Shown: positions 1 to 64,000 of the stretch, piece after piece
How positions within the stretch are numbered: position 1 is the first letter of the stretch
Layout of the letters: each line of letters starts with the position of its first letter
Notes under the pieces: model-generated
The model's database searches: none
The model's input: only the letters and a program-made list of their open reading frames with translations
Told to the model about the DNA's origin: nothing
Program-made: the position numbers and the translations under genes
From: an uncultured Candidatus Saccharibacteria bacterium
Lineage (GTDB): Bacteria > Patescibacteriota > Minisyncoccia > Minisyncoccales > JANBVM01
Length of the DNA: 64,000 nucleotides
Assembly (NCBI GenBank): GCA_964450805.1
Contig: CAYVDD010000001.1
Coordinates: forward strand, 134,595 to 198,594
Direction of reading: 5' to 3'

Positions 1-257
1 AGATTTCAATTGTTGATAGAAATGTTTTAAGGCTTGGGATTTATGAATTGCTCTATGAGGATGAGAAAGCTGTTCCTCCGAAAGTAGCTATCAATGAGGC
101 AATTGAACTGGCAAAATCTTTTGGTGGAGAGAATTCAGGCAAGTTTGTTAATGGGGTCCTGGGAACGGTTTATAAAAACCTTCCAAACCACGAAGAGAGT
201 AAAGAAAAACAAAAAGCCTCTTCTGTTAAAGCTTCGAAGAACAGAAAAAATAAATAA
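1..257 (+). CDS. nusB: Transcription antitermination factor NusB, C-terminal part (5' end lies outside the window)
   Basis: Frame is open from base 3. Translation [56 protein letters not shown] matches the conserved NusB C-terminal helices and is followed by a K-rich tail. Confidence 0.85.
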
Positions 258-271
258 CATATTTTGAATCA

Positions 272-955
272 ATGAAAGATATTTCAATTCTTGAGAAAAA
301 ATTAAATATTAATTTTAAAAATAAAGACCTTTTAATTCAGGCTTTTGTTCACAGGTCATATTTAAATGAAAATCCAGATTTTCATTTATATCATAACGAA
401 AGACTGGAATTTTTAGGCGATGCTGTGTTAGAATTGGTTGTTACAGAAGACTTATATAAGAATTATCCTGATAAGCCAGAGGGAGAATTAACTAATTGGA
501 GGGCATCTCTTGTTAATTCAAAAATACTATCCAGAATTGCTAAAGAATTAAATTTCAATGATTTTTTACTGCTTTCCAAAGGTCAGTTAAAAGAAAGAGG
601 CAAAGCCAGAAACTATATTTTAGCCAATGCTTTTGAGGCAGTTGTTGGCGCAATTTATCTTGATATGGGTTATAAGACTGCTAAGCAGTTCATTAAAAAG
701 GACTTAATGAAAGAACTGCCGAATATTCTTGAAAAAGGACTTTATAAAGATGCCAAATCCCGTTTTCAGGAAGAGACTCAAGAAAAAACAGGCATCACTC
801 CTTCATATAAAGTATTAAAAGAAACAGGGCCTGACCATGATAAGCAATTTGTTGTGGGAGTATTTTTAGAAAAAAAATTAATAGCTAAAGGCGAGGGTTC
901 TTCAAAACAGGAAGCAGAAGAATCAGCAGCTAAAAACGCTTTAGAAACAGAATAA
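272..955 (+). CDS. rnc: Ribonuclease III
   Basis: Contains the RNase III signature ERLEFLGDAVLELVVTEDLY and a C-terminal dsRBD (GPDHDKQFVVGV...GSSKQEAEESAAKNAL). Confidence 0.92.
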   Translation: MKDISILEKKLNINFKNKDLLIQAFVHRSYLNENPDFHLYHNERLEFLGDAVLELVVTEDLYKNYPDKPEGELTNWRASLVNSKILSRIAKELNFNDFLLLSKGQLKERGKARNYILANAFEAVVGAIYLDMGYKTAKQFIKKDLMKELPNILEKGLYKDAKSRFQEETQEKTGITPSYKVLKETGPDHDKQFVVGVFLEKKLIAKGEGSSKQEAEESAAKNALETE

Positions 956-957
956 AT

Positions 958-1458
958 ATGTTAGTTATTAGATTATTTAGAGTAGGTAAAAAAAATCAGC
1001 CAGCATTTAAAATTGTTGTAACAGATAAGAAAAATCCTCCTAAAAGCGGTCGTTTTGTTGAAGAGGTTGGTTTTTGGAATCCTTTGATCAAACAAAAAAT
1101 TCTTAAAAGAGACAGAATTAAATATTGGTTGTCTGTTGGAGCACAGCCTTCAGGAACAATTCATAACTTATTGGTTTCAGAGAAGATTATTGAAGGTGAA
1201 AAAATATCAAAGCACAAAAAGCCGAAGAAGAAAGAAGAGAAGAAAGAAGAAGCTCCTGCTGGCGCTAAGCCTAAGGAGGGAGATGAGAAAAAGGAAGAAG
1301 TGAAAAAAGCAGAGGAACCAGAAAAGATAGAATCAAAAGAGGAGAAAAAAGAAACTGCAGTTCCTGTTGAAGAAAAGCCTATAACCGAAGCTAAAGAAGA
1401 AAAAGAAGTAAAAACTGAAGAGATTAAAGAAGAGAAGCCAGAGAAAAATGTTTATTAA
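958..1458 (+). CDS. rpsP: 30S ribosomal protein S16 with a long K/E-rich C-terminal extension
   Basis: N-terminus MLVIRLFRVGKKNQPAFKIVVTDKKNPPKSGRFVEEVGFWNP is canonical S16. An ~85-aa low-complexity KE tail follows. Confidence 0.9.
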   Translation: MLVIRLFRVGKKNQPAFKIVVTDKKNPPKSGRFVEEVGFWNPLIKQKILKRDRIKYWLSVGAQPSGTIHNLLVSEKIIEGEKISKHKKPKKKEEKKEEAPAGAKPKEGDEKKEEVKKAEEPEKIESKEEKKETAVPVEEKPITEAKEEKEVKTEEIKEEKPEKNVY

Positions 1459-1462
1459 GAGC

Positions 1463-1491
1463 TTGACAAATTCAGAATACTTTGTTATAAT
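1463..1491 (+). promoter_or_regulatory. Consensus sigma70-type promoter P1 (TTGACA-17-TATAAT with a TGn extended -10)
   Basis: TTGACA at 1463-1468, a 17-nt spacer, tgtTATAAT ending at 1491, followed by TTAGATATT. Confidence 0.7.
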
Positions 1492-1526
1492 TTAGATATT
1501 GATAGATTAGGATAAAAAACCGGAAC

Positions 1527-1555
1527 TTGACAAATCTATTTTCTGATGCTATAAT
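1527..1555 (+). promoter_or_regulatory. Consensus sigma70-type promoter P2, a tandem copy of P1 64 bp downstream
   Basis: TTGACA at 1527-1532, a 17-nt spacer, tgcTATAAT ending at 1555, then the same TTAGATATT as P1. Confidence 0.7.
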
Positions 1556-2069
1556 TTAGATATTAAAACTTAATAATAAAAAAGGAGAGAGTTAGTTGAT
1601 TGATTTAATTAATCAACTGCAAACGGCTCTCTTTAAAGGGTCGTTTGTCAGTTTAAGAATATGAGTACATAAAAATTTACCTTTCTTAATTACTCTCTGG
1701 AGCTGGTGAAAACTGGTGAAAGAGGGAGAGAGAGGAATGAAGGAGAGAGAAAAAAATTTTTCTGGAGATGCGGAGTGAAAACTTCCGTGATCTGGTGAAT
1801 AAAAGGATTTTTTGAAAAATGAGAAAACAGGGATATTGTTTAGAATTAAAAAATTAAAATTAGCCCGGAAGTTTTCTCAAAAATGTTTTCCTTCATTCCT
1901 TTCTCTATTATCCTTTGAAACTTAAAAAGTGAAGAAGGATGAGAAGAAAATAGTTATTTGTTATTTTAGATTTTTCAAATTTCTCGAGTCTATTTTTACT
2001 CGAGAGGTTTGAGCAGAAACGAAAGAAAAAACCGTTTCTGCTTACTAAAAAATAGGGAAAGAGACGATA

Positions 2070-2130
2070 CCTCAAATTGTTTTTAATCTGTTTATCAAAT
2101 TATAATAGGTAGATTAAAAACAATTTGAGG
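2070..2130 (+). promoter_or_regulatory. Perfect 20-bp hairpin whose 3' arm contains the GAGG Shine-Dalgarno of the ORF starting at 2138
   Basis: cctcaaattgtttttaatct (2070-2089) is the exact reverse complement of agattaaaaacaatttgagg (2111-2130). The loop is 21 nt. The ATG lies 8 nt after the stem. Confidence 0.55.
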
Positions 2131-2137
2131 AAAAAAA

Positions 2138-2398
2138 ATGGTTGTTATTATTAAGAATGTTTATAACTATCTTGATCCATTTACACATGGGATCAAGGAT
2201 TCCTTAGGATTAGGAAAAGAGGAGGAGTCGTCATGTTATTTTTGTGATGACGATAACTCCCTTGTGACTCTTCAGACGATCGCGGTCCGCCGCGAATGTT
2301 TTGAAGATAATGTTCTCCTTTATAAAGAGGACATACGTGTTCGTGTCTGTGCCGAACATGCAGAAATCTTAAGGAAAGGAAAAGAAATAGTTTTATAA
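2138..2398 (+). CDS. Hypothetical small Cys-containing protein (86 aa)
   Basis: ATG is preceded by GAGG. This is the only non-overlapping ORF in the 2.7-kb insert. It contains CYFC...C...C..H residues and a locally G+C-richer stretch (acgatcgcggtccgccgcgaatg, 2276-2298). I recognise no family. Confidence 0.4.
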   Translation: MVVIIKNVYNYLDPFTHGIKDSLGLGKEEESSCYFCDDDNSLVTLQTIAVRRECFEDNVLLYKEDIRVRVCAEHAEILRKGKEIVL

Positions 2399-2572
2399 AC
2401 TTATTTCTTTTCTTTGTGGGTATCTCGCCCTCCTTCCAGGAGTGCCCACGATAGAAAAAAGCGAAAGAAATTTATCCCCAAAGGATAGCCAAGCCGGAGG
2501 GGAGGGAGTTTTAAAAGATTCTCCTTTATTAAAGAAAAATCTTATTTTTCTTGAACTCATTTCTTTTATTGC

Positions 2573-2631
2573 ATTAAATAACTGCGAAGTAAATTTAACA
2601 GTATAAGAGAAGTGGGTTCAAGGTGAGATTA
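2573..2631 (+). repeat. Copy 1 of a ~50-nt conserved motif (tgcgaRgtaaatttaacag-N6-gagaagtggRttcaaggtgagRtt)
   Basis: attaaataactgcgaagtaaatttaacagtataagagaagtgggttcaaggtgagatt. Confidence 0.8.
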
Positions 2632-2765
2632 GTAAAACCAACTCTGCTTTAAGTGAGGCAGAGGGAGTTCATTGATAAAAATAAAAAATGAAACTAAATC
2701 TAAAACGATTAGGCTTGTTCGATGTAATCTGAATTTCAGCTTAGAAAGCATTGATAGAGATGAGC

Positions 2766-2823
2766 GTTAAATAACTGCGAGGTAAATTTAACAGGACGAG
2801 AGAAGTGGATTCAAGGTGAGGTT
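2766..2823 (+). repeat. Copy 2 of the ~50-nt conserved motif
   Basis: gttaaataactgcgaggtaaatttaacaggacgagagaagtggattcaaggtgaggtt. Confidence 0.8.
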
Positions 2824-3710
2824 CAAGGACTTGTTTAAATTAAAAATCCTTTGATGTGCCTTGATAAATTAAAAAAATCTTTGATTTATTATGGGTGCTT
2901 TGTTTATTAATTATTTAGTGGATAGAGTACCTATAAAGTGTTTCTAGGAAGACAAGAAAGAAGTATGCAGGGGCTTAATTTGTTTATCAAAAATTGGTAG
3001 TCAGATTAAGCCTCTGCATTAGAAAAGCAGCGGTTACTGATTTCTCTTTTGGGTGAAATTCCCTTAGGAGAGAGATGAAAGAAGGTGGACAACCCGCCTT
3101 AGGAGAAATTCCGAAGCCGCTATTGGCAGTTAAATAAAAGGTGAAGCGTTGAATGAAAAAACTAATTAATGCTGCATCAGAATATAACAGATATATGTAT
3201 ATTTTATATCTGATGCAAAAAAGTACTTGTTTCAGTTTTTCTGTGAAAGGAAGAAGGTTAGAAAAGTTTAACCTGCTTCTTTCCGGAAGAATGGAGAGGA
3301 TAAGAAAGCGAGCAGGAAAAGTTATTAGGGAGGGAGACTTCGGCTCTCCCAACATGAATACTGGACATTTCGTACAGTATGAAAAGTTTCTTTTAGACGT
3401 TTCGTCACTAGGGGAAATACGAATAATTAGCGAGAGTGAGAGACTTTTAATTTCAATCTCGAAAGAATTTTCTTCTCGCCATTTAATGGTGGGGGAGAAA
3501 ATTTTAGAAGAGATCAAGATTAAAACTTTTTTCCTCCCAGAAGAGATTTTTCTGGGGTCAAAAAAGGTTTTTCCTCCATAAATTTATTGATGCTAGGTCT
3601 AGATCCGGAGGGGAGGACGCGCCCGATGATGGTGATGACAAAGGCTAATTTTCTTTTTTTTTATTAAAAAGGGATAAGGAACTTCATCGTTTCTTATCCC
3701 GTCCTTTCTT

Positions 3711-3766
3711 GAATGATTGCGAAGTAAATTTAACAGGACGAGAGAAGTGGATTCAAGGTGAGGTTA
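3711..3766 (+). repeat. Copy 3 of the ~50-nt conserved motif
   Basis: gaatgattgcgaagtaaatttaacaggacgagagaagtggattcaaggtgaggtta. It is identical to copy 2 over the 3' ~42 nt apart from one A/G change in gcgaRgt. A partial aaggtgaggtt recurs at about 3817-3827. Confidence 0.8.
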
Positions 3767-4012
3767 GACGTTTTCTGTTTTTTCCTAGGTTGTAAAAACT
3801 TTTACGATTTGGAAAAAGGTGAGGTTTAAATAGTCGTTATAAGGCTGTGAGTCAGGTTGGTTTAATTATTTGGTCGGGGATACAGTGTTAACTGTCCCTG
3901 ATTCGAAAGGAGAGGGGACAGATTGGAAAAATCTCTCTCCTCTAACATTGTTCCTTGATTTATATATTTTTAACCACTGATTCACAGTCTTATGACGAGT
4001 ATAAGAAAAGAT

Positions 4013-4040
4013 TTGACAAAAACTCTAAAATCATTAAAAT
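4013..4040 (+). promoter_or_regulatory. Putative promoter of khpA-trmD
   Basis: TTGACA at 4013-4018, a 16-nt spacer, TAAAAT at 4035-4040, followed by TTTAGACA as at other promoters in the window. Confidence 0.5.
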
Positions 4041-4148
4041 TTTAGACAAGTAGCAAATATATCTGTTTGGCCGATGCTCCGAACGATTGATGGAGAAGTA
4101 GGCTGAAAGGTCGGGCTACTGAAAGAAAAATTTTTACTGATTGATAAC

Positions 4149-4463
4149 ATGGCAAAATCAAGTGATCAAGACTTTCTTGAGTTTATTGTTAAAGCCTTAG
4201 TTGATAACCCAGATGATGTTAAAGTTGACCGCAAGGTTGATGAAATGGGAGTTTTACTTTCTTTAAAAGTAAACCCTGAAGACATGGGTCAAATCATTGG
4301 TAAGGCTGGATCTACTGCTCGAGCTATTAGGAATCTGGTTAGAATTGTTGGTCTTAAAAATCACGCTAGAGTGAATTTAAAGATCGAAGAGCCAGAAGGG
4401 TCTCGCGCTCAAGGAAGAAAATCTCCACCAGCTGGAGAAGAACTTAGTGATTTAAAATTGTAA
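4149..4463 (+). CDS. khpA: KH-domain RNA-binding protein (YlqC/KhpA-like)
   Basis: Has the KH GxxG core IIGKAGSTARAIRNLV. Its position between rpsP and trmD matches Firmicute-type operons. Confidence 0.8.
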   Translation: MAKSSDQDFLEFIVKALVDNPDDVKVDRKVDEMGVLLSLKVNPEDMGQIIGKAGSTARAIRNLVRIVGLKNHARVNLKIEEPEGSRAQGRKSPPAGEELSDLKL

Positions 4464-4531
4464 ATCTAAAGATTTACTACTAACAAAAGCAGTGCTATTA
4501 TTTAATTAGCGCTGTTTTTGTTTAAAAAAAT

Positions 4532-5230
4532 ATGATTAAATTCAATATTATTACAATTTTTCCAGAGCTCTTTGATTCTTATTTTAAGAGCAGTTTGATT
4601 AATAGGGCTTTAAAAAAGAAGCTTATAAAAATTAAAACTCATAATTTAAGAAAATGGACTACTGACAAACACCAGACTGTTGATGACAAGCCTTATGGCG
4701 GGGGATTGGGCATGGTTTTTAAAGTTGAGCCAATTTTTAAAGCTGTAAAGGAAATTTTAAAAAAATCAAAAAGTAAAAAAAGAAAAATCATTCTTTTTAC
4801 GCCTCGTGGAAAAAAGTTTAACCAGAAATTAGCCTATAACTTATCTAAACTTAATGAGATTATTATGATTTGCGGACGTTACGAAGGGGTTGATGAAAGA
4901 GTGGCAAAACACATTGCTGATATAGAATTGTCTATAGGGGATTATGATTTAATGGGAGGGGAGTTACCAGCAATGGTTGTTATTGAAACTGTTTCAAGAT
5001 TAATTCCTGGGGTTTTAGGGAAACCTCAGTTTTTAAAAGAAAGAACCACAAAAGACAAAGTATTTATTGAATATCCTCAATATACAAGGCCTGAAATTTT
5101 TCAACCAAAAAACAGAATAAAATTGAAAAGCCCTAAAAAATGGAAAACTCCAAAAGTTTTAATTTCAGGAAATCACAAAGAAATTGAAAAGTGGAGAGAA
5201 AAACATAAGAAGAAAATAGGTGGAAAATAG
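4532..5230 (+). CDS. trmD: tRNA (guanine37-N1)-methyltransferase
   Basis: MIKFNIITIFPELFDSYF...DDKPYGGGLGMV...CGRYEGVDERV...SIGDYDLMGGELPAMVVIE are typical TrmD motifs. Confidence 0.92.
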   Translation: MIKFNIITIFPELFDSYFKSSLINRALKKKLIKIKTHNLRKWTTDKHQTVDDKPYGGGLGMVFKVEPIFKAVKEILKKSKSKKRKIILFTPRGKKFNQKLAYNLSKLNEIIMICGRYEGVDERVAKHIADIELSIGDYDLMGGELPAMVVIETVSRLIPGVLGKPQFLKERTTKDKVFIEYPQYTRPEIFQPKNRIKLKSPKKWKTPKVLISGNHKEIEKWREKHKKKIGGK

Positions 5231-5262
5231 GAATGTTTTGTGTTAGAATTAGCGCATTAAAA

Positions 5263-5344
5263 GGGTGTGTGGGAGAGCAGCTATTCCATCAGACTGTAAA
5301 TCTGACGCCTTCGGGCTTCGCAGGTGCAAGTCCTGCCGCACCCA
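5263..5344 (+). tRNA. tRNA-Tyr (anticodon GTA), class II with a long variable arm
   Basis: Hand-folded cloverleaf. Acceptor gggtgtg/cgcaccc. Anticodon stem tcaga/tctga with loop ctGTAaa. Variable arm cgccttcgggcttc. T arm gcagg-tgcaagt-cctgc. No encoded CCA. Confidence 0.8.
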
Positions 5345-5352
5345 CTAACAGC

Positions 5353-5426
5353 GCCTGGGTAGCTCAGTCAGTTAGAGCACGTCTTTGGTAAAGACGAGGT
5401 CAGCGGTGCAACTCCGCTCTCAGGCT
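5353..5426 (+). tRNA. tRNA-Thr (anticodon GGT)
   Basis: Acceptor gcctggg/ctcaggc. D stem gctc/gagc. Anticodon stem cgtct/agacg with loop ttGGTaa. T arm agcgg-tgcaact-ccgct. No encoded CCA. Confidence 0.8.
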
Positions 5427-5449
5427 CATAATTAATTCAAATTATAAGC

Positions 5450-5623
5450 ATGGCAAAAAAGAAAAAACCATTAATAAAAATGAAGTGTGAAGAATGTAAA
5501 AGGATTAATTATTATACACAGAAATCCAAGAAAATGTTTACTGAAGCTAAAGCTAAGTTAGAATTGAAAAAATTCTGTAAATGGTGCAGGAAACATACAT
5601 TACATAAAGAGGCAAAGAAGTAA
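5450..5623 (+). CDS. rpmG: 50S ribosomal protein L33 (57 aa; below the ORF-track size cutoff)
   Basis: My translation is [57 protein letters not shown]. It has the L33 pattern CxxC...LELKK(F/Y)C.WCRKHT.HKE. Confidence 0.85.
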
Positions 5624-5630
5624 GTATACT

Positions 5631-6119
5631 ATGGACAAAAAACATTATCTTCATGAAGTCGCAATTACAGCTATTATTGTAAAGGATGGAAAATATTTAA
5701 TTACCAGAAGATCGCCAAAAAAAAGGAGGTTTCCAAGAATGTGGACAGTACCAGGAGGGAAGATGGAGACAAGCGATTATTTACAATTACCAAAAGACAC
5801 GAAGTATTACTGGTATAATGTTCTGGAGCGTACATTACGAAGAGAAATCAGAGAAGAAGTAGGGATTGAGGTTGATAATATTGAATATGTGACAAGTTTA
5901 GCAATGGTTCACACTGATGGAAATCCATCACTCGTAATCTCTTGTATGGCAGATTATATTTCAGGTGATATTAAGCTTCAGGAAGATGAGTTGGATCATT
6001 ATGCCTGGGTGAGCTTAGAAGAAGCGAAAAATTACCAACTTATTGATGGAATTCATGATGAGCTTGCTATGGCCGAACGAATACGGAAAGGTGAAAAGAT
6101 ACAGTGGAGAAGATTTTGA
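5631..6119 (+). CDS. NUDIX hydrolase
   Basis: Nudix box-like GGKMET...LRREIREEVGIE. Confidence 0.75.
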   Translation: MDKKHYLHEVAITAIIVKDGKYLITRRSPKKRRFPRMWTVPGGKMETSDYLQLPKDTKYYWYNVLERTLRREIREEVGIEVDNIEYVTSLAMVHTDGNPSLVISCMADYISGDIKLQEDELDHYAWVSLEEAKNYQLIDGIHDELAMAERIRKGEKIQWRRF

Positions 6120-6185
6120 ATTGAAAAAATTCTGCAAGTAGTGTTATAAATATACTTTACATAAAAAATCAAAAAGATAATTAAT

Positions 6186-6536
6186 ATGAATTTAAAACAA
6201 TACCAAAAGCTTTGTAAAACAACTGCCCAAAAATTCAAGAATAAAGAAAAAGAAATATTGACCTGGGGTTTAGGTATTACAGGTGAGGCAGGAGATCTTG
6301 CTGGTTGTATTAAAAAAACATTTTCCCATGATAATGACCAGACAGATGGTATAAAAGAAAATCTTGGAGATACATTGTGGTATGTTGCAATGATTTGTAA
6401 TTTTTTTGATTGGGACTTAGAAGAAGTTTTAGAAGAAAACATTAAAAAACTTAAAAAAAGATACCCTAAAGGTTTTGATTTCAAAAATGCTCAAAGAGGT
6501 GGAACAAGAATAGACTGGAATGAAGAGAAAAAATAA
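6186..6536 (+). CDS. MazG-like nucleotide pyrophosphohydrolase
   Basis: WGLGITGEAGDLAGCIKK ... LGDTLWYVAMI ... NIKKLKKRYPKGF follows the MazG-domain pattern. Confidence 0.7.
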   Translation: MNLKQYQKLCKTTAQKFKNKEKEILTWGLGITGEAGDLAGCIKKTFSHDNDQTDGIKENLGDTLWYVAMICNFFDWDLEEVLEENIKKLKKRYPKGFDFKNAQRGGTRIDWNEEKK

Positions 6537-6603
6537 GATAAATTATTTTCTTTAAGTTGTGGTATTGTGAAGATAATTCACATAAAGATTCTAAAAAAAA
6601 TAA

Positions 6604-6675
6604 AGGGGCGTGTTGAAGCGGCTATCATAAAGCTCTCCAAAAGCTTTGTCGGGGGTTCGATTCCCTCCGCCCCTG
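6604..6675 (+). tRNA. tRNA-Trp (anticodon CCA)
   Basis: Acceptor aggggcg/cgcccct. Anticodon stem aagct/agctt with loop ctCCAaa. T arm ggggg-ttcgatt-ccctc. No encoded CCA. Confidence 0.8.
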
Positions 6676-6717
6676 CAGGTACAGGAAATCGCTTTTTGAG
6701 CGGTTTTTTGGTAAAAT
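6670..6717 (+). repeat. 48-bp direct repeat, copy A (tRNA-Trp 3' end + terminator hairpin + extended -10)
   Basis: cccctgcaggtacaggaaatcgctttttgagcggttttttggtaaaat matches 7145-7192 at 45 of 48 positions. Confidence 0.85.
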
Positions 6718-7120
6718 GGATTATATGAATGAAGTAGGAGTTTCACAAAAAGCTATAATATTCAATAAGGAGGGTAAATTTTTAACTATTCGCAGGACGA
6801 AAACAGCTCCGGTAAGGCCTAATACCTGGGATCTTCCTGGTGGAGATGTAGATTTTGGAGAAGATGTAACGCAGAGCATCATTAGGGAAATTAAAGAAGA
6901 AACTGGTTTGGAGATTAGCGATTTGGATCTCTTTGATGTGGAATCTCATGTAAATAAAGAGGGTAATTTTTGGATTACCATAGGATATACAGCAAAAACT
7001 ATTTCCGATGAAGTGGCATTGAGCTTTGAGCACGACCAATTTAAATGGGTTACTGCAAAAGAATTTCTAGAATTTGAATCAGCTGACAAGCTTATGCGTT
7101 TTGTTAGGAATTTGAAGTAA
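6716..7120 (+). CDS. NUDIX hydrolase
   Basis: Nudix box GGDVDFGEDVTQSIIREIKEETGLE. The ATG at 6716 overlaps the -10 (TAAAAT, 6712-6717), so the in-frame ATG at 6725, 7 nt after the -10, may be the real leaderless start. Confidence 0.8.
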   Translation: MDYMNEVGVSQKAIIFNKEGKFLTIRRTKTAPVRPNTWDLPGGDVDFGEDVTQSIIREIKEETGLEISDLDLFDVESHVNKEGNFWITIGYTAKTISDEVALSFEHDQFKWVTAKEFLEFESADKLMRFVRNLK

Positions 7121-7144
7121 AATAGTTCGAACGTCCTCTACGAG

Positions 7145-7192
7145 CCCCTGCAGGTACAGGAAATCGCTCTTTGAGCGGTTTTTTGATAGAAT
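7145..7192 (+). repeat. 48-bp direct repeat, copy B, preceded by a tRNA-3'-half-like remnant (gttcgaacgtcctctacgagc, 7125-7145)
   Basis: cccctgcaggtacaggaaatcgctctttgagcggttttttgatagaat. Confidence 0.85.
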
Positions 7193-7200
7193 TTAGGTGT

Positions 7201-7815
7201 ATGAAAAATTTTATTAAAGCAGTTATTTTTGATTTCGGAGGGGTGATAAAAGCGCCTTCTAGAGGATTCTGGATAAAAGACATGGCTGATACATATGAGG
7301 TTTTAGAAGAATTGCTTTTCCAAAAAATACAATCTCCGCTTGAGTTTTTCCGTAAAGGAATTATTAATGAGAATCAGTTTTGGGAACAACTTTCTTTAGA
7401 ATTAAATAAACCTATTCCAGAGAATAAAAATGATTTGTGGAAAAGAGGATATGAGAAAGATTTCTATATCTATCCTGAAATGATTGATTTTGTAAAAAAA
7501 ATCAAAAAACAAAATCTTAAAACAGCTATACTTTCAAATACTATACAACCTCATATTGAAATAATTAGAAATCACAAAGGTTATGAAGAATTTGATATCG
7601 TTATTCTTTCTTGTGAAGTTGGTTTACAGAAACCAGAACAAGATATTTATCTGTTGACAGCTGATCGATTAAAGGTTGAGCCAAAAGAATGTGTTTTTAT
7701 TGATGATTTAAATAAAAATCTTAGACCAGCTAAGGAATTAGGGATGCAAGTAGTGTTAGGTAAAAATCCTAAACAAATTATAAATGACGTTTCGTGTGTC
7801 ATTGGATTAAAATAA
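7201..7815 (+). CDS. HAD-superfamily hydrolase
   Basis: The start MKNFIKAVIFDFGGV carries HAD motif I. A later motif is FIDDLNKNLRPAKELG. The ATG lies 8 nt after TGaTAGAAT. Confidence 0.75.
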   Translation: MKNFIKAVIFDFGGVIKAPSRGFWIKDMADTYEVLEELLFQKIQSPLEFFRKGIINENQFWEQLSLELNKPIPENKNDLWKRGYEKDFYIYPEMIDFVKKIKKQNLKTAILSNTIQPHIEIIRNHKGYEEFDIVILSCEVGLQKPEQDIYLLTADRLKVEPKECVFIDDLNKNLRPAKELGMQVVLGKNPKQIINDVSCVIGLK

Positions 7816-7890
7816 TTCTAATTCTGATATCCTCTACGAGCTATTATATTAAAATTTGATATCATTGTTTAATTATTGTAAGATTAATTT

Positions 7891-8217
7891 ATGAAAAAAT
7901 TTAAACTGAAACTACCAAAATTCTTACTAGGTCTTCCTGTGGCGTTATTATCTTTGAAAGTTTTTTTTGGAGGACTTATTGGTTATCTGTTGGCAGATTT
8001 TTTATCTGGAAAGTTGAACCCTGTGATTTTAGGCATTGGAAATTTTAAGTTTCATATTCATCATTGGATAATGGGTTTTGTTATGCTGATTGTTACTCTG
8101 CTTTATGAGATTTCTCCATTAGCAAACCAATTATTCTATGGATTTTTAGGCGGAGTAATTTTTCAGGGAATTTCTGATTATTCAGATTGGCACAGGATTT
8201 TTTTCAAAAAACATTAA
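7891..8217 (+). CDS. Hypothetical membrane protein
   Basis: Has 3 predicted hydrophobic helices. A bidirectional terminator follows at 8231-8264. Confidence 0.5.
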   Translation: MKKFKLKLPKFLLGLPVALLSLKVFFGGLIGYLLADFLSGKLNPVILGIGNFKFHIHHWIMGFVMLIVTLLYEISPLANQLFYGFLGGVIFQGISDYSDWHRIFFKKH

Positions 8218-8230
8218 TCTTGTATTTAAC

Positions 8231-8264
8231 AAAAAACATGCTGTATTTTCAGCATGTTTTTTTT
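8231..8264. terminator. Bidirectional rho-independent terminator
   Basis: aaaaaacatgctg-tatttt-cagcatgtttttttt: a 9-bp stem flanked by an A-run and a T-run, between convergent genes. Confidence 0.75.
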
Positions 8265-8279
8265 GTTCACTTCAGATTT

Positions 8280-8600
8280 TTATTTCTTTAGATAAGCCGG
8301 CAGTTTTAATCCCAACCTTGATAGATTATTTAAAATTGATCCAGTTAAACCTAAGAGCACAAGTATATATGAAAATTGGCCTACTTTAGCTAAAGATGGA
8401 ATTGCTGTTGGGACCAGCATTAAAATTCCAAAACCCAGAATATAACCCAAAACAGGTTTAAACATAAAATTAGCTACTTTTCCTAAACGAAAATCTTGTT
8501 TTACTAAGGAAGCAATAATCCCTAGTAATACATCAGCTATTATTAATGTAATAACCCACTTCATTTCAGATGTTTTAAGCAAAGTAAGTAAGTCTACCAT
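8280..8600 (-). CDS. Small membrane protein, holin-like (weak resemblance to the Phage_holin_4 family)
   Basis: 106 aa with 3 hydrophobic segments. The KWVITLIIADVLLGIIASLVKQDF pattern resembles holin family N-termini. This call rests on resemblance only. Confidence 0.3.
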   Translation of the reverse strand: MVDLLTLLKTSEMKWVITLIIADVLLGIIASLVKQDFRLGKVANFMFKPVLGYILGFGILMLVPTAIPSLAKVGQFSYILVLLGLTGSILNNLSRLGLKLPAYLKK

Positions 8601-8758
8601 AATTTTTAACAGTTTATTTTTTAAAACAGAACTGATTAGTTTCGACCTTTGATTAGACAGGTTAATTCTGTCCAGAAACGATTACTATATTGTAGAACAA
8701 TTTATTAGATTTAGAAAATTAATTTTCCACAGGCATAAAATATGATAAAATAATCAAT

Positions 8759-10369
8759 ATGAGTAATAAAAAAATCATTGGAATTATAGTTATTGTCCCT
8801 TTGTTAATAATTATTGCTTCTAGAACTATTTTTAAAAAATCAGAAGATGGTTTTGTTTTTGCTGAAGTAAGAATTGGAAATGTAGTTTATGAAATTTCAG
8901 AAACTGGTCAAGTTAAAAAAGGAGAACAAATTGAGCTTGGTTTTAAAACTTCAGGAATTATTGAAAGTATTTATGTTGGAATAGGTGAGGAGGTTAAATC
9001 AGGAGATATCTTGGCAAAACTAGAAAACACTCAGTTAAATATTCAATATACAGAAGCAGAGGCTAATTTAGAATTGTATCAGGCACAGCTTGATAAGTTG
9101 CTGGCTGGTGCAACTCAAGAAGAAATTCAAATTAAACAAACTGCTGTTGACAATGCTCAGATTGCCCTGAACACTGCTAAACAGAATTTAGAGGATATTA
9201 AAGCTCAAGGAGAAGAGGATTTAAATGCTGCTTATGAAGATGCTTTAAATGTTTTAGATGATTCATATTTAAAGATTTCCAATGCTTTTAATTTAGTTGA
9301 TTTAGTTCAAAGAACTTATTTTACAGCAAGCGATCCAGAGTCACTAATTGTCAGAGAGAGTGAAGATAAAATAGAAGACTCTCTGGATTTAATTGAGCCG
9401 TATTTGGATACAGCTGAAGATACTCAGGCAGATCAGGATATTGATACAGCTTTAACTCAGATTAAAACATCTTTAAACAATACTGCTGATGCTTTAAAAA
9501 CAGTAAGAGATGCTTGTGAAACAGCAAGTTATGAAAATATAGTTTCTTCTGCTGATAAATCTTCTTTAGATACTCACAGAGGACATGTTAATACTGCCTT
9601 AACAAATACTGTAAATTCTCAACAAACCATCTCTTCAACTAAATTAGATAATAGTGTTAATATTAATACTTATCAGGCTGAAGTTGATACAGAAGAGGGT
9701 GATTTAAAAGCAGCCGAGGATGATTTAGCTAAACTTGTTGCTCCTGCAAGACAAGAAGATGTCAATTTGAATAAGGCCCAGGTAAAACAAGCACAAGCAC
9801 AGGTCTGGCTTTTACAGAATCAAATTGCAGATACTAAACTTAAAAGTCCAGTTGATGGACAGATTATTAAAATTGAAAAAAGAATAGGGGAGTTGGTCCA
9901 GTCAGCTTTAAAAGACAGTGTAATAACTATTCTTCCTGCTGACCCTTATAAAATAGAAGTTGATATTTACGAAGAAGATGTTGCTAAGATGTCTGTAAAT
10001 AATCCAGTTGATATTTCTTTGATTGCTTTTCCTGACCAGGTTTTAACAGGAAAAGTAATTTCAATTGATCCTGCTGAGAAAATAATAGATGGAGTTGTTT
10101 ATTATGAGGTTTCCATTTCCCTGGATGATTTGTATGAAGGGATTAAGCCAGGTATGACTGCTGACTTAGTTATCAGGACTGATTTCAAAGAAAATGTTTT
10201 AACTGTTCCGGAAAAAGCAGTGAAAAAAAAGGATGGCAGGACAATAGTTCAGGTTTTAGAACAGAATAAGACTGTGGAGCGTGAAATAGAGATTGGCCTT
10301 AAAGGAACTAATAATCTTGTAGAAGTTGTTTCTGGGCTTGAGCAGGGTGAGCAAGTTATTTTACCTTAA
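8759..10369 (+). CDS. HlyD/MacA-type periplasmic adaptor (membrane fusion protein) of an ABC efflux system
   Basis: N-terminal TM helix, lipoyl-like GDILAKLE, a long coiled coil, a C-terminal beta-barrel, and translational abutment to the ABC ATPase gene. Confidence 0.8.
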   Translation: MSNKKIIGIIVIVPLLIIIASRTIFKKSEDGFVFAEVRIGNVVYEISETGQVKKGEQIELGFKTSGIIESIYVGIGEEVKSGDILAKLENTQLNIQYTEAEANLELYQAQLDKLLAGATQEEIQIKQTAVDNAQIALNTAKQNLEDIKAQGEEDLNAAYEDALNVLDDSYLKISNAFNLVDLVQRTYFTASDPESLIVRESEDKIEDSLDLIEPYLDTAEDTQADQDIDTALTQIKTSLNNTADALKTVRDACETASYENIVSSADKSSLDTHRGHVNTALTNTVNSQQTISSTKLDNSVNINTYQAEVDTEEGDLKAAEDDLAKLVAPARQEDVNLNKAQVKQAQAQVWLLQNQIADTKLKSPVDGQIIKIEKRIGELVQSALKDSVITILPADPYKIEVDIYEEDVAKMSVNNPVDISLIAFPDQVLTGKVISIDPAEKIIDGVVYYEVSISLDDLYEGIKPGMTADLVIRTDFKENVLTVPEKAVKKKDGRTIVQVLEQNKTVEREIEIGLKGTNNLVEVVSGLEQGEQVILP

Positions 10370-11083
10370 ATGTCAGAAAAAGTTATTGAACTAAATAATG
10401 TCTGGAAGGTTTATCAGTTGGGAAAAATAGAGCTGACAGTTTTAAAAGGTGTGAGCCTCGATGTAACTCGAGGTGATTTTGTAAGTATTATGGGGCCGTC
10501 AGGTTCTGGTAAATCAACCCTTTTAAACATGATAGGATGTTTGGATATTCCAACCAAAGGAAAAGTTTTTTTAAAAGGAAAAGACGTTTCAAAACTGACA
10601 GAAGATGAACTTTCTCAGTTCAGAGGAAAAACTATTGGTTTTGTATTCCAAGAATTTAATTTACTGGCTCATTTAACAGCTATTGAGAATGTAATGCTGC
10701 CAATGGTTTTCCAAGGAAAACCACTGGAGCAAAGAAAAAAAAGAGCAGAAAAGCTTTTAATATCTGTTGGCTTGGAAAAAAGAATTAACCATCAGCCAGC
10801 TGAGCTTTCAGGCGGTGAAAGACAAAGAGTTGCTATTGCCAGGGCTTTTGCTAATGACCCAGAGCTTGTTATTGCTGATGAACCAACTGGTAATTTAGAT
10901 TCAGTGACTGGCAAGAAAATAATGGAAGTTTTAAAAACATTTCATAAAAAAGAGAAAAAGACCATTGTTGTTGTGACTCACGACCCTAATATTGCTGATT
11001 ATAGTGAGAATATATTTAATATTAAAGATGGTGAAATTATTGTTAACCATCAAAAAGCATCACAGTCTTTATGGAAGAAATGA
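10370..11083 (+). CDS. ABC transporter ATP-binding protein (MacB/LolD type)
   Basis: Walker [10 protein letters not shown], signature [14 protein letters not shown], Walker B LVIADEPT. Confidence 0.9.
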
Positions 11084-12297
11084 AAGAATATTTTTATATT
11101 GCTTTAAGAAATCTTAAAACAAGGTCTTTAAGAAGCTGGCTTACTATTTTTGGTATTGTTATAGGGGTGTTTTTAATTATTAGCTTATTGTCTTTATCAG
11201 AAGGAATTAAAGCCAGTATCACACAGCAATTAAGGTCTTTGGGAGGAGAAATGATTTTTGTTATGCCTGGTGATATTTCCAATCCTTTTATAGCTATGAT
11301 GGGAGGTGAAAAACTGGAAAAAGAAGATATTGATGCTATTAGAAAAACAGAAGGAGTAGAGGAGGTTCTTACCACTTCTTATGCGGCTAGTATTATGAGG
11401 TATGAAGAAGAAAGCAAACAGGTTATTTTAATGGGCATGTCTTGGGAACAAAGCTTGGAGATTTTAAAGAATTATCAGGGATGGAGCTTAGCTAAAGGCA
11501 GGTGGCCTGTTACAGGCAAGAGAGAGATTATAGTTGGACAGCAAGTAGCTTATGAGATATTTAAACAGGATATTGAGGTTGATTCAGAAGCAATAATTAA
11601 AGGCAGAACTTTTGAAATAGTAGGAATATTGAACTCTTTAGGCAATAAAACTGATGACAGCGGAGTATATATTGATATGCCTATTTACCAGAGCTTGACT
11701 GGAGAAAAAAGAGGAAGCGCTCAGATAGCTATGGTAAAGATTGAAGAAGACGCTCCATTGGATGAAACAGCTGAAAATATTAAAGAGAATCTTCAAAAAA
11801 CAAGGAAAAGAAGAGCTGGGACTGATGAGGCTGATTTTAGTGTTATTACTTCTGATGCTATTGGTGATATTGCAGGCAATATATTAGCTGTTATTCAGTT
11901 GGCTATAATAGCTTTTGCCAGTATTGCTATTGTTGTTGGAGGTATTGGAATAACAAATACAATGTTTACTTCAGTCAGAGAAAGAACCAGAGAAATAGGA
12001 ATTATGAAAGCTGTTGGCGCTAAGAATATAGCTGTGTTATCTATTTTCTTATTTGAAGCTGCAATCATTGGTTTTGGCGGAGGAATAGGAGGTACATTGT
12101 TAGGTGTTGGTTTTGCCAAAGCGATTGAGTTATACGGATTAGCTCATCCTTTATTTTATTTCAGAGCATCAATAAGTATTGGTTTGATTATTTTTGGTTT
12201 AATTTTTTCTTTTTTAGTTGGTTGTTTGGCAGGGTTTTTCCCAGCTAAAAAAGCAGCCAGCTTAAAGCCAGTTGATGCATTAAGAAGATTAGAATAA
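11071..12297 (+). CDS. ABC transporter permease (FtsX/MacB-type)
   Basis: ALRNLKTRSLRSWLTIFGIVIG at the N-terminus, a periplasmic domain, a C-terminal FtsX-like 3-TM bundle, and PAKKAASLKPVDALR. Confidence 0.85.
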   Translation: MEEMKEYFYIALRNLKTRSLRSWLTIFGIVIGVFLIISLLSLSEGIKASITQQLRSLGGEMIFVMPGDISNPFIAMMGGEKLEKEDIDAIRKTEGVEEVLTTSYAASIMRYEEESKQVILMGMSWEQSLEILKNYQGWSLAKGRWPVTGKREIIVGQQVAYEIFKQDIEVDSEAIIKGRTFEIVGILNSLGNKTDDSGVYIDMPIYQSLTGEKRGSAQIAMVKIEEDAPLDETAENIKENLQKTRKRRAGTDEADFSVITSDAIGDIAGNILAVIQLAIIAFASIAIVVGGIGITNTMFTSVRERTREIGIMKAVGAKNIAVLSIFLFEAAIIGFGGGIGGTLLGVGFAKAIELYGLAHPLFYFRASISIGLIIFGLIFSFLVGCLAGFFPAKKAASLKPVDALRRLE

Positions 12298-12383
12298 TTC
12301 ATTTTATAAGAATCTCAAAGTATAAAAAAATTTGGTTTTTTATTAATTTACTAAGAAGAGGCATTGTTCTTTATAGCGATTAC

Positions 12384-12412
12384 TTGACAAATCTAAAATA
12401 GTATTATATACT
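12384..12412 (+). promoter_or_regulatory. Putative promoter (TTGACA-17-TATACT)
   Basis: cTTGACAAATCT... shares the CTTGACAAAT start with P1 and P2 at 1462 and 1526, and is followed by TTAGAC. Confidence 0.5.
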
Positions 12413-12452
12413 TAGACTGTTCTTTTCAAAATAATTATAAGAGGTAAATAAA

Positions 12453-12704
12453 ATGTTAAGAGGTCATTGCTCTTTATGTATGGATGAAGGAGAAATCGGA
12501 GGGTGTCCGAAATGTGGACTCTGGCCGATGCCTCCTGAAAAAGAAATAAATGGTGAGGTCTATACCTTCTTTAGAAACGTAGAAAGGAAGAAAAAAGACC
12601 TCTATGAAGATCAAGATGAATATATAATCCTTGACGATGCAAGGAGTATATATAATGACCCTCTTCCAAACGATGTATCTGTTTGGAGGAAGAAAAAATT
12701 TTAA
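12453..12704 (+). CDS. Hypothetical small zinc-ribbon protein (83 aa)
   Basis: CSLC-x8-CPKC near the N-terminus and AGAGG 8 nt upstream of the ATG. It has its own promoter and terminator. Confidence 0.5.
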   Translation: MLRGHCSLCMDEGEIGGCPKCGLWPMPPEKEINGEVYTFFRNVERKKKDLYEDQDEYIILDDARSIYNDPLPNDVSVWRKKKF

Positions 12705-12817
12705 ATTTAATAATTTTTTATTTAATTTTTTTATTTTACTTATCTATTTGAGCATTCTAAAGATAATTAGAATATTCAAATAGGTTTATCTAAAAGTAAA
12801 ATAGAAAAAGTTGAATC

Positions 12818-12866
12818 AAAAACTGTCTACTTTCACCAGCTGGCGAACTAGGCAGTTTTTGTTTTG
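12818..12866 (+). terminator. Rho-independent terminator
   Basis: aactgtcta (12821-12829) pairs with taggcagtt (12849-12857), 9 bp including 1 GU, followed by tttttgtttt. Confidence 0.6.
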
Positions 12867-12931
12867 ACTTTAATTTTTCACAAATATATTTTAAGATAAG
12901 AATATAATAAATAATATGGATACTTAAATAT

Positions 12932-13234
12932 ATGTATTTTCAAATTTTAATCGCAGGATTTGGTGGGGGAGTTGTGAGAGGATTAACCGGTTTTATTAAA
13001 CATCAGTTTGCTTATAAGAATGTGCCATTTAAAGTAAGCTATTTTTTAGGCACAGTAATAATCTCTGGAATAATAGGATTCTTATCAGCCTCTGCAGTAC
13101 AAAATATTGGTTTTAGTCTAGAGGGTATGTTTACTCCAGCCTTAAGTTTTATTGTTGGTTATGCTGGAGGAGATTTTATTGAAAACATTTATAAGATACT
13201 TATTAAAAAATCCTCATTATATCCTGACAATTAA
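12932..13234 (+). CDS. Hypothetical membrane protein, translationally coupled to pcm
   Basis: 100 aa, glycine-rich with hydrophobic helices. Its stop abuts the pcm ATG. Confidence 0.5.
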   Translation: MYFQILIAGFGGGVVRGLTGFIKHQFAYKNVPFKVSYFLGTVIISGIIGFLSASAVQNIGFSLEGMFTPALSFIVGYAGGDFIENIYKILIKKSSLYPDN

Positions 13235-13855
13235 ATGGCTTTGATTGATGATTTAATTGAAAAAGGATGGCTTAAAACTGCAGGAATCATTGAGGCATTT
13301 AAAAAAATCAAAAGAATTGATTTTATGCCTGAAGATTCCAAAGACTTAGCTGAATTGAATGAAGCTTTGCCAATTGGTCGTGGCCAGACAATATCACAGC
13401 CATTAGTTGTTGCTTTTATGCTGGAACAGCTTCAACCAGAAAAAGGTAATAAGATATTAGATGTTGGCTCTGGCTCTGGCTGGACAACAGCTTTACTTTC
13501 TGAAATAGTGGGTGAACAGGGAAAGGTTATTGCTATTGAGCTTGTAGAAGAATTAAGAGATTTTGGAGAGAAAAATGCCTCTAAATACAATTTTGTTAAA
13601 AAAGGAATTGCTGAATTTATTTGCGCTGATGGTTCTAAGGGTTATGAGGAACAAGCTCCTTTTGACAGAATATTAGCTTCAGCTTCAGCTTTTAAAATAC
13701 CTTTAGAATGGAAAAAGCAACTTAAAATAGGTGGTATAATTGTAACCCCAATTAAAAACTCAATTTGGGTTTTTAACAAAAATTCCGAAACTGATTTTGA
13801 AGAAATTGAACATCCTGGATTTGCATTTGTACCTCTTATTACAGATGATAAATAA
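13235..13855 (+). CDS. pcm: Protein-L-isoaspartate O-methyltransferase
   Basis: GRGQTISQPLVVAFMLEQL and the SAM motif ILDVGSGSGWTTALLSEIVG. Confidence 0.88.
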   Translation: MALIDDLIEKGWLKTAGIIEAFKKIKRIDFMPEDSKDLAELNEALPIGRGQTISQPLVVAFMLEQLQPEKGNKILDVGSGSGWTTALLSEIVGEQGKVIAIELVEELRDFGEKNASKYNFVKKGIAEFICADGSKGYEEQAPFDRILASASAFKIPLEWKKQLKIGGIIVTPIKNSIWVFNKNSETDFEEIEHPGFAFVPLITDDK

Positions 13856-13861
13856 AACAAC

Positions 13862-14893
13862 ATGACAAAAAAAATAATAACTTATTTTCTTTTTTTTATT
13901 CTGTTGATCCTTCTGTGGGGGATTTGTTTTCCTAAAAGCTTTACTAAAAAAGAAGACAGTCTTTTTTTAGTTAAAAAAGGACAGAATCTTTTTGAAATAG
14001 CTTCTAATTTAGAAAAACAAGAAATAATAAAAAACAAAAATTTCTTTAATTTTTATGTGTTTTTAAGAGTAAGCTACAATAAACTTAAAGCAGGGGAGTA
14101 TTTTTTTAATCCTTCCATGAGTATTAAAACCATTGCAGATAAAATTATTTCTGGTGATACAGCTAAAATTGTAATAACAATTCCTGAAGGCTGGAACTTA
14201 AGAGATATTGGCTGGTATTTTGAAAACCAAGGAATGTTTCAGGCAGAAGAACTTTTTGAATTAGTTGGGTTTCCTTTAATTAATTATTCAGTAACTACTG
14301 ATTTACCAAAGCCAAAAGATTTCAGTTTGGATTATGATTTTTTAAAGGACAAACGCAAAAACATTAGTTTAGAAGGTTATCTTTTCCCAGATACTTACGA
14401 GATAGATTTAGGGGCAGAAATAGAAGAGATTGTCAAGAAAATGCTCTCTAATTTTAATAGGAAATTAACAGAAGAATTAAGACAAGAGATTAAGAAACAA
14501 AACAAAACAATATTTGAGATAATAACAATGGCATCTTTAATTGAAAAAGAAGTTAAAACCCCAGAGGATAAAAAAATAGTTTCTGGTATTTTATGGAAAA
14601 GATTGAAGAATAGTATTGGTCTGCATGTTGATGCCACAATAACATATATTACTGGTAAAAAAACAGTTAAAGTTTCCAAAGAAGAAACTGAGATTGATTC
14701 TTTATACAACACATATAGATACAAGGGATTGCCTTTAGGGCCAATAAGTAACCCTGGACTTGAAAGTATTAATGCTGCCATATATCCTGAAAATAGTGAT
14801 TATTGGTATTATCTTTCTGCTCTTGAAGGCGAAACAATTTTTAGCAAGACTCTGGAAGAACATAATATTGCCAAAGCAAAATATTTGAAATAA
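13862..14893 (+). CDS. mltG: Endolytic murein transglycosylase MltG (YceG family)
   Basis: N-terminal TM helix, LKAGEY, ITIPEGWNLRDIG, ASLIEKE, YNTYRYKGLPLGPISNPG. Confidence 0.85.
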   Translation: MTKKIITYFLFFILLILLWGICFPKSFTKKEDSLFLVKKGQNLFEIASNLEKQEIIKNKNFFNFYVFLRVSYNKLKAGEYFFNPSMSIKTIADKIISGDTAKIVITIPEGWNLRDIGWYFENQGMFQAEELFELVGFPLINYSVTTDLPKPKDFSLDYDFLKDKRKNISLEGYLFPDTYEIDLGAEIEEIVKKMLSNFNRKLTEELRQEIKKQNKTIFEIITMASLIEKEVKTPEDKKIVSGILWKRLKNSIGLHVDATITYITGKKTVKVSKEETEIDSLYNTYRYKGLPLGPISNPGLESINAAIYPENSDYWYYLSALEGETIFSKTLEEHNIAKAKYLK

Positions 14894-14896
14894 AGG

Positions 14897-15037
14897 TTGA
14901 CAGGTTTTTTAAAAGAATATATACTATAACTATCCACAGACAGCAGGCGATTTGTAAGACCTGCCAAGGATAAAGCAAAATTTACATATTTTAGTCTGTG
15001 GTCAAACACAGATTTTTCGTTTTAATAAGACAAAAAT
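14897..15037 (+). promoter_or_regulatory. rplJ promoter (TTGACA-17-TATACT) plus an L10-leader-like structured 5' UTR
   Basis: TTGACA at 14897-14902 and TATACT at 14920-14925. The helix ccacagac (14934-14941) / gtctgtgg (14994-15001) encloses gcagg...cctgc. Position and shape fit ribosomal L10 autoregulatory leaders. Confidence 0.55.
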
Positions 15038-15550
15038 ATGCCTAAAACAAAAGAACAAAAGAAGAAAATCATCGATGATTTAAAGGAAAAAATTGCTAGA
15101 CAGAAAACAATAGTTTTTATTGATTTTACTGGTGTAAAAGTTGAAGATATGTTTAATTTAAGAAAGAATCTTAAGAAAACTAATAGTCAGCTGAAAATTG
15201 CAAAAAAAACATTAATAAGTTTAGCCCTTAAAGATTCTGGATTAAAAGCAGAAATAGATAAATTAGAAGGAGAGCTTGGTATAGTTTTTGGTTATAAAGA
15301 TGAGATTTCTCCTGCTAAGACTATTTATCAATTCAGTAAAGAAAACCCGAATTTAAAAATATTAGGAGGATTTTTTGAAAATAAATTCAAACCAGCTGAG
15401 GATTTCATAGCCTTAGCTCAGCTTCCTTCAAAAGAAGAGCTCTTAGCAAGATTAACTGGCAGTATATCAGCTCCAATATCAAATTTTGTAAGAGTATTAG
15501 AAGGTAATTTAAAAGGTCTGGTTTGCGTATTAAGTGCAATTAAAAAATAA
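15038..15550 (+). CDS. rplJ: 50S ribosomal protein L10
   Basis: Typical L10 N-terminus (KEQKKKIIDDLKEKIARQKTIVFIDFTGVKVEDM..LRK). It lies upstream of rplL. Confidence 0.9.
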   Translation: MPKTKEQKKKIIDDLKEKIARQKTIVFIDFTGVKVEDMFNLRKNLKKTNSQLKIAKKTLISLALKDSGLKAEIDKLEGELGIVFGYKDEISPAKTIYQFSKENPNLKILGGFFENKFKPAEDFIALAQLPSKEELLARLTGSISAPISNFVRVLEGNLKGLVCVLSAIKK

Positions 15551-15559
15551 TTAATCAAT

Positions 15560-16000
15560 ATGGCTGAAGAAAAAAAACAAGAAGAAAAAAAAGAAGAGGA
15601 AAAAGTCAAGGTTCCGGCAAAGTTCAAGAAACTTGTAGAGGAGATTGAAAAAATGAGTGTTTTGGATTTAGCAGAATTAGTAAAAATTCTTGAAAAGAAA
15701 TTCGGTGTTTCAACTGCCCCTCAAATGGTAGCTGCTGCTCCTACTGCTCCTGCTGGAGGAGCTGCTCCTGCAGAAGAAAAATCAAAATTTAATGTTGTTT
15801 TAACTGCTGTTGGAGACAAAAAGATTGAAGTAATTAAGACTGTAAGAGATACTACCCAAAAAGGATTAAAAGACTCAAAAGATTTGGTTGATGCTGTTGC
15901 TTCAGGAGAACAGATGATTAAAGAGAATGTTAAGAAAGAAGAGGCAGAAGAAATTAAAAAGAAGTTTGAAGCAGTTGGTGCTAAAGTAGAATTAAAATAA
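15560..16000 (+). CDS. rplL: 50S ribosomal protein L7/L12 with a K/E-rich N-terminal extension
   Basis: [19 protein letters not shown], an Ala/Pro hinge, and the C-terminal domain [24 protein letters not shown]...[18 protein letters not shown]. Confidence 0.92.
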
Positions 16001-16001
16001 T

Positions 16002-17192
16002 TTAAATTTCTTGCTTAATTTTAGCTGGAAATTCAGGAAAAAAGCCCTGTTTATCCCAATAAGGGTCTGCTGTTATAAATCTTTTATTACAGAACAGCTC
16101 ATAAATATGAAGGGGCTTTTTTTCTTTTTTCGGAGTTATCTCTATTTTACTGCATTTTACGCAGTATTTAATTGTGCAGGCTTGGTCACAGTGGCTACAG
16201 ATAAAAGATTCCACAAAATGAGAGCAGGCTGTGCGCAGCTCTTTTCTTTCCCTTCTTCTGCTCATTTGTTGCTCTTGTTTCTTTGATAGGGCTCTTTGAA
16301 GCTGTTCAAAAGAAGTTTCTTTTATTAGTTTGAATTTTTTACCGCTGTATTTTTGAAATAATATTTCCTGTTCTTTTTTATACTCATCAAAATTATTTGC
16401 GTTTGTTAGTTCAAATTCATTGAGTATTTTCATGAGTTTTGTTTGAAGTTTAGGGAATTCAGCATATCTTTCAACTAGGATTAAGCCATAGCTGGCTAGT
16501 TTAGGTCTGCTTGCTTTTTCAGCTTCTTTATTGTTTCTTTCTATCCACCAGCGCGGAAGATAAATGGTTTCTACTTTTTCTTCAATAAAAAATCTGATTA
16601 ATCTGATTGTTCCATAAGGGCTTGTTATCAGTCTGCCATAGTCATAGCGTACTGTAGGCGGATTGTTAACTGTGAGCATTGCAACTGAATTTATAGTGTC
16701 TCTGTGCGCTTTATCAGTATGATAAAGAAACCATTGCTTTTCTTCTGGAACCAGGATTACTTCATTAATAGTCATTTCTCTTGTTTCCAGGATTTTCCTA
16801 ATCGTTCTTTCATTATTCAGACCACCTTTTATTAGCTCTATATCGCGGCTACTTAATTCAAAACCTGTTTTTTTTAGTTTTTCTTTTAGTTCTATAACTT
16901 TTTCATTTAAAAGAGTCAGGTTTTTTTTCTTTGTTCCAGTAAACGTAAGAATTAAATCAATATCAAGAGGTTTTTCCCAGGCATTTTCTATGGCTCTGTT
17001 TTTTTTAATCTTTTTTTCATTTTTAAGAATCTGACCTAAAATTGCTTTGGCAAAGCCTCCTTTGATAATTATGTTTTTTGTTGGAGCCAAAACCTCTAAG
17101 ACTTTAATAATCTTTTTTGGCAGTAATTTCATCATTTCTTTTTCATCTATTTCAATCCTTGAGATTTTTCGTTTTAGAGGTATTAAATGCAT
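16002..17192 (-). CDS. Divergent class-II nucleotidyltransferase (CCA-adding/poly(A) polymerase head-domain-like) with a C-terminal Cys-rich tail
   Basis: GGFAKAILG...DIDLI resembles motif A (GGxVRD...DxD) with an insertion. TREMTINEV, ~70 aa further on, resembles motif B RRDxTINA. The tail is CSHFVESFICSHCDQACTIKYCVKCS. Confidence 0.45.
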   Translation of the reverse strand: MHLIPLKRKISRIEIDEKEMMKLLPKKIIKVLEVLAPTKNIIIKGGFAKAILGQILKNEKKIKKNRAIENAWEKPLDIDLILTFTGTKKKNLTLLNEKVIELKEKLKKTGFELSSRDIELIKGGLNNERTIRKILETREMTINEVILVPEEKQWFLYHTDKAHRDTINSVAMLTVNNPPTVRYDYGRLITSPYGTIRLIRFFIEEKVETIYLPRWWIERNNKEAEKASRPKLASYGLILVERYAEFPKLQTKLMKILNEFELTNANNFDEYKKEQEILFQKYSGKKFKLIKETSFEQLQRALSKKQEQQMSRRRERKELRTACSHFVESFICSHCDQACTIKYCVKCSKIEITPKKEKKPLHIYELFCNKRFITADPYWDKQGFFPEFPAKIKQEI

Positions 17193-17306
17193 AGTTTCTT
17201 TGTCTTTTGTTGTTATATTATAGTAATAGAATTTATTAAAGTAGGCTTATTTGATTGTTCTAAAAATATTTGTTAATAAGAAGTTTTTTTATATAGAAAC
17301 AGTCAA

Positions 17307-19307
17307 TTACAATTCTATTTTATATACTTTCAATCCGTTTAAAAGATAAATTGTTTTCCCATTTTCAGAAACCGTAAAATCAAGTAAGTTATCAAATTTT
17401 TTACTCTGAAATTGCTTTATTATTTGGCCGTTTTTATTAATAATAACAATTCTTTTCTGAATGGGTTCTAAGATATATAGATAAGACAGTTTGGCTGAGG
17501 TGTAAATTTTTGAAAAATCTTTTGGGTTTGGGAAAATTATGAACTGCAGTTCTTTTTGAAATTCTCCTTTGTAATATTTATAAATTGAATTGTTTTTTAA
17601 AATCCAGATTGAAGAATCAATACACATTGATTTAGCATCAATAATATTTTCTTCTTTTTGATTTAACCATGAAACAGGTGTTTTCCACTCAAAATTATGT
17701 AAAAAACCATATTTTATAATCTGACCTGTTTTTTTATTGAGAAAATAGAGATTATTATAAACAGAACTAAGTTGGCTAAAATCAAAATCCTTATAAGGTG
17801 TTTGAATCTGTGATTGAAAAACATCGCTGTTTTTTAAAATCATTAATTTATCTGGTTTTGAAAAAAACAGGGTTGAGTCATCAAGTTTGGCGGCTAAGCT
17901 TATGCTTTCTTTACTCTCAATAATTTCTCTTTGTTTTTTTTCTTTTAAAAGGAATATGTTTTTTGAATAAGGAGTGAAAAAATAGAGGCTGTTATTATTA
18001 ACCAGTAAATTGTTGGGGACAAATTCTTTTTTGTTAAATTCAAAAAATAATTCAGGATTGTCAATTTCTTCCATTTTATTCAGTTCAAAAAGTTTATTTG
18101 AAATCTCATCTTTTAAACTAAAAATCTGGTTGCTGAAATCTTTTGGTAAAAAAGCCAGACCTTTTGTCAGAGGAAGGATTTTGTTCCAGCTTTCTTCAAG
18201 CAGTAAACTCGCTTCTTCAAAAGCTTCGGGACTTGTGTTTTCTAAAATAAGAAAGCTTTCTGATAGCTGTAATTTCTCCTGAATTTGTTTTAATTCTTCA
18301 GTATAAATCCTTATTTTTTTCTTCTGTTCAATCTTTGAAAAGGCAAAACCAAAAACTAAAAGAAAGCCAAGGCCTAAGATAAGTATTATATTTTTATTAA
18401 GCAATAGTTTTTTTGTTTTCTTTTTTGAAAGCTTTATTTTGATTTTTGGTGTTTTTAGCTTGATTTGAGGAAGTTTAAATTTAAAAGCTTTTGTTTTCTT
18501 CTTTTTTCTGGTTTTAGTTTGAATATTTAAAGTCTTTGATAGGTTTTCAAAAATTTTTAAAACAGGAGAAAATGTTTGTTTAAAGGAGAACTTTTTTAAA
18601 TCTTTTTCAAGTATTGTTTGTTTTTTACTAAGTGAAATTTCTTTAATAAATTGTATTGCCAGAAAAACTCCACTGACGCTATTTAGAGTTTGTTTTTCAT
18701 TATCTAAGATTTCCTTTAATTGTTTGTTGTCAAAATCATTTAACTTGGCAATTTTTTTTAAGATATTTTCTTTTTTGAACAAATCAGAGAGTTCCTTTGT
18801 TAGAATAACAATTAAATCTCTTTCAGCTAATTTTCCAGAAACAATATTTGCAAACACTTTTAAAGGATAGGGTTCTAGTTCTTCAATCTGAACTTTTTCA
18901 TCAATGTCTGTTATCTGGCTGTCTCTTATTAAAAATGGTTTTATGCCTCCAACTTTTGCAAAGTTAAGTTTAGGATCTTTAACTGAAAGAATAAAGAAAT
19001 CTAAATTTCCCAACCAGCTGACATCTCCTGATTTTGATATTTTGTCTAAAAAATTATTGGCTTCTTTTAAGCTTCCTTTCAAAGCTCTTTCAGCGCTGCC
19101 AGTTCTTGAACTATAATATTTGTTTTTTATAACCTCTGCCAGTCTTTTAATCAGACATTGGTTATTGGGCAGTAAATTTTTTAAAATTCCTATCATATAT
19201 AAATTCCCAAGCTTTTTTTCGTAAGCTTTTTCCGGTTCATAGCAAAAACTATCAAAAACCAAGTCTTGCTTTAATTTAGGATTAAAATGAAATTCAAAAA
19301 CCCGCAT
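17307..19307 (-). CDS. Hypothetical membrane protein: N-terminal PP2C/SpoIIE-like region, basic linker, one TM helix, C-terminal repeat (beta-propeller-like) domain
   Basis: 666 aa. TM helix NIILILGLGFLLVFGFAF. The C-terminus has recurring hydrophobic-YxxxxxG strands (NSLYFF, NNLYFLNKKTGQII, SSIWILKNNSIYKY, KTIYLLNGLKVYKI). Confidence 0.4.
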   Translation of the reverse strand: MRVFEFHFNPKLKQDLVFDSFCYEPEKAYEKKLGNLYMIGILKNLLPNNQCLIKRLAEVIKNKYYSSRTGSAERALKGSLKEANNFLDKISKSGDVSWLGNLDFFILSVKDPKLNFAKVGGIKPFLIRDSQITDIDEKVQIEELEPYPLKVFANIVSGKLAERDLIVILTKELSDLFKKENILKKIAKLNDFDNKQLKEILDNEKQTLNSVSGVFLAIQFIKEISLSKKQTILEKDLKKFSFKQTFSPVLKIFENLSKTLNIQTKTRKKKKTKAFKFKLPQIKLKTPKIKIKLSKKKTKKLLLNKNIILILGLGFLLVFGFAFSKIEQKKKIRIYTEELKQIQEKLQLSESFLILENTSPEAFEEASLLLEESWNKILPLTKGLAFLPKDFSNQIFSLKDEISNKLFELNKMEEIDNPELFFEFNKKEFVPNNLLVNNNSLYFFTPYSKNIFLLKEKKQREIIESKESISLAAKLDDSTLFFSKPDKLMILKNSDVFQSQIQTPYKDFDFSQLSSVYNNLYFLNKKTGQIIKYGFLHNFEWKTPVSWLNQKEENIIDAKSMCIDSSIWILKNNSIYKYYKGEFQKELQFIIFPNPKDFSKIYTSAKLSYLYILEPIQKRIVIINKNGQIIKQFQSKKFDNLLDFTVSENGKTIYLLNGLKVYKIEL

Positions 19308-19392
19308 ATTCTTTAACCTATTTTACTTTTTATTCAAATTATTGTAAAATCGCTACGGTTGTGTTTAAAATAAAAAAATGGAGATGTTTTAA

Positions 19393-19791
19393 ATGGAAGA
19401 AATAGAAGAAGAAATCGCTTTTGATTGTGATGGAGTATTGTTAAAGCTACCGGGAATATTCAAAAAATTTCCTTATTTTTTACGAGCAATTTTAAGTTTC
19501 TTTATTGGATATCCTGATGAAGAATTCCTTAAAGCTATAAAAAAAAGAGAAAATATTCTGGTAGTTACAGCAAGACCAAATTTTTTGAAAAAGAAACTAA
19601 AAACAGTTTTAGAGAGTTTTTTAGAGGATAGTTCAGTACAAATAATATTTACAGGAGGAAATAAAAATAAAATTAAAGTCTTAATAAAAATCGGCATTAA
19701 AACTTATATAGAAGATAACAAGAATCTCCGAAAGATATTGAACAAATGTGGAATCTTAGCTTTGTCTCCTAACAAATTTATTAGTTCTTAA
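19393..19791 (+). CDS. Small HAD-like phosphatase-fold protein (hypothetical)
   Basis: IAFDCDGVLL (DxDG motif I), VVTARP (motif II-like), GGAG RBS. Confidence 0.45.
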   Translation: MEEIEEEIAFDCDGVLLKLPGIFKKFPYFLRAILSFFIGYPDEEFLKAIKKRENILVVTARPNFLKKKLKTVLESFLEDSSVQIIFTGGNKNKIKVLIKIGIKTYIEDNKNLRKILNKCGILALSPNKFISS

Positions 19792-19872
19792 ATAAGAAAT
19801 AAGACAGCTTAAATACTGTCTTTGTTTTTTTGCTATTTACACGTAATTTGCTAAATTAAAGAAATAAATTTT

Positions 19873-19944
19873 GGGCTCGTGGCTCAACGGTAGAGCGTAC
19901 GGTTCACATCCGTAAGGTCATAGGTTCAATTCCTATCGAGCCCA
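19873..19944 (+). tRNA. tRNA-Val (anticodon CAC)
   Basis: Acceptor gggctcg/cgagccc. Anticodon stem tacgg/ccgta with loop ttCACat. T arm atagg-ttcaatt-cctat. No encoded CCA. Confidence 0.8.
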
Positions 19945-20017
19945 CTATCAATGCGCTATTCAATTTTACAAACTAGTTTGAAAATGTAATGATTAAAACA
20001 GAATAAACATCGAAAAA

Positions 20018-20350
20018 ATGAAGAAAAAAGGTTTTTTAAATGAAGATATTTATTCCAAAATAGCGATTAATGATTTGATTATCTTTGCCATGCACTCAAT
20101 AAGAAATAATGAAAAAGAGTGCAGTTTTGAGGATTTGGTCAATGAGTGTTTTGAGTTATTTCCAAAAACCTTTGCCTTTTTTAAATATCCCAAATGGCCT
20201 GACAGCAGAAAACTGGACAGACCCATGAGATATTTAAGGAAAAAAGGTCTGATTAAGGGTGATCCTAAAACTTGTTTTAGTCTGACTCAAAAAGGAAAAA
20301 AAAGGTCATTGGAAATTGTTAAAGCTTTTAGGCAAATAAAGTTGTTATAA
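20018..20350 (+). CDS. Hypothetical protein (110 aa)
   Basis: Clean ORF with basic C-terminal helices. I recognise no family. Confidence 0.45.
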   Translation: MKKKGFLNEDIYSKIAINDLIIFAMHSIRNNEKECSFEDLVNECFELFPKTFAFFKYPKWPDSRKLDRPMRYLRKKGLIKGDPKTCFSLTQKGKKRSLEIVKAFRQIKLL

Positions 20351-20408
20351 CGAACTTTTATTTGATATATTCACTTTATTGGATCATATCAATAAAATTT
20401 ATTAAAAC

Positions 20409-20531
20409 ATGCTGGAACTTGTTATTAATATTTTTGATTCAATAACTTTTTATCTTTTAATAGGATTAATAGTTGTAGTATTTATTGGTGGAATTTTTTA
20501 CGTAATACTGAAAAACTTACGTAGTTTTTAA
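20409..20531 (+). CDS. Possible 40-aa single-pass membrane micropeptide
   Basis: MLELVINIFDSITFYLLIGLIVVVFIGGIFYVILKNLRSF. Its stop abuts the acylphosphatase ATG. Support is limited to ORF plus hydrophobicity. Confidence 0.3.
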   Translation: MLELVINIFDSITFYLLIGLIVVVFIGGIFYVILKNLRSF

Positions 20532-20532
20532 G

Positions 20533-20814
20533 ATGAAAGAAAAAATCAGAGCTCATGTTATTATTTCTGGTCGGGTACAGGGAGTGTATTACAGGCAAAA
20601 TACTGTTAAACAGGCTCAGAGGTTTGGATTATCAGGCTGGATTAAAAATTTAAACGATGGCAGAGTTGAAGCTGTTTTTGAAGGAGAAAAAGACGTGGTA
20701 GAGAAAATAGTTAATTGGGCTAAAAAAGGACCATTTTTTGCTAAAGTTTCATCTGTTAAAGTTGATTGGCAGGAATATATAGGGGAGTTCAATAATTTTG
20801 GAATTAAGTATTAA
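20533..20814 (+). CDS. acyP: Acylphosphatase
   Basis: ISGRVQGVYYRQNTVKQAQRFGLSGWIKNLNDGRVEAVFEG carries the acylphosphatase signatures. Confidence 0.88.
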   Translation: MKEKIRAHVIISGRVQGVYYRQNTVKQAQRFGLSGWIKNLNDGRVEAVFEGEKDVVEKIVNWAKKGPFFAKVSSVKVDWQEYIGEFNNFGIKY

Positions 20815-20847
20815 TTCAAAGTTTTCTAATTTTTTTAAAATAACTAA

Positions 20848-21843
20848 ATGATTGATTTTTCTTGTGTAAAAAAAGTTTTGAAATCTCAACCAAGCTATCG
20901 TTTAAAACAAACCAAAAGATTTGTTTTTTTTAATTTAATAGAAAACTGGAATCAAGCCACATCATTCCCACCAGTTTTAAGAGAAAAACTGAATAAAAAA
21001 TGTTCTTTAGAAATTAAAGCTAAAACTTTTGTTTCTAAGAATAAAAAGACTATTAAAGCTTTAATTGAATTAAATGATGGTTTAAAAGTTGAATCAGTGC
21101 TTATGAAGCATATTGATAAAAGAAATACAGCTTGTGTTTCTTCTCAGGTTGGCTGTGCTCTTGGTTGTGTATTCTGCGCTACAGGGAAAATGGGTTTTAA
21201 AAGAAATTTAAAGGATTATGAAATTGTAAATCAGGTATTATTTTTTGCCAGACACTTAAAAAAGAAGAGACAGAAAATAACCAATATAGTTTTTATGGGA
21301 ATGGGGGAGCCCTTTTTAAATTATGATAATGTTATTAGTTCAATTAGGATTTTAAATGATAAAGATGGATTTAATTTAGGAGTAAGAAATTTTTCAATCT
21401 CAACTGCTGGAATTATTGAAGGGATTGAGAAATTAAGTAAAGAAAACCTTGGAATAAATTTAGCCATATCTTTACATGCACCAAATGATCAGTTGCGTAT
21501 TAAGATTATGCCAGTTAACAAAAATTATCCACTTTCAAAAGTCTTAAAGGCAGTTGATAGCTATATAATTAAAACTGGGCGTAAGGTAATGTTTGAATAT
21601 ATAATGATGAAGAATATCAATGACAAGGATAAACATGCCAGACAATTAGCAAAAATAATAAAAAGACCACTTTATTTTGTTAATTTGATCAGTTATAATC
21701 CAACAGGAGACTTTGAATCATCCAGCTCTTCAAGAATTAAAAAATTTAAAGAGATTTTAGAGAAAGCAGGTGTTAAAGTGGGCCAAAGATATAGTTTTGG
21801 TCAGGATATTAAAGCTGCTTGCGGTCAATTAGCAGGTGAATAG
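20848..21843 (+). CDS. rlmN: 23S rRNA/tRNA (adenine-C2)-methyltransferase RlmN (radical SAM)
   Basis: CVSSQVGCALGCVFCATG radical-SAM cluster, GMGEPFLNYD, and the C-terminal catalytic Cys (AACGQL). Confidence 0.88.
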   Translation: MIDFSCVKKVLKSQPSYRLKQTKRFVFFNLIENWNQATSFPPVLREKLNKKCSLEIKAKTFVSKNKKTIKALIELNDGLKVESVLMKHIDKRNTACVSSQVGCALGCVFCATGKMGFKRNLKDYEIVNQVLFFARHLKKKRQKITNIVFMGMGEPFLNYDNVISSIRILNDKDGFNLGVRNFSISTAGIIEGIEKLSKENLGINLAISLHAPNDQLRIKIMPVNKNYPLSKVLKAVDSYIIKTGRKVMFEYIMMKNINDKDKHARQLAKIIKRPLYFVNLISYNPTGDFESSSSSRIKKFKEILEKAGVKVGQRYSFGQDIKAACGQLAGE

Positions 21844-21908
21844 AAAGATTATTTTTTTAAAAAATCGTCAGATTAGCTAATTTGGCGGTTTTTTGATAAA
21901 ATTTTAAT

Positions 21909-22682
21909 ATGAGTCCTAAACTTTTTAAACAAAACAATGGTTATGAGATTAATGGTCTGTGGTATCCAAGAGTAACCTCAATTTGTAATATTATTGCAAA
22001 GCCTGGGCTTGAAAGATGGCTGGCTAACCAACCAAGTTTTATTGCTATGGAAAGAAAAAGAAAGAAAATTACTGACTGGGGAATTCTTATTCACAATACA
22101 ATTGAGAAAATACTTTTAAAAGAAAATCCTGAGATTAAACCTAATATCCGTCCTTCAATACTGGCTTTTTTAGACTGGCTTAACAGTAATAAAATTAAAG
22201 TTATAGATATAGAAAAAAGAGTTCTCAGCAAACAGAATGTTTATGCTGGAACGTTTGATGTTTTGGCTGAGATTAATGGCAAGCTTGGAATTTTAGATTT
22301 AAAAACGAGCAAAGAAATATGGGACGACCATTTTATTCAAACCGCAGCCTATTTTAATGCTTATAATGAGAAAAATAAACAAAAAGCAAAAACCCACTGG
22401 ATTTTAAGAATTGACCAGCATCAAAAATGTAAAGTTTGCGGTGCAGAAAAAAGAGATAAGTCAGGAGATATTAATATTAAAGGCGGTAAAAGATTCTGCA
22501 GGCATGTTTTTGATGAGCCGAAAGGGGAATGTGAACTTAAAAAAGTAAAAAATCACAAGCCCTTTATTGATATGTTTTTATCAGCTAAAAAATTATGGGA
22601 GTTTTCCAATAGAAATAAGCTTTCACGTATTGAAAATTATCCCAATATGACAAAAACACATTTAACTCTTTTTAATATTTAA
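21909..22682 (+). CDS. PD-(D/E)XK nuclease superfamily protein (RecB/Cas4-like fold)
   Basis: GTFDVLAEINGKLGILDLKTSK (D...D-L-K core), QTAAY, and the Cys cluster CKVCG...FCRH. Confidence 0.6.
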   Translation: MSPKLFKQNNGYEINGLWYPRVTSICNIIAKPGLERWLANQPSFIAMERKRKKITDWGILIHNTIEKILLKENPEIKPNIRPSILAFLDWLNSNKIKVIDIEKRVLSKQNVYAGTFDVLAEINGKLGILDLKTSKEIWDDHFIQTAAYFNAYNEKNKQKAKTHWILRIDQHQKCKVCGAEKRDKSGDINIKGGKRFCRHVFDEPKGECELKKVKNHKPFIDMFLSAKKLWEFSNRNKLSRIENYPNMTKTHLTLFNI

Positions 22683-23282
22683 ATGAAAAAAATTATTACA
22701 AAAGAAATAGCTGATGAGCTAATGAAAATTAAAGGGGAGGTAAGGGGAATTGCTCTTAAGAGTCATGTTCAGTTTATTGTTGAGGAAAAAGGAGATGGGG
22801 TTTTTAAAAAAGTAGAAAATAAGATGGCAGAGCTTGGTCAGGTAGTAAAGTATAAGAGCATAAGGCCAATGGATTTTTATCCAATAGGGCTGGAAGCTCT
22901 GACACTTCTGGTTGTAAAAGAACTTTTTAATCTCAGTGATGAAAAATTAAGAGAAATAGGTGAGTATCAGTCAAAAATCTCTTTGATTGTTAAGCTTTTT
23001 ACGAAATATTTTGTTTCTATGCGGGTAGTGACTCAGAAAGCGCCAATTATGTGGAGAAAGTATTACACTGTTGGGGATTTAAAAGTTACAGAGCTAAACG
23101 AAGCAGAAAAATATCTTATTTTAGAGATTAAGAATTTCAAGGTCCATTCACCTCATTGCCGGATGCTTGAAGGATACTTTGCCAATATAGTTAAAATGAT
23201 TGTCAATAAACAAGCTAATTGTAAAGAAATTAAGTGTCCTTTTAAAGGTGATAATTATCATGAATTCATAATTAAATGGTAG
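22683..23282 (+). CDS. Hypothetical protein coupled to the PD-(D/E)XK nuclease gene
   Basis: The ATG directly follows the upstream stop. 199 aa. I recognise no family. Confidence 0.45.
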   Translation: MKKIITKEIADELMKIKGEVRGIALKSHVQFIVEEKGDGVFKKVENKMAELGQVVKYKSIRPMDFYPIGLEALTLLVVKELFNLSDEKLREIGEYQSKISLIVKLFTKYFVSMRVVTQKAPIMWRKYYTVGDLKVTELNEAEKYLILEIKNFKVHSPHCRMLEGYFANIVKMIVNKQANCKEIKCPFKGDNYHEFIIKW

Positions 23283-23398
23283 AAATATTTTAACAAAAAA
23301 AGTCCAGGGTTGATTTGGTAGCTTGTTATTTTAAAGAAATGCTATAATGAATCCATAAATTAAAAAGTCGTTTTTTAAACTAAATAATCATTAAAAAT

Positions 23399-24175
23399 AT
23401 GCAGACAAATCATATAAATCATCCTGAAATAAAAGATAAGAAAAAACTATTAAAGATTTTTTTAATAGTTTTAATTTTATTTGTGGGAATGCTTACCATC
23501 AATGAATTTAAAAAAGGAAAGTATATTGGACAGGATGTTCAAAGCACAATCAGTGTTTCAGCGGTAGGTGAGGTATATGCTAAGCCTGATTTAGTAATAA
23601 CCAGCTTCTCAGTAGTTTCTGAAGAGAAAACTGCTGCTGATGCTCTTGCTAAAAATAGTGAAAGCATGAACAAGGTTATTGAATTTTTAAAAAATTCTGG
23701 AATTGAAGAAAAGGATTTAAAAACAACCACCTTCAGAATAAGCCCTCGTTATGAATGGCACAATGGTTCTGAATTTTCTTATCCTACTGGCCAGCGTGTT
23801 TTAGTTGGTTATGAAGTAACCCAATCTTTAGAGGTTAAAATAAGGGATATGTCGAAAATAGGTGCTTTAATTGAAGGAGCTACTAATGCCGGTGCTACTG
23901 GAGTGGGTAATTTAGAATTTACATTTGATGATGAGGATGAATTAAAAAAACAAGCCAGAGAAATTGCAATTAATAAAGCTAAATTAAAAGCTAAAGAATT
24001 ATCACAACAATTAGGAGTAGGGCTGGGAAGAATAACTAATTTCAGTGAAAGTGAAGTTTCTCCAATCTTTTATGATATTAAAGAGGCTTATGGCATGGGC
24101 GGAGGAGCTCCTGAAGTTGAAACTGGAGAGAATTTAATTCAGAGCACTGTCATAATAACTTACGAAATACATTAA
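23399..24175 (+). CDS. SIMPL (DUF541) domain periplasmic/anchored protein
   Basis: N-terminal TM helix, VSAVGEVYAKPDLVITSFSV, and REIAINKAKLKAKELSQQLGV are typical of SIMPL family proteins. Confidence 0.7.
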   Translation: MQTNHINHPEIKDKKKLLKIFLIVLILFVGMLTINEFKKGKYIGQDVQSTISVSAVGEVYAKPDLVITSFSVVSEEKTAADALAKNSESMNKVIEFLKNSGIEEKDLKTTTFRISPRYEWHNGSEFSYPTGQRVLVGYEVTQSLEVKIRDMSKIGALIEGATNAGATGVGNLEFTFDDEDELKKQAREIAINKAKLKAKELSQQLGVGLGRITNFSESEVSPIFYDIKEAYGMGGGAPEVETGENLIQSTVIITYEIH

Positions 24176-24176
24176 T

Positions 24177-24401
24177 ATGGATGAACTAACTTTATTTTTA
24201 TTGGGTAATCCTTGGGTAATTTTTTTAATTGTTTTTTGGACAATTCCCTGGAAAGCAGTTGCTTTATGGAGGGCAGTGAAAAACAATCATAAAAAATGGT
24301 TTGTAGCGCTGATTGTATTAAATACCTTAGCTGTCTTAGAAATTCTTTATATTTTTGTTTTTAGCAAAGGAAAAAAAACAGAAAGAGCCAATGCAGATTA
24401 A
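24177..24401 (+). CDS. Small two-TM membrane protein (DUF5652-like)
   Basis: WTIPWKAVALWRAVKNNHKKWFVALIVLNTLAVLEILYIF resembles the small-membrane-protein family common in CPR genomes. Confidence 0.5.
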   Translation: MDELTLFLLGNPWVIFLIVFWTIPWKAVALWRAVKNNHKKWFVALIVLNTLAVLEILYIFVFSKGKKTERANAD

Positions 24402-24930
24402 ACGTCTTATAGTAGGTGAGCTAGAAGCTAATTGTTATTTACTGGTTTCAGAAAATGAATTAGCTGTTATTGACCCTGGAGATGAGGCAGAAAGGATTTT
24501 AAGAGAAATCAAACAGTTCAAAGCAGGACTGAAACAAATCATCATTACTCATTGTCATCCTGATCATATTTTAGCTGTGCCAGAGATTAAAAGGCAAACA
24601 AATGCTAAAATTTTAATTCATGAGGAAGAAAGACAGTTTAGTAATTGCCAGGCTGATGAATTTTTAAAAGAAAAAGACAAGATAAATATTGGCACTGTTT
24701 CTTTAAAAGTTATACATACGCCTGGACATACTCCTGGAAGCATTTGTTTATTGGGTGATAACTTTATTTTTACTGGTGACACGCTTTTTGAAAATGCTTA
24801 TGGAAGAACTGATTTACCTGGTGGTTCAGATAAACAGATGCAGAATTCATTAAAAAAGATATCAGCATTATTAAAACTGAACACAATAATTTATCCTGGC
24901 CATGGTAAGCCTTTTAAAATTAGAAAATGA
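24391..24930 (+). CDS. MBL-fold metallo-hydrolase
   Basis: The start MQIKRLIVGELEANCYL is chosen over the longer ORF. Contains ITHCHPDHI (HxHxDH), HTPGHTPG and GHG. Confidence 0.85.
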   Translation: MQIKRLIVGELEANCYLLVSENELAVIDPGDEAERILREIKQFKAGLKQIIITHCHPDHILAVPEIKRQTNAKILIHEEERQFSNCQADEFLKEKDKINIGTVSLKVIHTPGHTPGSICLLGDNFIFTGDTLFENAYGRTDLPGGSDKQMQNSLKKISALLKLNTIIYPGHGKPFKIRK

Positions 24931-24936
24931 ATATTT

Positions 24937-26136
24937 ATGGCTAAAAAACTGAAAACTTCATCAAGAGCAATTAATGCACCTTTATCACCAATTAGAAAAT
25001 TTGTTCCTTTACTTCAACTTGCTAAGAAAAGAGGATTAGATGTTTTTGAACTTCATATTGGCCAGCCTGATTTAAAAACACCTTCTCAAATATTGAATAA
25101 AATTAAGAATTTTAATGAGAAGATAATACGGTATACTCCTTCTAATGGAATTCCTGAGGTGCAGTCTGCCTGGAAAAAGTATTTCAAAGGTTTTGGTATT
25201 AATTTTGATGAATCTGAAATCATTGTTACTGTTGCTGGAAGTGAGGCAATTTTTTTTGCTTTATCAACAGCTTGTGATCCAGGTGATGAAGTAATTGTCT
25301 TTGAGCCGTTTTATACCAATTATAATAGTTTTAGGGCTATAGCAGGGGTAAAATTAGTGCCTGTTAGAACTTTGGTTAACACTGGGTTTCATCTGCCAGA
25401 AAAAAATATTATTGAAAAGAAAATCAGCAGAAAAACAAAAGCAATTTTAGTTTGTAATCCTTCTAATCCAACTGGTACTGTTTACTCCAAAAAAGAACTT
25501 CAAATGATTATTGATATTGCCCAGAAACATAATCTATTTATTTTAGCTGATGAAGTTTATCGTGAGTTTGTTTATGATAATGAAAAACATTATTCAATAA
25601 TGGATTTTCCAAAAGCTCGTTCAAGAGCGGTTATACTTGACAGTGTTTCTAAAAGATTCAGTGCTTGTGGTTTAAGAATAGGATGTTTAGCTTCAAAGAA
25701 TAAAGATATAATTGCTGGAGCAACAAAGTTTGCTCAAGCCAGGCTGTCTTCTCCAATGGTTGAACAATTAGCAACAGTGCCTCTTTTATTAAACTCAAAA
25801 ACTTACACCAGGAAGATTGTTAAAGAGTATAAGAAAAGAAGAGATGCTGTTTTTGAGGGGCTTCAAAAGATTTCTGGAGTTCAATGTTTAAAACCCAAAG
25901 GAGCTTTTTATATTACAGTTAAGCTTCCTGTTAAAAATGCTGAGAATTTTACCAAGTGGCTTTTAACCAGGTTTTCATACAAAAACAAGACTGTAATGCT
26001 GGCTCCTGCTGCTGGTTTTTATGCTAGTAAAGGATTAGGTAAAGATGAGGTAAGGATTGCATTTGTTTTATCTGCTCCAAAAATGAAAGAAGCAATGAAT
26101 GTATTAAAAATTGCTTTAAAGAAATACAAAGAGTAA
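24937..26136 (+). CDS. Pyridoxal-phosphate-dependent aminotransferase, class I/II (aspartate aminotransferase-like)
   Basis: NPSNPTGTVY, ILADEVYREF and SVSKRFSACGLRIG (PLP lysine). Confidence 0.85.
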   Translation: MAKKLKTSSRAINAPLSPIRKFVPLLQLAKKRGLDVFELHIGQPDLKTPSQILNKIKNFNEKIIRYTPSNGIPEVQSAWKKYFKGFGINFDESEIIVTVAGSEAIFFALSTACDPGDEVIVFEPFYTNYNSFRAIAGVKLVPVRTLVNTGFHLPEKNIIEKKISRKTKAILVCNPSNPTGTVYSKKELQMIIDIAQKHNLFILADEVYREFVYDNEKHYSIMDFPKARSRAVILDSVSKRFSACGLRIGCLASKNKDIIAGATKFAQARLSSPMVEQLATVPLLLNSKTYTRKIVKEYKKRRDAVFEGLQKISGVQCLKPKGAFYITVKLPVKNAENFTKWLLTRFSYKNKTVMLAPAAGFYASKGLGKDEVRIAFVLSAPKMKEAMNVLKIALKKYKE

Positions 26137-26408
26137 TGACTGAATTTAGAAAAAGAGTTTATATGGTTATTAGCAGGATTCCAAAAGGCAAGGTAATGAG
26201 CTATAAAGAGGTGGCCTATGCTGCTGGTTATCCAAAAGCATGGCGGGCAGTAGGCAATGTTTTAAATAAAAACAGAGATTCTAAAGTGCCATGCCACAGA
26301 GTTATTAAATCAAGCGGCAAAATCGGTGGATTTAGAGGCGGTACTAATAAAAAAACAGCTCTATTGAAAAAAGAAGGTTATCTAAAAATAAGAAAAGTTA
26401 ATTTTTAA
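26136..26408 (+). CDS. MGMT-family protein (methylated-DNA--protein-cysteine methyltransferase DNA-binding domain only)
   Basis: IPKGKVMSYKEVA...VPCHRVI with the PCHR active-site motif. Only 90 aa. Confidence 0.8.
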   Translation: MTEFRKRVYMVISRIPKGKVMSYKEVAYAAGYPKAWRAVGNVLNKNRDSKVPCHRVIKSSGKIGGFRGGTNKKTALLKKEGYLKIRKVNF

Positions 26409-26413
26409 AAAAA

Positions 26414-27037
26414 ATGAGAAACTTTATAAAAAATCCTATTTTTCTCTTGTTTGTTGTATTAGTTTTTCTCTTAACAGCAGTTTTTTTAGTTGGTAATGAG
26501 CGTTTATTTCTATTTATCAATCATAGTCTAGCTAATCAATATCTGGACCTTATTGTATTATATATTTTCATTCCTTTATTTCTTTTAATGGGAATAATTC
26601 CTGGGATATTATTTATTTTTAAAAAAGACATCTCAGCGTTTTTTACTTTATTCTCTGGAGGTTTTTGTTATATTGCTGGGAATTTAGTTAAGCTTATCTT
26701 TAAAATGCCCAGACCATATATGGTGCTTTCTGATGTAAGAGTTATTGGGCCTTGGCATATGAGCCAGTATTCTTTTCCTTCTACAACCACAATGCTGGCT
26801 TTTGGCCTAGCTTTTGCTTTTTTGTTAGAAAAAAAAGACAGATTAAGTTATTTTTTCTTAACCTTAGCCTTTTTGGTTGGATTCACAGTGATTTATACAG
26901 GTTTTCATTTTCCTGAAGATGTTGTTTTTGGAGCGTTTCTTTCTCTATTATTCGTTTATTTATTAAAGAGAATTAAAGACAAGTTATTCAGTGAAAAAGC
27001 TGCTGAAAAAATTCAGCAAGAGAATCAAATAATTTAA
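26414..27037 (+). CDS. PAP2-family membrane phosphatase
   Basis: KMPRPY, PSTTT and FHFPEDV match PAP2 motifs C1-C3. The protein is multi-TM. Confidence 0.75.
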   Translation: MRNFIKNPIFLLFVVLVFLLTAVFLVGNERLFLFINHSLANQYLDLIVLYIFIPLFLLMGIIPGILFIFKKDISAFFTLFSGGFCYIAGNLVKLIFKMPRPYMVLSDVRVIGPWHMSQYSFPSTTTMLAFGLAFAFLLEKKDRLSYFFLTLAFLVGFTVIYTGFHFPEDVVFGAFLSLLFVYLLKRIKDKLFSEKAAEKIQQENQII

Positions 27038-27079
27038 TAGAGGATGTGAAAATATTACTAAACTAGCATTGTTAAATTT

Positions 27080-28060
27080 GTGAAATTCGTTCCTAGAATT
27101 GAAAAGTTTTATTGGACAAAGCACGTTGGAAATAAGATGAGATATTATGGTTTGTCCAAAAATAGATTAAAAAGAGTTATGCGTAATCCAGACAGAAAAG
27201 AACTTGGTATTGCTCCGAGAACGGTTGCTGTTATGCAGATTGCTGGGACAAAAAAGCATCCTACTGAAATCTGGCTTATGTATCAGAAAGATAAGTTTAA
27301 AACAAAAATAATTACTGCCTGGCGTTATCCTGGAACAAGTCCAAAAAGACAACCTCCTCCAATACCAGAAGATATTTTATGGGAGTTGAATCTGAATAAG
27401 GGAAAAGCTGAAATTCCAGAAGAGTATTCAAAAGGAAAAATAAAATTCTTAAACTGTAAAATTGATTTATCAAAAAGAGTTTTTATTCCCAGAATTGAAA
27501 CAGAATTTTGGGTTAAAAAAGCAATCAAAGATCTTAAGAAAAAACAAGGGATATTTGATGTTTTAGATGTTTTTGCTGGTTCTGGCTGTATTGGAATAGC
27601 AATTTTAAAAAACATTAAAAACTCTAAAGTGGATTTTTCTGAGATTGACAATAAAGCGCTTGAGCAAATTAAAATTAATTTAGAATTAAATAAAATACCA
27701 GAACAAAGTTATAGGATTTATCAATCAGATTTATTTGATGCATTAAAGAATAAAAAATATGATTATATTTTTGCCAATCCTCCTTATATTGCTGAAAACA
27801 GAATAAATGAACTAGGAGATTCAGTTTTAGCATATGAGCCTAAAAAAGCTCTTTTTTCAGGAAAAAAAGGATTAAGCCATATTAAAAAATTTTTAAAACT
27901 TGCTAGAAGTTTTTTAAAGGAAAAGGGTATTATTTACCTTGAATTTGACCCTCAGCAGAAAAAAGACATTGAAAAAATGATGAAAAAACAAAGTTATTCT
28001 TCTTTTAAATTTTTCAGAGACCAGTTTAAAAAATATCGTTTTGCAATAGTGAAAAAATAA
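27080..28060 (+). CDS. PrmC/HemK-like N5-glutamine methyltransferase fused to an N-terminal DUF4258-like domain
   Basis: GTG start. The N-terminus WTKHVGNKMRYYGLSKNRLKRVMRNP resembles DUF4258 (H..RM..R.I). The C-terminus has PRIETE, VLDVFAGSGCIG and ANPPYI (NPPY). Confidence 0.65.
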   Translation: MKFVPRIEKFYWTKHVGNKMRYYGLSKNRLKRVMRNPDRKELGIAPRTVAVMQIAGTKKHPTEIWLMYQKDKFKTKIITAWRYPGTSPKRQPPPIPEDILWELNLNKGKAEIPEEYSKGKIKFLNCKIDLSKRVFIPRIETEFWVKKAIKDLKKKQGIFDVLDVFAGSGCIGIAILKNIKNSKVDFSEIDNKALEQIKINLELNKIPEQSYRIYQSDLFDALKNKKYDYIFANPPYIAENRINELGDSVLAYEPKKALFSGKKGLSHIKKFLKLARSFLKEKGIIYLEFDPQQKKDIEKMMKKQSYSSFKFFRDQFKKYRFAIVKK

Positions 28061-28097
28061 CAGTAAAATATAATAATCAATAATAATTAATAATTTT

Positions 28098-28436
28098 ATG
28101 GATATAACTAAAATAATTGGCTGGTTAGTATTTTTATCTGGTCTTTTAATAATAAGCTGTACTCTTTATACTTCATTTAATATTTTTACTGGCAAACAGT
28201 CTGCTCCTGAATTTTTCAAACCTACTCAAACGCAAGGAAGCCAGTCGCAGGCAACAGGACTGCCTACTGATTTTGATCAGCTTAAGCAAATGATGAGTGA
28301 ACAGCTAAAAGGACTTTTACCGCTTGATTCAATAACTCAATTTTTAAATCTTAGTGTTTGGGGAATATTAACAGGCATTCTTATTTTCGGCGGTGCTAAA
28401 ATTTCTGAATTAGGCATAAAACTGATTAAAAAATGA
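28098..28436 (+). CDS. Hypothetical membrane protein
   Basis: Two TM helices flank a Q/S-rich loop. It overlaps the next gene by 4 nt. Confidence 0.45.
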   Translation: MDITKIIGWLVFLSGLLIISCTLYTSFNIFTGKQSAPEFFKPTQTQGSQSQATGLPTDFDQLKQMMSEQLKGLLPLDSITQFLNLSVWGILTGILIFGGAKISELGIKLIKK

Positions 28437-28828
28437 TTAATATTATTAAGCAAAATATATTTTTAAAGTATATTCAGTGGCATTTTTTTGAAATGCCTAA
28501 AAATATTTTAAAGAGCTGGATTAATTATCTTAAGTTTGGCTTGAATTACTTTTCTGTTGGTTTACTTTTTAAAACTCTTTTTTCTCCATGGAGAAATTAC
28601 AGATGGTTTTATCCAAAAGCATTTGATATTGGGAAATATCTTGAAGTTGCTTTTTCAAATTTGATTTCCAGGGTTCTTGGATTTTTTCCAAGAAGCATTT
28701 TAATAGTGGTTGGTATTGTTTTTGAGGTTTTTATTTTGTTTAGTGGTTTTTTTATTCTTATAATCTGGTTTGTTATTCCAGTTTTTTTAATATTAGGAAT
28801 ATATCATGGCATTAGACTTTCAATTTAA
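28433..28828 (+). CDS. Hypothetical membrane protein
   Basis: 131 aa with hydrophobic C-terminal helices. It overlaps the AAA+ gene. Confidence 0.45.
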   Translation: MINIIKQNIFLKYIQWHFFEMPKNILKSWINYLKFGLNYFSVGLLFKTLFSPWRNYRWFYPKAFDIGKYLEVAFSNLISRVLGFFPRSILIVVGIVFEVFILFSGFFILIIWFVIPVFLILGIYHGIRLSI

Positions 28829-31367
28829 TTTAAAAGAGACAGAAACTTATAAAGCAGTAGTTTTGGAAAGAAACATATTTTTTAAGTATAGAAAAATTTG
28901 TAGAAAATTGTTTTTGTTTCTATTTTTTGCTTGTCTTTTATTTTTCGCTTATTCATTTTTCTACGAGAATTTTTCTTGGGGTTTGAACAGAAGAATTCTT
29001 GGTCTTTCAATTCTTTTTCTTACTTTCAATATAATTGCCAATATTAAAAATAGTTTTTTAGAGTTTCTTAAAAAACCAAAGATAAAAACAGGTTTTAAGC
29101 AGACATTATCAGAAGTTAAAAAATATAATCTGGCAGAATACCTTGGTTTTGAAACATCAAAAGCAGTTTTTAATTCAGTTAAGTTTTCGAAAACAAAAAA
29201 ATTCTCTCAGATAAATTCTTCTCTTTTACTTTACTATTTATTAAATGATAATTCTAAACTGAATTTTGTTTTTTCGAGGGCTCTTTTAAATATTGAAGAA
29301 ATTAAAAAAATATTACTTGAAACAGTTAAAGCAGTTGAAAAGACTGAGTTTAAAGAGATTTATAGTAAAGATTTTAAAATATCAATTTTAGATGCTTTAG
29401 AGATTGCTAAGAATAAAAACCATGAAAAAGTTGAACTTAGTGACATAATATCTTCTTTGGCAAAAAATAATCCTGTTTTTAAGAAAATATTGATTAATGC
29501 TGATTTAGAAGCAGAAGATATTCATAATTTAGCTGATTGGATGGAAAGAGTGGATAATAAATTGACTGAAAGAAAAAAATTCTTTAAATGGAAAAACCTG
29601 CTCAAACTGGGTTCTTTAGGCAGGGAGTGGACAACTGGCTACACTGTTAATTTAGACAAATTTTCCATTGATTTGTCAGAAAGAGCAAGAAAAGGAGTTT
29701 TTGCTCAAATGATTGGCCATGTTCAGGAAGTAAAGGCAGTAGAAAGAATTTTAGCTAAAGAGCAGGAAAACAATGTTCTGCTTGTTGGAGAAGAGGGAAG
29801 TGGAAGAAGAATTATAATTGAAGATTTGGTTAAAAAAAGTGTTTTTGGAGAAACCTTAAAAGAATTGAATTATAAGAGAGTGATAGAGCTTGATTTGGCA
29901 TCTTTACTGACTCAGGCTCAGGATTCCCAGCAGGCTGGAGAAATTCTTAATTTAATATTTAATGAAGCTGTTTCAGCTGGTAATGTAATTTTAGTTATTA
30001 ATAATTTTCATAATTTTGTTGGAGGAATTGATAGGCCTGGAGCTCTTGATATAACAAGCATAATAAGTCCTTATTTAGATCTGCCTCAATTCAGAATCAT
30101 AGCTGTTACTAGTTTTAAAGGACTTCACAAGCATATTGAACAGAACCCTTCAATCTTATCTTTTTTTGGAAAAGTTGAAGTGAAGGAAATAACAAAACAA
30201 GAATCACTTATTGTTTTAGAAGATTTGATTTTTCAAAAAGAAATAAAGTATAAGCAATTCATCTCTTATCCAGCTTTGCGCGATATCATTAAACTCTCTG
30301 AAAAATACTTAGCTGATGCTCCGTTTCCTGAAAAAGCAATTGATTTGTTGGATGATGTTGTATCTTATATTTCCCAGCTAAAAGAAAAAACAGTTCTTCC
30401 TAAACACGTTGCAAAAATTGTGTCTGAGAAAACTGAAATTCCTGTTGGAAAAGTTGAAGAAAAAGAAAAAGAGAAACTACTTAATTTAGAAGCCTTGATT
30501 CATAAAAGAATTATTAATCAGGAAACAGCGGTTAAAGAGACAGCAGAAGCCTTGAGAAGGGCCAGGACAGACATTTCTATCAAAAAAGGACCAATGGGTG
30601 CATTTTTGTTTTTAGGGCCAACAGGAGTAGGTAAAACTGAAACTGCCAAATCTTTAACTGAAATTTATTTTAGCTCTGAAAAGAAGATGATTCGTCTTGA
30701 TATGTCAGAATTCCAGGAAATTTCAGATATAGCTCGCTTGATTGGTTCTGCTAATAAAGAAGGTTTGCTGACTACTAAGGTAATAGAAGACCCGTTTTCC
30801 CTAGTTTTACTTGATGAAATAGAGAAAGCTCATCCAAATATCTTGAATTTATTTTTACAGGTTATAGACGAAGGACATATTACTGATGGATTGGGAAGGA
30901 AAGTTAGTTTTAAAAACACAATTATTATTGCAACTTCTAATGCTGGATATTTAGTAATTCTTGATGCTTTAAAAAAGAATAAGAAAATGGAGGACATTAA
31001 AGAAGAGCTTTTGAACTATTTGTTTAAACAAAAAACCTTTAGGCCTGAATTTATTAACCGTTTTGATGCTATGGTATTATTTAAAGCACTGACCAAGGAA
31101 AATCTTTTAGATATTTCAGGATTACTGCTGGATAAATTAAAAAAGAATTTATCAAAAAAAGATATTGAATTTATTATTACTGATGAATTAAAGAAGAAAA
31201 TTGTTGAATTGAGTTATGATCCTAAGTTTGGAGCCAGGCAGATGAATAGGGTTATTCAGGATAAGATTGGAAATGTTTTTGCTAAAGCCTTGCTTTCTAA
31301 TAAAATTAAAAGAGGGGATAAGGTGGAAATAGAACCAAAAGCTTTTAAATTAATAATTAATCCTTAA
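28806..31367 (+). CDS. ClpB/ClpC-like double AAA+ ATPase with an N-terminal membrane anchor
   Basis: NBD2 has GPTGVGKTETAKSL, LLDEIEKAH and ARQMNRVIQ. NBD1 Walker A is degenerate (GEEGSGRR). TM helices lie in the first ~80 aa. Confidence 0.75.
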   Translation: MALDFQFNLKETETYKAVVLERNIFFKYRKICRKLFLFLFFACLLFFAYSFFYENFSWGLNRRILGLSILFLTFNIIANIKNSFLEFLKKPKIKTGFKQTLSEVKKYNLAEYLGFETSKAVFNSVKFSKTKKFSQINSSLLLYYLLNDNSKLNFVFSRALLNIEEIKKILLETVKAVEKTEFKEIYSKDFKISILDALEIAKNKNHEKVELSDIISSLAKNNPVFKKILINADLEAEDIHNLADWMERVDNKLTERKKFFKWKNLLKLGSLGREWTTGYTVNLDKFSIDLSERARKGVFAQMIGHVQEVKAVERILAKEQENNVLLVGEEGSGRRIIIEDLVKKSVFGETLKELNYKRVIELDLASLLTQAQDSQQAGEILNLIFNEAVSAGNVILVINNFHNFVGGIDRPGALDITSIISPYLDLPQFRIIAVTSFKGLHKHIEQNPSILSFFGKVEVKEITKQESLIVLEDLIFQKEIKYKQFISYPALRDIIKLSEKYLADAPFPEKAIDLLDDVVSYISQLKEKTVLPKHVAKIVSEKTEIPVGKVEEKEKEKLLNLEALIHKRIINQETAVKETAEALRRARTDISIKKGPMGAFLFLGPTGVGKTETAKSLTEIYFSSEKKMIRLDMSEFQEISDIARLIGSANKEGLLTTKVIEDPFSLVLLDEIEKAHPNILNLFLQVIDEGHITDGLGRKVSFKNTIIIATSNAGYLVILDALKKNKKMEDIKEELLNYLFKQKTFRPEFINRFDAMVLFKALTKENLLDISGLLLDKLKKNLSKKDIEFIITDELKKKIVELSYDPKFGARQMNRVIQDKIGNVFAKALLSNKIKRGDKVEIEPKAFKLIINP

Positions 31368-31381
31368 TAAATAAAATATTT

Positions 31382-31633
31382 ATGAGCATATTATATATTA
31401 TAATTTTTCTGGGAATAGTCTTTCTTGCTATTCATCTTTTCAGAAGACCAAAAATTACCATGAACAAACCTTTATTTACATTAGGAATTTTAGTAGCTTT
31501 AATGGGAGCTTTCTTAATGTGGGATGGTAGTATTCTGGGAGAAAATACCACAGGTATTGCAACTGTTATAGGTATTATTGGGATAGGTTTAATAGCAACA
31601 TCAAAGAAACCTAAAAACATTCCAAATCAATAA
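31382..31633 (+). CDS. Hypothetical small membrane protein
   Basis: 83 aa with 3 hydrophobic helices. Confidence 0.45.
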   Translation: MSILYIIIFLGIVFLAIHLFRRPKITMNKPLFTLGILVALMGAFLMWDGSILGENTTGIATVIGIIGIGLIATSKKPKNIPNQ

Positions 31634-31780
31634 ATTATTAACAGAAAGCTTTGTTTAAATAAGTTCTAACATTGTTTGTCTCTCTGAGTTTTTGAAGCTG
31701 AGATTTTTCTTGAATTTGACTTTTTATAAGAAATTAATAATATATCTTAATCAGAAAGAATTTGTTCTTTGATAAAAAAA

Positions 31781-32183
31781 ATGAGCGTGATGAAAAATAG
31801 AAAAAAATTATGTATCAAGGGATAGTATAAGAAAATTAGGGTTTCCCAAACCTGTTCCGATATCAGAAGAAGTATTCGGTTCTTTAAAAAGAGAACAGCA
31901 AGAAGTTTTGCTTTCTCTTGGAGGTCTGGGCAAGGAAGAAAGGAAACTTTGCGATAAAATAAATGCTAAAATGCCAACTGAATCAGGAGTACTACCTGTA
32001 GATGGAGGAGTTACATTGTGTGAAGATAAAGACGATTGGATCGTCATTACTTTAAAAGAGAGGAAAGAATTAGATGAAGTGACAAATAAAATAAAGAGAG
32101 AGCTTAATAAAGCCTTAGACCTTGGTTTGGGATTTCTACGGTTAATTCAGAATCAATGTAAGAATTATGAAATAAAAGTTTAA
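31781..32183 (+). pseudogene. Hypothetical gene split by a frameshift in an A7 tract (or a phase-variable / assembly-error homopolymer)
   Basis: ATG at 31781 gives MSVMKNRKK, with a stop at 31823. The long frame is open from 31794 but has no start codon before TTG at 31908. Removing one A from a7 (31801-31807) fuses them into one 133-aa ORF. Confidence 0.5.
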
Positions 32184-32268
32184 ATTAAAGCGACCTTAAA
32201 AGATTTATAATGAGGTCATTTTTTTATTCCATAATCTTATAGGTTTTTAAATGGATTATATAATAGTT

Positions 32269-32414
32269 GTGGATTTTCTGTGGAAAATCCGCTGTTTTTA
32301 TATTCATTTTAATATAAACTAATTTTTCCTTGACCAAACATGTTTTTAAAGGGTAAACTTAAGACAGGTGGGGAATTGTGGATAAGTATGTTAATAAATA
32401 CCCATCTTTGTGGA
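32269..32414 (+). promoter_or_regulatory. Array of GTGGA/GTGGG direct repeats upstream of mraZ (candidate MraZ operator boxes)
   Basis: GTGGA at 32269 and 32280 (11-nt period), GTGGG at 32368 and GTGGA at 32378 (10-nt period), GTGGA at 32410. Two of them also read TTATCCACA on the opposite strand. Confidence 0.5.
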
Positions 32415-32419
32415 TAACT

Positions 32420-32851
32420 ATGTTTATTGGTGAATACTTGTACACAATTGACCATAAAAAAAGGTTAGCTATACCTTCCAAATTCAGAAGAACTTTAGGT
32501 AAAAAAGCAATTGTTACTAAAGGTATAGATGCTTGCTTAGTTGTTTACCCAATAACAGAGTGGGAAAAATTAGCTAAAAAACTGGAAAGCCTGCCAACTA
32601 GTAAACTTGATGCCAGAGGATTTGTAAGAATCATGCTTGCTGGAGCTGTAGATGTAAGTCTGGATAAATTAGGAAGAATTTTAATTCCTGATTATTTAAA
32701 AAAATATGCTGGATTAAAAAAAGAAGTAGTTATTCTGGGATTATCTAATAGAATTGAACTCTGGGATAAAACAATGTGGAAGAATTATAAAGATAAAACT
32801 GAAAAAGATATTGGAGATATGGCATCAAGATTAGAAGAATTAGGAGTTTAA
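32420..32851 (+). CDS. mraZ: Transcriptional regulator MraZ
   Basis: The start MFIGEYLYTIDHKKRLAIPSKFR is the canonical MraZ N-terminus. There are two SpoVT-AbrB halves (second: DKLGRILIP). The longer GTG-started ORF was not used. Confidence 0.9.
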   Translation: MFIGEYLYTIDHKKRLAIPSKFRRTLGKKAIVTKGIDACLVVYPITEWEKLAKKLESLPTSKLDARGFVRIMLAGAVDVSLDKLGRILIPDYLKKYAGLKKEVVILGLSNRIELWDKTMWKNYKDKTEKDIGDMASRLEELGV

Positions 32852-33723
32852 TGCACAAAAGCGTCCTTAAAAAAGAAGTTTTAGAATATTTGAATCCTGA
32901 GTCTAATGAAAACTTTATTGATGCAACAATAGGGCAGGCAGGACACAGTTTAGCAATATTAGATAAAAATAAGCCAAGAGGAAAAGTATTAGGAATAGAG
33001 CTGGATAAAGAAATCTATAAAGATTTATTGGCAAAGAACATTAAAAGATTAATTTTAGTAAATGATTCCTTTAAAAATTTAAAAGAGATTGTTGAAAAAA
33101 ATAGTTTCAAACCTGTTTCTGGAATATTGTTTGACCTTGGATTTTCAAGCTGGCATCTGGAAGAATCTGGCAGGGGATTCAGCTTTCAAAAAAATGAACC
33201 TCTTGATATGAGGTACAATACTGATTTATCCAAATTAACGGCTAAAGAAATTGTCAATAACTGGCCAGAAAGAGAAATTGAAAAGATTTTGAAAAAATAT
33301 TCTCAAGAAAGATTTGCCAAAAGAATTAGTAAAAGAATTATAGAACAGAGAAAATTAAAGCCCATTAAAACAACTTCTGATTTAGTTGAAATAATTAAGC
33401 AATCTGTTCCTTCCTGGTATCAATACAGAAGAATACATTTTGCAACAAAAACATTTCAGGCTTTAAGAATTGCTGTGAATGACGAACTTAATAATATTGA
33501 AAAAGCATTGATTCAGGCTTTAAGCATAATAGAAAAAGGAGCAAGGATAATAGTAATTTCATTTCATTCATCAGAAGACAGAATTATTAAGAATTTTTTC
33601 AAAAAACATTCTAAAGAATCATTAAAAATATTAACAAAGAAACCAATAAAGCCGAGCAGAGCAGAAATTATTAATAACCCCCGTTCAAGAAGCGCTAAGC
33701 TTCGAGCGGCAGTAAAAATTTAA
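32851..33723 (+). CDS. rsmH: 16S rRNA (cytosine1402-N4)-methyltransferase
   Basis: HKSVLKKEVLEYL, DATIGQAGHS, DLGFSS, FHSSEDRIIK, NPRSRSAKLR. Confidence 0.92.
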   Translation: MHKSVLKKEVLEYLNPESNENFIDATIGQAGHSLAILDKNKPRGKVLGIELDKEIYKDLLAKNIKRLILVNDSFKNLKEIVEKNSFKPVSGILFDLGFSSWHLEESGRGFSFQKNEPLDMRYNTDLSKLTAKEIVNNWPEREIEKILKKYSQERFAKRISKRIIEQRKLKPIKTTSDLVEIIKQSVPSWYQYRRIHFATKTFQALRIAVNDELNNIEKALIQALSIIEKGARIIVISFHSSEDRIIKNFFKKHSKESLKILTKKPIKPSRAEIINNPRSRSAKLRAAVKI

Positions 33724-33729
33724 AAAAAA

Positions 33730-34029
33730 ATGACTAAAACAATTGCCTTAAAAAAATCCTGGATTTTAAGCATTGCTTTAATTTTATCCTTATTAGTTAT
33801 TTATATTATCCAGGTTGGACAATTAGCTAAGGACAAATATTCACTCAGAAATTATGAAAAAGAATTAGTTTCTTTGTCAAAGAATAATAAGTTTTTAGAT
33901 ATAGATTTCTCAAAAATGAATTCTTTATTTCATATTGATCAGGTCCTGGCAGATAATGGCTTTGTTAAGACAAATAATGTAAAATATATAAAAATAGTGG
34001 AAAGTTCAATTGTCAGCAGACTTCGTTAA
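33730..34029 (+). CDS. FtsL-like single-pass cell-division membrane protein
   Basis: 99 aa with one TM helix then a coiled segment. The position between rsmH and ftsI matches dcw clusters. Confidence 0.5.
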   Translation: MTKTIALKKSWILSIALILSLLVIYIIQVGQLAKDKYSLRNYEKELVSLSKNNKFLDIDFSKMNSLFHIDQVLADNGFVKTNNVKYIKIVESSIVSRLR

Positions 34030-34045
34030 TAACTTTACTATATAA

Positions 34046-35680
34046 ATGAAGAATTGGAGAGCTAATCTAATCTTTCTGTTTTTTCTTCTTGGTTCAGCGG
34101 CTGTAATAAGTCGCTTGGTTTTTCTTCAGATTATGGAAGGAGATTTAAACAAAGCTTTGTCTCAAGGCCTTTTCGCCTCTTTTAATGAATATCAGGGGGA
34201 AAGAGGAGAAGTGTTTTTAAAAAATGGCGAACCCTTGGCTATAAATATTGCTCTGCCTTTTATTTTTGTTAATCCTAAAAAAATTGAAAACATTGAAGAA
34301 ACAGCTAAAGATCTAAGCCAGATTCTTGATTTAGAACAAGATTTGGTTTTTGAAAAATTAAACATCAATACTTCTTATTCTTTAATTAAAAGAAAATTAA
34401 CTCCAGAACAAGCTGAAGAAATAAAAAACTTAAACCTGGAAGGAGTTTTTGTAACCGAGCAAAAAGAAAGATATTACCCTCAGGAAGAATTAGCCTCACA
34501 AGTAATTGGCTTTTTAGGCGCAGAACAAACAGGACAATATGGTCTGGAGCAGTTTTATGATAATGTTTTGGCAGGCAAAGAGTTTTTAAAAGAAAATAAA
34601 AAAGGAACTGATTTAGTTTTAACACTTGATTATAATATTCAATATCAGGCAGAGAAACTGCTTCAAAAAGTAAAAAAAGATTTAGATGCTGAGGGCGGTC
34701 AGATTATTGTTATTGAACCTGATTCTGGAAGAATACTTGCTATGGCTGATGCAAAAGGATTTGACCCTAATCATTATGAAGATTATGCCAGTTCAAATAA
34801 TTTAGAAGTTTTTAAAAATAAAGCAAGCCAAAATTTGTTTGAACCAGGTTCAGTTTTTAAAGCAATTACAATGGCTGCAGCTTTAGAAGAAGAAAAAGTG
34901 ACGCCTAAAACAACCTATACAGACACTGGTTCTGTTAAAATTGATAAGTATACTATTTACAATTACGATAAAAGAATTTATGAGCAGCAGAGTATGACTG
35001 AGGTTCTGGAAAAATCAATCAACACAGGCGCTATTTTTGTTCAAAAAAAACTTGGACCTAATTTATTTCTTAAATATATTGATGAGTTCGGTTTTTTTGA
35101 GCCTTCAGGAATTGATGTACAGGAAGCTTATTCCCAGAACAAAGAATTAAGAACAGCAAGAGAGATTAATCTTGCCACAGCTTCTTTTGGCCAGGGAATT
35201 GAAATGACTGCCATTCAGCTGATTAAGTCATATTGTGCTATTGCTAATGGTGGAAAATTAATAGCTCCATATTTAGTTGAAAGCTTTATAACTCCTGACG
35301 GGAAAATTGAATCTTTAAATAATAATAAAGAAGAGCAAATCATTTCTTCAAAAACTGCATCTCAGTTAACTGCAATGCTTGTCAGTGTTGTAGAAAATGG
35401 TTTTGCCAAAGCTGCTAAAATTCCTGGTTATTTTATTGCTGGAAAAACAGGAACAGCCCAGATTTCTTATTCAGCTTTAGGTATTGAAAAACAAGGCTAC
35501 TCTGATAAAACCATTCAAACTTTTGTTGGGTTTGCTCCTGCTTTTAATCCTAAATTTCTGGCCCTTATAAAAATTAATAATCCTAAAACAAAAACTGCAG
35601 AGTATTCCACTGTTCCTCTTTTTAGAAACTTGGCAGAATATATTATTAACTACTATCAAATTCCACCAGATTATGAATAA
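34046..35680 (+). CDS. ftsI: Penicillin-binding protein 2 / FtsI-type transpeptidase
   Basis: N-terminal TM helix, SVFK (SxxK), SINT (SxN) and KTGTA (KTG) motifs. Confidence 0.85.
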   Translation: MKNWRANLIFLFFLLGSAAVISRLVFLQIMEGDLNKALSQGLFASFNEYQGERGEVFLKNGEPLAINIALPFIFVNPKKIENIEETAKDLSQILDLEQDLVFEKLNINTSYSLIKRKLTPEQAEEIKNLNLEGVFVTEQKERYYPQEELASQVIGFLGAEQTGQYGLEQFYDNVLAGKEFLKENKKGTDLVLTLDYNIQYQAEKLLQKVKKDLDAEGGQIIVIEPDSGRILAMADAKGFDPNHYEDYASSNNLEVFKNKASQNLFEPGSVFKAITMAAALEEEKVTPKTTYTDTGSVKIDKYTIYNYDKRIYEQQSMTEVLEKSINTGAIFVQKKLGPNLFLKYIDEFGFFEPSGIDVQEAYSQNKELRTAREINLATASFGQGIEMTAIQLIKSYCAIANGGKLIAPYLVESFITPDGKIESLNNNKEEQIISSKTASQLTAMLVSVVENGFAKAAKIPGYFIAGKTGTAQISYSALGIEKQGYSDKTIQTFVGFAPAFNPKFLALIKINNPKTKTAEYSTVPLFRNLAEYIINYYQIPPDYE

Positions 35681-36716
35681 TGATTTTTTCTCTAAAATTA
35701 AATTTACTTTCAAAAAACAAAAAGTTGTTGTTATAACAGGCAATGCAAGAAAAAATACTTTTAATGCTGTTAGTCAAGTATTGCCTTCACATTTTAAAAT
35801 TGGAGAGGATGTTTTAATATTTGAAACAGAAGACAAAAAAATCTCTGATTATGAATTTTTCTTAAAAAATTCTAAAGAACCAGTATTAATTGTAACTAAT
35901 ATAGCTGACATACCAAGCAATACTGATTTTTTTGCTGGAGAAAGAGAATCAATTAAAAATACAAGAGAGATTGTTAAACTTTTGCCAGAAAATGTTAATT
36001 TAGTTTTGAATTTTGATGATGAAACCTCCAGAGAAGTGGGGGATTCTACAAAATTAAAGATTTTAACTTTTGGTTTACAGAATAGAGCAAGTTTTAAGGC
36101 CAGTGATTTTAAAATAAATGGTGGAACTAATTTTAAAATAAATTACAAAGGCAATACTGTTCCTGTTTGGCTGGAAAAAACGTTTGGCAAAGAACAGATT
36201 TATTCTGTTTTAGCAGCTGGTTGTGTTGGCGCTATTTTTGATTTGAACTTAGTAGAAATTTCAGAAGCATTTAAAAACTATCAGCCATTACCAGGAAGAA
36301 TGAGCTTAATCAGAGGAATTAAAAATTCATGGATTTTAGATGACAGCGAGTCAGCCAGTGTTTTTTCTATGATTGAAGCAATTGAAATTTTGGGCAGGCT
36401 CCGAGAATATAAAAGAAAAATTGCTGTTTTAGGAGATATTCTGGGTATTGGAAAATATACGATTGAAGCTCATGAGGCAGTAGGAGAGAGAATTGCTAAA
36501 AACATTGATTTGTTGTTTGTTTTTGGCCAGCGTGCTAAATTTATTAGCCAGGGTGCAATACAAAAAGGCATGGCTCAGGAAAAAGTTTTTGAATTTGATA
36601 CTATTGATGAGGGAAAGCTTGAAGTTCAGAATAAAATTAAAGAAGGTGATATTATTTTAATTGATGGTTCAACTGAAATGAAAATGAATAAAATTGTAAA
36701 AGAAATCAGATTGTAA
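35673..36716 (+). CDS. Mur ligase family protein (MurF/MurE-like, short and divergent)
   Basis: The P-loop region ITGNARKNTFNAV is degenerate compared with GxNGKTT. The central and C-terminal Mur ligase pattern is present (LDDSESAS, VLGDILGIG). It sits in the dcw position after ftsI. Confidence 0.55.
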   Translation: MNNDFFSKIKFTFKKQKVVVITGNARKNTFNAVSQVLPSHFKIGEDVLIFETEDKKISDYEFFLKNSKEPVLIVTNIADIPSNTDFFAGERESIKNTREIVKLLPENVNLVLNFDDETSREVGDSTKLKILTFGLQNRASFKASDFKINGGTNFKINYKGNTVPVWLEKTFGKEQIYSVLAAGCVGAIFDLNLVEISEAFKNYQPLPGRMSLIRGIKNSWILDDSESASVFSMIEAIEILGRLREYKRKIAVLGDILGIGKYTIEAHEAVGERIAKNIDLLFVFGQRAKFISQGAIQKGMAQEKVFEFDTIDEGKLEVQNKIKEGDIILIDGSTEMKMNKIVKEIRL

Positions 36717-36764
36717 AATTTTCATTTTCAAACAGGAAAAGTTGTGATAGGATATTGATGAAAT

Positions 36765-36836
36765 GGCCCCATCGTCTAGCGGCCAGGACGCCTGGTTCTC
36801 AACCAAGTAACAGGGGTTCGATTCCCCTTGGGGCCA
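36765..36836 (+). tRNA. tRNA-Glu (anticodon CTC)
   Basis: Aligns position-by-position with the bacterial tRNA-Glu architecture. Acceptor ggcccca/tggggcc. D region gtctagcggccaggac. Anticodon loop ttCTCaa. T arm agggg-ttcgatt-cccct. Confidence 0.8.
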
Positions 36837-36906
36837 CAATTGTATAAAATTAATGTAATTATATAGAAAAATCGCCAGAAAGGCGTTTTTTTGATAAAAT
36901 AAAAAT

Positions 36907-37482
36907 ATGAAAAAGATATTCTTCGTTACTTCCAATAAAGGTAAATATAGTTCTGCTAAAGCTTTTTTAAAGAAATACGGAATTGAAGTTGTTCAAAAGA
37001 GCTTAGAAATTCCTGAGTCTCGTGGCAGTTTTGAAGAGATTGCAGGACAGAAAGCAAGATTTGGATATAAAATCTTAAAAAAACCTGTCATAGCAATGGA
37101 TGCTGGTTTTTTTATTCATTCTCTTGATGGATTCCCAATGATGTTCACTAATTTTGTTCTTGGAACAATTGGTGTAGAAGGAATTATTAAACTTGTTAAA
37201 AATAAAAATAAGTCTTGCGAATTTCGAGAGGTACTTTCTTATTGTGACGGCCCCAGAGCAAAACCAAAGTTATTCAAACGGGTGGTTAAGGGTAGAATTT
37301 CTAATAAACCTCTTGGCAAGGTAAAACCGTATCATTGGTCTGAGCTTGCTTTGATTTTTATTCCTGAGAGAGAAAAAAGAACAATGGCAGAAATGACTAA
37401 GAAAGAGTTTATGAATTTTCGCAAGCGGGTTGATAATAATTCTCATTGGGAAGATTTTGGTAAATTTTTCTCAAAAGCTTAA
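36907..37482 (+). CDS. Non-canonical purine NTP pyrophosphatase (RdgB/HAM1 family-like)
   Basis: FVTSNKGK, EIPESRGSFEEIAGQKA and AMDAGFFIHSLDGFP parallel the ITPase motifs. The ATG lies 6 nt after TGaTAAAAT. Confidence 0.65.
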   Translation: MKKIFFVTSNKGKYSSAKAFLKKYGIEVVQKSLEIPESRGSFEEIAGQKARFGYKILKKPVIAMDAGFFIHSLDGFPMMFTNFVLGTIGVEGIIKLVKNKNKSCEFREVLSYCDGPRAKPKLFKRVVKGRISNKPLGKVKPYHWSELALIFIPEREKRTMAEMTKKEFMNFRKRVDNNSHWEDFGKFFSKA

Positions 37483-37570
37483 AATTATTGAAAATCTAAA
37501 CTAGTATTCAGTTCTAACTATTTATTATATCTGTCTTTTTTTTGTTTGGCTTTTAAGTTAAAATATTTCA

Positions 37571-40216
37571 ATGGCTAAATTTTTCTGGCACAATTTAAAA
37601 ACAAAAGAAGTTGAAAAAATTTTAAGAACCAGTATTAATAAAGGATTGGATGAAAAAGATGTAAAGCTTCGTCAGTTAGAATTTGGAATAAATGAGCTTC
37701 CAGAAGAAAAACCTTTTTCAAAAATAAAAATATTTTTTGAGCAGTTTACGAGCCCTTTAACATATATTCTTGTAATTGCAGGAATTGTTGTTTTATTTTT
37801 AAAAGAATTCACTGATGCTGTTGTTATTTTTGGCGCTGTTTTTTTAAATACAATTATTGGCTATTTTCAGGAAAATAAAGCTTCTCAGGCATTAGCAAAG
37901 CTTAAAAAAGTTGTGAAGCACAATGCAGAAGTTTTAAGAGAGAATAATTTAAAGGTTGTAGATTTGGAAAAACTGGTGCCAGGAGATATAGTTATTTTAA
38001 ATCCAGGAGATATAGTTCCAGCTGATGGAAGAATAGTAGAATCCACTGACTTGAAAGTAAATGAAATGGCTTTAACTGGTGAATGGCTTTCAGCAGAAAA
38101 AAAAGTAGAAATACTTTCTAAAGAAACTCCTTTAGCTGATAGGGATAATATGGTTTATATGGGAACAATTATTGAAGATGGAAAAGCAAAGGTATTGGTT
38201 GTTGAAACAGGAGCCCAGACTGAAATTGGAAAAATAGCTGCAATGCTCAAAGAAACAAAAGAAGAAAAAACACCTTATCAGAAAAAATTGGCAGGTTTTT
38301 CAAGGATTATCGGTATAATAATTGCGCTAATTTGCGCTTTTATTCTTATTGAAGGGACTATAAAAGGAATTGGTTTTGCTGAAATGTTTATTACTGCTGT
38401 AGCAGTTGCTGTGGCTGCTATTCCTGAAGGTTTGCCAGTGGCAATGACTGTTATTCTAGCTTTAGGCATGCAAAGGATTTTAAAAAAAGGGGGATTGGTC
38501 AGGAAACTATCTTCAGCTGAAACACTTGGCAGTACTTCTATTATTTGCACAGACAAAACAGCAACCTTAACTGAAGGAAAAATGAAGGTTGATAATGTAA
38601 TCGCAATCAATGAAATCTTAGGAAAAAAACAGAATAAAAGAGAATCTTTTCTGTCTTTAAAGATTGCTGCTTTTACTTCAGAAGCATTTATTGAGAATCC
38701 TAAAGATCCAAAAGATGAATGGATTTTCAGAGGAAGGCCTACTGACAAGGCTCTTCTTATGGCTGGTATTAAAAAGGGAATTAAGGCATATGGTCCAAGA
38801 TTCCTTAAAAACAAGATAGCTGAAATTCCTTTTAATCCAATCAATAAGTTTGTTGGAGCAATAATTCAACAAACAGACGGGAAATTTTTGTATATTTCTG
38901 GTGCACCAGAAAAAGTTTTAGAGCGCTCTAAATTTATTGAATTAAAAGGTAAAAAACTGGAATTAACTAAAAAAAGACTGGAACTTATTAATGAACAGCT
39001 TAAGAAATTAACTGGTGCAGGCCTGAGAATAGTGGCTTCAAGCTACAAAAGAGTAAGAGCCATTAATTCAGTGCTTGAAAAACCAGAAAAAGAAGCTCAC
39101 AGCCTTATTTTTGCTGGCTTTATTACTATAAAAGATCCTTTAAGAAAAGAGGTTAAAAAAGCTATCAGAATTTGCAGGCAAGCAGGAATGAAAATAATTA
39201 TTGTCACTGGCGACCATAAACTAACTGCTAAAGCAGTAGTCCGTGAATTAGGCTTTCAAATAAATGAAGAGAATATTTTAGAGGGAAAAGAATTAGACAG
39301 GCTTTCAGATGAAAAATTTAAAGAAATTTTAACAAAGATTAAAGTTTATGCCCGTGTTGAACCAAAACATAAAACAAGAATTGTTGAAGCCTGGCAGGAA
39401 AAAGGAGAAGTTGTAGCAATGACAGGAGATGGTATTAATGATGCTCCTGCTTTAAAAAAAGCAGATATTGGAGTAGCGCTTGGTTCAGGCACAGAAGTGG
39501 CAAAAGAAACTTCAGATTTAGTTCTTTTAAATGACAGTTTTTCAGTAATTGTTGAAGCAGTTCAGGAAGGAAGGTTAATTTTAGACAACATTAGAAAAGT
39601 AATAACTTATCTTTTAACCGACAGCTTTACAGAGGTAATTTTAATAGGAGCCAGTTTATTATTAGGCCTTCCTCTGCCAGTTACAGCTGTTCAGATTTTA
39701 TGGGTTAACTTAATTGAGGATGGTTTACCTGATATTGCTTTGGCTTTTGAACAGGAAGAAGAGGATTTAATGAAAATAAAGCCAAAAGGTCATAAAACTT
39801 CTCTTCTTACAAAAGAAATGAAAATAATAATCTTTATTATTGGTTTTATCACTGATTTTCTTCTTTTGGGAGTATTTATTTTATTGTTTCGGGCAGGACA
39901 TAATATTAATTATATAAGAACAATGGTTTTTGCTGCATTAACAATTGACTCATTGTTTTATATTTTTTCCTGCAAAAGCTTGAGAAAAAATTTATGGCAT
40001 ATTGATATTTTCTCAAACAAACTTCTTGTTACTGCATTACTGATTGGAATTAGTGCTCTTATAGGAGCAATTTATTTGCCTTTGCTTCAAGGATTTTTAA
40101 AAACTATTCCTTTAACATTGAATGATTGGTTAATTGTCTTAGGTTTGGGTTTCATTGAGCTGTTTTTAATTGAAACTACAAAATGGTATTTTATTGTCAA
40201 AAAACAATATGATTAA
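37571..40216 (+). CDS. P-type cation-transporting ATPase (Ca2+/PMCA-SERCA-like, P2 type)
   Basis: TGEW, ICTDKTATLT (phosphorylation site, with A replacing the usual G), TGDHKLTA, MTGDGINDAPALKKADIG, and 10 TM segments. Confidence 0.88.
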   Translation: MAKFFWHNLKTKEVEKILRTSINKGLDEKDVKLRQLEFGINELPEEKPFSKIKIFFEQFTSPLTYILVIAGIVVLFLKEFTDAVVIFGAVFLNTIIGYFQENKASQALAKLKKVVKHNAEVLRENNLKVVDLEKLVPGDIVILNPGDIVPADGRIVESTDLKVNEMALTGEWLSAEKKVEILSKETPLADRDNMVYMGTIIEDGKAKVLVVETGAQTEIGKIAAMLKETKEEKTPYQKKLAGFSRIIGIIIALICAFILIEGTIKGIGFAEMFITAVAVAVAAIPEGLPVAMTVILALGMQRILKKGGLVRKLSSAETLGSTSIICTDKTATLTEGKMKVDNVIAINEILGKKQNKRESFLSLKIAAFTSEAFIENPKDPKDEWIFRGRPTDKALLMAGIKKGIKAYGPRFLKNKIAEIPFNPINKFVGAIIQQTDGKFLYISGAPEKVLERSKFIELKGKKLELTKKRLELINEQLKKLTGAGLRIVASSYKRVRAINSVLEKPEKEAHSLIFAGFITIKDPLRKEVKKAIRICRQAGMKIIIVTGDHKLTAKAVVRELGFQINEENILEGKELDRLSDEKFKEILTKIKVYARVEPKHKTRIVEAWQEKGEVVAMTGDGINDAPALKKADIGVALGSGTEVAKETSDLVLLNDSFSVIVEAVQEGRLILDNIRKVITYLLTDSFTEVILIGASLLLGLPLPVTAVQILWVNLIEDGLPDIALAFEQEEEDLMKIKPKGHKTSLLTKEMKIIIFIIGFITDFLLLGVFILLFRAGHNINYIRTMVFAALTIDSLFYIFSCKSLRKNLWHIDIFSNKLLVTALLIGISALIGAIYLPLLQGFLKTIPLTLNDWLIVLGLGFIELFLIETTKWYFIVKKQYD

Positions 40217-41342
40217 AACATTAAAAGAAATTATTTTGCCAGTTGCTGTAATATCAAGCACTATTGTTGGAGTGGGACTTTTTTCTTTGCCATATATTGC
40301 TTCTAAAGTAGGCTTTGTAATAATACTTGGCTATTTTCTAGTTTTAGGAGTTATTGTTACTGTTATTCATTTGATTTTTGGAGAATTATCCCTGGCAACG
40401 CCTGACTTTAAGAGACTGCCTGGGTTTGCAAAAGTTCATTTGGGTGAGTGGGCAAAAAAGATAACCATGTTTTCTACGGTTTTTGGAATATCTGGAGCAA
40501 TCTTAGCTTATCTTATTGTTGGCGGAGAGTTTTTAAACAGCTTGCTTTTTCCAATTTTTGGAGGCAGTAATTTTTTTTACAATTATCTCTATTTTTTTCT
40601 GGGAGCAGTTTTAATTTTTTTCGGTATTAAAGCAGTAGCTAAAATAGGGTTTTGGTCATTAATTTTGTTCTTTTTAATTTTGTTCGCAATCTTTGTTCGT
40701 GGTCATTATCTTATAAATACAAGTAATTTTATAGCTTTTCCTTCTAACTTGTCAGACTTATTTTTGCCTTATGGCCCTATTTTATTTTCTTTGTCAGGAG
40801 CTGCTTTGATTCCTGAAGCTGAAGAAATGTTAAAGAAGAATAAAGAACTGCTTAAAAAAGTAATTATTATTTCCACAATAATTCCAATAATAATATCTCT
40901 GTTTTTTATTTACTTAATCTGGGGCATTACTGGACCTTTAACAACCCAGTCAGCGCTAACAGGGTTAAAGTCATATTTAGGTGATGGAATAGTAAATATG
41001 GCCTTGTTTCTGGGCTTTTTAACAACATTTACTTCTTTTATTGCTCTGGGTCTGACTCTTAAAAAAATACTATGGTATGATTTTGGGTTTCCTAAAAACT
41101 TAGCCTGGTTTTTAACCTGCTTTGTTCCTTTAGGGCTTTTTATTTTAGGGTTTCAAAGCTTTATTCGTGTTATAGGCTTGGTTGGAGCAATAGCTCTTGG
41201 TATTGAGGGAATTTTGATTTTGTTAATGTATAGAAAACTTTTGCTAAAAAGAGAAGAAATTAAAAAATCTTTATTGGTTTTTCCACTGATTATGATTTTT
41301 GTTTTTGGTATAATATATGAATTAATATACTTTTTTAGATAA
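40209..41342 (+). CDS. Amino acid permease (aromatic amino acid/Trp-Tyr permease-like)
   Basis: The start MIKTLKEIILPVAVISSTIVGVGLFSLPY was chosen (the ATG overlaps the ATPase stop). About 11 TM helices. Confidence 0.6.
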   Translation: MIKTLKEIILPVAVISSTIVGVGLFSLPYIASKVGFVIILGYFLVLGVIVTVIHLIFGELSLATPDFKRLPGFAKVHLGEWAKKITMFSTVFGISGAILAYLIVGGEFLNSLLFPIFGGSNFFYNYLYFFLGAVLIFFGIKAVAKIGFWSLILFFLILFAIFVRGHYLINTSNFIAFPSNLSDLFLPYGPILFSLSGAALIPEAEEMLKKNKELLKKVIIISTIIPIIISLFFIYLIWGITGPLTTQSALTGLKSYLGDGIVNMALFLGFLTTFTSFIALGLTLKKILWYDFGFPKNLAWFLTCFVPLGLFILGFQSFIRVIGLVGAIALGIEGILILLMYRKLLLKREEIKKSLLVFPLIMIFVFGIIYELIYFFR

Positions 41343-42295
41343 TGACCTGGACATATATTTTTATTTTTATTCTTTCTTCTTTTATTTTAGCTCGTTCTGG
41401 AATGTGGGTTGTGAAAGCGCTCATCAGAATTGCCCAATTTCTAAAATTAAGAGAATTTATAGTAGCTTCTTTTTTAATGGCTTTGGCAACTTCTTTGCCT
41501 GAAGTTTTTGTTGGTATTACATCAGCTATTTCTAAAAAGCCTGAACTTCCTTTTGGAGTTATTATTGGCTCTAATATTGTTGCTCTTACTGTTATGGTGT
41601 CTCTTGGAGCCTTGCTTGGTAAAGATTTACATATTAGGGGAAAGGTTTTGCAGAAATCTGCTTTATATGCTGCAGTTTATAGTCTTCTGCCTTTATTATT
41701 AATACTTGACGGTACGTTTTCTAAAAGAGACGGCATGATTTTACTGACAGCCTTGGTTTTTTATTTTTTTCAACTCATAGCTGAAGAAGAAAAATTCAGA
41801 AAAGTGTTTAACAATCAATTAAAAGGATGGCATCATTTTAAGATATTTGTAAAAGATATGTTTATCTTTTTAATTGGCGCTGCCATGCTTTTATTAAGCG
41901 CTGAAGGAGTTGTTTTTTCTGCCTCAAAACTGGCTGAGGTTTTTAACTTGTCATTAATGGTTATTGGAGTGTCTTTGGTGGCTTTAGGAACCTCTCTTCC
42001 TGAAATAGCTTTTGAGATAAGAGCAACTAGAATGGGCCATAAAACAATGATTCTTGGCGATATAATGGGTTCAGTTGTTATTAATGCTACTTTGGTTTTA
42101 GGTCTTGTGGGCGTACTCTCACCGTTTGCGATTACTGATTTTTCCCCCTATTTAATAGGAGCTGCTTTTACTCTGGTTGCTTGCTTATTTTTTATAAAGT
42201 TTGTAAGAAGTGAACGAAAAGTGACTGAAATAGAAGCTTTGTTTTTGTTTGGAATCTATATACTTTTTATTCTTGCTGAACTTTATTTGAAATAA
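41342..42295 (+). CDS. Ca2+/Na+ antiporter (CaCA/YrbG family)
   Basis: Two alpha-repeats: LATSLPEVFVGI and LGTSLPEIAFEI. Confidence 0.82.
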   Translation: MTWTYIFIFILSSFILARSGMWVVKALIRIAQFLKLREFIVASFLMALATSLPEVFVGITSAISKKPELPFGVIIGSNIVALTVMVSLGALLGKDLHIRGKVLQKSALYAAVYSLLPLLLILDGTFSKRDGMILLTALVFYFFQLIAEEEKFRKVFNNQLKGWHHFKIFVKDMFIFLIGAAMLLLSAEGVVFSASKLAEVFNLSLMVIGVSLVALGTSLPEIAFEIRATRMGHKTMILGDIMGSVVINATLVLGLVGVLSPFAITDFSPYLIGAAFTLVACLFFIKFVRSERKVTEIEALFLFGIYILFILAELYLK

Positions 42296-42352
42296 AAACC
42301 TTGTCAGTTTTTTATTGACTTAGAGCTTTTAATGGGTTAAATTATATATACA

Positions 42353-43348
42353 ATGATTGACCCCTTTTTAATTTCTGCTGTTTTTTTAGCTTTTACTGGC
42401 TGGGTGATAGCTGTTGTTCTTTATATTAGAAAATCAAAAATTGATGAAAATCAAAGCACTGGAATCAGAGATTTAGAAAGGCGCTTAACTGATTTGCTTA
42501 CTATTCAAATGAAAGAAGTAAAAGACAGTCAGATCAAGTCATCAAACACTTTTCATACCCAGATAAAAGAATTTACAAAAGAAACCACTCATTTGAAAGA
42601 AAACTTAGAGCAGATTCATAAAAAAGTAGAAAATGTTTCTTCTTTTCAGGAAATCTTTAAGTCGCCTAAATTAAGAGGCCAGTGGGGAGAAGCTTCCTTA
42701 AGCTATATTTTAGGCCAGTATTATCCTGTTGAATTATGGAAAAGCCAGCATGCGTTTTCATCAGGAGAGCAGGTTGATGCAATCCTTAAGCTTCCTGATA
42801 ATAAATTATTGCCAATAGATTCAAAATTTTCTTCTGATAATTTTGAAAGAATGGTTTATGCTAATTCAGAAGAAGAAAGAAAAAATTATCAGCAAAGCTT
42901 TTTAAGAGATTTAAAACTAAGGGTTGATGAGATAAGCTCAAAATATATAATACCATCTGAAGGAACAGTTGATTTTGCCCTGATGTATATTCCAGCTGAA
43001 GCAATTTATTATGAATTAATGTTTAATTTAAGAGAACAGGGGATTGCTGATTATGCCTGGAAGAAAAAAGTAGTTTTAACTTCTCCTAATACAATTTATC
43101 TGACATTAAGAGCATTTGAACAGTGGTTTAAAGATACCCAGATTTCAAAGCAAACTCAGGAAATTTTAAAGAGATTAAGCAGAATTAATCAGGATGCCGA
43201 CAAGCTAATGGATGATTTTAGAAAGCTCGGCAATCATTTAAAAAATGCAACTTCTTCTTATGATAATTCTGAGAAAAGATTAAATTTATTTTCAGACAAG
43301 GTTGAGAAATTATTAGAGATAAAAGAAAATAAAAAATTAGAAGGTTAA
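42353..43348 (+). CDS. rmuC: DNA recombination protein RmuC
   Basis: N-terminal TM helix, coiled coil, RGQWGE, DSKF, MYIPAE. Confidence 0.85.
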   Translation: MIDPFLISAVFLAFTGWVIAVVLYIRKSKIDENQSTGIRDLERRLTDLLTIQMKEVKDSQIKSSNTFHTQIKEFTKETTHLKENLEQIHKKVENVSSFQEIFKSPKLRGQWGEASLSYILGQYYPVELWKSQHAFSSGEQVDAILKLPDNKLLPIDSKFSSDNFERMVYANSEEERKNYQQSFLRDLKLRVDEISSKYIIPSEGTVDFALMYIPAEAIYYELMFNLREQGIADYAWKKKVVLTSPNTIYLTLRAFEQWFKDTQISKQTQEILKRLSRINQDADKLMDDFRKLGNHLKNATSSYDNSEKRLNLFSDKVEKLLEIKENKKLEG

Positions 43349-43349
43349 T

Positions 43350-43673
43350 ATGTTAGCAGTAATAAAAACAGGAGGTAAGCAGTATATTGTATCTCCTGGA
43401 GATAAAATAAAAATTGAAAAAATTGATAAAAAAGAGGGTGATGAAATAACCTTTAAAGAGGTTTTGTTATTGGAAAAAGGAAAGAAATTGGAGATTGGAG
43501 AACCTTTTGTTAAAAAAGCAAAGGTTATTGGAAAGATATTAAAACAGGGCAAGCATAAAAAAGTTATTATTTTTAAATACAGAGCCAGCAAGCGATATAA
43601 GGTGAAGAAAGGACACAGACAGCAATTTACTGAAGTAGAAATTAGCAAAATTGAAGCTGGAGGAACTAAATAA
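43350..43673 (+). CDS. rplU: 50S ribosomal protein L21
   Basis: MLAVIKTGGKQYIVSPGDKIKIEK...KVIIFKYRASKRYKVKKGHRQQFTEVEI. Confidence 0.92.
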   Translation: MLAVIKTGGKQYIVSPGDKIKIEKIDKKEGDEITFKEVLLLEKGKKLEIGEPFVKKAKVIGKILKQGKHKKVIIFKYRASKRYKVKKGHRQQFTEVEISKIEAGGTK

Positions 43674-43710
43674 ATCTATTGAAATTTAAAAACAGCTTGT
43701 AGGGCTGTTT

Positions 43711-44322
43711 TTATTTTCTTCCTTCTAAAGCGTTTTTTAAAGTTTCATTATCAGCATATTCCAGTTCTCCTCCTATTGGCAGTCCTCTTGCCAGACGGGT
43801 GATTTTTTTATTGAAAACTTTGAGTTCTCTTTCTATATAAAGAGCTGTTGCTTCTCCTTCAGTGGTTGAGTTTGTAGCAAGAATAATTTCTTTAATCTCA
43901 GGATTATTTTTTATTCTTTTTTTAAGTTCTTCAATCCTGATTTCTTTTTTACCTTGTTTTTTAAAACGGCTTACTATTCCATCCAGAATAAAATATCTGC
44001 CTTTGTATTTTTTTATCTTTTCAATGGCCAATAAATCAGTTTCTTTTTCAACAATACAGAGCTGGCTTTTGTCTCTTGAACTGTCAGAGCAGATTTTACA
44101 GAATCCATTGTTTTTATTTGCTGTCAGCTCAAAAGAGTTAAAACAAAAAAAACAGCTCTTAATGTTTCTTTTAAGATTGGAAATGGAATAAATTAGTTCG
44201 TCAGTCTCTTTTTTATCTGATTTTAAAAGATGAAAAACAAAACGGGCAGCTGTTTTTGGCCCGACTGTTGGGAATTTAGAAAACAAATCAATTAATTTTT
44301 GGATGCTTGGCGGATAATTCAT
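43711..44322 (-). CDS. recR: Recombination protein RecR
   Basis: The start MNYPPSIQKLIDLFSKFPTVGPKTAARF was chosen. Has a C4 zinc finger (CFFC...CKIC) and a Toprim region (CIVEKETD). Confidence 0.88.
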   Translation of the reverse strand: MNYPPSIQKLIDLFSKFPTVGPKTAARFVFHLLKSDKKETDELIYSISNLKRNIKSCFFCFNSFELTANKNNGFCKICSDSSRDKSQLCIVEKETDLLAIEKIKKYKGRYFILDGIVSRFKKQGKKEIRIEELKKRIKNNPEIKEIILATNSTTEGEATALYIERELKVFNKKITRLARGLPIGGELEYADNETLKNALEGRK

Positions 44323-44326
44323 AATT

Positions 44327-45679
44327 TTATTCTTCGTAGGTTTTTTCAAGGGTTCTAAAACTTACTCTTCCTTCATCAAAATATAGTTCAACCCTTCCAA
44401 CAGGACCATTACGGTGCTTAGCAATAATTAAATCAGCAATGTTTTTTCGTTCAGTTTCAGGTCTGTATCTGTCTTCCTTATAAATAAACATAACTACATC
44501 TGCATCCTGTTCAATTGTTCCGCTCTGGCGCAGGTCAGATAATCTTGGAATATGAGGAGAACGTTGTTCAACTGCGCGTGATAATTGTGATACAACCAGA
44601 ACAGGAATATTCATTTCTCTGGCTAAAGATTTTAAAGCTCGGGAATTTTCTGATACCTGCTGTACAGGGCTTGTGTATGCATCCATTGGTTCCATAAGCT
44701 GCAAATAATCAATTATAATTAAACCCAGTCCCTTTTTAGTTTGAAGCCTTCTGGACATTGCTTTCATCTGCAAAACATTAGAGCACAATGAATCGTGAAT
44801 ATAGATTGGAGCATCTGATAAAACTGACAGTGATTGCTGGATTCTTGTAAAGTCATTGTCTTCGCCTTCACTTGATAATCTTCCTGTTCTGAGCCTCCAT
44901 AAATCAACTCCAGAAATACTTGAAATTAATCTGTCAATTACCTGGTCTTTTGACATTTCCAAAGAAAATATTCCAACAGGAATTTTTTGTTCAACTGCAA
45001 TATTATAGGCAAAGTTTAATGCTAAAGCGCTTTTTCCTAAACTTGGTCTGGCAGCTAAAATTATTAGATCAGATTTCTGAAAACCAGCTAAAAGATTGTC
45101 TAAATCAGCAAGTCCGCTGGCAAGACCTCTTAAACCTCCTTTATGTTTTGATAATTTGTCAATTCTTTCAAAAGCTTGTTCTAAGTCGTCTTTTACTAAT
45201 ACAAAATCTTGAGATAAGCTTTTCTGGGCAATACTGAAAATCTTTCTTTCAGCTTTATCCAAAAGAACATCAGTCTCTTCTTTTTCTTCATAACCCAATT
45301 GGCCTATTTCATGTGATGCATTAATTAAATCCCTTAAAACTCTTTTTTTGTTAACTATTTTGGCGTAATTAAAAACATTGGTTGGAGTAGGAACAGTATT
45401 TATTAGTTCAGTTAAATATGCATTTCCACCTATTTCTTCAAGAATACCTTTTTCTTTTAATCTGTTTGAAACTGCTAAAAAATCAATTACATCATCTTTT
45501 TCAAAAAGCTCTAAACAAACCCTGTAAATTTCCTGATGAATTCGTTTGTAAAAGTCTTCGGGCTTTAAAAAATCAGCAACTTTAATAATTGTTGATTTAT
45601 CAATCATTAAGCATCCTAATACTGATTGTTCAGCTTCAATGGATTGAGGCGGTAATTTTTCTGGTAGTTGATCAGCCAT
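44327..45679 (-). CDS. dnaB: Replicative DNA helicase DnaB
   Basis: The start MADQLPEKLPPQSIEAEQSVLG was chosen. Walker A ARPSLGKSALALN, IIIDYLQLM and QLSRAVEQR. Confidence 0.92.
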   Translation of the reverse strand: MADQLPEKLPPQSIEAEQSVLGCLMIDKSTIIKVADFLKPEDFYKRIHQEIYRVCLELFEKDDVIDFLAVSNRLKEKGILEEIGGNAYLTELINTVPTPTNVFNYAKIVNKKRVLRDLINASHEIGQLGYEEKEETDVLLDKAERKIFSIAQKSLSQDFVLVKDDLEQAFERIDKLSKHKGGLRGLASGLADLDNLLAGFQKSDLIILAARPSLGKSALALNFAYNIAVEQKIPVGIFSLEMSKDQVIDRLISSISGVDLWRLRTGRLSSEGEDNDFTRIQQSLSVLSDAPIYIHDSLCSNVLQMKAMSRRLQTKKGLGLIIIDYLQLMEPMDAYTSPVQQVSENSRALKSLAREMNIPVLVVSQLSRAVEQRSPHIPRLSDLRQSGTIEQDADVVMFIYKEDRYRPETERKNIADLIIAKHRNGPVGRVELYFDEGRVSFRTLEKTYEE

Positions 45680-45765
45680 GTTTACTTCATTTTTAACATG
45701 AGAAAAGCTAATTGGCAAGAATTCGGCTTTCTTGATAAAATCTTTTATTGAAACAATTTTAAATT

Positions 45766-46989
45766 ATGAAAATAGGATTAGTCACTTTTCATACTTTTTC
45801 CCAGCCAGGCGGAGTAAAAAGGCATATTCTGGATTTGTCAAAAAATCTCAGGGAAAAAGGGCATAAAACAAAAATCATTGTTCCAAGAAGAAAAAGGTCA
45901 GAGAATTACGGCAAGGATGTAATTCTTTTGGGCACTTCTTTTCCAATTGATTTTAGCGGAACCCAAGCTGATCTTGATATTAATTTTAATCCAATATCCA
46001 TTGAAAGAAATTTAAAAAGAGAAAAGTTTGATGTTTTACACCTTCATAATTTTGGCTTTCCTTCAATCTTGCAGATTTTAATCAGTCCTTCAGCTTCAGA
46101 CACTTTAAATGTTTTAACCTTTCATTCTAATATGGAAGGCAGCGGTCTTTTAAAGAATTTCCCTAGTTTTTTGTACCTTTTAAATAAAATCTGTCAGTGG
46201 AAAATAGATGGAGTAATAGGTGTTGCTCCTTTAATTATGAATTATTTTAAAAACTACAAAGGACCTAAAAAAGTTATTTCCAATGGCATAGATCTAGATA
46301 AATTCAACATTAATGTTTCAAAAATAAGGAAATATTGCGATGATAAGATTAATCTTTTATTTGTTGGAAGAATTGAGGAAAGAAAGGGTTTAATTTATCT
46401 TTTAAGAGCTTTTAAGATTCTGAATAAGAGGTTTTCAAATTTAAGATTGATTATAGTGGGTGATGGTCCTTTAGAGCAGGAATGCAAAAGGTATGTTAAA
46501 AATAACAAGCTTAAAGAAGTAATTTTTGAAGGCAGGGTAAAAGGAAATATTGCTCATTATTACAGAACAGCTGATATTTTTATCAGCCCTGCACTTTATA
46601 GAGAAAGCTTTGGATTAGTACTTTTAGAAGCAATGGCTTGTGGAGCACCGGTTGTTGCGTTTGCTAATCAAGGGTATAAAGAGGTTTTAAAGAATAAATC
46701 TTCAGGAAGATTTTTAACAAAACCAAAAGATTACAAATCACTTGCTAAGAAAATAGAGATGCTGGTAAAAAACCCTGGTTTAAGAGAGAAAATTTCCAAA
46801 AAGGGAATTAAAGAAGTAAAACAATATTCCTGGCAAACTGTTACAAACCAGATTTTAGATTTTTATAAAGTCTGTCAAAAATACAAATCTCACAAAAAAA
46901 ACAATGGCTTTTTTTTAGAAAATGCTTTTAAGAAATTATTAACCAAGGATATTTTGGAGTGGCTGGAAAAAATGATTGAAGAAAGTTAA
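45766..46989 (+). CDS. Glycosyltransferase family 4 (GT-B fold)
   Basis: GGVKRHILDL at the N-terminus, and ESFGLVLLEAMACGAPVVA (the EX7E region). Confidence 0.8.
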   Translation: MKIGLVTFHTFSQPGGVKRHILDLSKNLREKGHKTKIIVPRRKRSENYGKDVILLGTSFPIDFSGTQADLDINFNPISIERNLKREKFDVLHLHNFGFPSILQILISPSASDTLNVLTFHSNMEGSGLLKNFPSFLYLLNKICQWKIDGVIGVAPLIMNYFKNYKGPKKVISNGIDLDKFNINVSKIRKYCDDKINLLFVGRIEERKGLIYLLRAFKILNKRFSNLRLIIVGDGPLEQECKRYVKNNKLKEVIFEGRVKGNIAHYYRTADIFISPALYRESFGLVLLEAMACGAPVVAFANQGYKEVLKNKSSGRFLTKPKDYKSLAKKIEMLVKNPGLREKISKKGIKEVKQYSWQTVTNQILDFYKVCQKYKSHKKNNGFFLENAFKKLLTKDILEWLEKMIEES

Positions 46990-48398
46990 AATTTTTTTAC
47001 TTTTGATCCTTTTTCAGTATCCTCAACCTTATATCCCATATCTTTAATTTGTTTTCTTAATTGGTCAGATTTTTTCCAATTATCTTTTTTTCTAAATTCT
47101 TCTCTTTTTTTAACTAAATCTTTTACTTTTTGAGGAATTTTTATTTCCTTTATTCCTTTTAAATTCAAACCAAAAACCTTATCAAAATCTAAAACAAGCT
47201 TGTATTTGTCCTTATTTGATATGTTTTTATCTTTAATTAAGTCCCACATTAAAGCTAAAGCTTTTGGCATATTTAAATCATCACTAATAGCTTTCAAAAA
47301 ATTCTCTTTATAAAGCTGATTTTTTTTATTGCTTTTAGTTATTGGCTTTGTGCTATGTGTTTTTATTTCTATCAGTCTTTCATATAAATTCTCTAATGCA
47401 TTCTGAGCCGATTCCAAAACTTTCCAAGAAAAAGTAAGCTTGGAGCGATAATGAGCATTAAGTGTTAGATAACGATAGGCAAGAGGATTAAATCCCTTTT
47501 TAATTAAATCATTCAGAATAATAATATTTCCTTCTGATTTTCCCATTCTGCCTTGTTTCAAAATTAAAAACTCTCCATGGAGCCAGATTCTTACTACTGG
47601 ATGATTATATGCGCCAATGTTCTGAGCTCTTTCATTGGTGTGATGGACTGGAATATGGTCAATTCCTCCGCAGTGAATATCAAATTCTTTTCCTAGATAT
47701 TTTATGCTCATTGCTGAACATTCAATATGCCAGCCTGGAAAACCCTTGCCCCAGGGAGAATCCCAGTTCATAATATGGTTTTTGTGTTCTCCAACAAGTT
47801 TTAACCATAAAGCAAAATCTCTTGGATTTCTTTTGTCAGTTTTTTTATCAACACTGATTCCTTGCTGCATTCCTTTTAAATCCAGCCTTGCTAGCTCTGG
47901 ATATTCTTTTAATTTTGAAGTATCAAAATATACTGCTGAATCAGTCTCATAAGCATAGCCATTTTTAAAAAGTTTTTTAATTATGTTAATTTGCTCTTTA
48001 ATGTGTTTTGTTGCTTTACACCAGATATCTGGCTCTATAATATTTAAATTTTTTAAATCTTTTTTGAAAGCTTTTGTATAAAAATCAGCTATTTCTAATA
48101 TTGATTTTTCATTCAATTCTTTTCCTTCTCTTTTTAAAGCTTTTATCATTTTATCTTCTCCGCTATCAGCATCAGAGGTTAAATGGCCTACATCAGTAAT
48201 ATTCATTACGTGTTTTACTTTATAGTTGTTGTATTTTAAGACTCTTTTTAAAATGTCTTCAAAAAGATAGGTTCTTAAATTTCCAATATGTGGGAACCAA
48301 TAAGCTGTAATGCCGCAAGTATAAAGTCCAACCCTTGCTTTTTTTAATGGCTTAAAGACCTCTTTTTTACGAGTTAATGTGTTGTATAGTTTTAACAT
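46986..48398 (-). CDS. cysS: Cysteine--tRNA ligase
   Basis: HIGNLRTY (HIGH), the CGGIDHIPVHH zinc site and RMGKSEGN (KMSKS). Confidence 0.92.
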   Translation of the reverse strand: MLKLYNTLTRKKEVFKPLKKARVGLYTCGITAYWFPHIGNLRTYLFEDILKRVLKYNNYKVKHVMNITDVGHLTSDADSGEDKMIKALKREGKELNEKSILEIADFYTKAFKKDLKNLNIIEPDIWCKATKHIKEQINIIKKLFKNGYAYETDSAVYFDTSKLKEYPELARLDLKGMQQGISVDKKTDKRNPRDFALWLKLVGEHKNHIMNWDSPWGKGFPGWHIECSAMSIKYLGKEFDIHCGGIDHIPVHHTNERAQNIGAYNHPVVRIWLHGEFLILKQGRMGKSEGNIIILNDLIKKGFNPLAYRYLTLNAHYRSKLTFSWKVLESAQNALENLYERLIEIKTHSTKPITKSNKKNQLYKENFLKAISDDLNMPKALALMWDLIKDKNISNKDKYKLVLDFDKVFGLNLKGIKEIKIPQKVKDLVKKREEFRKKDNWKKSDQLRKQIKDMGYKVEDTEKGSKVKKF

Positions 48399-48549
48399 AG
48401 ATTATATCTGGGTCTATTATAGTAAATTTTGACTGTTTGACAAAATTAAGAAATTTATTACACTGAAAAACATTATATAATTTAATAGGACTTTTAAAAA
48501 AACACAATAAAAATAAGTGATGTAATTGAGCAGAGAAAGTCTATCCACA

Positions 48550-49413
48550 ATGGATAGATTATGTCCTGAATGTGGCGATCAATCTCTAATAAAAAAAGAC
48601 GGTCAAACCGTTTGTAAAGAATGCGGTTTTGTGGTTTCATATAAAGAAATAGATTGCAAGGGAGGTACAAGACAAAAAGACGATGTTCCAAAATATCCTG
48701 TGAGCGTTATGGGTTATAATAAAAAATTAGGGAGCTATATTGATAGAAGAAATATTGATTCTTCAGGAAAAGAAATTATTCCTAAAACGCAGCTCACAAT
48801 AACAAGGTTACGAAATTATGATAGCAAATTCAAAAGTAGTGAAGAAAGGAAGCTACAAGCTGCAATGGTAGAGTTTAATCAACTTCTCCGTGAAATCTCA
48901 CCTGAAATTAGAATCACAAATACGTTTAAAAAAGAATTTAAGTTCTTTTTTAAAAAAGTTTTAGAAAAAGTTAGTGTTATCGGTAGAAGCTATAAGCTAC
49001 TGGGAGCAGCTACTTTTTGCTTTCTTTATAAGAAAAAAGGAAACCCAAATCCGATAAAACAAATTTCGAAGCTCACTAAAATCGCATTGGGATCTATTTT
49101 CAGACAGTATAGGAATTTGACTAGAATATTTGAGCAAAAGAAGCAACCTCAAAGCTTTGTAAATTATATTTCTAGTGTATCAGCAACTATAGGTATTTCT
49201 ATGAAAACTCAAAAAACAGCATTAGAGATATTTGCTAAGATAAAAAAAGATTTTTCAGGTAAAAGCATAAAAGGGGTAATAGCAGGTCTTTTATATCTTC
49301 TTTGTAAGATTAATGGAGAAGAAAAAACACAAGAAGAAATAGCAAAAGCCAGTAGTGTAGCTGTAGTGACATTACGAAGTCGACTCAAAGATTTAATTGA
49401 AAAAGATTTATAA
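48550..49413 (+). CDS. TFIIB/TFB-like protein (N-terminal zinc ribbon + linker + two cyclin-like repeats)
   Basis: MDRLCPECGDQSLIKKDGQTVCKECGFVV is a TFIIB-type Zn ribbon. SGKEI...RLRNYDSK...EERKLQAAMVEFNQL parallels the B-linker (RLRKWQ...ERNL). GRSYKLLGAATFCFLYK...IFRQYRNLTRIF and GKSIKGVIAGLLYLLCKINGEEKTQEEIAKASSVAVVTLRSRLKDL parallel cyclin repeats 1 and 2. The match is colinear with archaeal TFB. Confidence 0.75.
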   Translation: MDRLCPECGDQSLIKKDGQTVCKECGFVVSYKEIDCKGGTRQKDDVPKYPVSVMGYNKKLGSYIDRRNIDSSGKEIIPKTQLTITRLRNYDSKFKSSEERKLQAAMVEFNQLLREISPEIRITNTFKKEFKFFFKKVLEKVSVIGRSYKLLGAATFCFLYKKKGNPNPIKQISKLTKIALGSIFRQYRNLTRIFEQKKQPQSFVNYISSVSATIGISMKTQKTALEIFAKIKKDFSGKSIKGVIAGLLYLLCKINGEEKTQEEIAKASSVAVVTLRSRLKDLIEKDL

Positions 49414-49512
49414 AAAGAGCTAATAGTCTATAGTTCTCTTTTTTTTATTTAATAAATATAATTTTAATGTTTTTTACTTTGATTTCCCTTAAATTTATGA
49501 TAATATGGCTTA

Positions 49513-50109
49513 ATGGAAAAAGCAGATATTTTAGCTTCTTTAATTATTGGTTTAGCATGCGGACTCATCCTTCCCCATGTTGCCTTTTTTACAGGAATTC
49601 TTCCTGAACAAATATTGAGCTATTTTCTAGTACTGCTGCCTATCTCATCTTTATTGGGTGTCTGGATTTTAGAAGCTGTTTTTAAAAGAACTCGTACTAT
49701 TATACAATTTGGAAGATCGTTTCTGGTTGGAATATTAAATAGTGCCATTGATATGGGAGTATTTGACTGCTTGATATGGTTTTTTTCCATTACTTCTGGT
49801 TGGATGCCTGTTTTGTTTAAAACTATATCTTTCAGCTGTGGAGCAGTAAATTCATATTTTTGGAATAAGTTCTGGACTTTTGAAAAAAAAGATACTGAAA
49901 ATAAAATCAAAGAGGCAGTGCAGTTTTTCCTTATAACTCTTGGAGGGCTTTTAATTCATACTATGATTATTTATATTATGCTGAATATTATTGGCGTAAG
50001 ATTCGGAATGAGCGAAAGGATGTGGGCAAGTGCTGCAAATATAGTTGCTATTTTTACTGGTTTTGTCTGGAATTTTTTAGGCTATAAATTCATTGTTTTT
50101 AAAAAATAA
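49513..50109 (+). CDS. GtrA-family membrane protein
   Basis: Four TM helices, NSAIDMGVF, NSYFWNKFWTF, and NFLGYKFIVFKK at the C-terminus. Confidence 0.75.
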   Translation: MEKADILASLIIGLACGLILPHVAFFTGILPEQILSYFLVLLPISSLLGVWILEAVFKRTRTIIQFGRSFLVGILNSAIDMGVFDCLIWFFSITSGWMPVLFKTISFSCGAVNSYFWNKFWTFEKKDTENKIKEAVQFFLITLGGLLIHTMIIYIMLNIIGVRFGMSERMWASAANIVAIFTGFVWNFLGYKFIVFKK

Positions 50110-50112
50110 ACT

Positions 50113-51237
<1,125 letters not shown>

Positions 51238-51243
51238 TTATAT

Positions 51244-51314
51244 TGCGGGGTCGTCTAATGGTAGGACAAGCGCCTTTGAAGTGCTCGATCTAGGTTCGAA
51301 TCCTAGCCCCGCAG
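51244..51314 (+). tRNA. tRNA-Gln (anticodon TTG)
   Basis: Acceptor tgcgggg/ccccgca. Anticodon stem agcgc/gtgct with loop ctTTGaa. T arm ctagg-ttcgaat-cctag. No encoded CCA. Confidence 0.8.
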
Positions 51315-51323
51315 CTAGCCTAA

Positions 51324-51375
51324 GCGCGGTTCGAGAGACCGAGATGTGTCGGTTCGAATCTTGACGCCAGAGCAG
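51324..51375 (+). other. Decayed tRNA T-arm / 3'-half-like remnants immediately downstream of tRNA-Gln
   Basis: cGGTTCGAGAgaccgag and gtcGGTTCGAATCttgacgccagagca contain T-loop consensus sequences but no complete cloverleaf. Confidence 0.5.
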
Positions 51376-51422
51376 GTTTTAGCTCGCCAATGTATTTTTT
51401 ACAAAAATGAAATAATAAAAAT

Positions 51423-52094
51423 ATGATAAAAGCTATATTTTTTGATTGGGGTAATGTCTTTGAGACACTCCCGAAAGAAAGGGAAAATAAATTAGATGTA
51501 ATCCTAAAACCTTTTGGATTTACTTGGGAGAATTTCCATCCATATTGGAGACAGTTTTATCTTTTGAGGTCAGCTGGGAAGATAACAACCGATAGAGATT
51601 TTGAAATTTACATAAGGAGAGTTTTGCAAAAAAGCATACCCGTAAAAAAAATCATTAAAATCACCATTGATTGCCATATAATTCCTAAGGATCATATTAA
51701 AGTCGTAAAGGAGTTAAAAAAGAAATATAAAGTAGGAGTTTTATCCAATTACGTTGAGGGGTGGATAAAACAGGTTCTTAAAAATTATAGGATCGAAAAT
51801 TTATTTGATTCTCTTACTATTTCTTCGGCAGTCGGAGAAAGAAAACCAAATGCTAAGATTTATTACGAAGCATTAAAGAAATTAGCCGTAAAGCCGAAAG
51901 AATCAGTTTTTGTCGCCGATGAGGTGGCAGAGGATTTAGTTGTGGCAAGCGGTTTGGGAATGAAAACTATTTGGTTTGATACAAAGGCAAAAGGATGGTG
52001 GGGCAAAGACGATAGGGATATTCTAAAGATCTATAAACCAGATGCAACTGTTAAAAATCTTAGAGAAGTTATTGGCACAGTCGAAAGGATGTAA
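51423..52094 (+). CDS. HAD-superfamily hydrolase
   Basis: MIKAIFFDWGNVF (motif I), VLSNY (motif II), ERKPNAKIY and FVADE. Confidence 0.75.
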   Translation: MIKAIFFDWGNVFETLPKERENKLDVILKPFGFTWENFHPYWRQFYLLRSAGKITTDRDFEIYIRRVLQKSIPVKKIIKITIDCHIIPKDHIKVVKELKKKYKVGVLSNYVEGWIKQVLKNYRIENLFDSLTISSAVGERKPNAKIYYEALKKLAVKPKESVFVADEVAEDLVVASGLGMKTIWFDTKAKGWWGKDDRDILKIYKPDATVKNLREVIGTVERM

Positions 52095-52116
52095 AGTTTT
52101 TGGTAGAGTAAATAAT

Positions 52117-52233
52117 ATGATGAGGAAAATTATAGGATTAAAAAGAAAAAAAGTTAGGCTTCTTTCCTATAATCCAGTGTGGAAAAACTTATATGCAAAA
52201 GAAGTAAAATTACTTCGTTCTGTTATAGGATAA
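52117..52233 (+). pseudogene. N-terminal fragment of a GrpB-family (UPF0157) gene, truncated at a cassette boundary
   Basis: MMRKIIGLKRKKVRLLSYNPVWKNLYAKEVKLLRSVIG resembles GrpB N-termini (V.L..YdP.W...F..E...L). It stops after 38 aa, right at ggataatGGTTCTAAC. Confidence 0.5.
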
Positions 52234-52358
52234 TGGTTCTAACGTTGTTCACAATGTCCAACAACATATAATATAATGTCTTTAAATTGGCGAAATTTAC
52301 TTAAGATTGCATATTTCAAAGCAAAAGAAAGCGCTAATCCATCCACCCAGAATGGAGC
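52211..52358 (+). repeat. Duplicated segment A-left (boundary motif, promoter and 5' part of the dCMP deaminase gene); partner at 56507-56653
   Basis: By-eye alignment is near-identical from ggataatggttctaac through cccagaatggagc. Confidence 0.85.
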
Positions 52359-52764
52359 TGTTTTGATTAATGACAAAGGAGATATCATTCTTTCTGCGGT
52401 AAATAGTTTTCCAGAAGGAGTAGCAAGAACTCAAGAGCGAAACGTTAAGCCCTTACGTTTTAAATTCAGCGTACATGCAGAACGTAATGTGATTTTTCAA
52501 GCTGCAAGGCTTGGTATAAAAACAAAAGGACTTACTATGGTATGTCCATGGGCAGCATGTAGTGATTGTGCTCAGGCCATAATTCAAGCAGGTATTAAAC
52601 GATTAGTAGTCCACAAACAAGCCCTTAATAGATCTAGTAGATGGCAGGAGAACATAGAACTTGCTTTTGCTATGCTTCGCGAAGCTAGGGTTAAAATTAT
52701 TATTTTTGACGGTAAGATAGGGGTGGGTAAGATTTTACGAAGCAAAGAATTTTGGAATCCATGA
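52276..52764 (+). CDS. dCMP/CMP deaminase (ComEB-like, zinc-binding)
   Basis: VHAERN (the HAE zinc/catalytic motif) and CPWAACSDCA (CxxC). Confidence 0.8.
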   Translation: MSLNWRNLLKIAYFKAKESANPSTQNGAVLINDKGDIILSAVNSFPEGVARTQERNVKPLRFKFSVHAERNVIFQAARLGIKTKGLTMVCPWAACSDCAQAIIQAGIKRLVVHKQALNRSSRWQENIELAFAMLREARVKIIIFDGKIGVGKILRSKEFWNP

Positions 52765-52840
52765 TAGATGAACTTATTTTTTTTATTAAACTTGTATAAA
52801 AGAGATTCTAACCTCGTCCAGTCCCCGGAGTTATTTTGCC
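52574..52840 (+). repeat. Duplicated segment A-right (3' part of the deaminase gene + downstream boundary); partner at 56654-56921
   Basis: The coding part is almost identical; I saw one mismatch (cgattagtag vs cgattggtag). The flank is more diverged. Confidence 0.85.
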
Positions 52841-52876
52841 GAGATTGTTTCTCGAGTTCTTGTTATAATGGAGTAT

Positions 52877-53428
52877 ATGAAAATAACAAAGCGAGAGACA
52901 GTTTATAAGGGTAAATTCATAAAAATTGTGGCTAAGCATTTTGAGAGAGAAAACGGAAGAAAAGGAATATGGGAGACATTAGAAAGAATTATCCCCCAAA
53001 AGAAAGCAGTAGTAGTTTTTGCCCTAACTAAAGACAAAGAAGTAATTTTAGAAAAAAGCTATAGAATTCCATTTGAGTGTTATGTTTTAGAGCTTCCTGC
53101 TGGTCTTTGTGATAAAGAGAACGAAAGCGAAAAAGAAGTGGCTAAAAGAGAGCTTTTAGAAGAGACAGGTTATAAAGCAAAGGAACTTATTCGCATTTTC
53201 TGCACTACAGGCGATATGGCTTTAACAGACTTAGAAATAGTTTATTTTTTTGCTCCTGACGTTGAATTTATAGGGAATATAAATAAGGATGATGCAGAAG
53301 AGATTGAGGTAGTTAAAGTTCCTCTTGAACAACTGGTTGATACAGCCATCAATCCTCCTCAAGGAATTAAAATAAGCTTTGATCTACTATCAGTTTTACC
53401 AGTTTTACGAAAGAAAGATTTGATATAG
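52877..53428 (+). CDS. NUDIX hydrolase (ADP-ribose pyrophosphatase-like)
   Basis: ELPAGLCDKENESEKEVAKRELLEETGY Nudix box. The ATG at 52868 overlaps the -10 TATAAT (52864-52869). The ATG at 52877 lies 7 nt after it. Confidence 0.78.
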   Translation: MKITKRETVYKGKFIKIVAKHFERENGRKGIWETLERIIPQKKAVVVFALTKDKEVILEKSYRIPFECYVLELPAGLCDKENESEKEVAKRELLEETGYKAKELIRIFCTTGDMALTDLEIVYFFAPDVEFIGNINKDDAEEIEVVKVPLEQLVDTAINPPQGIKISFDLLSVLPVLRKKDLI

Positions 53429-53586
53429 TTGCTTTTTAGTTAACTTTTGATCAAACAGGTTCTAATATCGTCCGTCCCTCGGAGAGTTCGAGACCTGTTA
53501 GCCTGAGGCGGTAGTGCAACCTGAAGGCGTAGTTTAGGGACTCGCTCAAAGAGCGGTTTTTTGGTAGAATGGTTTAATATAAAAAT

Positions 53587-54228
53587 ATGATTTCATTTGT
53601 ATATTTTGATTTAGGTGGAGTTGTGGTGAGGGATCTTTATGAAGCAGATAAATGGACTGATATGAAGCGTGATATTGGAATAAAAGTTGAAAGTGACAAA
53701 GAATTCGATCGGTTTTGGGAGAAGCATGAAAAAGAAGTTTGTACAGCAGATAAAGATGTCGACACGTTAATTCCTTTACTTGAAAAGAAATTTCATTTGA
53801 GTTTTCCTGCTGGCTTTTCAATATTAGCGGATTTCGTCAGTAGATTTGAACCGAATAAAGAAATTTGGCCAGTTCTTGAGAGAATTAAACAAGATTGTAA
53901 GATTGGTCTCTTGACTAATATGTATCCGCGAATGTTCTCTGCCATAACGGAAAAAGAAATTATGCCTCCAGTTACTTGGGATGTGATTATTGATTCCAGT
54001 ATTGAGGGTTGCCGAAAACCAAATTCAGGTATTTTTGAACTTGGTGAGCAAAAAGCCGATGTTAAGAAGGATAATATATTATTTATAGACAATAAAATTA
54101 AGAATATAAATGCGGCCAAGGATTTCGGTTGGCAAACTTTTTTCTATGATATTGGAGACCATAAAGAATCCTGTTTCGAACTTTTACATTATTACAATCA
54201 AAAAAAAAGTGCAAAGGTTGTTAAATAA
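53587..54228 (+). CDS. HAD-superfamily hydrolase
   Basis: MISFVYFDLGGVVV (motif I), LLTNM, CRKPNSGIF and FIDNK. Confidence 0.72.
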   Translation: MISFVYFDLGGVVVRDLYEADKWTDMKRDIGIKVESDKEFDRFWEKHEKEVCTADKDVDTLIPLLEKKFHLSFPAGFSILADFVSRFEPNKEIWPVLERIKQDCKIGLLTNMYPRMFSAITEKEIMPPVTWDVIIDSSIEGCRKPNSGIFELGEQKADVKKDNILFIDNKIKNINAAKDFGWQTFFYDIGDHKESCFELLHYYNQKKSAKVVK

Positions 54229-54358
54229 ATAATCAAATATAGAATTGAATATAATTGTATAGAGAATTGCCAGAAAGGCGATTCTAGTGCTCGGTATCGG
54301 GAGACCGAGACGCGTCACATGTGTTATAATAAAAAAGATTATTAAACCTAAAATAATT

Positions 54359-55258
54359 ATGCAAAATAAAGCCTTTTCTAAAATATTAGTTTTAATTATT
54401 CTCGTTGTTATCATTAGTGGAGGGATTTTGATTTCTCAGAAAGTATCACCAGTGGCCGCACTTGATGAGTCAAATCCCTGGCTATTTATTCCAGTTGGTG
54501 ATGATTACATGGTAATCCATGAAGGACAATCAGGGATTGTTGAATATAAAGAGGGGACAAAAATTCAAGTAAATGGTTTTAATCTCGGTAAGGTTGAATT
54601 TCGGGCTACTTCCATAGAAGGTGAGGAAAATATTCTAATAGGAACTGCTGTAAAAAGAGAGAAAGCATATCTGGAAGAAAAAGGAGAGTCTTGGTTTTTT
54701 ACTTTTCCCTCTAACCAAACTATATCTAATCTTCTAGCCATCGCCTTTGATTCAAAAGGAAATGAAGCTGGAAGAATTAATTTTCCGTATTTTGAGAATG
54801 TCACAAAAGAAGAAAGGGAAGAAATTGCTAACTGGAAAACTTATAGCAACGAAAAATATGGATATGAGATAAAATATCCAGCTCATTATACAGCAAAAGA
54901 ATCTGACCAAGGAAAGAGTTTAATTATAGGAACCCGTGTTATATATTGTTACAGTATTTCAATCACAGAAAATGTTTCTTCTTTGGAAGAATTAAAATCT
55001 TCATGGCAGGATTCATTTGATGAATTACTTGGAAAATCTCCTAAACGTCCAGAAATAGAAGTAACCTGGAAAGACACATTGGTTTCCGGGGAAAAAGCAA
55101 TAGAGAGGAGTTATGAGCAGTTTATTGGTGGATACACGGGCATCACTCATTCCACCGGCGTTATAAAAGATTCTACCGCTTATGGAATTAAGTTACAAAA
55201 TGGTTCGGAAGAAGAATATTATAAAATCCTTTCTACTTTTAGTTTTTTGGTATTATAG
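54359..55258 (+). CDS. Hypothetical N-terminally anchored/secreted protein
   Basis: The start MQNKAFSKILVLIILVVIISGGIL (signal anchor) was chosen. A TGtTATAAT promoter lies at about 54327-54335. Confidence 0.5.
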   Translation: MQNKAFSKILVLIILVVIISGGILISQKVSPVAALDESNPWLFIPVGDDYMVIHEGQSGIVEYKEGTKIQVNGFNLGKVEFRATSIEGEENILIGTAVKREKAYLEEKGESWFFTFPSNQTISNLLAIAFDSKGNEAGRINFPYFENVTKEEREEIANWKTYSNEKYGYEIKYPAHYTAKESDQGKSLIIGTRVIYCYSISITENVSSLEELKSSWQDSFDELLGKSPKRPEIEVTWKDTLVSGEKAIERSYEQFIGGYTGITHSTGVIKDSTAYGIKLQNGSEEEYYKILSTFSFLVL

Positions 55259-55283
55259 TCCCGATATGTGATAAAATAAAAAT

Positions 55284-55595
55284 ATGCTAAAGATAAATTC
55301 AATAGAAAAGATTTATTTACTGTTCGGGTTAAGTATTCTTTCTGTCATTCTGCATAATGCTATTTCGGCTTATTTCAAGATTGAAGAGCCAGTATTTTTC
55401 ATTTTGACTTTTCTTTTTCTTCTTGCTTTCGTTATTTCCGTCATTTACTACACAGTTTCTTATATCAAGAAAGGGGAGCCGAAAGATTTGTGGAAAATCG
55501 GCTTTTTGGGACTACTCGGATTATTTGGATTGGTCGCCAGTCCTGGTTTCTACGGTCTTTTCGGTCTATTCGGATTTTTCGGAGCAAGAAATTGA
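55284..55595 (+). CDS. Hypothetical small membrane protein with a C-terminal GLFG-repeat segment
   Basis: Two TM helices, then GFLGLLGLFGLVASPGFYGLFGLFGFFG. Confidence 0.45.
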   Translation: MLKINSIEKIYLLFGLSILSVILHNAISAYFKIEEPVFFILTFLFLLAFVISVIYYTVSYIKKGEPKDLWKIGFLGLLGLFGLVASPGFYGLFGLFGFFGARN

Positions 55596-55605
55596 AGAGG
55601 CATAA

Positions 55606-55657
55606 AAAATGAGACACCGTGAGACACCCTTAAATATTGTCTCATTTGTCTCATTTT
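55606..55657 (+). terminator. Ornate terminator hairpin built from TGAGACA heptads
   Basis: aaaaTGAGACAccgTGAGACA (5' arm) pairs with TGTCTCAttTGTCTCAtttt (3' arm). A fifth TGAGACA copy lies at 55690-55696. Confidence 0.55.
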
Positions 55658-55830
55658 AGCTTCAAAACGCCCCGACCGAGGCGGGTTGATGAGACAACTC
55701 AAAAAGGTCCAAATTACTCTTTAAAATCTCGGTTCTAGACCGAGGATGCCAACACTCAATTTTGAACTCAAAATTAATTAGCTCCCATGAAAGATAGAAC
55801 TCTTTGGTATTTTTTGATAAGATAAAAAAG

Positions 55831-56484
55831 ATGATAGTCCAAATTTACGAAATTAGCACTCCTCTAGAAGCAATAAATATAGCAGAATTAGGTGTAGATC
55901 ATATAGGGGTTTTGGTGGGAAAAGGTAAGTATCCTCGTGAATTACCAATTGAAAAAGCAAAGCTGATTTTTCAATCACTACCGCCTAATGCTAAGAGTGT
56001 TGTTTTATCTTTATCAAATGATTTGGCAGAAATATTTGAAATTATTGAGCAAATTAAGCCAGATATACTTCATTTGGGGAGTGATGAAAAGATGCTTTCC
56101 ATAGATAAAGTAAGGGAGATCAGAAAAAAATATTCCAAATTGAAAATAATGAGAACTATTGCAGTGATAGACGAGAATACTATAAAACTCGCAAAAGAGT
56201 ATGAAACCATCGTTGATTATTTGCTTTTGGATACTTATAAGTCTCAACTTGGAGCTACTGGAGAGGTTCATAATTGGGATATAAGTAGAAAGATAGTAAA
56301 TTCAGTTAAGATTCATGTTATTCTGGCTGGCGGTTTGGGAATTGACAATGTAGCTGATGCTATTAGAAAAGTTAGACCAACAGGCGTGGATTCAAAAACA
56401 AAAACAGATAAAATTGGTAGTCACGAAAAAGACATTGAAAAGGTAAAAGAGTTTGTTAAAATTGCTAAATCGCAACTACGATAG
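55831..56484 (+). CDS. Phosphoribosylanthranilate isomerase (TrpF)-like TIM-barrel protein
   Basis: LLDTYKSQLGATGEVHNWD, ILAGGLGIDNVADAI and RPTGVDSKTKTD parallel the TrpF motifs. The ATG lies 7 nt after TGaTAAGAT. Confidence 0.65.
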   Translation: MIVQIYEISTPLEAINIAELGVDHIGVLVGKGKYPRELPIEKAKLIFQSLPPNAKSVVLSLSNDLAEIFEIIEQIKPDILHLGSDEKMLSIDKVREIRKKYSKLKIMRTIAVIDENTIKLAKEYETIVDYLLLDTYKSQLGATGEVHNWDISRKIVNSVKIHVILAGGLGIDNVADAIRKVRPTGVDSKTKTDKIGSHEKDIEKVKEFVKIAKSQLR

Positions 56485-56572
56485 ATTAATTATTGGTATA
56501 TAAATATACTTATTCTGTTGTAGGATAATGGTTCTAACATTGTTCACAATGTCCAACAACATATAATATAAT

Positions 56573-56844
56573 GTCTTTAAATTGGCGAAATTTACTTAAG
56601 ATTGCATATTTCAAAGCAAAAGAAAGCGCTAATCCATCCACCCAGAATGGAGCAGGCCATAATTCAAGCAGGTATTAAACGATTGGTAGTCCACAAACAA
56701 GCCCTTAATAGATCTAGTAGATGGCAGGAGAACATAGAACTTGCTTTTGCTATGCTTCGCGAAGCTAGGGTTAAAATTATTATTTTTGACGGTAAGATAG
56801 GGGTGGGTAAGATTTTACGAAGCAAAGAATTTTGGAATCCATGA
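56573..56844 (+). pseudogene. Second copy of the dCMP deaminase gene with a 215-bp internal deletion (frameshifted, catalytic motifs lost)
   Basis: Identical start MSLNWRNLLKIAYFKAKESANPSTQNGA, then the junction gagc|aggcc (56653/56654) joins to the equivalent of 52574, out of frame, with TAA after 9 more codons. The HAE and CxxC regions are deleted. Confidence 0.8.
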
Positions 56845-56985
56845 TAGATGAACTTATTTTTTTTATTAAACTTGTATATAAAAAAGGTTCTAACTTTGTC
56901 CAATCCCGAAGTTATTTTGCCCAAATAATTGATATTGACAAATATAAGAATATAATTATAATAATAGATAATTCTTTAACAAAAA

Positions 56986-57282
56986 GTGAAAAAATTGATT
57001 GAAAAAGAAAATATACTTTTTTGTATATTATACCTAGAAGGAGAAGATAACGAGGATTTACTAAAAAAAATAAAAGATAAAGGAATTGAAAAAATTACGA
57101 AAATCATAAAAATAGGATGGGATTTACATTATATTAATCGCATTGGAATACTAGAGATTCAAGGCTTTATAGAACCCCCTGTTTTGATAGCGGGACTTCT
57201 ATTAAAAGAGGAGAAAAAAGCTCACGAACTTTGTCTTTACCGCGGCTCTAAGATTTGGCTTTTTATCAACAGCATAAAATAA
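56986..57282 (+). CDS. Hypothetical protein (98 aa, GTG start)
   Basis: Preceded by a perfect TTGACA-16-TATAAT promoter (about 56935-56962). I recognise no family. Confidence 0.4.
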   Translation: MKKLIEKENILFCILYLEGEDNEDLLKKIKDKGIEKITKIIKIGWDLHYINRIGILEIQGFIEPPVLIAGLLLKEEKKAHELCLYRGSKIWLFINSIK

Positions 57283-57431
57283 TTTTTAAATTATTATTAA
57301 TTTTTAAAATTTATTTTTTTAAAAAACAAAAAACTAATAAATGAGGGAATGAAAAAGTTTTATGCCCTCTTATTTTTTTTAAAAAAAGATTGATTTTTGA
57401 GATTGATTTAGATAATATAAAAAACAATCAT

Positions 57432-57887
57432 ATGTCAAAATATCTAACCCTAGAAGGGCTGAAAAAAGTAAAAAAAGAATTGGATTACTTAATAAATGTG
57501 GAAAGAAAGGAGATTGCAAAGAGGATAAGGCATGCTGCTTCTTTTGGCGATCTTAGTGAAAATGCTGCTTATGATGAAGCAAAAGATGCCCAGGGATTCT
57601 TAGAAGAAAAAATCCGCAGATTAAAGAAAGTCTTGTCTCAAGCTCAAGTAATAAAAAAAGAAAAGAGCGGAAAAGTACAGATTGGCTCTATAGTTTATCT
57701 AAAATCAGAAAATAACAAAAAACAAAAATTCCAAATTGTAGGATCAGAAGAGGTTGATATTATGAAAGGAAGAATATCTCAAGAATCACTTATAGGAAGC
57801 GCTCTCTTAGGTAAATCCAAAGGAGAAAAGATAAAAATTAAAACACCTGAAGGAAAAATAGAGTATGAAATTCTTGAAGTTGAATAG
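57432..57887 (+). CDS. greA: Transcription elongation factor GreA
   Basis: MSKYLTLEGLKKVKKELDYL...FGDLSENAAYDEAKDAQ and the C-terminal FKBP-like domain. The ATG at 57432 was chosen. Confidence 0.9.
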   Translation: MSKYLTLEGLKKVKKELDYLINVERKEIAKRIRHAASFGDLSENAAYDEAKDAQGFLEEKIRRLKKVLSQAQVIKKEKSGKVQIGSIVYLKSENNKKQKFQIVGSEEVDIMKGRISQESLIGSALLGKSKGEKIKIKTPEGKIEYEILEVE

Positions 57888-57927
57888 TTATGACAATAAA
57901 GAAATAGAGGAATAAATTGATAGTACA

Positions 57928-60855
57928 ATGGACTCATCATTACTCAATAATTTAAATCAACAGCAGAAACAAGCGGTTATTCATGACAAAGGACCGCTTT
58001 TAATTGTAGCAGGAGCTGGGACAGGTAAAACCACAGCTATTACAAAAAGAATTGCTTATTTGATTGAGCAAAAAAAAGCTAAACCAGAAGAAATTCTAGC
58101 AGTTACTTTTACTGATAAAGCAGCTGGTGAAATGGAAGAAAGAGTGGACAGGCTGCTGCCTTATGGATATATAGATTTGTGGATATCAACTTTTCACTCT
58201 TTTTGCGAGAGAATCTTAAGAGAACATGCTTTAGATATTGGTCTGTCAACTGATTTTAAATTATTAGACCCTACAACAGCCTGGATGCTGATTAACCAGA
58301 ACTTAGAAAAGTTTAACCTTAATTATTATCGTCCCTTGGGAAACCAAACCAAGTTTATCCATGCTTTAATAAGTCATTTTTCCCGCTGTAAAGACCAGGG
58401 TATTTATCCCCAAGATTATTTAAAATATGCAGATAGTTTGAAAACTAATCTTACTGATTTAAAAGAATCCAAGGAAACAGAAAGATTAAAAGAAGTGGCT
58501 GGAGCTTATCATGTTTATCAAAGGCTGCTTTTGGAAAACAATTCTTTGGATTTTGGAGACTTGATTAATTATTGCTTAAAGCTGTTCCAGGACAGACCTC
58601 TTATTTTAGACAAATTCAGAAATAAGTTTAAATACATTCTGGTTGATGAGTTTCAGGATACTAACTGGGCTCAATATGAATTAATTAAATTATTAGCTTT
58701 GCCTGAAAATAATCTTACGGTTTGCGCTGACGATGACCAGGCAATTTATAGATGGAGAGGCGCTTCTTATAACAACATTATTCAATTTCAAAAAAACTTT
58801 CCAAAAACAAAAGAAATTTTTTTAATTGAAAATTATCGTTCAACTCAAAACATATTAGATTTATCATATAAATTCATTAAAACTAATAACCCAAATCGTC
58901 TGGAATATATCAGTAAAATAAGTAAGAAATTAAAAGCTAATAAAACAGGCGAGGGGATTATAGAGCATTTACACTTTAAAGATTTATATGAAGAAACACA
59001 GGGAGTGATTAATAAAATTGCTGACATAGTTAAAGAAAATAAAGATGTTTGTTTTGGTGATTTTGCAATCTTAGTCAGGGCTAATAATCATGCCAATGCT
59101 TTTACCAGAGCTTTAGAAAGAGCTAACTTTCCTTATCAGTTCTTAGCATCCAGAGGATTGTATTCTAAAACAGTTATTTTAAATATAATTTCTTATTTCA
59201 AGCTCTTAGATGATTACCATGAAAGTCCTGCTTTATACAGAATTCTGAATCTTCCTTTCTTAAATATTCCAACAAAAGATATTGCAAAGATCAACCAGTA
59301 TGCCAAGCGTAAAACAAAATCTTTATACGAAGCTTTAAATGAGCTTCCCCTCATACACGGTGTTTCTCCTTCATCTGGACAAGCAGTTAATTTGATATTA
59401 AGCCTGATTAAAAAACACACTGAATTATCTAAAAATAAAAATGTTTCAGAGGTTTTAGTTTCGTTTTTAAAAGATTCAGGTTATCTGAAATACTTATCAG
59501 GCAAAGAAAACAAACAGCAAATAGATTTAATCAATCAGTTTTATCAAAAAATAAAAAATTTTGAAGAAGTTAATATAGACGCTTCTCTTAAAAGCTTTAT
59601 GGAAAGTTTAAATATGGAGATTGAATCAGGTGAACAGGGTAAGATCAGTTTTGATATAGAGCAAGGTCCGGACATGATCCGGGTTATGACCATTCATTCA
59701 GCTAAAGGTCTGGAGTTTAAGTATGTGTTTTTAGTTAATCTGGTTGACAGAAGATTTCCAACTTCACAACGTAAAGAACCGATTGAAATACCAGAAAATT
59801 TAATTAAAGAAATTATTCCAGAAGGTGATGTTCATTTAGAAGAAGAAAGAAGGCTTTGTTATGTAGCAATGACCAGAGCTAAAGAAAAATTATTTTTAAC
59901 TTCTGCTGATAATTATGGCGGAGTTAGAAAGAAAAAACCTTCCAGATTTTTAATGGAAATGGGTTTTATTAAAAAGGGCGATGAACTGATTGCAAAAAAT
60001 ATAGAGTCAGTTGCTGTGAGAAAACAGAAGAAAAAAATAACTGTTCCTTTAAATTTACCCCCTTATCTTTCATTCTCGCAAATAGCAGCTTTTGGAAAAT
60101 GTCCTTTGCAGTATAAATTTGCCCATATATTGAAAATTCCAATAAGAGGCAAGGCAGTGTTTTCATTTGGAAAAGCAATCCACAACACCTTATATGATTT
60201 TGTAAGACTGACTGACAGCGGAAAGAATGCTGTTCAGTCTGCTTTATTTGGAACAGATAAACAAAAAGAACAAAAAACAGGAAAAAAAGTTTTAAACCTG
60301 TCTGATTTAGTTGAATTGTATAAAAAAAACTGGATTGATGACTGGTATGAATCAAAAAACCAGAAACAAGAGTATTACAAATTAGGCCAGAAAATAATTA
60401 AAGATTTTTATGATAAATTTATTCAAGAACAACCTAAAATCTTCAGGATTAATAAAGAGCCAGCCTTAGAAGTACAGTTCAGATTTAAGACAGCTGGCAA
60501 CACCTTATTTGGCAAAATAGACAGAATAGATGAAATTAAAGATGGAATTGAAATAATAGATTATAAGACCGGGAAATACAAAGAAAAATTATCTTCTGAA
60601 GATAAACAACAGCTTTTAATCTATCAGATGGCAGCTGAACAGGCTTTGGGTTTGAAGCCTGTAAAACTTAGTTATTATTATTTAGAACAAGGCAAAAAAA
60701 CTTCATTTTTGGGAAGCGAGCAGGATAAAGAAAATCAAAAACAAGAGATAACAGCTATAGCTAAAAAGATAAAAAACAGCAGTTTTGATGCTAATCCAGG
60801 CTGGCAATGTAAATTTTGTGATTTTCAAGATATTTGTGATTATGCTCAGAAATAA
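57928..60855 (+). CDS. UvrD/PcrA/AddA-type ATP-dependent helicase fused to a C-terminal PD-(D/E)XK (Cas4/RecB-like) nuclease domain
   Basis: AGAGTGKT, VDEFQDTN, TIHSAKGLEF and YVAMTRAK helicase motifs. The C-terminus has CPLQYKF ... IDYKTGK ... CKFCDFQDIC (iron-sulfur-type Cys). Confidence 0.85.
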   Translation: MDSSLLNNLNQQQKQAVIHDKGPLLIVAGAGTGKTTAITKRIAYLIEQKKAKPEEILAVTFTDKAAGEMEERVDRLLPYGYIDLWISTFHSFCERILREHALDIGLSTDFKLLDPTTAWMLINQNLEKFNLNYYRPLGNQTKFIHALISHFSRCKDQGIYPQDYLKYADSLKTNLTDLKESKETERLKEVAGAYHVYQRLLLENNSLDFGDLINYCLKLFQDRPLILDKFRNKFKYILVDEFQDTNWAQYELIKLLALPENNLTVCADDDQAIYRWRGASYNNIIQFQKNFPKTKEIFLIENYRSTQNILDLSYKFIKTNNPNRLEYISKISKKLKANKTGEGIIEHLHFKDLYEETQGVINKIADIVKENKDVCFGDFAILVRANNHANAFTRALERANFPYQFLASRGLYSKTVILNIISYFKLLDDYHESPALYRILNLPFLNIPTKDIAKINQYAKRKTKSLYEALNELPLIHGVSPSSGQAVNLILSLIKKHTELSKNKNVSEVLVSFLKDSGYLKYLSGKENKQQIDLINQFYQKIKNFEEVNIDASLKSFMESLNMEIESGEQGKISFDIEQGPDMIRVMTIHSAKGLEFKYVFLVNLVDRRFPTSQRKEPIEIPENLIKEIIPEGDVHLEEERRLCYVAMTRAKEKLFLTSADNYGGVRKKKPSRFLMEMGFIKKGDELIAKNIESVAVRKQKKKITVPLNLPPYLSFSQIAAFGKCPLQYKFAHILKIPIRGKAVFSFGKAIHNTLYDFVRLTDSGKNAVQSALFGTDKQKEQKTGKKVLNLSDLVELYKKNWIDDWYESKNQKQEYYKLGQKIIKDFYDKFIQEQPKIFRINKEPALEVQFRFKTAGNTLFGKIDRIDEIKDGIEIIDYKTGKYKEKLSSEDKQQLLIYQMAAEQALGLKPVKLSYYYLEQGKKTSFLGSEQDKENQKQEITAIAKKIKNSSFDANPGWQCKFCDFQDICDYAQK

Positions 60856-60862
60856 ACAACTT

Positions 60863-60896
60863 AAAACCCCGCAAAATTATGCGGGGCTTTAGTTTT
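60863..60896. terminator. Bidirectional terminator between convergent genes
   Basis: aaaaCCCCGCaaaattatGCGGGGctttagtttt. Confidence 0.75.
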
Positions 60897-60904
60897 ATTT
60901 TAGT

Positions 60905-61096
60905 TTATCGTCTGAACTCTCTTCTTGGAGGTCTTCTTTTGGCATGACATTCTCTGCAGTAAATTGGTCTGTCTGCTGATGGTTCAAAAGGAAGTTCTTT
61001 TATTTCCTTTCCACAATCAGCGCATTTCCAATCTCCTTTAAACATCTGTCTTTCGCCAAAGTCTCTTTTTGGACGATCTTTAAAATCGTTAAACAT
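60905..61096 (-). CDS. Small basic zinc-ribbon protein (CxxC-x18-CxxC)
   Basis: KCADCGKEIKELPFEPSADRPIYCRECHAKRR resembles the CxxC-x17-CxxC domain family (FxP..DRPVYCR.C). Confidence 0.65.
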   Translation of the reverse strand: MFNDFKDRPKRDFGERQMFKGDWKCADCGKEIKELPFEPSADRPIYCRECHAKRRPPRREFRR

Positions 61097-61280
61097 GTAT
61101 TAAGATCACGATTTAAGCTTTAAATAAAGCCTATTCGAAACGTTTAAAATTTATAATTGAACGACCTTTCGATTACTAAGTCGTTCTATTTTAAATATTT
61201 CGACTTATAATCTAATAATAAAACAATAGCATATTGTTTTTAAAAGGTCAATAGCTCTTTGAGCAAGGGATAAATAGGTA

Positions 61281-61344
61281 TTGACAATATTTTTAACTAA
61301 GATACAATTTTCTTTGTAAGACATTAATGGGGATAGTCTCCCAT
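61281..61344 (+). promoter_or_regulatory. Promoter + conserved 5' hairpin, unit 1 (paralogue of 62409-62474)
   Basis: TTGACAATA...gaTACAATttt, then 16 nt, then the hairpin aatggggATAGTCtcccatt (61325-61344). Confidence 0.6.
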
Positions 61345-61371
61345 TCTAAATACAAATATTAGAAAACATCT

Positions 61372-61464
61372 ATGATTGCCAAAACTTTATTTCTTATTGA
61401 TGACGAGGAGGAAGAAGAAGAAAAAAAAGAGTGTGGTTGTGAAGGTGAATGTACTTGTGGATAA
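61372..61464 (+). CDS. Candidate 30-aa acidic, Cys-rich micropeptide
   Basis: My translation is MIAKTLFLIDDEEEEEEKKECGCEGECTCG. It is bracketed by its own promoter/hairpin and a terminator (61483-61509). Confidence 0.4.
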   Translation: MIAKTLFLIDDEEEEEEKKECGCEGECTCG

Positions 61465-61482
61465 TTCTCTTGTTTAATATTT

Positions 61483-61517
61483 AAAAAATCGCCCTAAGGG
61501 CGGTTTTTTGTTATAAT
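61483..61517 (+). terminator. Terminator fused to an extended -10 promoter (module family)
   Basis: aaaaaaTCGCCCtaaGGGCGGttttttGtTATAAT. Confidence 0.65.
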
Positions 61518-61544
61518 AAATACTAGAAAATTATTTTTGACTAT

Positions 61545-62366
61545 ATGCTTATGAATTCTAAAGATATTGTTATTTTAATAGCTGTTAGTGTTTTAATATT
61601 TTTTATTTATAACGAGATATTTCTTTCTGCTCCTAAGGTCTTTGACCCTCTTAATACTGCTTATATAATTGAACATGAATCATATACCTTAAGAGATGGA
61701 AAATCAGAAAAAGAAATTATCCCTGGCTCAGCAACAAAAATTAAAACAATGGCATGGGGCAAACCTGCAATAGGGGATTTAAATGCTGATGGTGCTGATG
61801 ATGCTGCTTTGGTTTTGGTTCATGACCCAGGAGGCAGTGGAACATTCTTTTATATAGCAGCTGCTTTAAGAAATCCTGAGACAGGACAAGCTGTTGGCAC
61901 AAATGCAGTGCTTTTAGGAGATAGAGTGGCACTGCAAAATATTTCTGTTTATGAAGGAAAAGTTGAATTAAATTATGCTGATAGATTTCCATGGGAACCA
62001 TTTTCTGCACAACCATCAGTTGGAAAAACAAAGATTTTAGAGATTAAGAATAATGAACTGAAAGAAATTAACAGGCCAATTTTATCACAGGCAACTGCTG
62101 ATTCTTTAATTAAAGAAGCTTGGGGAGACTGTACTTTAGATGTTTGTGAGAAATTAACAATAAATAAATTAGATGGAAAAGATGGTGTTTGGTTTATAGA
62201 AGCTATTTATGACGGATTAAAAGATGACTCAGTGCGAGCCAGGAAAAAGATTGCCAATGTTCATTATGTAAATGATGCTTGGGAATTAGGAACAACAATA
62301 ATTGATGAGCATAAATGCCAGCCAAACCGCGGACATCAGGATTTTTCTGACGAACTTTGTCTTTAA
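61545..62366 (+). CDS. Hypothetical N-terminally anchored extracytoplasmic protein
   Basis: TM helix IVILIAVSVLIFFIY and the FG-GAP/VCBS-like GDLNADGADDAALVLV. Confidence 0.5.
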   Translation: MLMNSKDIVILIAVSVLIFFIYNEIFLSAPKVFDPLNTAYIIEHESYTLRDGKSEKEIIPGSATKIKTMAWGKPAIGDLNADGADDAALVLVHDPGGSGTFFYIAAALRNPETGQAVGTNAVLLGDRVALQNISVYEGKVELNYADRFPWEPFSAQPSVGKTKILEIKNNELKEINRPILSQATADSLIKEAWGDCTLDVCEKLTINKLDGKDGVWFIEAIYDGLKDDSVRARKKIANVHYVNDAWELGTTIIDEHKCQPNRGHQDFSDELCL

Positions 62367-62408
62367 TTAATATAATTATTTTAATTGTTTTGAATTAAAG
62401 TTTTTTAC

Positions 62409-62474
62409 TTGACAATACCTGAATAATTAAGATAGAATTTTATTATAAAGGTTAAATGGGGCTAGTCTCCCATT
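62409..62474 (+). promoter_or_regulatory. Promoter + conserved 5' hairpin, unit 2
   Basis: TTGACAATA...gaTAGAATttt, then 16 nt, then the hairpin aatggggCTAGTCtcccatt (62455-62474). Confidence 0.6.
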
Positions 62475-62534
62475 GCCACCCAGAAAGGGAATTCTTATTT
62501 TCCTTTTATTTTTAAGATAAACATAAAGATTATT

Positions 62535-62696
62535 ATGACAAATACTTTTTTAATGCAAGATGAACAACCTCAGGCTCCTAAGCAAGAAACAGGGAGTGAG
62601 ACACCAGATACTGGAACTGAAGCCCCAAAACCTGAAACTGAAACTCCGAAGACTGGAAGCGAAGAAGGTAAGGAAGAAGATAAGAAGGAAGGCTGA
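62535..62696 (+). CDS. Candidate 53-aa acidic, P/T/E-rich micropeptide
   Basis: My translation is MTNTFLMQDEQPQAPKQETGSETPDTGTEAPKPETETPKTGSEEGKEEDKKEG. It ends upstream of the terminator at 62722-62745, whereas the overlapping basic ORF 62560-62754 runs through that terminator. Confidence 0.4.
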   Translation: MTNTFLMQDEQPQAPKQETGSETPDTGTEAPKPETETPKTGSEEGKEEDKKEG

Positions 62697-62721
62697 GTTG
62701 AATAAATTTAGAACCAGAAGA

Positions 62722-62745
62722 AGCGCCATAATAGGTGCTTTTTCT
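62722..62745 (+). terminator. Rho-independent terminator
   Basis: AGCGCCataataGGTGCTttttct. Confidence 0.55.
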
Positions 62746-62866
62746 AATATTTAAAATAAAGATTAAAGGTGGTTTTTGAATAGCAAACATAATCTTATAT
62801 TAACCTTTAATATTGTGCGACATTTATTGGAGAAAGGAAACCACTAGGGTAGAGAACTAGTGTTTT

Positions 62867-63895
62867 TTAGTCTTTTAACTTTTTACCACTATGAAATTTA
62901 CGGTGAATGTTTCTCAGGCGCTTACTTGTTACATGAGTATAGATTTGGGTTGAAGTAATACTTCTGTGACCTAAAAACTCTTGAATAGTTCTTAAATCAA
63001 CACCTTGGTTTAAAAGGTCAGTTGCCATGGAATGCCTAAGTGTGTGCGGAGTAGTAAAAACAGGAATTCCAGCTAAAACTGCATACTTCTTAACTAATCT
63101 CTGAATGGAACGAGAGGTGAGTCGACTATCTGATCCTTTCTTGGCTCTATAATGAATGAATAGAGCTTTTTCTTTATCTTTACGTGAATCTAAATATTTT
63201 TTAATCCAACTCAATGCTCTTTCTGAAAAATACACTGTTCTAGCAGATCCGCCTTTGCCAATAACTGAAAGTTCTAAGTCTTTCTTTTTTTTGATATTAT
63301 AGAATTGCTCTTTGTTCAAAGCAACAAGTTCTGCAATTCTCAAACCTGTTGAAAATAATGACTCTAAAATAACCTTATCTCTTAAGCCAATTCTGGTGTT
63401 ATGGTTAGGGGATTTTAAGAACTTTTCAATCTGTTCTAAGTTAAGGAATTTAATGGCTTTATCCTTTTTAGCGTCCTTGGGAAGCTTTATCTTGTCTGCA
63501 GGCAATGATTGTATGTCTTTGGCTGAAAAATAGCTTAGAAAGGCTCTGAGAGCGATAAGATAGTAGTTCTGGGTGATTTTCTTTAAGTTCTTGCCTTTAT
63601 TAGTGTTAAAGCGGGATAGGAATAAGCGATATTTCCATACATTATCAGCTGTAAATTGATGGGGTAGTAATTTTTCATTTTTTGTCTTTTTCAGCCAAAA
63701 TTCAAACTTATTTAAATATCTCTTATAATTCTCCTGGGTTTTATTAGACAAACCTTTCTCAACTTCACAATAATCTAAAAAATCAAAAATATGGCTTATT
63801 ATTGGTGTCTTTGATTTTTTCATTTTTTTAAGGATTTTAGGGAAGTGGTCTAATTTATATATACTAAACGTCGCTTTACCATCATTGTGCGACAT
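62867..63895 (-). CDS. Tyrosine recombinase / integrase (XerC/XerD-like)
   Basis: N-terminal SAM-like domain, then RDKVILESLFSTGLRIAEL (catalytic R), HTLRHSMATDLL (HxxR) and LGHRSITSTQIYTHV (H...Y). Confidence 0.88.
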   Translation of the reverse strand: MSHNDGKATFSIYKLDHFPKILKKMKKSKTPIISHIFDFLDYCEVEKGLSNKTQENYKRYLNKFEFWLKKTKNEKLLPHQFTADNVWKYRLFLSRFNTNKGKNLKKITQNYYLIALRAFLSYFSAKDIQSLPADKIKLPKDAKKDKAIKFLNLEQIEKFLKSPNHNTRIGLRDKVILESLFSTGLRIAELVALNKEQFYNIKKKKDLELSVIGKGGSARTVYFSERALSWIKKYLDSRKDKEKALFIHYRAKKGSDSRLTSRSIQRLVKKYAVLAGIPVFTTPHTLRHSMATDLLNQGVDLRTIQEFLGHRSITSTQIYTHVTSKRLRNIHRKFHSGKKLKD

Positions 63896-64000
63896 TATCT
63901 ATATATATAATAACGTGGGTAAAAAACCCACGTCAAGTGGAAAACCTATACTTCCCTATGAAATGAAGATATATCAAAAAAACAGATAAATGGTTTTACA

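Follow-up and report, generated by a model that had tools for sequence, protein, structure and literature searches.

Gene content and promoters of the rpsP-khpA interval

The window, by which we mean the whole 64,000-nt stretch of DNA analysed, belongs to a genome of ~0.64 Mb (about 636 kb; 36% GC) that is densely coding outside the insert described here, with rnc and rpsP upstream of this insert, rnc being two genes away, and khpA and trmD downstream. The flanking genes were identified by Pfam, S16 for rpsP and KH_KhpA-B for khpA, and the distance from the rpsP stop (1458) to the start of the KH-protein gene (4149) is 2,690 nt, in agreement with an earlier note on this DNA. The same note held that the insert splits a tight rpsP-khpA operon, a view that the comparison does not support: in this clade a promoter and leader of its own precede khpA, and hence a terminator-promoter spacer parts it from rpsP even where no insert is present. 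The body of the insert in this genome (2.35 kb) is mostly non-coding and hairpin-dense.

Two perfect tandem promoters of the form TTGACA-17-TGnTATAAT open the insert on the + strand, as the earlier note had claimed: copy 1 (TTGACA-17-TGTTATAAT, with an extended -10) at 1463-1491 and copy 2 (TTGACA-17-TGCTATAAT) at 1527-1555, both starting with CTTGACAAAT and finishing with TATAATTTAGATATT. Copy 1 sits within a 64-nt tandem duplication (1459-1519 and 1523-1583). Perfect TTGACA-N16-18-TATAAT sites number 3 in the 64 kb, against 0.06 expected, and the island promoter is among the strongest in the region. A near-perfect third promoter, absent from the earlier note, is that of khpA (TTGACA-16-TAAAAT, 4013-4040, + strand), and similarity to relatives restarts exactly at this element (4013). 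We examined 28 GTDB gaps of 420 nt or longer: a perfect or 11/12 TTGACA-16..18-TGnTATAAT promoter is located 3-180 nt past the rpsP stop in nearly all of them, and the khpA promoter is 80-190 nt ahead of khpA.

Two conserved leader RNAs

Downstream of the khpA promoter lies a conserved khpA leader RNA (4048-4121, + strand; 68 bits with model R1), which consists of P1 (AGUAGC/GCUACU), a P2 hairpin and an invariant AAAGGUCG. It is found in nearly all 147 relatives, and R1 matches each locus once, invariably at a position directly before khpA; 145 of the 147 distinct khpA leaders contain GGTCG, and P2 covaries, with 38 double-change cells compared with 15.9 +/- 3.2 in shuffles. The motif has no match in Rfam 15, and it is a candidate for the site at which the KH-domain RNA-binding protein regulates its own expression.

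At the front of the insert, an island leader RNA (1581-1650, + strand) was detected with R2, a covariance model built from relatives only, the window being left out of training. This is the top R2 match in the 64 kb (40.9 bits; E about 2e-6, a rough value because the calibration was short), and the next best scores 15.9 bits. The motif occurs in about 20 loci, every time between rpsP and khpA, and matches no family in Rfam 15. Its layout in the window is AGGAGAGAG (region 1), an inserted hairpin (1594-1618) and then hairpin H, formed by 1620-1630 with 1638-1648; two helices listed in the earlier note, 1586-1591/1627-1632 and 1594-1601/1611-1618, are part of this leader. Across 19 loci, hairpin H is 95.5% paired, with compensatory change in 6 of 12 pairs. 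Its 5' arm, CUCUCU, is able to pair instead with region 1, an alternative that is 98% paired across loci and, being conserved without covariation, lacks independent proof. L091, L163 and L102 are among the relatives that clearly combine a GC-rich hairpin, a U tract and a competing upstream pairing. The window's leader is divergent: the 3' arm of hairpin H reads AGGG versus GAGAG, the hairpin has 11 bp including 2 G.U pairs, and the tail after it (GUCAGUUUAAG) is weakly U-rich.

A variable site in related genomes

The comparison set around khpA comprised 160 related loci (80 GTDB and 80 metagenome). In the 107 relatives' loci with both genes, the rpsP-khpA gap ranges from 65 to 5,458 nt (median 227), exceeding 400 nt in 48 (about 45%) and 2 kb in 17. 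The closest genome, whose khpA protein is 95% identical, has 202 nt at the site, made up of a terminator hairpin, the khpA promoter and the leader. Searches of the 160 loci with blastn and tblastx gave matches limited to 4013-4148 and to two ~35-nt hairpin modules in L091 and L088, and the island body has no phage or plasmid match.

In 45% of the relatives the same slot is occupied by unrelated inserts, 0.4-5.5 kb long, the majority of which contain ORFs. These are small and mostly orphan, several with CxxC pairs, and no recombinase domain was found in the thirty ORFs tested. Between their ORFs these islands are hairpin-dense (z -4 to -9), with z near 0 inside the ORFs, and the hairpin modules precede ORFs by 23-116 nt. 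The modules, and certain ORFs as well, recur across genomes in a mosaic pattern, and the content of the site turns over fast across the clade. The features that mark such an island are all present in the window: an extended -10 consensus promoter less than ~200 nt after the rpsP stop (1463-1491 and 1527-1555), the leader motif with GGAGAGAG and the covarying hairpin H (1581-1650) and, as downstream boundary, the khpA promoter (4013-4040) with the khpA leader (4048-4121).

Folding of the insert

The 11 helices listed in the earlier note all pair as described, with 0 mismatches and 7 G.T pairs, and the shuffled-sequence control that it had called for bears out the helix density. In 150-nt windows the + strand of the insert has a mean z of -3.0 relative to shuffles, with 45% of windows below -3, compared with a mean z of -0.3 and 2.9% of windows below -3 in the rest of the window (55 kb); uninterrupted helices of at least 12 bp number 12 in the insert versus 1-3 in equal-length coding controls. 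The count of seven G.T pairs stands; the argument for selection on one strand that was drawn from it is weaker than presented, because the reader's search could only return helices allowing G.T. On the + strand, the genome's ordinary coding stretches likewise fold better and have 2-3 times more G.U pairs, because of base composition, and an unbiased low-stringency stem count gives 33 G.T versus 26 A.C. After composition-controlled shuffling, the + strand is more structured in 36 of 49 overlapping windows (Wilcoxon p = 1.5e-4). This strand-asymmetric excess of structure, together with the strong promoters, indicates that the insert is very probably transcribed and folded as a + strand RNA, as the earlier note had proposed.

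The predicted fold is a chain of local hairpins with two domains of about 170-180 nt, without a single integrated architecture, and all its elements named here lie on the + strand. One domain, of 181 nt (1727-1907; -58.3 kcal/mol), has a closing helix of about 20 bp that encloses the 11-bp helix 1777-1787/1866-1876, and has no known homologue; the other, of 169 nt (3832-4000), has a closing helix of 21-24 bp, the segment 3809-4029 folding at -83.9 kcal/mol. Two neighbouring hairpins, UCUCGAGU/ACUCGAGA and GCAGAAACG/CGUUUCUGC, occupy 1975-2044 (z -6 to -7). They are followed at 2070-2130 by a hairpin of about 26-28 bp, the first copy of what we call module B, whose outer 20 bp are perfect Watson-Crick pairs, with G.U pairs and one mismatch toward the loop. 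The last four bases of its 3' arm, GAGG, form the ORF86 Shine-Dalgarno sequence and lie 7 nt ahead of the ATG. The second copy of module B is the hairpin at 2965-3019 (direct repeat D3); the apical sequence TGTTTATCAAA..GGTAG..AGATT is common to both copies and to positions 4446-4500 of L091, and the outer stems differ between copies yet still pair. A terminator-like hairpin followed by UUUG lies over the ORF86 stop codon (2376-2415, inverted repeat I6), and a 12-bp hairpin with a U-rich tail, also terminator-like, is at 3671-3700. A further hairpin of about 22 bp (2889-2936) is rich in G.U pairs, and the 150-nt window around it (2851-3000) has a z of -5.5 on the + strand versus +1.1 on the - strand.

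Repeats and open reading frames

The insert also contains a 55-60-nt direct repeat, overlooked by the earlier note, with three copies on the + strand at 2571-2630, 2764-2823 and 3706-3765, the last of which involves repeats D1 and D7. Copy 1 lies within the 20-bp helix 2550-2569/2603-2622 (the whole element spanning 2550-2630; z = -5.6), and its inner hairpin carries a GCGA tetraloop; the GNRA tetraloop hairpin occurs three times, and the substitutions between repeat copies preserve the structure. At its base, copy 1 has the triplet GTT, and copies 2 and 3 both have ATT. The 3' end of the repeat recurs at 3816-3838 as an incomplete fourth copy. Within the 64-kb window, out of a genome of ~636 kb, searches revealed no additional copies, a scan of metagenome contigs for the repeat pattern gave 0 matches, and no target-site duplications were seen at the hairpin flanks. 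Duplication of the khpA leader was rejected as the origin of the repeat, R1 having no match at E <= 10 at any of the three copies; the similarity seen is merely local, covering 37 nt of hairpin B in the L091/L088 leader (84% identity, E = 0.002). Among Logan contigs, one terminates inside copy 2 and one inside copy 3.

ORF86 (2138-2398, + strand) is a plausible small protein, an orphan with zinc-ribbon-like CxxC...CxxH spacing. It has a Shine-Dalgarno sequence and a codon score of 0.245, a value within the span of real genes that fewer than 5% of spurious ORFs exceed; no homologue was found among 5.8e9 proteins, nor any Pfam or PHROG match, and its AlphaFold model is uninformative (pLDDT 36). 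ORF142 (3153-3581, + strand), the 3' half of which is densely paired (3428-3580), is a doubtful gene, with a codon score of 0.13 (below the 5th percentile of real-gene chunks) and a predicted structure with pLDDT 37; it matched only itself, both in a search of 5.8e9 proteins and when 1.84e9 representatives were scanned in full with HMMER. The minus-strand ORF176, which the earlier note had already dismissed, is non-coding (codon score -0.14), and most small ORFs of the insert have weak codon scores.

Known RNA families and mobile elements

The failure of the earlier note to recognise a known RNA family was borne out by an Rfam 15 cmscan, whose only matches, tRNAs and n00280, lay in other parts of the window. 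RNase P, tmRNA, SRP, 6S and group I/II introns gave no covariance-model match at gathering score, and neither did ROOL, GOLLD, OLE, HEARO, riboswitches or self-cleaving ribozymes; at E <= 10, the region 1300-4300 produced sub-threshold miRNA-type hairpin matches only, as did the relatives' islands. The interval does not qualify as a conserved large structured ncRNA, since homologues of 1459-4012 bearing compensatory changes are missing from the 160 related loci and the region is absent from the closest genome. A CRISPR or TIGR-type array was likewise rejected: TRF finds none, and the repeat copies are 193 and 942 nt apart. Integron attC boxes, R'' (RYYYAAC) ... R' (GTTRRRY), were looked for in the inner hairpin, where the order is reversed, and an integron with an adjacent tyrosine recombinase (IntI) is excluded by the neighbours, which are rnc, rpsP, khpA and trmD.

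Discussion

Taken together, these results make it reasonably probable that the interval represents, in this genome, a variable island that recurs between rpsP and khpA in Nealsonbacteria-like Patescibacteria and is organised as a separate + strand transcription unit. Its front end is formed by a strong extended -10 promoter (duplicated here) and the ~70-nt island leader RNA, its back end by the khpA promoter and khpA leader RNA, and the genome-specific body between them by the plausible ORF86, the doubtful ORF142 and the tripled 55-60-nt hairpin element. Judging from the sequence, it is most likely an accessory transcription unit gated by an attenuator, with hairpins that work in cis, by a mechanism that we infer as follows. 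The leader could adopt two mutually exclusive pairings, GGAGAGAG with CUCUCUCC or the GC-rich covarying hairpin followed by a U-rich stretch, and would act as a terminator/antiterminator switch deciding whether transcription begun at the strong promoters, or arriving from rpsP, continues into the cargo. The long cargo hairpins would act in cis on the island transcript: RNase III, whose gene rnc is close by, cleaves stems as long as these (20-28 bp), and the hairpins would process and stabilise segments and control translation. For instance, the hairpin at 2070-2130 would hide the ribosome-binding site of ORF86. Unlike the islands of relatives, the window's cargo is for the most part devoid of convincing ORFs, so that hairpins that serve ORFs would explain it only in part, and the cargo could be decaying and functionless.

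If so, it would be the remnant of an older gene-bearing island, with pseudogenised ORFs, surviving inter-gene hairpins and local palindrome duplicates, still transcribed and otherwise without function. The weak codon scores of ORF142 and most small ORFs, the presence of repeats and partial repeats, the fact that short hairpin modules alone are common to the gene-bearing L091 island, and the rapid turnover of content across the clade all agree with such decay. Nevertheless, the long helices are nearly perfect (0 mismatches in 11) and the excess of structure stays strand-asymmetric after composition control, where unconstrained decay at 36% GC should erode it; with perfect promoters in a genome of just ~0.64 Mb that is densely coding elsewhere, we regard this explanation as unlikely. 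The earlier note instead read the cargo (about 1650-4012) as one or a few novel, functional, lineage-specific large structured ncRNAs, which would account for the strong and significant + strand structure, the two strong promoters, the scarcity of ORFs and their orphan status, the tripled GNRA tetraloop hairpin with its structure-preserving substitutions, and the module B apical sequence that is kept while the stems change. That reading is distinctly unlikely in our judgement, since no homologue of the cargo was found, which makes a covariation test impossible, its absence from the closest relative shows it to be dispensable, the fold consists mainly of independent hairpins in series, the relatives' same slot holds unrelated ORF-bearing inserts, and there is no Rfam match even at E <= 10. 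The conserved structured RNAs within 1459-4148 are the two motifs (1581-1650 and 4048-4121), and a single large RNA of 2.7 kb is not supported: the insert is absent or variable in close relatives, a circumstance that the note had named beforehand as telling against it.

A different origin would be an integron-like platform, in which the island grows and shuffles past a fixed promoter by site-specific recombination at hairpin repeats, namely the 55-60-nt element of the window and the TTCATRGCGGCG hairpins of relatives. Same-orientation hairpin repeats 0.2-2.4 kb apart bound ORF-sized segments, modules and some ORFs are mosaic between genomes, a strong promoter is fixed at one end, and the repeat halves resemble sequences at opposite ends of the L091 island. 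However, this half-repeat similarity amounts to matches of 11-37 nt only (E about 0.002), no recombinase was found among the island ORFs tested or adjacent to the island, the repeats have neither the order nor the conservation of attC R''/R' boxes, the GTT not being kept between copies, and hairpins in relatives take the position of 5' UTR elements, immediately ahead of ORFs, unlike attC sites, which come after the ORF; the idea is very improbable. A broader proposal, that the slot is a dedicated riboregulated expression platform, built from the conserved strong promoter and an attenuator-type leader RNA, in which Patescibacteria of this clade capture and exchange short cassettes bounded by RNA or DNA hairpin modules without a recognisable integrase, and that its cargo here is functional structured RNA, seems to us highly doubtful.

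On the variable-island reading, the locus illustrates that helix density in an ORF desert can be striking and statistically real without the region being a conserved RNA gene: comparison with relatives reclassifies it as the lineage-specific cargo of a hypervariable islet. Ultra-small CPR genomes keep this hotspot filled in about 45% of relatives, mostly with orphan cargo, and its upkeep suggests that fast-evolving accessory functions, possibly tied to an episymbiotic lifestyle, repay the cost. The analysis also defines two structured RNA motifs new to Rfam 15, the khpA leader and the island leader with its mutually exclusive helices, and the hairpin modules patchily common to otherwise unrelated islands raise the question of how cargo is exchanged.

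Comparison with known systems

Short hairpin-forming repeats accumulating in intergenic DNA recall REP/BIME or MITE elements; unlike these, the three copies are confined to the island within the 64 kb viewed, they lack target-site duplications, and dispersed copies are absent from related loci. In its kilobase scale, paucity of ORFs, strong structure and promoter-driven layout, the insert resembles GOLLD, ROOL, OLE, HEARO and raiA, which are families kept across many genomes with covarying multi-junction architectures, whereas the insert has no relatives. The island leader is similar to terminator/antiterminator leaders in having a GC-rich covarying hairpin, a U-rich stretch after it and an upstream segment that pairs with the 5' arm; it differs from attenuators and riboswitches in lacking a named ligand, leader peptide, binding protein or Rfam family, and its copy in the window has a degenerate 3' arm and tail. 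With integron arrays the island shares a promoter at one end, imperfect hairpin repeats in the same orientation between cassette-sized segments and many orphan ORFs, but it has no integrase and no attC box signature, the relatives' hairpins precede the ORFs, and the G.U-tolerant pairing points to RNA.

In the early region of phage T7, strong promoters are arrayed in tandem (A1-A3) and RNase III hairpins separate the small genes. The island is comparable in its tandem consensus promoters, in a polycistronic RNA with ~20-bp hairpins, which we infer here, and in the proximity of rnc; it differs in that it has no phage genes or match in phage collections, and cleavage would be a predicted property only. 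Flexible genomic islets, or hypervariable regions, occur at conserved chromosomal positions in streamlined marine bacteria and many other genomes. Compared with these, the rpsP-khpA island is very small (0.4-5.5 kb), has a conserved promoter and leader RNA as its front end, carries in this genome a cargo of mostly non-coding hairpins, and has no integrase or tRNA attachment site; what it has in common with them are the conserved flanking genes, a presence and content that vary between close relatives, and a cargo dominated by orphans.

Genomic context of the rpsP-khpA gap

The window is densely coding and low in GC, and resembles Candidatus Nealsonbacteria of the Patescibacteria. Upstream of the gap lie rnc (272-955) and rpsP (958-1458), and downstream the gene for a KhpA-type KH protein (4149-4463) is followed by trmD (4532-5230), which confirms the 2,690-nt separation between rpsP and khpA. 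Both promoters that the earlier note placed just past rpsP (1463-1491 and 1527-1555) are perfect TTGACA-17-TGnTATAAT sites, with the flanks it had quoted. Perfect promoter sites number three in the 64 kb, against 0.06 expected; the third (TTGACA-16-TATAAT, 56935-56962) sits in a 0.9-kb stretch without an ORF of at least 100 aa, upstream of a TTG-initiated ORF of about 95 codons. The S16 protein encoded by rpsP ends in a C-terminal tail of about 85 residues, rich in lysine and glutamate, whose length and sequence vary among relatives.

Comparison with related loci

We compared loci around khpA homologues, 80 from GTDB and 80 from metagenomes. In the 107 loci containing both rpsP and khpA, the gap ranged from 65 to 5,458 nt with a median of 227, exceeding 400 nt in 48 and 2 kb in 17 of them. 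The closest genome is CP179889.1, a complete genome with 95% identity in the KH protein; its gap is only 202 nt and consists of a terminator hairpin, a TTGACA-16-TAAAAT promoter and the khpA leader described below. Homology with this genome is lost in the variable rpsP tail, about 10 nt ahead of the stop codon, and returns precisely with the -35 box of the khpA promoter, at 4013. The segment 1459-4012 had no blastn or tblastx match in the related loci, except for two hairpin modules of about 35 nt (L091 and L088), and a search for closer relatives in metagenomes gave as its best match a 92% identical, 1.6-kb contig without upstream sequence. Given the 202-nt gap in the closest genome, the variable gaps elsewhere and the lack of matches to 1459-4012, close relatives either lack the insert or vary at this site, an outcome that the earlier note had itself named as refuting its proposal; a single conserved large RNA gene splitting a tight operon is not supported.

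Conserved leaders at both ends of the gap

The ends of the longer gaps follow a common plan. Nearly all of the 28 longer GTDB gaps examined (420 nt or more) open with a consensus promoter bearing an extended -10 element, 3-180 nt past the rpsP stop, and each closes with a plainer khpA promoter 80-190 nt upstream of khpA. At the front of the L091 island, a 301-aa ORF without a Pfam match occupies 2841-3746 on the minus strand, between rpsP and the island promoter, and diverges from the island; it is the sole sizeable reverse-strand gene seen at an island front.

A conserved RNA motif, the island leader, follows the first promoter in about 20 loci (1581-1650 in the window; L091 3946-4016, L008 4066-4139, L095 6-71, L087 56-121 and about 15 more), and in all of them it lies between rpsP and khpA. 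It comprises GGAGAGAG, an A/U-rich stretch that often includes UUGAC, a GC-rich hairpin (GGCGRCUCUCUCC-loop-GAGAGYCGCC) and usually a U-rich stretch. When a covariance model, R2, was trained on nine relatives with the window excluded, it recovered 1581-1650 at 40.9 bits, the runner-up in the 64 kb scoring 15.9 bits. The hairpin is 95.5% paired and shows compensatory change in 6 of its 12 pairs, with shuffled and slid controls far lower. An alternative pairing of GGAGAGAG with CUCUCUCC, which is the helix 1586-1591/1627-1632 of the earlier note, is 98% paired and invariant, and for this last reason unproven. As read from the sequence, the two predicted pairings are mutually exclusive and have the layout of a terminator/antiterminator switch. 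A leader-peptide reading of GGAGAGAG was discarded, since in relatives nothing corresponding to the 22-codon TTG ORF at 1596-1664 occurs at a fixed distance.

The khpA leader (window 4048-4121; L006 6900-6973; L008 6893-6965) consists of a P1 stem (AGUAGC/GCUACU), a covarying P2 hairpin and an invariant AAAGGUCG, with GGTCG present in 145 of 147 distinct leaders. With its covariance model, R1, the window's copy scores 68 bits, and every locus yields exactly one hit, in each case immediately upstream of khpA. Double-change cells in P2 amount to 38, compared with 15.9 +/- 3.2 in shuffles. Through this leader the KH-domain RNA-binding protein may regulate its own expression.

Neither leader is in Rfam 15, and no published description of the khpA leader or of the rpsP-khpA island was found in the searchable literature; the S16 leader that has been published is a motif of Flavobacteria, located ahead of rpsP. 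Rfam searches of the window and of the relatives' islands, at gathering score and at E <= 10, yielded only tRNAs and generic hairpin look-alikes, in agreement with the earlier failure to recognise a known RNA signature. A weak RT-6 match at 3979-4048 (minus strand) is the TTGACA promoter in reverse. Elsewhere in the window, a match at Rfam gathering level to n00280 (RF03531; 59812-59913, 71.4 bits) falls within a 975-aa ORF (57928-60855); the family, from Clostridioides difficile, bears the description "sRNA included into helicase gene", and the match probably reflects conserved coding sequence. TIGR arrays, mentioned in the literature for parasitic bacteria, were also considered and set aside, being tandem arrays, unlike the insert.

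Helix density and strand asymmetry

Every helix listed in the earlier note pairs, with seven G.T pairs and no mismatches, and the shuffled control it had named supports the density of helices. Using 150-nt windows and dinucleotide-preserving shuffles, mean z on the insert's plus strand is -3.0, with z < -3 in 45% of windows, versus a mean of -0.3 and 2.9% of windows in the remaining 55 kb. A span-limited global fold of the insert reaches -774 kcal/mol and contains 12 uninterrupted helices that are 12 bp or longer; five coding controls of equal length reach -447 to -535 kcal/mol, each with 1-3 helices of this kind. On the basis of these z-scores and control folds, helix density in the insert is far above chance.

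The argument drawn from G.T pairs, that seven of seven non-Watson-Crick positions favour the plus strand, is less clean than it was presented, because the helices that could be found were those tolerating G.T; a type-blind, low-stringency stem count gave 33 G.T versus 26 A.C. Even so, the insert is best read as folding as plus-strand RNA, the plus strand being the more structured in 36 of 49 windows under a per-strand composition control. In four of the five coding controls (8760, 21900, 28810 and 37580) the plus strand was 20-25% more stable and had two to three times the G.U pairs of the minus strand, and in the fifth (57930) the strands were nearly alike, the plus strand being 8% more stable and the G.U counts equal. 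This excess in ordinary genes stems from base composition (G > C on the plus strand), so that arguments from G.U pairs on only one strand need correction in this genome.

Repeats, hairpins and coding content of the insert

The earlier note missed a 55-60-nt direct repeat, whose three copies (2571-2630, 2764-2823 and 3706-3765) are the only ones in the 64-kb window. Each copy contains a small hairpin with a GCGA tetraloop, and the few stem substitutions among copies are all transitions that keep pairing. Logan short-read contigs from the source sample, SRR14802572, end within it, L001 starting at about 3736 in copy 3 and L003 ending at about 2811 in copy 2; automated assemblies therefore cut the island into three pieces. 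A pattern scan of metagenomes returned no match to the repeat. As to a mobile or phage origin, scanning viral sequences for TGCGARGTAAATTTAACAG produced two matches, both by chance, within a phage nuclease-like gene, and phage and plasmid collections gave no blastn match. Local matches to the leader of L091 and L088, together with GAGAAGTRG, prompted the idea of a duplicated khpA leader, which is rejected as stated since R1 detects no repeat copy; an attC-like site was ruled out by box order and lack of conservation. Two further hairpins (2070-2130 and 2965-3019) share their apical 30 nt, their stems being unrelated yet paired.

Coding evidence within the insert is limited. The small ORF at 2138-2398 (ORF86), which had been judged plausible, gains support, as a Shine-Dalgarno sequence precedes it, it shows CxxC...CxxH spacing and its codon score lies within the range of real genes; its ribosome-binding site falls within the 3' arm of the 2070-2130 hairpin. 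Doubt about the two larger ORFs was justified for the minus-strand antisense ORF176, whose codon score is noise-like; ORF142 (3153-3581, plus strand) has a weak codon score, under the 5th percentile for real genes, and is densely paired in its 3' half. A 20-codon ORF also lies at 3075-3137. Neither ORF86 nor ORF142 has a homologue among 5.8 billion proteins, and a full HMMER pass with ORF142 over 1.84 billion representatives returned its self-match alone. Pfam and PHROGs were uninformative for both, as were single-sequence AlphaFold models (pLDDT of about 36 each).

Cargo in related islands

In relatives, the slot carries mostly orphan small ORFs, several with paired CxxC motifs, and occasionally recognisable genes such as alpha/beta hydrolases and an HTH protein. 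Spacers between these ORFs are hairpin-dense (z of -4 to -9), and z is near 0 inside them. A hairpin module of 60-100 nt, TTCATRGCGGCG...CGCCGCTATGAA, was found in six loci, in the slot only, always in plus orientation and 23-116 nt upstream of orphan ORFs (L008 4734-4795, 5656-5712 and 6254-6350; L056 2995, 4476 and 6045; L024 2258, 2915 and 5324; L027 5128 and 6099; L091 5065-5155; L048 69). Viral pattern matches to this module (29) and to the island leader (4) all lack the second arm and are thus attributable to chance. Some ORFs are common to several islands at differing positions and modules recur, which makes the islands mosaics.

At 12384-12950 of the window, a near-consensus promoter (TTGACAAATC...) precedes an 83-codon ORF (12454-12705) with two CxxC pairs, followed by a strongly structured stretch without an ORF (z down to -7.6 at 12700-12850). 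In kind, this ORF matches the small zinc-ribbon genes of the islands.

Interpretation

The best description of the interval is as one example of a variable island that recurs between rpsP and khpA. The slot is organised rather than random junk, having a conserved promoter and leader in front, the khpA promoter and leader behind, and genome-specific cargo between them; here, the cargo has unusually few credible genes and many long hairpins. The leader would gate read-through into the cargo, and the long hairpins may work in cis through RNase III-type processing, stabilisation or translational masking, the last exemplified by the ORF86 ribosome-binding site in the hairpin arm. What stands of the original interpretation is a structured plus-strand RNA, as the structure excess survives the composition control; the conserved large RNA gene in a tight operon does not.

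A lineage-specific functional large RNA seems unlikely to us, for it lacks comparative support and the predicted fold is a string of hairpins. The weak ORFs agree with a decaying remnant, a reading to which we would grant a small chance, as near-perfect stems and perfect promoters fit it poorly in a 0.64-Mb genome. We regard an integron-like cassette mechanism as very improbable: the mosaic pattern and the same-orientation repeats agree with it, but attC features are lacking, and no recombinase was found among the island ORFs tested or next to the island.

For the variable island, two results most deserve to be kept: the pair of conserved leader motifs, and the finding that the slot is a hotspot. 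The insert belongs with the known variable genomic islets, from which it differs in its hairpin-dense, largely non-coding cargo.

Follow-up and report, generated by a model that had tools for sequence, protein, structure and literature searches.

What are three copies of a ~50-nt motif doing in the spacer between rpsP and khpA in a genome of Candidatus Nealsonbacteria? The tiny genomes of Candidate Phyla Radiation (CPR) bacteria leave little space for non-coding DNA, yet this lineage tolerates at a fixed spot a 2.5-kb segment that is strongly promoted, extraordinarily structured and strain-variable. The segment is an accessory insert of 2.55 kb, here called the islet (1459-4012, plus strand), that extends from the rpsP stop codon to the khpA promoter. 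All coordinates refer to the window, the stretch of 64,000 nucleotides that was analysed, which represents 10% of the 636-kb genome. The islet begins with two perfect tandem sigma-70 promoters that point into it: P1 (1463-1491, plus strand) consists of TTGACA, 17 nt and TGnTATAAT, and P2 (1527-1555, plus strand) is its tandem duplicate, recovered as a repeat family. Both agree with the consensus at 12/12 positions, and an equally perfect promoter of this type heads the inserts of the sister strain L106 and of most relatives. The downstream boundary is formed by the khpA promoter (11/12) and the conserved khpA 5' leader (4013-4148, plus strand).

The islet is a strain-specific filling of a conserved gap. 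In the loci with gene tables this gap is flanked by nusB, rnc and rpsP upstream and by khpA and trmD downstream; 80 related loci have the same conserved markers around it, and its size among relatives ranges from 174 to 5640 nt. With the S16 and RNase III proteins as search anchors, the insert was found to be absent from all eight loci of the closest relatives (L004, L126 and L128-L133). Across the 80 related loci, the whole insert matches only at the khpA promoter and leader (4013-4147).

The repeats in the islet are real. A repeat search of the window returned a single three-copy family of 60 nt with all members on the plus strand: copy 1 (2571-2630), copy 2 (2764-2823) and copy 3 (3706-3765), the latter two being 88% and 82% identical to copy 1. 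A motif search with a 5-nt spacer agrees with it. The preliminary description had given spacings of about 190 and 940, which measure 193 and 942 nt, and a six-nucleotide spacer within the motif that must be corrected to five, since the motif as written there has no match at all. The corrected motif has exactly three sites compared to 0.00 expected from 100 shuffles, and either of its halves alone recovers the same three sites only in the 64-kb window. The fourth partial copy reported there, AAGGTGAGGTT, is also present according to the repeat search, at 3816-3826. In a plus-strand self-comparison of the insert, the duplicated promoter is the sole further repeat, and the other 60 kb of the window contain no second copy of any part of the insert. 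The independent Logan assembly of run SRR14802572 breaks exactly inside copies 2 and 3 (in window coordinates, one contig ends at 2811, one spans 2794-3753 and one starts at 3736), which fits a genuine repeat.

Copies 2 and 3 have one difference over about 49 nt (TGCGA to GAGGTT) between unrelated flanks, and copy 1 differs from the two at 7-11 of 60 positions. Most of the inter-copy differences are A/G and C/T transitions compatible with pairing, to which a 5-nt block (TATAA versus GACGA) is added. A diversity-generating retroelement was rejected as their source on this pattern and because the insert has no reverse transcriptase-like ORF (ORFs of at least 40 aa were considered; six were scanned against Pfam with no match and the rest are shorter than 100 aa). 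The preliminary description had named two findings that would speak against its element, a fragment of a MITE or other mobile element and many random genomic copies. Neither was observed: the copies are not bordered by terminal inverted repeats or target-site duplications, and the 64 kb hold no copy outside of the islet.

The motif is the apical mini-hairpin plus the purine-rich 3' strand of a long RNA hairpin, here named H1. The conserved element of ~50 nt described earlier is not the functional unit; it is an apical insertion together with the 3' strand of a hairpin of roughly 24-29 bp. Three parts of the motif can be distinguished: the apical mini-hairpin with its GCGA loop, the purine-rich 3' arm of H1, and GUGAGRUU, which is the 3' strand of the outer helix. 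In overall architecture, H1 has two helices, the outer one and a core of 15-20 bp, together with a bulged U and an apical loop that varies; in this lineage the loop carries the additional mini-hairpin with the GCGA tetraloop. Copy 1 alone has the full 5' strand of H1; copy 3 retains a truncated one and copy 2 has none.

Copy 1 is contained in the complete H1 (2539-2634, plus strand). In the MFE fold of this element, the 5' strand occupies 2541-2569, the mini-hairpin 2573-2599 and the 3' strand 2603-2630. The helix that had been proposed between 2550-2569 and 2603-2622, with 20 bp and three G·U pairs, is found in exactly this form in the MFE fold, where it is the core and a further 6 bp form the outer helix; the comparative model has 24 bp. 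A 121-nt stretch at copy 1 folds with -35.4 kcal/mol (z = -4.4), and none of 200 shuffles is as stable. The complete H1 matches its covariance model with 59.9 bits on the plus strand versus 17.3 bits on the minus strand.

Copy 3 is contained in an H1 with a truncated 5' arm (3697-3769, plus strand; 37.8 bits and alignments), of which 3702-3714 is left on the 5' side and which has its mini-hairpin at 3708-3734. The two pairings proposed earlier for this copy, cttgaat (3708-3714) with attcaag (3751-3757) and cgtcct (3700-3705) with aggacg (3735-3740), are present at those coordinates and do cross, and the region overall has no unusual stability (z = -1.5). Directly 5' of copy 3 is a terminator-like hairpin (3671-3700, plus strand). 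On its 3' side is a segment (3766-3826, plus strand) made up of a U-rich tract, a second hairpin (3785-3813) and the fourth partial copy; the stretch from 3743 to 3821 is 90% and 89% identical to L106 positions 6554-6632 and 7456-7534. Copy 2 is an orphan 3' half that consists of the mini-hairpin (2766-2792) and the 3' arm of H1 and has no 5' partner. It goes undetected in the H1 covariance-model search, and its surroundings have no stable local fold (z = +0.6). Because copy 2 cannot form H1, at least one of the copies is unexplained by a hairpin function.

The covariation that had been noticed at the variable purine of the motif is borne out. This stem position is G-C in copy 1 and A-U in copy 3, and the homologous position in four further homologues has U-A, U-A, U·G and, in one case, a G·A mismatch. 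The third purine of the motif (GAGRTT) is also paired, as U-A, U·G or C-G. None of the four substitutions in the mini-hairpin disrupts a pair: they turn A-U into G·U, C-G into U·G and U-A into U·G, or lie in its internal loop. This apical half is restricted to the present genome; homologous hairpins elsewhere have loops of 4-13 nt.

H1 homologues with the same stem and different loops follow unrelated ORFs in L106 (two copies, 6524-6580 and 7426-7482) and in L087 and L090. The last two are metagenome contigs with a higher GC content (48-55% versus 33% for this genome) that otherwise share only H1 and one further element, domain K, with it. In a comparison of six H1 instances from four loci, 93.4% of stem cells pair, versus 41-56% with the partners shifted by 1-3 columns. 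Changes on both sides are seen in three pairs; in six, a single side has changed with pairing kept (in every sequence for five of the six). Conservation extends to the bulged U, and four U·G pairs hardly vary, which points to an RNA made from the plus strand. The covariation statistics for these six instances are modest, the observed score being reached in 6 of 500 shuffles. Covariance-model scores are 60-69 bits on the plus strand versus 15-22 bits on the minus strand. The model has no match elsewhere in the 64 kb, so that the copies are confined to the islet.

These comparisons bear on whether the copies might be functionless by-products of local duplication, slippage or gene conversion in a fast-evolving and possibly decaying insert, with the appearance of conservation due to their young age. 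The near identity of copies 2 and 3 within unrelated flanks would be expected in that case, as would a copy 2 with neither 5' arm nor stable fold, the orphan status of both ORFs in the window's islet, and the lack of the element anywhere else in the window. However, the H1 stem is kept through compensatory changes in contigs whose GC content is far from that of this genome, copy 1 has retained all mini-hairpin pairs except the closing one despite its divergence from the other copies, and the entire islet is far more structured than its shuffles. We regard this origin as quite unlikely; if the copies do prove to be merely young duplicates, then they are a minor curiosity.

The structure of the islet as a whole is pronounced. 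Its tiled MFE is -666.5 kcal/mol, versus -489.6 +/- 12.2 kcal/mol for shuffled sequences and -399 to -501 kcal/mol for 12 other regions of the window, and its mean z-score is -2.7 versus -0.3 elsewhere. Most 150-nt windows of the insert have z = -3 to -7, the ORFs included, and several of its helices are capped by GNRA loops. The structure is also specific to one strand: 16 domains sum to -702 kcal/mol on the plus strand versus -454 kcal/mol on the minus strand, and the insert has 132 G·U pairs on the plus strand versus 25 on the minus strand. Positive GC skew or transcription-biased mutation, not selection, could be part of the reason why G·U pairs outnumber A·C mismatches.

Structure throughout the insert, the many plus-strand G·U pairs, GNRA loops, perfect tandem promoters and ORFs that have no protein homologues might together suggest a single giant, structured non-coding RNA of ~2.5 kb that starts at P1 and P2. 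The copies would then be domains of this RNA, serving as repeated docking motifs whose GNRA tetraloops make tertiary contacts or bind proteins, and the ORFs would be incidental. Such an RNA appears very unlikely to us. The whole insert has no homologue, its relatives share only shuffled 40-90-nt modules with it (those common to the insert and L106 occur in a different order), and close relatives lack it. Furthermore, the equivalent islets of relatives contain ORFs under codon-level selection, and a leader motif within the insert ends in a good Shine-Dalgarno (SD) sequence and an ATG.

This portable 5' leader motif (3047-3152, plus strand) is composed of three small hairpins, one with a GNRA loop, and ends in the SD and ATG of ORF142. 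It is 83% identical to L106 positions 5852-5937, which there precede an unrelated ORF, and a third copy occurs in L106 at ~7672-7750. Domain K (3836-4006, plus strand) is an irregular long hairpin of ~170 nt that follows H1 and is homologous (nhmmer) to segments of L087 and L090. Of the 55 pairs in the consensus fold of the three sequences, 13 show compensatory double changes. Domain K was not found in the other related loci.

H1 is in no RNA-family catalogue. At gathering thresholds, Rfam recognises six tRNAs and n00280 in the window, all of them outside the insert. A permissive scan of 1400-4200 gave sub-threshold noise (the best match scored 27.5 bits against a 74-bit gathering score), as did Rfam scans of L087, L090 and L106. 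The leader motif likewise has no Rfam match, and a search of the homologous loci for tRNAs and tmRNAs was negative. Our search for relevant literature on the element found none. A scan of a genome collection with the 3' half of the motif gave no match, a metagenome scan returned 40 stretches of which 37 were judged to be chance by their flanks, and scans of viral contigs gave no match for four of five patterns and one chance match, inside a coding gene, for the fifth. BLAST searches of phage (50,697 records) and plasmid (72,556 records) sequences were also without match.

The position of H1 relative to ORFs bears on its role. ORF86 (2138-2398, plus strand), a Cys-rich orphan, is located upstream of copy 1, which lies 150 nt past its end, and ORF142 (3153-3581, plus strand), also an orphan, is located between copies 2 and 3, with copy 3 lying 125 nt past its end. 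ORF86 is a gene call in the Logan assembly, its region is strongly folded, and its only match among 5.8 billion protein clusters is itself; its codon-usage score is intermediate (0.24 versus 0.36 +/- 0.10 for core genes). ORF142 has a codon score of 0.13, no homologue among 1.84 billion representative proteins, and no match in Pfam, PHROG or PADLOC. Alternative genetic codes (tables 4 and 25) were rejected, because recoding yields no long insert ORF and TGA serves as a stop elsewhere in the window. Having no homologues, the ORFs of this islet may not be genes, and in that case a "cassette end" would be meaningless in this genome.

Islet ORFs can nevertheless be genuine genes in relatives. Differences in an islet ORF common to L005 and L030 fall at codon positions 1/2/3 in the numbers 16/11/47, and ORF120 of L106 resembles the CRISPR-associated protein Csx20 (E = 1.7e-8). 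The second H1 of L106 begins 15 nt after a stop codon. Four ORFs of L026 each have a hairpin that lies no more than about 15 nt past the stop codon, its 5' arm rich in pyrimidines and its 3' arm rich in purines; two of these four hairpins are weak matches to the H1 model. Over the 90 nt downstream, islet ORFs average more stable folds than core ORFs (-25.8 versus -17.1 kcal/mol, p = 5e-12). No canonical plus-strand terminator was found behind the islet ORFs of L106 and L026, which is compatible with a polycistronic transcript.

Given this position and the shape of the element, we infer that the islet is transcribed and that H1 is a hairpin module, located between cistrons or in 3' UTRs of a shuffled islet of accessory cassettes, that serves mRNA 3'-end protection or processing, a reading to which we give about an even chance of being correct. 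P1 and P2 would drive a polycistronic transcript, and H1 would punctuate this strongly promoted accessory unit between rpsP and khpA by marking where each cassette ends. Through its stable double-stranded structure, it could protect or define mRNA 3' ends or serve as an RNase III-type processing site, and its stem does have the approximately two helical turns (at least 20 bp) of double-stranded RNA that such a site has. The organism's own RNase III is encoded in the window at 272-955. The three copies would be paralogous pieces of this one RNA-level module. The 5' strand of copy 3 was probably shortened by a microhomology deletion between TTGAAY and TTAAAT, and copy 2 may be a 3' half, nearly identical to copy 3, that was left by recent recombination or duplication. 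As a side effect, H1 would provide homology for the shuffling of modules.

H1 is not a canonical intrinsic terminator according to a terminator scan, which flags no H1 in the window, L106 or L026. Copies 1 and 2 are not followed by a U-tract, and a U-rich tract occurs only at copy 3 and the L106 copies, where it starts past the outer helix.

The preliminary description had also pointed out that the shared core of the element resembles an SD sequence, and AAGGTGAG is SD-like. The purine-rich AAGGUGAG strand might accordingly be a docking site, either as an SD mimic that binds 30S subunits, as a binding site for KhpA, or as an antisense to the 5' coding region of the khpA mRNA. In L026, a related hairpin at 526-572, the third weak match to the H1 model there, precedes the start codon of ORF2 and sequesters the real SD of this next ORF. 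The khpA gene is directly downstream of the islet, and the H1 5' arm resembles its codons 6-12 (4173-4192), so that free 3' arms such as that of copy 2 could form about 17 bp with khpA mRNA. This resemblance, however, is a low-specificity T-rich pattern that occurs in about 45 places in 1.2 Mb. The AAGGUGAG strand is paired within the hairpin of copy 1 and none of the window copies is followed by a start codon at SD distance, which makes ribosome docking unlikely for these copies. Nor does anything tie the element specifically to the KH protein, as relatives with the same khpA gene and an identical leader have neither the insert nor the element. Altogether, docking in any of these forms seems highly improbable. 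SD-sequestering hairpins and RNA thermometers of the fourU and ROSE types are similar in that A-U and G·U pairs, with a bulge, join an SD-like purine tract to a strand rich in U, but H1 differs from them by its far longer stems and by the lack of a start codon after the window copies.

A separate question is whether the repeats act at the level of DNA, as att- or attC-like recombination sites in which the 3' arm plus GAGGTT is a crossover core and the direct repeats are footprints of serial insertion. The similarity of all window copies and the fourth partial ends sharply after GAGRTT, and the H1 loop forms a second class of homology breakpoints. An integron-like grammar of alternating ORFs and hairpins, with conserved stem, bulged base and variable loop, is evident: units of an ORF and a variable-loop hairpin with an extra-helical base number four in L026, two in L106, and two plus the orphan half in the window. 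The presence/absence polymorphism at this single locus, the own species-specific dispersed repeats that relatives carry in the same gap, a GIY-YIG nuclease gene in L090 and a repeat-flanked NUDIX gene in the window would all be in keeping with recombination.

Classical attC sites were rejected, however, since GTTRRRY is present in two of eight copies and the complementary RYYYAAC is absent on the 5' side; after GAG, the eight read GTTAGAC, GTTAGAT, ATTAGAT, ATTAGTA, GTTCAAG, GTTTAAA, ATCATTA and ATTTACC. A dif/Xer site was ruled out on sequence grounds. There is no intI or attI among the gene-table neighbours (nusB, rnc, rpsP, khpA and trmD), and no recombinase gene adjoins the islet, with loci beyond the gene tables checked for conserved markers only. 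The fold is formed by the top strand specifically, with a reliance on U·G pairs. Finally, the identity of L106 and L126 is 99.76% up to the S16 tail and only 94% in the khpA leader, a pattern that suggests that the region was exchanged as a whole through homologous recombination in its flanks and not inserted site-specifically. We consider site-specific recombination at the repeats unlikely.

The islet and integron cassettes are alike as arrays of promoterless small and often orphan ORFs with imperfect hairpins in which the stem ends are conserved, some bases are extra-helical and the loop varies, and whose repeats are species-specific in each array. The islet differs in having no integrase or RYYYAAC/GTTRRRY sites, in its G·U-dependent folding of the top strand, and in apparently being exchanged by flanking homologous recombination. 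More speculatively, and with a low chance of being right, the rpsP-khpA spacer of Nealsonbacteria and neighbouring CPR lineages may be a dedicated and strongly promoted "expression dock" for swapped orphan genes, in which the hairpins of H1, the leader and domain K bound the cassettes and double as RNA punctuation and recombination substrates, integron-like with no linked integrase.

The RNA-level role preferred here for H1 has parallels in other elements. The REP/BIME elements of enterobacteria are imperfect palindromes between cistrons or behind genes that are transcribed in operon mRNAs, stabilise the upstream mRNA against 3' exonucleases, and form mosaic combinations of sub-modules. REPs are about 35 nt long, exist in hundreds of genome-wide copies and are linked to RAYT transposases. 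H1 is comparably palindromic and modular and lies behind or between ORFs. It differs by its 24-29-bp stem with a variable loop, its limitation to one islet in the window, where high copy number is not observed, and the absence of a visible transposase. In Streptococcus pneumoniae, BOX elements combine boxA, boxB and boxC in varying order and number and have stable RNA folds. The islet modules are similarly modular, intergenic and stably structured, but they flank ORFs in one hot spot whereas BOX elements are dispersed genome-wide.

In the early region of phage T7, the R0.3 to R1.3 hairpins, which have internal loops and bulges and are located between small genes, are processed by RNase III. 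The early transcript originates from several strong tandem host-type promoters, and cleavage leaves protective 3' hairpins. The islet has the same arrangement of related long hairpins between small genes behind strong tandem promoters. There is no sequence similarity between the two sets of hairpins, the context of H1 is chromosomal and not recognisably phage (the only PHROGs matches are of a Zn-finger ORF in L090, to families of unknown function), and cleavage of H1 is putative.

If hairpins such as H1 do punctuate or mobilise cassettes of orphan genes, then the islet would show how these episymbionts gain and express accessory functions. The gain would include at least three structured RNA motifs new to the catalogues (H1, domain K and the leader), together with covariance-model handles for locating such islets in metagenomes. 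With regard to the two genes mentioned in connection with recombination, the GIY-YIG nuclease gene of L090 is placed exactly between H1 and domain K, and the NUDIX gene in the window is flanked by 49-nt direct repeats that begin in the 3' end of a tRNA.

A repeat search of the window finds one three-copy family of direct repeats, with 60-nt copies at 2571-2630, 2764-2823 and 3706-3765 (spacings of 193 and 942 nt). Copies 2 and 3 are 88% and 82% identical to copy 1. The bipartite motif of the preliminary description has zero matches with six free bases between its halves, but with five it occurs at exactly three sites where zero are expected, and either half alone is found at the same three window sites only. 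In the independent Logan assembly of run SRR14802572, contigs are broken inside copies 2 and 3, as expected of a true repeat. Minimum-energy folding recovers the helix proposed around copy 1, 20 bp with three G·U pairs (z = -4.4), and both pairings proposed for copy 3 (3708-3714 with 3751-3757, and 3700-3705 with 3735-3740) are present. The upstream pairing partner is absent from copy 2 (z = +0.6).

Metagenomes and genomes were each covered by a single exact-pattern scan. The metagenome scan, queried with the motif's 3' half, returns 40 stretches, three of which are true relatives by their flanks. One of these loci, L106, has the synteny of the window and two hairpin copies; the contigs with L087 and L090 have GC contents of 55% and 48%. 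All three loci show a long hairpin, H1, whose 3' strand is the purine-rich GAAGUGGRUUCAAG-GUGAGRU and whose 5' strand is (A)UCUUUCUUGAGUUCAUUUC; its loop has 4 nt in L106 but 12-13 nt in the other two. Clear H1 copies occur in four loci only, and no Rfam family matches the element. Window copy 1 is the same hairpin (2539-2634) plus a 33-nt apical insertion that forms a mini-hairpin with a GCGA tetraloop. The reported motif therefore belongs to a conserved hairpin, but it is not the element itself, being composed of the apical insertion and the H1 3' strand. Of the 5' strand, copy 3 retains the basal CUUGAAU and the outer part only, a pattern that a deletion between TTGAAY and TTAAAT could explain, and the H1 5' strand is missing from copy 2. 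The window copies are derivatives of H1 in three states, intact, truncated and orphan, and a recent duplication or recombination links copies 2 and 3. It is improbable that the copies are functionless young duplicates: copy 2 could be explained in this way, but H1 is conserved across unrelated contigs.

Covariation was examined in a loop-trimmed alignment of six H1 instances. Paired cells make up 93.4% of this alignment, compared to 41-56% after the partners are slid by 1-3 columns. Three pairs change on both sides, including the G-C / A-U position of the preliminary description. Six pairs have one-sided changes that keep pairing (five of them in every sequence), and four U·G pairs are near-invariant. 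A covariance model built from the alignment scores 60-69 bits on the plus strand versus 15-22 bits on the minus strand, and it has no further matches in the window. The three mini-hairpins differ by three stem substitutions, all pairing-compatible, and a fourth in an internal loop, although three copies are too few for statistical support.

TrmD, KhpA, S16 and RNase III assign the window, 64 kb of a 636-kb genome, to Candidatus Nealsonbacteria (Patescibacteria), and the closest relative is CP179889 (TrmD identity 85%). The gene order at the locus is nusB, rnc, rpsP, a 2.55-kb stretch, khpA and trmD. In eight close relatives (L004, L126 and L128-L133), the gap after rpsP begins with an ordinary terminator, and the khpA promoter is reached within about 130-200 nt. 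Because of this short gap, and because relatives share only 4013-4147 (the khpA promoter and leader), positions 1459-4012 constitute an insert. It begins with two tandem plus-strand promoters of perfect extended -10 sigma-70 type (1463-1491 and 1527-1555), oriented in the same direction as the repeats. Self-comparison detects no other plus-strand repeats inside the insert besides this duplicated promoter, and no piece of it recurs in the remaining 60 kb of the window.

Among 80 related loci, between 174 and 5640 nt separate the S16 core domain from khpA. A perfect TTGACA-N17-TGnTATAAT promoter also heads most of the longer inserts examined, small ORFs are found in these as well, and 6 of 13 examined have dispersed repeats that are particular to their species. 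L106 and L126 come from sister samples; they share 99.76% identity for 5.4 kb, as far as the K/E-rich S16 tail, and then diverge: L106 has a 2.2-kb insert that L126 lacks, and their khpA leaders are just 94% identical. This pattern suggests that the whole region is exchanged by homologous recombination in its flanks. The K/E-rich C-terminal tail of S16 (S16 lies at window 958-1458, L106 5083-5694 and L126 7001-7453) contains the L106/L126 recombination breakpoint and is highly variable in length among relatives, whose proteins have 150-218 aa.

The repeats could instead be DNA-level recombination sites, a possible but unlikely reading. In its favor, they end sharply at GAGRTT, the arrays follow a cassette grammar and the locus behaves as a hot spot. 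Against it, the loci examined have no adjoining recombinase gene, attC core sites are missing, the fold is top-strand and G·U-dependent, and the evidence points to flanking homologous exchange. The islet resembles integron cassettes with attC sites in layout, and REP/BIME palindromes and the RNase III hairpins of the phage T7 early region appear closest to H1 in working. By their defining features H1 is a member of neither the integron nor the REP/BIME family: attC core sites are missing, and within the 64 kb copies occur only in the islet. It has no sequence similarity to the T7 hairpins. We class it with the repeated intercistronic hairpin modules, in this case within a cassette-like hot spot in a CPR genome.

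Folding predicts much more structure for the insert than for its surroundings. The tiled MFE of the insert is -666.5 kcal/mol, where dinucleotide shuffles give -489.6 +/- 12.2 and twelve other window regions lie between -399 and -501, and 42% of its 150-nt windows have z < -3 versus 3.4% elsewhere. Summed over 16 domains, the plus strand reaches -702 kcal/mol with 132 G·U pairs, compared to -454 kcal/mol and 25 on the minus strand. Structure continues through the ORFs. The L106 insert is more structured still (z down to -10.4), and the inserts of eight other relatives have mean z of -1.8 to -4.0 against about -0.4 in core flanks; L026 is an exception, with an insert z (-1.5) equal to its core. 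Such pervasive structure and the orphan ORFs might indicate that the copies are domains of one giant non-coding RNA, but this is distinctly improbable given that the insert is not conserved as a whole.

Islet ORFs can be real genes. Differences in an ORF common to L005 and L030 fall 16/11/47 at codon positions 1/2/3, and L106 ORF120 resembles Csx20. In the window, ORF86 (2138-2398) and ORF142 (3153-3581) are candidate genes: protein database searches find no homologues and their codon-usage scores are only intermediate. H1 copies lie behind ORFs. Behind each of the four ORFs of L026, within about 15 nt of the stop codon, lies a hairpin whose 5' arm is rich in pyrimidines and whose 3' arm is rich in purines; two of the four hairpins are weak matches to the H1 model. 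A third weak match (526-572) precedes the ORF2 start codon and sequesters its SD. A terminator scan finds no canonical plus-strand terminator after any islet ORF in L106 or L026. The best-supported reading, to which we give an even chance, makes H1 an RNA-level punctuation module in a polycistronic accessory transcript. We infer that the islet is transcribed and that H1 acts in stabilizing or processing its RNA: a long, stable hairpin behind each cassette would protect or define 3' ends or, alternatively, would be processed by a double-strand-specific nuclease. It is very improbable that the purine-rich strand is a docking site for the ribosome, KhpA or khpA mRNA, as no start codons follow the copies, this strand is already paired, and the element is missing in relatives with the same khpA.

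Positions 1-2380 of L026 form a clean four-cassette array upstream of khpA, in which the post-stop hairpins belong to two alternating subfamilies and SD-sequestering hairpins precede the start codons of ORF2 and ORF4. The khpA 5' leader (window 4041-4148) is conserved in at least 12 relatives and contains an invariant AAAGGTCGGGCTACT and, upstream, an AGTAGC able to pair with GCTACT; this could be an uncharacterized leader of the khpA-trmD operon. Codons 6-12 of khpA (CTTTCTTGAGTTTATTG, 4173-4192) resemble the H1 5' arm, and free H1 3' arms are predicted to be capable of ~17 bp of pairing with khpA mRNA. This resemblance may be due to chance, as the pattern is of low specificity.

The insert and L106 have modules of 25-90 nt in common, in differing order: the promoter, a 100-nt leader before unrelated ORFs, a segment just before H1, H1 with hairpin 2 (3785-3813), and two further hairpins. 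The ~100-nt leader (window 3047-3152; L106 5850-5950 and 7672-7750) ends in an SD and start codon. Its parts are GGYGG-ACNAC-CCGCC, a covarying stem under a GNRA loop (GGGA/UCCC or CAGG/CCUG) and a GCC..GGC hairpin. Nothing in Rfam matches this leader, a candidate cis-regulatory RNA. Long hairpins at 2070-2131 and 2962-3020 have different basal stems and a near-identical apical part (UUAAUYUGUUUAUCAAA...GGUAG..AGAUUAA), another example of module reuse within the insert. Domain K, a structured RNA of ~170 nt after copy 3 (3836-4006), is homologous to the segment 3' of H1 in L087 (1765-1938, minus strand) and L090 (768-941). Its consensus fold has 55 pairs, 13 with double compensatory changes among three sequences only, and it carries a conserved CUCUCUCCUCUAA tract. 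In L090, a GIY-YIG nuclease ORF separates H1 from domain K, and a canonical terminator follows the domain.

Elsewhere in the window, a solitary mini-cassette (12380-12880) contains a promoter (TTGACAAATCTAAAAT...) and an ORF for an 83-aa Zn-ribbon protein (12453-12704), together with a terminator and a long hairpin rich in A and U (z = -7.9). The upstream half of its promoter is nearly identical to P2, the second insert promoter, and to the L106 promoter. A NUDIX gene (6716-7120, in region 6604-7192) lies between 49-nt direct repeats (6669-6717 and 7144-7192, 94% identical) that start in the last bases of a tRNA gene (6604-6675) and include its terminator; the arrangement suggests that a small gene was either inserted at the tRNA 3' end or duplicated together with it. 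A 69-nt similarity (family D2; 5558-5626 and 6115-6183, 75%) joins the 3' end of a Cys-rich 57-aa ORF (5450-5623) to the post-NUDIX region and could be what is left of a partial gene copy. Finally, 59812-59913 matches Rfam n00280, a Clostridioides difficile sRNA inside a helicase gene, at gathering level (71.4 bits), and this match is probably due to conserved coding sequence.

Follow-up and report, generated by a model that had tools for sequence, protein, structure and literature searches.

Genes and repeats at the tRNA-Trp locus

The window, i.e., the whole stretch of 64,000 nucleotides analysed here, derives from a tiny Nealsonbacteria-like (CPR) genome. It carries a tRNA-Trp(CCA) gene followed by genes for a MutT-like NUDIX hydrolase (NUDIX2), a HAD-family hydrolase, and a membrane protein (Table 1). 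MazG and rpmG lie upstream of the tRNA, and the other large ORFs of the window are housekeeping genes. Rfam placed the tRNA at 6604-6675 (RF00005, 53.2 bits), and its sequence is 91% identical to the tRNA-Trp of the related loci L175 and L083 (L numbers denote the loci compared).

An earlier reading, made from the sequence only, had described a 48-bp direct repeat bracketing the NUDIX gene. The repeat search of the window recovered it and extended it to 6669-6717 versus 7144-7192 (49 nt, 94%, 46/49 positions identical); the window contains its 41-nt core pattern exactly two times, where 100 shuffles predict 0.00 occurrences. As the tRNA ends at 6675/6676, the first copy takes in the last six acceptor bases and the discriminator. 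Beyond the tRNA lie a 14-bp hairpin with a U tract (RNA fold; for copy 1, on the basis of the fold of the paralogous copy) and, by eye, the extended -10 TGGTAAAAT. Thus, ARAGORN, Rfam, folding, and sequence agreed with the proposal that the first copy begins in tRNA-Trp and continues with a terminator and an extended -10. This -10 overlaps the first ATG of NUDIX2 at 6716, and so the gene probably starts at the ATG at 6725.

The repeat makes up the right-hand part of a junction module of ~75 nt composed of three pieces: X, which resembles the 3' part of tRNA-Trp (GGTTCTAAC-ATCCTCTACGA); a core of 8 bp, GCCCCTGC, with the same letters as the tRNA end; and R1, predicted to comprise a hairpin terminator and an extended -10 promoter. 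The X preceding the second copy (AGTTCGAACGTCCTCTACGA, 7123-7143) aligns to the T-arm/acceptor region of the tRNA with a 5-nt insertion, and also to the X of L012 and L082. The tRNA-like remnant postulated before this copy therefore exists, and so does its recurrence after the HAD gene: TCCTCTACGAGC was found again at 7830-7841 (two matches versus 0.06 expected), within a longer pair (7123-7145 and 7819-7841) with 78% identity. This third X copy (7819-7841) lacks the CCCTG part of the core; it is orthologous to the X before the membrane gene in L012, with window positions 7806-8973 aligning to L012 11644-12799.

The folds gave X no conserved secondary structure and no dyad symmetry, and the idea that X forms a structured RNA or resembles an attC hairpin was rejected on this ground. 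When the window, L012, and L082 were searched with Rfam, tRNAs alone passed the threshold, and the one other match lies inside a helicase gene.

Table 1. Features around tRNA-Trp in the window
Feature	Position	Strand	Evidence or remark
rpmG (L33) 3' end, copy in use	5558..5626	+	left copy of a separate duplication around NUDIX1
NUDIX1, single-gene insertion in the rpmG 3' end	5631..6119	+	Pfam
Displaced old rpmG 3' end	6115..6183	+	decaying, with in-frame TAG; abuts MazG
tRNA-Trp(CCA)	6604..6676	+	ARAGORN; putative attachment point at the 3' end (attB/attL side)
Core copy 1, GCCCCTGC	6669..6676	+	acceptor 3' strand, discriminator, one more base
R1 copy 1	6677..6717	+	predicted hairpin terminator ~6686-6706, T run, extended -10 TGGTAAAAT at 6709-6717
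Whole insert relative to the empty site	6678..7850	+	order: R1, NUDIX2, X, core, R1', HAD, X'
NUDIX2, MutT-like NUDIX hydrolase, cargo of cassette 1	6716..7120	+	Pfam PF00293, 1.8e-17
X1, right end of cassette 1, AGTTCGAACGTCCTCTACGA	7123..7143	+	tRNA-Trp-3'-like
Core copy 2 (7144-7151) and R1'	7144..7192	+	predicted terminator hairpin, extended -10 TGATAGAAT
HAD-family hydrolase, cargo of cassette 2	7201..7815	+	PF00702, 1.3e-18; PF13419, 4.7e-15
X2, degenerate right end of cassette 2, TAATTCTGATATCCTCTACGAGC	7819..7841	+	CCCTG of the core lost
Native downstream DNA: membrane-gene promoter region and gene	7851..8217	+	backbone, not cargo
Membrane-protein gene, 108 aa	7891-8217	+	directly after tRNA-Trp in L003, L004, L009, L172-L177, and others

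Occupied and empty sites in relatives

In L172-L174 (one species from three samples), L175, L176, and L177, the membrane-protein gene comes directly after tRNA-Trp, with neither X nor R1; the junction in L172-L174 reads ...CCGCCCCTGC|TAAAATATG(membrane gene). In the blastn comparison with L175, window positions 6600-6677 aligned to 8047-8124 and positions 7851-12303 to 8125-12581; both flanks aligned, and 6678-7850 had no counterpart. The empty sites of the relatives identify this segment as inserted DNA. The same observation ruled out R1 as a native tRNA trailer, the interpretation initially favoured. Of the two forms of empty site that the sequence-only reading had suggested, tRNA-Trp directly before the membrane-protein gene was thus present in relatives (L172-L177).

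The same point is occupied by other cargo, joined by the same module, in L012 and L082. L012 carries an Ogg-like gene at this site, and L082 an array of 4,529 bp with at least four cassettes, whose cargo includes NUDIX4, a Zn-ribbon protein, a P-loop kinase-like protein, another NUDIX, and rhodanese with DsbA. No counterpart of the HAD cargo was present in the L012 or L082 loci. L082 is the sister of L172, with flanks 92-96% identical, and L172 is empty; both ends of the L082 array fall on one and the same stretch of 8 nt in L172, so that the insertion boundaries overlap by 8 nt. Occupied and empty alleles both occur in near-conspecific genomes.

Insertion at the tRNA end, an 8-bp repeat at the boundaries, and cargo differing among relatives are therefore direct observations, and X and R1 arrive with the insert. 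The presence of other cassettes, or of nothing, at the exact spot in relatives makes the locus a tRNA-anchored gene-capture site, without a recombinase gene of its own. Coherently, the empty sites and the different cargo support the accretion of cassettes directed by the tRNA 3' end that had been proposed from the sequence. The 48-bp repeat joins two single-gene cassettes, NUDIX and then HAD, that were acquired independently at the tRNA-Trp 3' end.

The repeat might instead be static, i.e., a terminator-promoter module duplicated locally long ago, vertically inherited and without mobility. Indeed, these genomes use a terminator hairpin that runs into TTTTTGnTAnAAT as a generic intergenic layout. 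An arrangement common to all relatives, or a promoter-terminator module widespread at unrelated loci, would speak for this explanation, but relatives with 80-96% identity have empty sites or different cargo (the latter in L012 and L082), and the matches of an nhmmer model of the module were confined to tRNA-Trp arrays, always with the tRNA-like part. As every copy also carries a tRNA-like X, we regard a static feature as highly improbable.

The full X-core-R1 module is known from only three genomes (window, L012, and L082), in which the 8-mer core is present at every cassette junction. The modules that join the four cassettes of L082 are 86-93% identical to one another; the second copy of the window (core and R1') is 91% identical to L082 14182-14249. 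No match to X or R1 was found in the viral contigs scanned (0 matches). Across all loci, the bare 9-mer GRTTCTAAY showed no enrichment on the downstream side of tRNA-Trp (8 versus 6-8 in controls), so only the composite site, i.e., the 9-mer with a tRNA-like tail, is informative. X-like sites also lie 3' of tRNA-Trp in L107 and L046, where their tails resemble the local tRNA-Trp end.

Both R1 copies of the window have the lineage-specific variant GCAGGTACAGG, and L012 and L082 have GCAATTTCAGG. The shared variant is equally compatible with intragenomic duplication or gene conversion and with import. The near-identity of the two copies could also stem from homology-driven insertion or gene conversion.

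Regarding the cargo, the Pfam matches confirmed the NUDIX and HAD genes (Table 1). The NUDIX paralogues are 25-28% identical, which indicates independent acquisition; a recent duplication of NUDIX or HAD paralogues was rejected, with identities of 25-35%. Outside the source genome, the closest homologues of NUDIX2 reach no more than 73% identity and lie in unrelated contexts. The neighbourhoods of the 70-72% homologues contain no tRNA and no X, and hence the same cassette could not be shown at a second site. Base composition, considered as a sign of import, was uninformative (cargo GC 0.29-0.38 versus 0.315 for the window). The cargo listed comprises MutT-like NUDIX hydrolases, an Ogg-like glycosylase, HAD phosphatases, a P-loop kinase-like protein, MazG, and a dCMP deaminase. 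From this functional coherence, the traits traded seem to be nucleotide sanitation and salvage. The hosts are organisms unable to make their own nucleotides.

Possible routes: homology-driven or site-specific insertion

NUDIX1 is an insertion separate from the tRNA-Trp array, upstream of it. It is flanked by a duplication of the rpmG 3' end of about 62-69 bp (69 nt with 75% identity in the repeat search). The two rpmG 3'-end copies map to one L175 segment with a 62-nt overlap, a single copy exists in L012, L083, L175, and L176, and the old rpmG end adjoins MazG in exactly the same way as intact rpmG in L012 and L083. The gene itself is present in L082 and L172-L174 and absent from L012, L083, L175, L176, and L177. 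A direct repeat longer than 30 bp, single at the empty site and without mobility genes, characterises insertion with long target duplication, a process known mainly from naturally competent bacteria, where repeats of 46-47 bp overlap gene or tRNA 3' ends (Nobusato/Furuta/Kobayashi; PMC2853133). NUDIX1 matches it exactly. With its target duplication of ~65 bp and no X, it points to a second, homology-based route in the same genome. Second L33 C-terminal fragments also precede tRNA-Trp in L011, L095, L107, L108, and L141.

The main rival explanation extends this route to the tRNA-Trp array: NUDIX2 would have entered an existing tRNA-Trp-R1-HAD arrangement through ~50-75 nt of module homology, the 48-bp repeat would be the duplicated target, and no dedicated recombinase would be needed; modules, once formed, would provide portable homology for further exchange. 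In its favour, the adjacent NUDIX1 is of exactly this kind, second L33 fragments occur at other loci, the phenomenon is known, the two R1 copies have a common variant, and neither the 25 most frequent families of the cargo census nor tblastn with the Xer-like protein revealed an integrase. In form, the 49-bp repeat around NUDIX2 would also fit, being a direct repeat longer than 30 bp that overlaps a tRNA 3' end, without mobility genes, although no relative with the single-copy state that this route requires (tRNA-Trp-R1-HAD) was found. However, the true empty sites share only 8 bp and have no R1, so the 49-bp repeat is probably not simply a duplicated target and the first insertion at an empty site is left unexplained. 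The same holds for the X that ends every cassette, is missing from empty sites, and is brought along by the NUDIX2 insert. Moreover, the tRNA-proximal cassette of L082 shares the X on its right but has a different terminator/promoter on its left; the repeat around it is limited to the 8-bp core, and target duplication cannot explain it. The cargo differs as well, being NUDIX and HAD here and restriction-modification in the documented cases. On balance, we consider homology-driven insertion of NUDIX2 unlikely, if still the strongest competitor.

The organisation as attL, cassette, and attR proposed earlier stood with respect to the insertion at the tRNA end and the empty sites, while the site-specific recombinase that it implies was not found. 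No recombinase gene lies in or beside any array, and Pfam identified none among the cargo genes of the window. In the cargo census (126 ORFs), no integrase was present among the 25 most frequent of 72 families, and tblastn with the Xer-like protein of the window gave no match in the tRNA-Trp loci. This conserved Xer-like tyrosine recombinase (62867-63895; TIGR02224, 1.6e-65), ~56 kb from tRNA-Trp, is the only recombinase candidate seen in the window; its match to integron integrases is weak and partial.

The arrays could also be the debris of larger integrase-bearing islands (tycheposon-like or phage-like) at tRNA-Trp, which would have lost their integrase and replication modules and left cargo and partial-tRNA attachment scars. 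There is a precedent in Prochlorococcus, where tRNA-seeded additive islands hold partial-tRNA repeats and degenerated elements (bioRxiv 10.1101/2020.12.28.424599). In addition, the tRNA-Trp 3' end is repeated exactly over 12 nt at 8 downstream places on the same strand, compared with 0-3 in controls, and the cargo census placed restriction-modification, toxin-antitoxin, and GIY-YIG genes in these slots at other loci. Conversely, three independent arrays contain no integrase, integrase pseudogene, or replication genes, and each cassette is a tidy unit of one gene with a terminator and promoter of its own. Identities of 86-93% among the joints are unlike the product of random decay, and the module was absent from the viral contigs scanned. 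We therefore find a debris origin rather improbable. The GIY-YIG unit in L040 has inverted ends, unlike the tRNA-Trp cassettes.

Known systems and proposed mechanism

We class the locus as a variant of tRNA-seeded additive islands with an integron-like architecture. It shares with tycheposons the insertion at a tRNA 3' end with regeneration of the tRNA, the partial-tRNA repeats at element ends, the streamlined genomes, and the accretion beside a tRNA that creates a hypervariable region differing among close relatives. It also shows the intact empty sites (L172-L177) and occupied counterparts (window, L012, and L082) of tRNA-targeted elements, and each right end carries the direct repeat as the core with a T-loop-like X. 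However, no integrase emerged from Pfam, the 25 most frequent census families, or tblastn, the elements and their immediate surroundings hold no replication module either, each unit is one gene of 0.4-0.7 kb rather than a multi-kb element, the tRNA identity is limited to ~8 bp plus a diverged T-loop mimic, and the joints are a conserved ~75-nt module carrying a terminator and a promoter.

Sedentary chromosomal integrons, such as those of Vibrio, hold cassette arrays with near-identical attC repeats. The likeness lies in the mostly one-gene cassettes in one orientation (two in the window and four on the + strand in L082), the one fixed insertion point, the conserved cassette-borne repeat as separator, and the small accessory enzymes as cargo. 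Unlike in integrons, where intI and a Pc promoter accompany attI, no intI adjoins the insertion point, the upstream neighbours being MazG and rpmG, and the tRNA 3' end takes the place of attI. The attC hairpins (R''/L''...L'/R') are lacking as well: X forms no attC-type imperfect palindrome in the folds, the only conserved hairpin is the terminator, and by eye the module has no GTTRRRY site at its 3' end. Furthermore, each cassette has its own predicted promoter and terminator.

As in IMEX, which depend on the host Xer, the elements have no recombinase of their own and the Xer-like enzyme is the only one seen in the window; the target is a tRNA end and not dif, and the likeness is a lead only. 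No inverted partner of X or R1, as expected of a transposon or MITE, occurs in the window, where the motif is on one strand only. No description of such arrays emerged from a limited literature search covering integrons, attachment sites, and tRNA islands of Patescibacteria, which is no proof of absence.

Taken together, we think it probable that mobile single-gene cassettes are stacked at tRNA-Trp as their anchor, with the repeat as the joint. Most likely, cassettes lacking an integrase integrate one after another in a site-specific manner, with catalysis in trans. A cassette would consist of the core GCCCCTGC, the R1 terminator and promoter, one gene, and X, a putative mimic (~20 nt) of the T-loop/acceptor region of tRNA-Trp. 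The unit, presumably circularised, would carry X-core-R1 as its attachment site, and its core would recombine with the identical 8 bp at the tRNA-Trp end. Insertion would regenerate the tRNA (attL) and leave X-core at the far end (attR) or, if a cassette is already there, X-core-R1 as the joint to it. The window would then hold two units, NUDIX2 nearest to the tRNA followed by HAD. Since R1 would end the upstream transcript and supply an extended -10, each cassette is predicted to be its own expression unit. The catalyst could be a site-specific recombinase encoded elsewhere in the genome, with the Xer-like protein as the candidate.

A broader and more tentative possibility, which we hold to be doubtful at present, is an integron-like gene-cassette system of Nealsonbacteria-like CPR bacteria without an integron integrase. 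Self-expressed one-gene cassettes would end in an attC-like mimic of a tRNA 3' end (GGTTCTAAC... and an acceptor-like tail), the 3' ends of tRNA-Trp and tRNA-Gln would act like attI, and the mover in trans may be a host recombinase (e.g., Xer-like) or an unrecognised enzyme. The tail of the mimic would suit the target tRNA, with GCCCCTG for Trp and CCCCGGAG for Gln. Gene movement in CPR genomes of ~0.6 Mb is poorly understood because they have few recognisable mobile elements, and the 8-bp tRNA-end core, the X motif, and the terminator/promoter module form a precise, minable signature of gene gain. If the system is real, ultra-small symbionts would have in it a dedicated route by which to swap genes of nucleotide sanitation and salvage. 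Should a trans-acting recombinase prove responsible, the integron-like arrangement would be built on tRNA mimicry, and the enzyme and its short site could have practical use.

The region after tRNA-Gln, to which the sequence-only reading had likened the locus, indeed behaves similarly to the tRNA-Trp array. Its content varies in L168, L170, and L171, its genes are followed by GGTTCTAAC-type sites, and five of the six motif matches in the window cluster there. It also contains a 99%-identical cassette copy, bounded beside GGTTCTAAC-type sites.

Conserved gene order and a module at tRNA-Trp

Comparison loci were anchored on L33 in species-representative genomes and on TrmD in metagenomes, and both sets place the window in Patescibacteria, beside Candidatus Nealsonbacteria. 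Gene order determined by tblastn and ARAGORN on 160 loci showed a conserved backbone: RNase III, S16, KH, TrmD, tRNA-Tyr, tRNA-Thr, L33 and tRNA-Trp, then (membrane protein of 108 aa, holin-like protein of 106 aa, HlyD-ABC-permease), PIMT, MltG, L10 and L7/L12. Two of its gaps are variable in length: the one between L33 and tRNA-Trp (≤235 bp in 80/117 loci, 350-4,000 bp in the remaining 37) and the one between tRNA-Trp and the next backbone gene (<200 bp in 26/59 loci, up to 7.4 kb in the others).

Features of the window, with the search that identified them
Feature	Coordinates	Strand	Search	Remark
NUDIX1 gene	5631-6119			upstream of tRNA-Trp
rpmG 3'-end copies	5558-5626 and 6115-6183		repeat search	around NUDIX1
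tRNA-Trp(CCA)	6604-6676		ARAGORN
tRNA-Trp(CCA)	6604-6675		Rfam
Direct-repeat pair	6669-6717 and 7144-7192		repeat search	49 nt, 94% identity (46/49)
NUDIX2 gene	6716-7120		Pfam	downstream of tRNA-Trp
HAD gene	7201-7815		Pfam
108-aa membrane-protein gene	7891-8217			no Pfam match
dCMP-deaminase cassette copies	52218-52801 and 56513-56881			99% identical
Xer-like tyrosine recombinase gene	62867-63895	minus		only one in the window; 83% conserved in a relative

Given where tRNA-Trp ends, the first copy of the direct repeat opens with the final six acceptor bases plus the discriminator. In the RNA fold the remainder forms a 14-bp hairpin with a U tract behind it, and the 3' ends, TGGTAAAAT in the first copy and TGATAGAAT in the second, both read as an extended -10. 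Across the 64-kb window, the 41-nt repeat consensus has exactly two matches (0 expected, 100 shuffles). Directly 5' of the second copy lies AGTTCGAACGTCCTCTACGA, and TCCTCTACGAGC is found again 3' of the HAD gene (2 matches, 0.06 expected). Thus, the 48-bp repeat that the sequence-only reading saw starting in the tRNA-Trp 3' end is real, the tRNA-like sequence before its second copy does recur after HAD, and the gene content is as described (NUDIX, HAD, membrane protein).

The same arrangement surrounds other genes in relatives. In L012 (CP179889.1, a complete 647-kb genome with proteins 80-95% identical to the window's), the terminator/promoter part of the repeat, R1, directly follows the tRNA-Trp end as in the window and precedes a different gene, whose 324-aa product shows weak Ogg-like similarity; AGTTTCGACATCCTCTACGAGCCCCTG and the membrane gene come next. 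In L082 (metagenome contig SDBT01000397.1), a cassette array stands behind tRNA-Trp: a NUDIX gene behind a different terminator/promoter, a Zn-ribbon protein and a P-loop kinase-like protein, each followed by X-core-R1, then a NUDIX-like protein with two reverse-strand genes (rhodanese, DsbA), followed by X-core and the membrane gene start codon. Since these joints recur around other genes, the 48-bp repeat is the right part of a module of ~75 nt, composed of X (GGTTCTAAC-ATCCTCTACGA), the core (GCCCCTGC) and R1.

X aligns to the tRNA T-arm/acceptor with a 5-nt insertion. Matches to an nhmmer profile of the module are confined to the tRNA-Trp arrays of the window, L012 and L082, with weak X-only matches 3' of tRNA-Trp in two more distant genomes (L107 and L046). 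Modules are 86-93% identical to one another, within and between genomes. Both R1 copies of the window have GCAGGTACAGG where L012 and L082 have GCAATTTCAGG, whereas the -10 parts pair across genomes; such a mosaic points to recombination or gene conversion within the module.

An 83-aa Zn-ribbon protein (window 12453-12704, between the permease gene and a 100-aa membrane gene) is missing at that position in L172 and is 35% identical to a cassette protein of the L082 array. Behind the tRNA-Trp of L040 (3020-3950), a 459-bp unit stands twice in perfect tandem. It encodes a 116-aa GIY-YIG protein, has ~14-nt inverted ends and lies between copies of the 13-nt tRNA end CCTCCGCCCCTGC, a small element of another kind at the same target. 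The tRNA-Trp D-arm, anticodon stem and variable loop differ completely between the window (6604-6676) and L012 (10542-10616) or L082 (12115-12189), with the T-arm and acceptor 3' strand in common. The two "alleles" (window, L083 and L175 vs L012, L082, L172 and L176) do not track flank similarity, which suggests that the tRNA body itself has been exchanged among these relatives.

Empty sites and the proposed course of insertion

The sequence-only reading had proposed searching for tRNA-Trp directly before the membrane gene. Closer relatives, found via membrane-protein homologues, provide this empty site: CCGCCCCTGC is followed by TAAAATATG (membrane gene) in L172, L173 and L174, from three samples, and by AAAGATTTGATAAC in L175, the latter being the upstream region of the membrane gene also present in the window and L012; L176 and L177 (CP179890.1) are likewise empty. 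Neither X nor R1 is present at the empty sites of L172-L177, so both come in with the inserted DNA. For the same reason, R1 as a native tRNA trailer was discarded.

Window 6600-6677 and 7851-12303 match L175 8047-8124 and 8125-12581 by blastn; the flanks are adjacent in L175, hence window 6678-7850 (1,173 bp) is inserted DNA. Between L082 and L172, both flanks are 92-96% identical and their alignments overlap by 8 nt, the length of the core, bounding a 4,529-bp insertion in L082. The insertion in L012 is 1,093 bp relative to L176.

The tRNA-Trp cassette feature is real, and empty sites and varied cargo in L012 and L082 bear out its reading as cassettes directed to the tRNA 3' end; the mechanism is inferred in part, the enzyme being the missing element. 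The 8-bp tRNA-Trp end would recombine with an identical core on incoming DNA carrying X to the left and the terminator/promoter to the right. Insertion would leave the tRNA intact and X-core at the distal end; with an earlier cassette in place, X-core-R1 would become an internal joint, which in the window is exactly 7123-7192. The proximal L082 cassette is a clean case: its left module is different, it ends in X on the right, and the core alone recurs on both sides. As tRNA-end/core recombination fits the data, this cassette included, we lean towards serial site-specific integration of integrase-less cassettes.

The chief alternative is insertion driven by homology, by which the NUDIX2 step could have occurred via the module. 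It is in keeping with the R1 variant shared by both window copies and with NUDIX1, just upstream and flanked by a 69-nt rpmG 3'-end duplication, but it accounts neither for how an empty site was first filled nor for the conservation of the X end.

Regarding the enzyme of serial integration, Pfam/domain searches found no recombinase among the cargo genes, and tblastn of the window's sole tyrosine recombinase against the tRNA-Trp loci gave no match; housekeeping genes account for the window's remaining large ORFs. Among 126 ORFs surveyed in these slots, DUF5674, MazG, peptide deformylase, DNA methylases and restriction enzymes, NUDIX, GIY-YIG and HicAB predominate, and the 25 most frequent of the 72 families include no integrase.

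Among known systems, tRNA-seeded additive islands (such as tycheposons; bioRxiv 10.1101/2020.12.28.424599) are the closest match in logic, but the tRNA-Trp cassettes lack their integrase and differ in unit size. Chromosomal integron arrays share one-gene cassettes, a conserved cassette-borne repeat and one insertion point, whereas the tRNA-Trp arrays have neither intI nor an attC-type palindrome, and every cassette brings a promoter of its own. In the literature searched, such arrays are not described for Patescibacteria.

Duplications ahead of tRNA-Trp

The downstream rpmG 3'-end copy is decayed and, in alignment, adjoins MazG exactly like the intact rpmG of L012 and L083; both copies map onto one L175 segment, with a 62-nt overlap. 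L082 and L172-L174 carry NUDIX1, whereas L012, L083, L175, L176 and L177 lack it. By the definition of Furuta et al. (PMC2853133), the event is a clean case of "insertion with long target duplication", independent of the tRNA; the same process possibly fits the NUDIX2 step. Second L33 C-terminal fragments ahead of tRNA-Trp in five loci (L011, L095, L107, L108 and L141) show that such insertion recurs.

A further long gene-end duplication occurs in L012 (16147-16230 vs 16375-16460), where a second copy of the 5' end of the gene for the 100-aa membrane protein lies upstream of the intact one. The MazG/tRNA-Trp spacer of the window (6545-6603) exceeds those of L012 and L082 by ~45 nt and is weakly similar to the rpmG 3' end (71% over 28 nt); it may be a third, older rpmG remnant or scar.

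The tRNA-Gln region and other loci

The parallel drawn with the tRNA-Gln array is supported by variable content and tRNA-like sites 3' of genes. Gene content 3' of DnaX and tRNA-Gln is entirely different in L168, L170 and L171, with DnaX 84-89% identical, and (AACA)GGTTCTAAC..GTCC sites lie 3' of genes in L168 and L170. Matches to GRTTCTAAY in the window are 5/6 on the plus strand, 52235-56894, and the site tails (CCCCGGAG, CCCTCGGAG) are similar to the tRNA-Gln 3' end (CCCCGCAG). Window 51316-57300 looks like a second tRNA-anchored variable region in the style of tRNA-Trp.

The dCMP-deaminase cassette is present there twice, the second copy being a pseudogene with a 214-bp internal deletion. 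The duplicated stretch has its start 17 nt ahead of one such site and its end ~5 nt short of the next. Identity falls sharply immediately ahead of the flanking GGTTCTAAC-type sites, as if a whole cassette had recently been copied within the region. A 38-codon ORF (52118-52234) ending at the cassette's left boundary resembles the N-terminal remainder of a gene that the cassette cut short on insertion.

Elsewhere, in window 36765-37482, a Ham1/ITPase gene (36907-37482) lies directly 3' of tRNA-Glu, another nucleotide-sanitation gene immediately downstream of a tRNA. Between S16 and the KH-protein gene, a stretch of ~2.7 kb (~0.5 kb in L012) with few convincing ORFs contains a 60-nt sequence three times, at 82-88% identity (2571-2630, 2764-2823 and 3706-3765); Rfam gave no family there at the gathering threshold. 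Rfam n00280, a Clostridioides sRNA "included into helicase gene", matches window 59812-59913 (71.4 bits) inside a UvrD-like helicase ORF, most likely as conserved coding sequence and not an sRNA.
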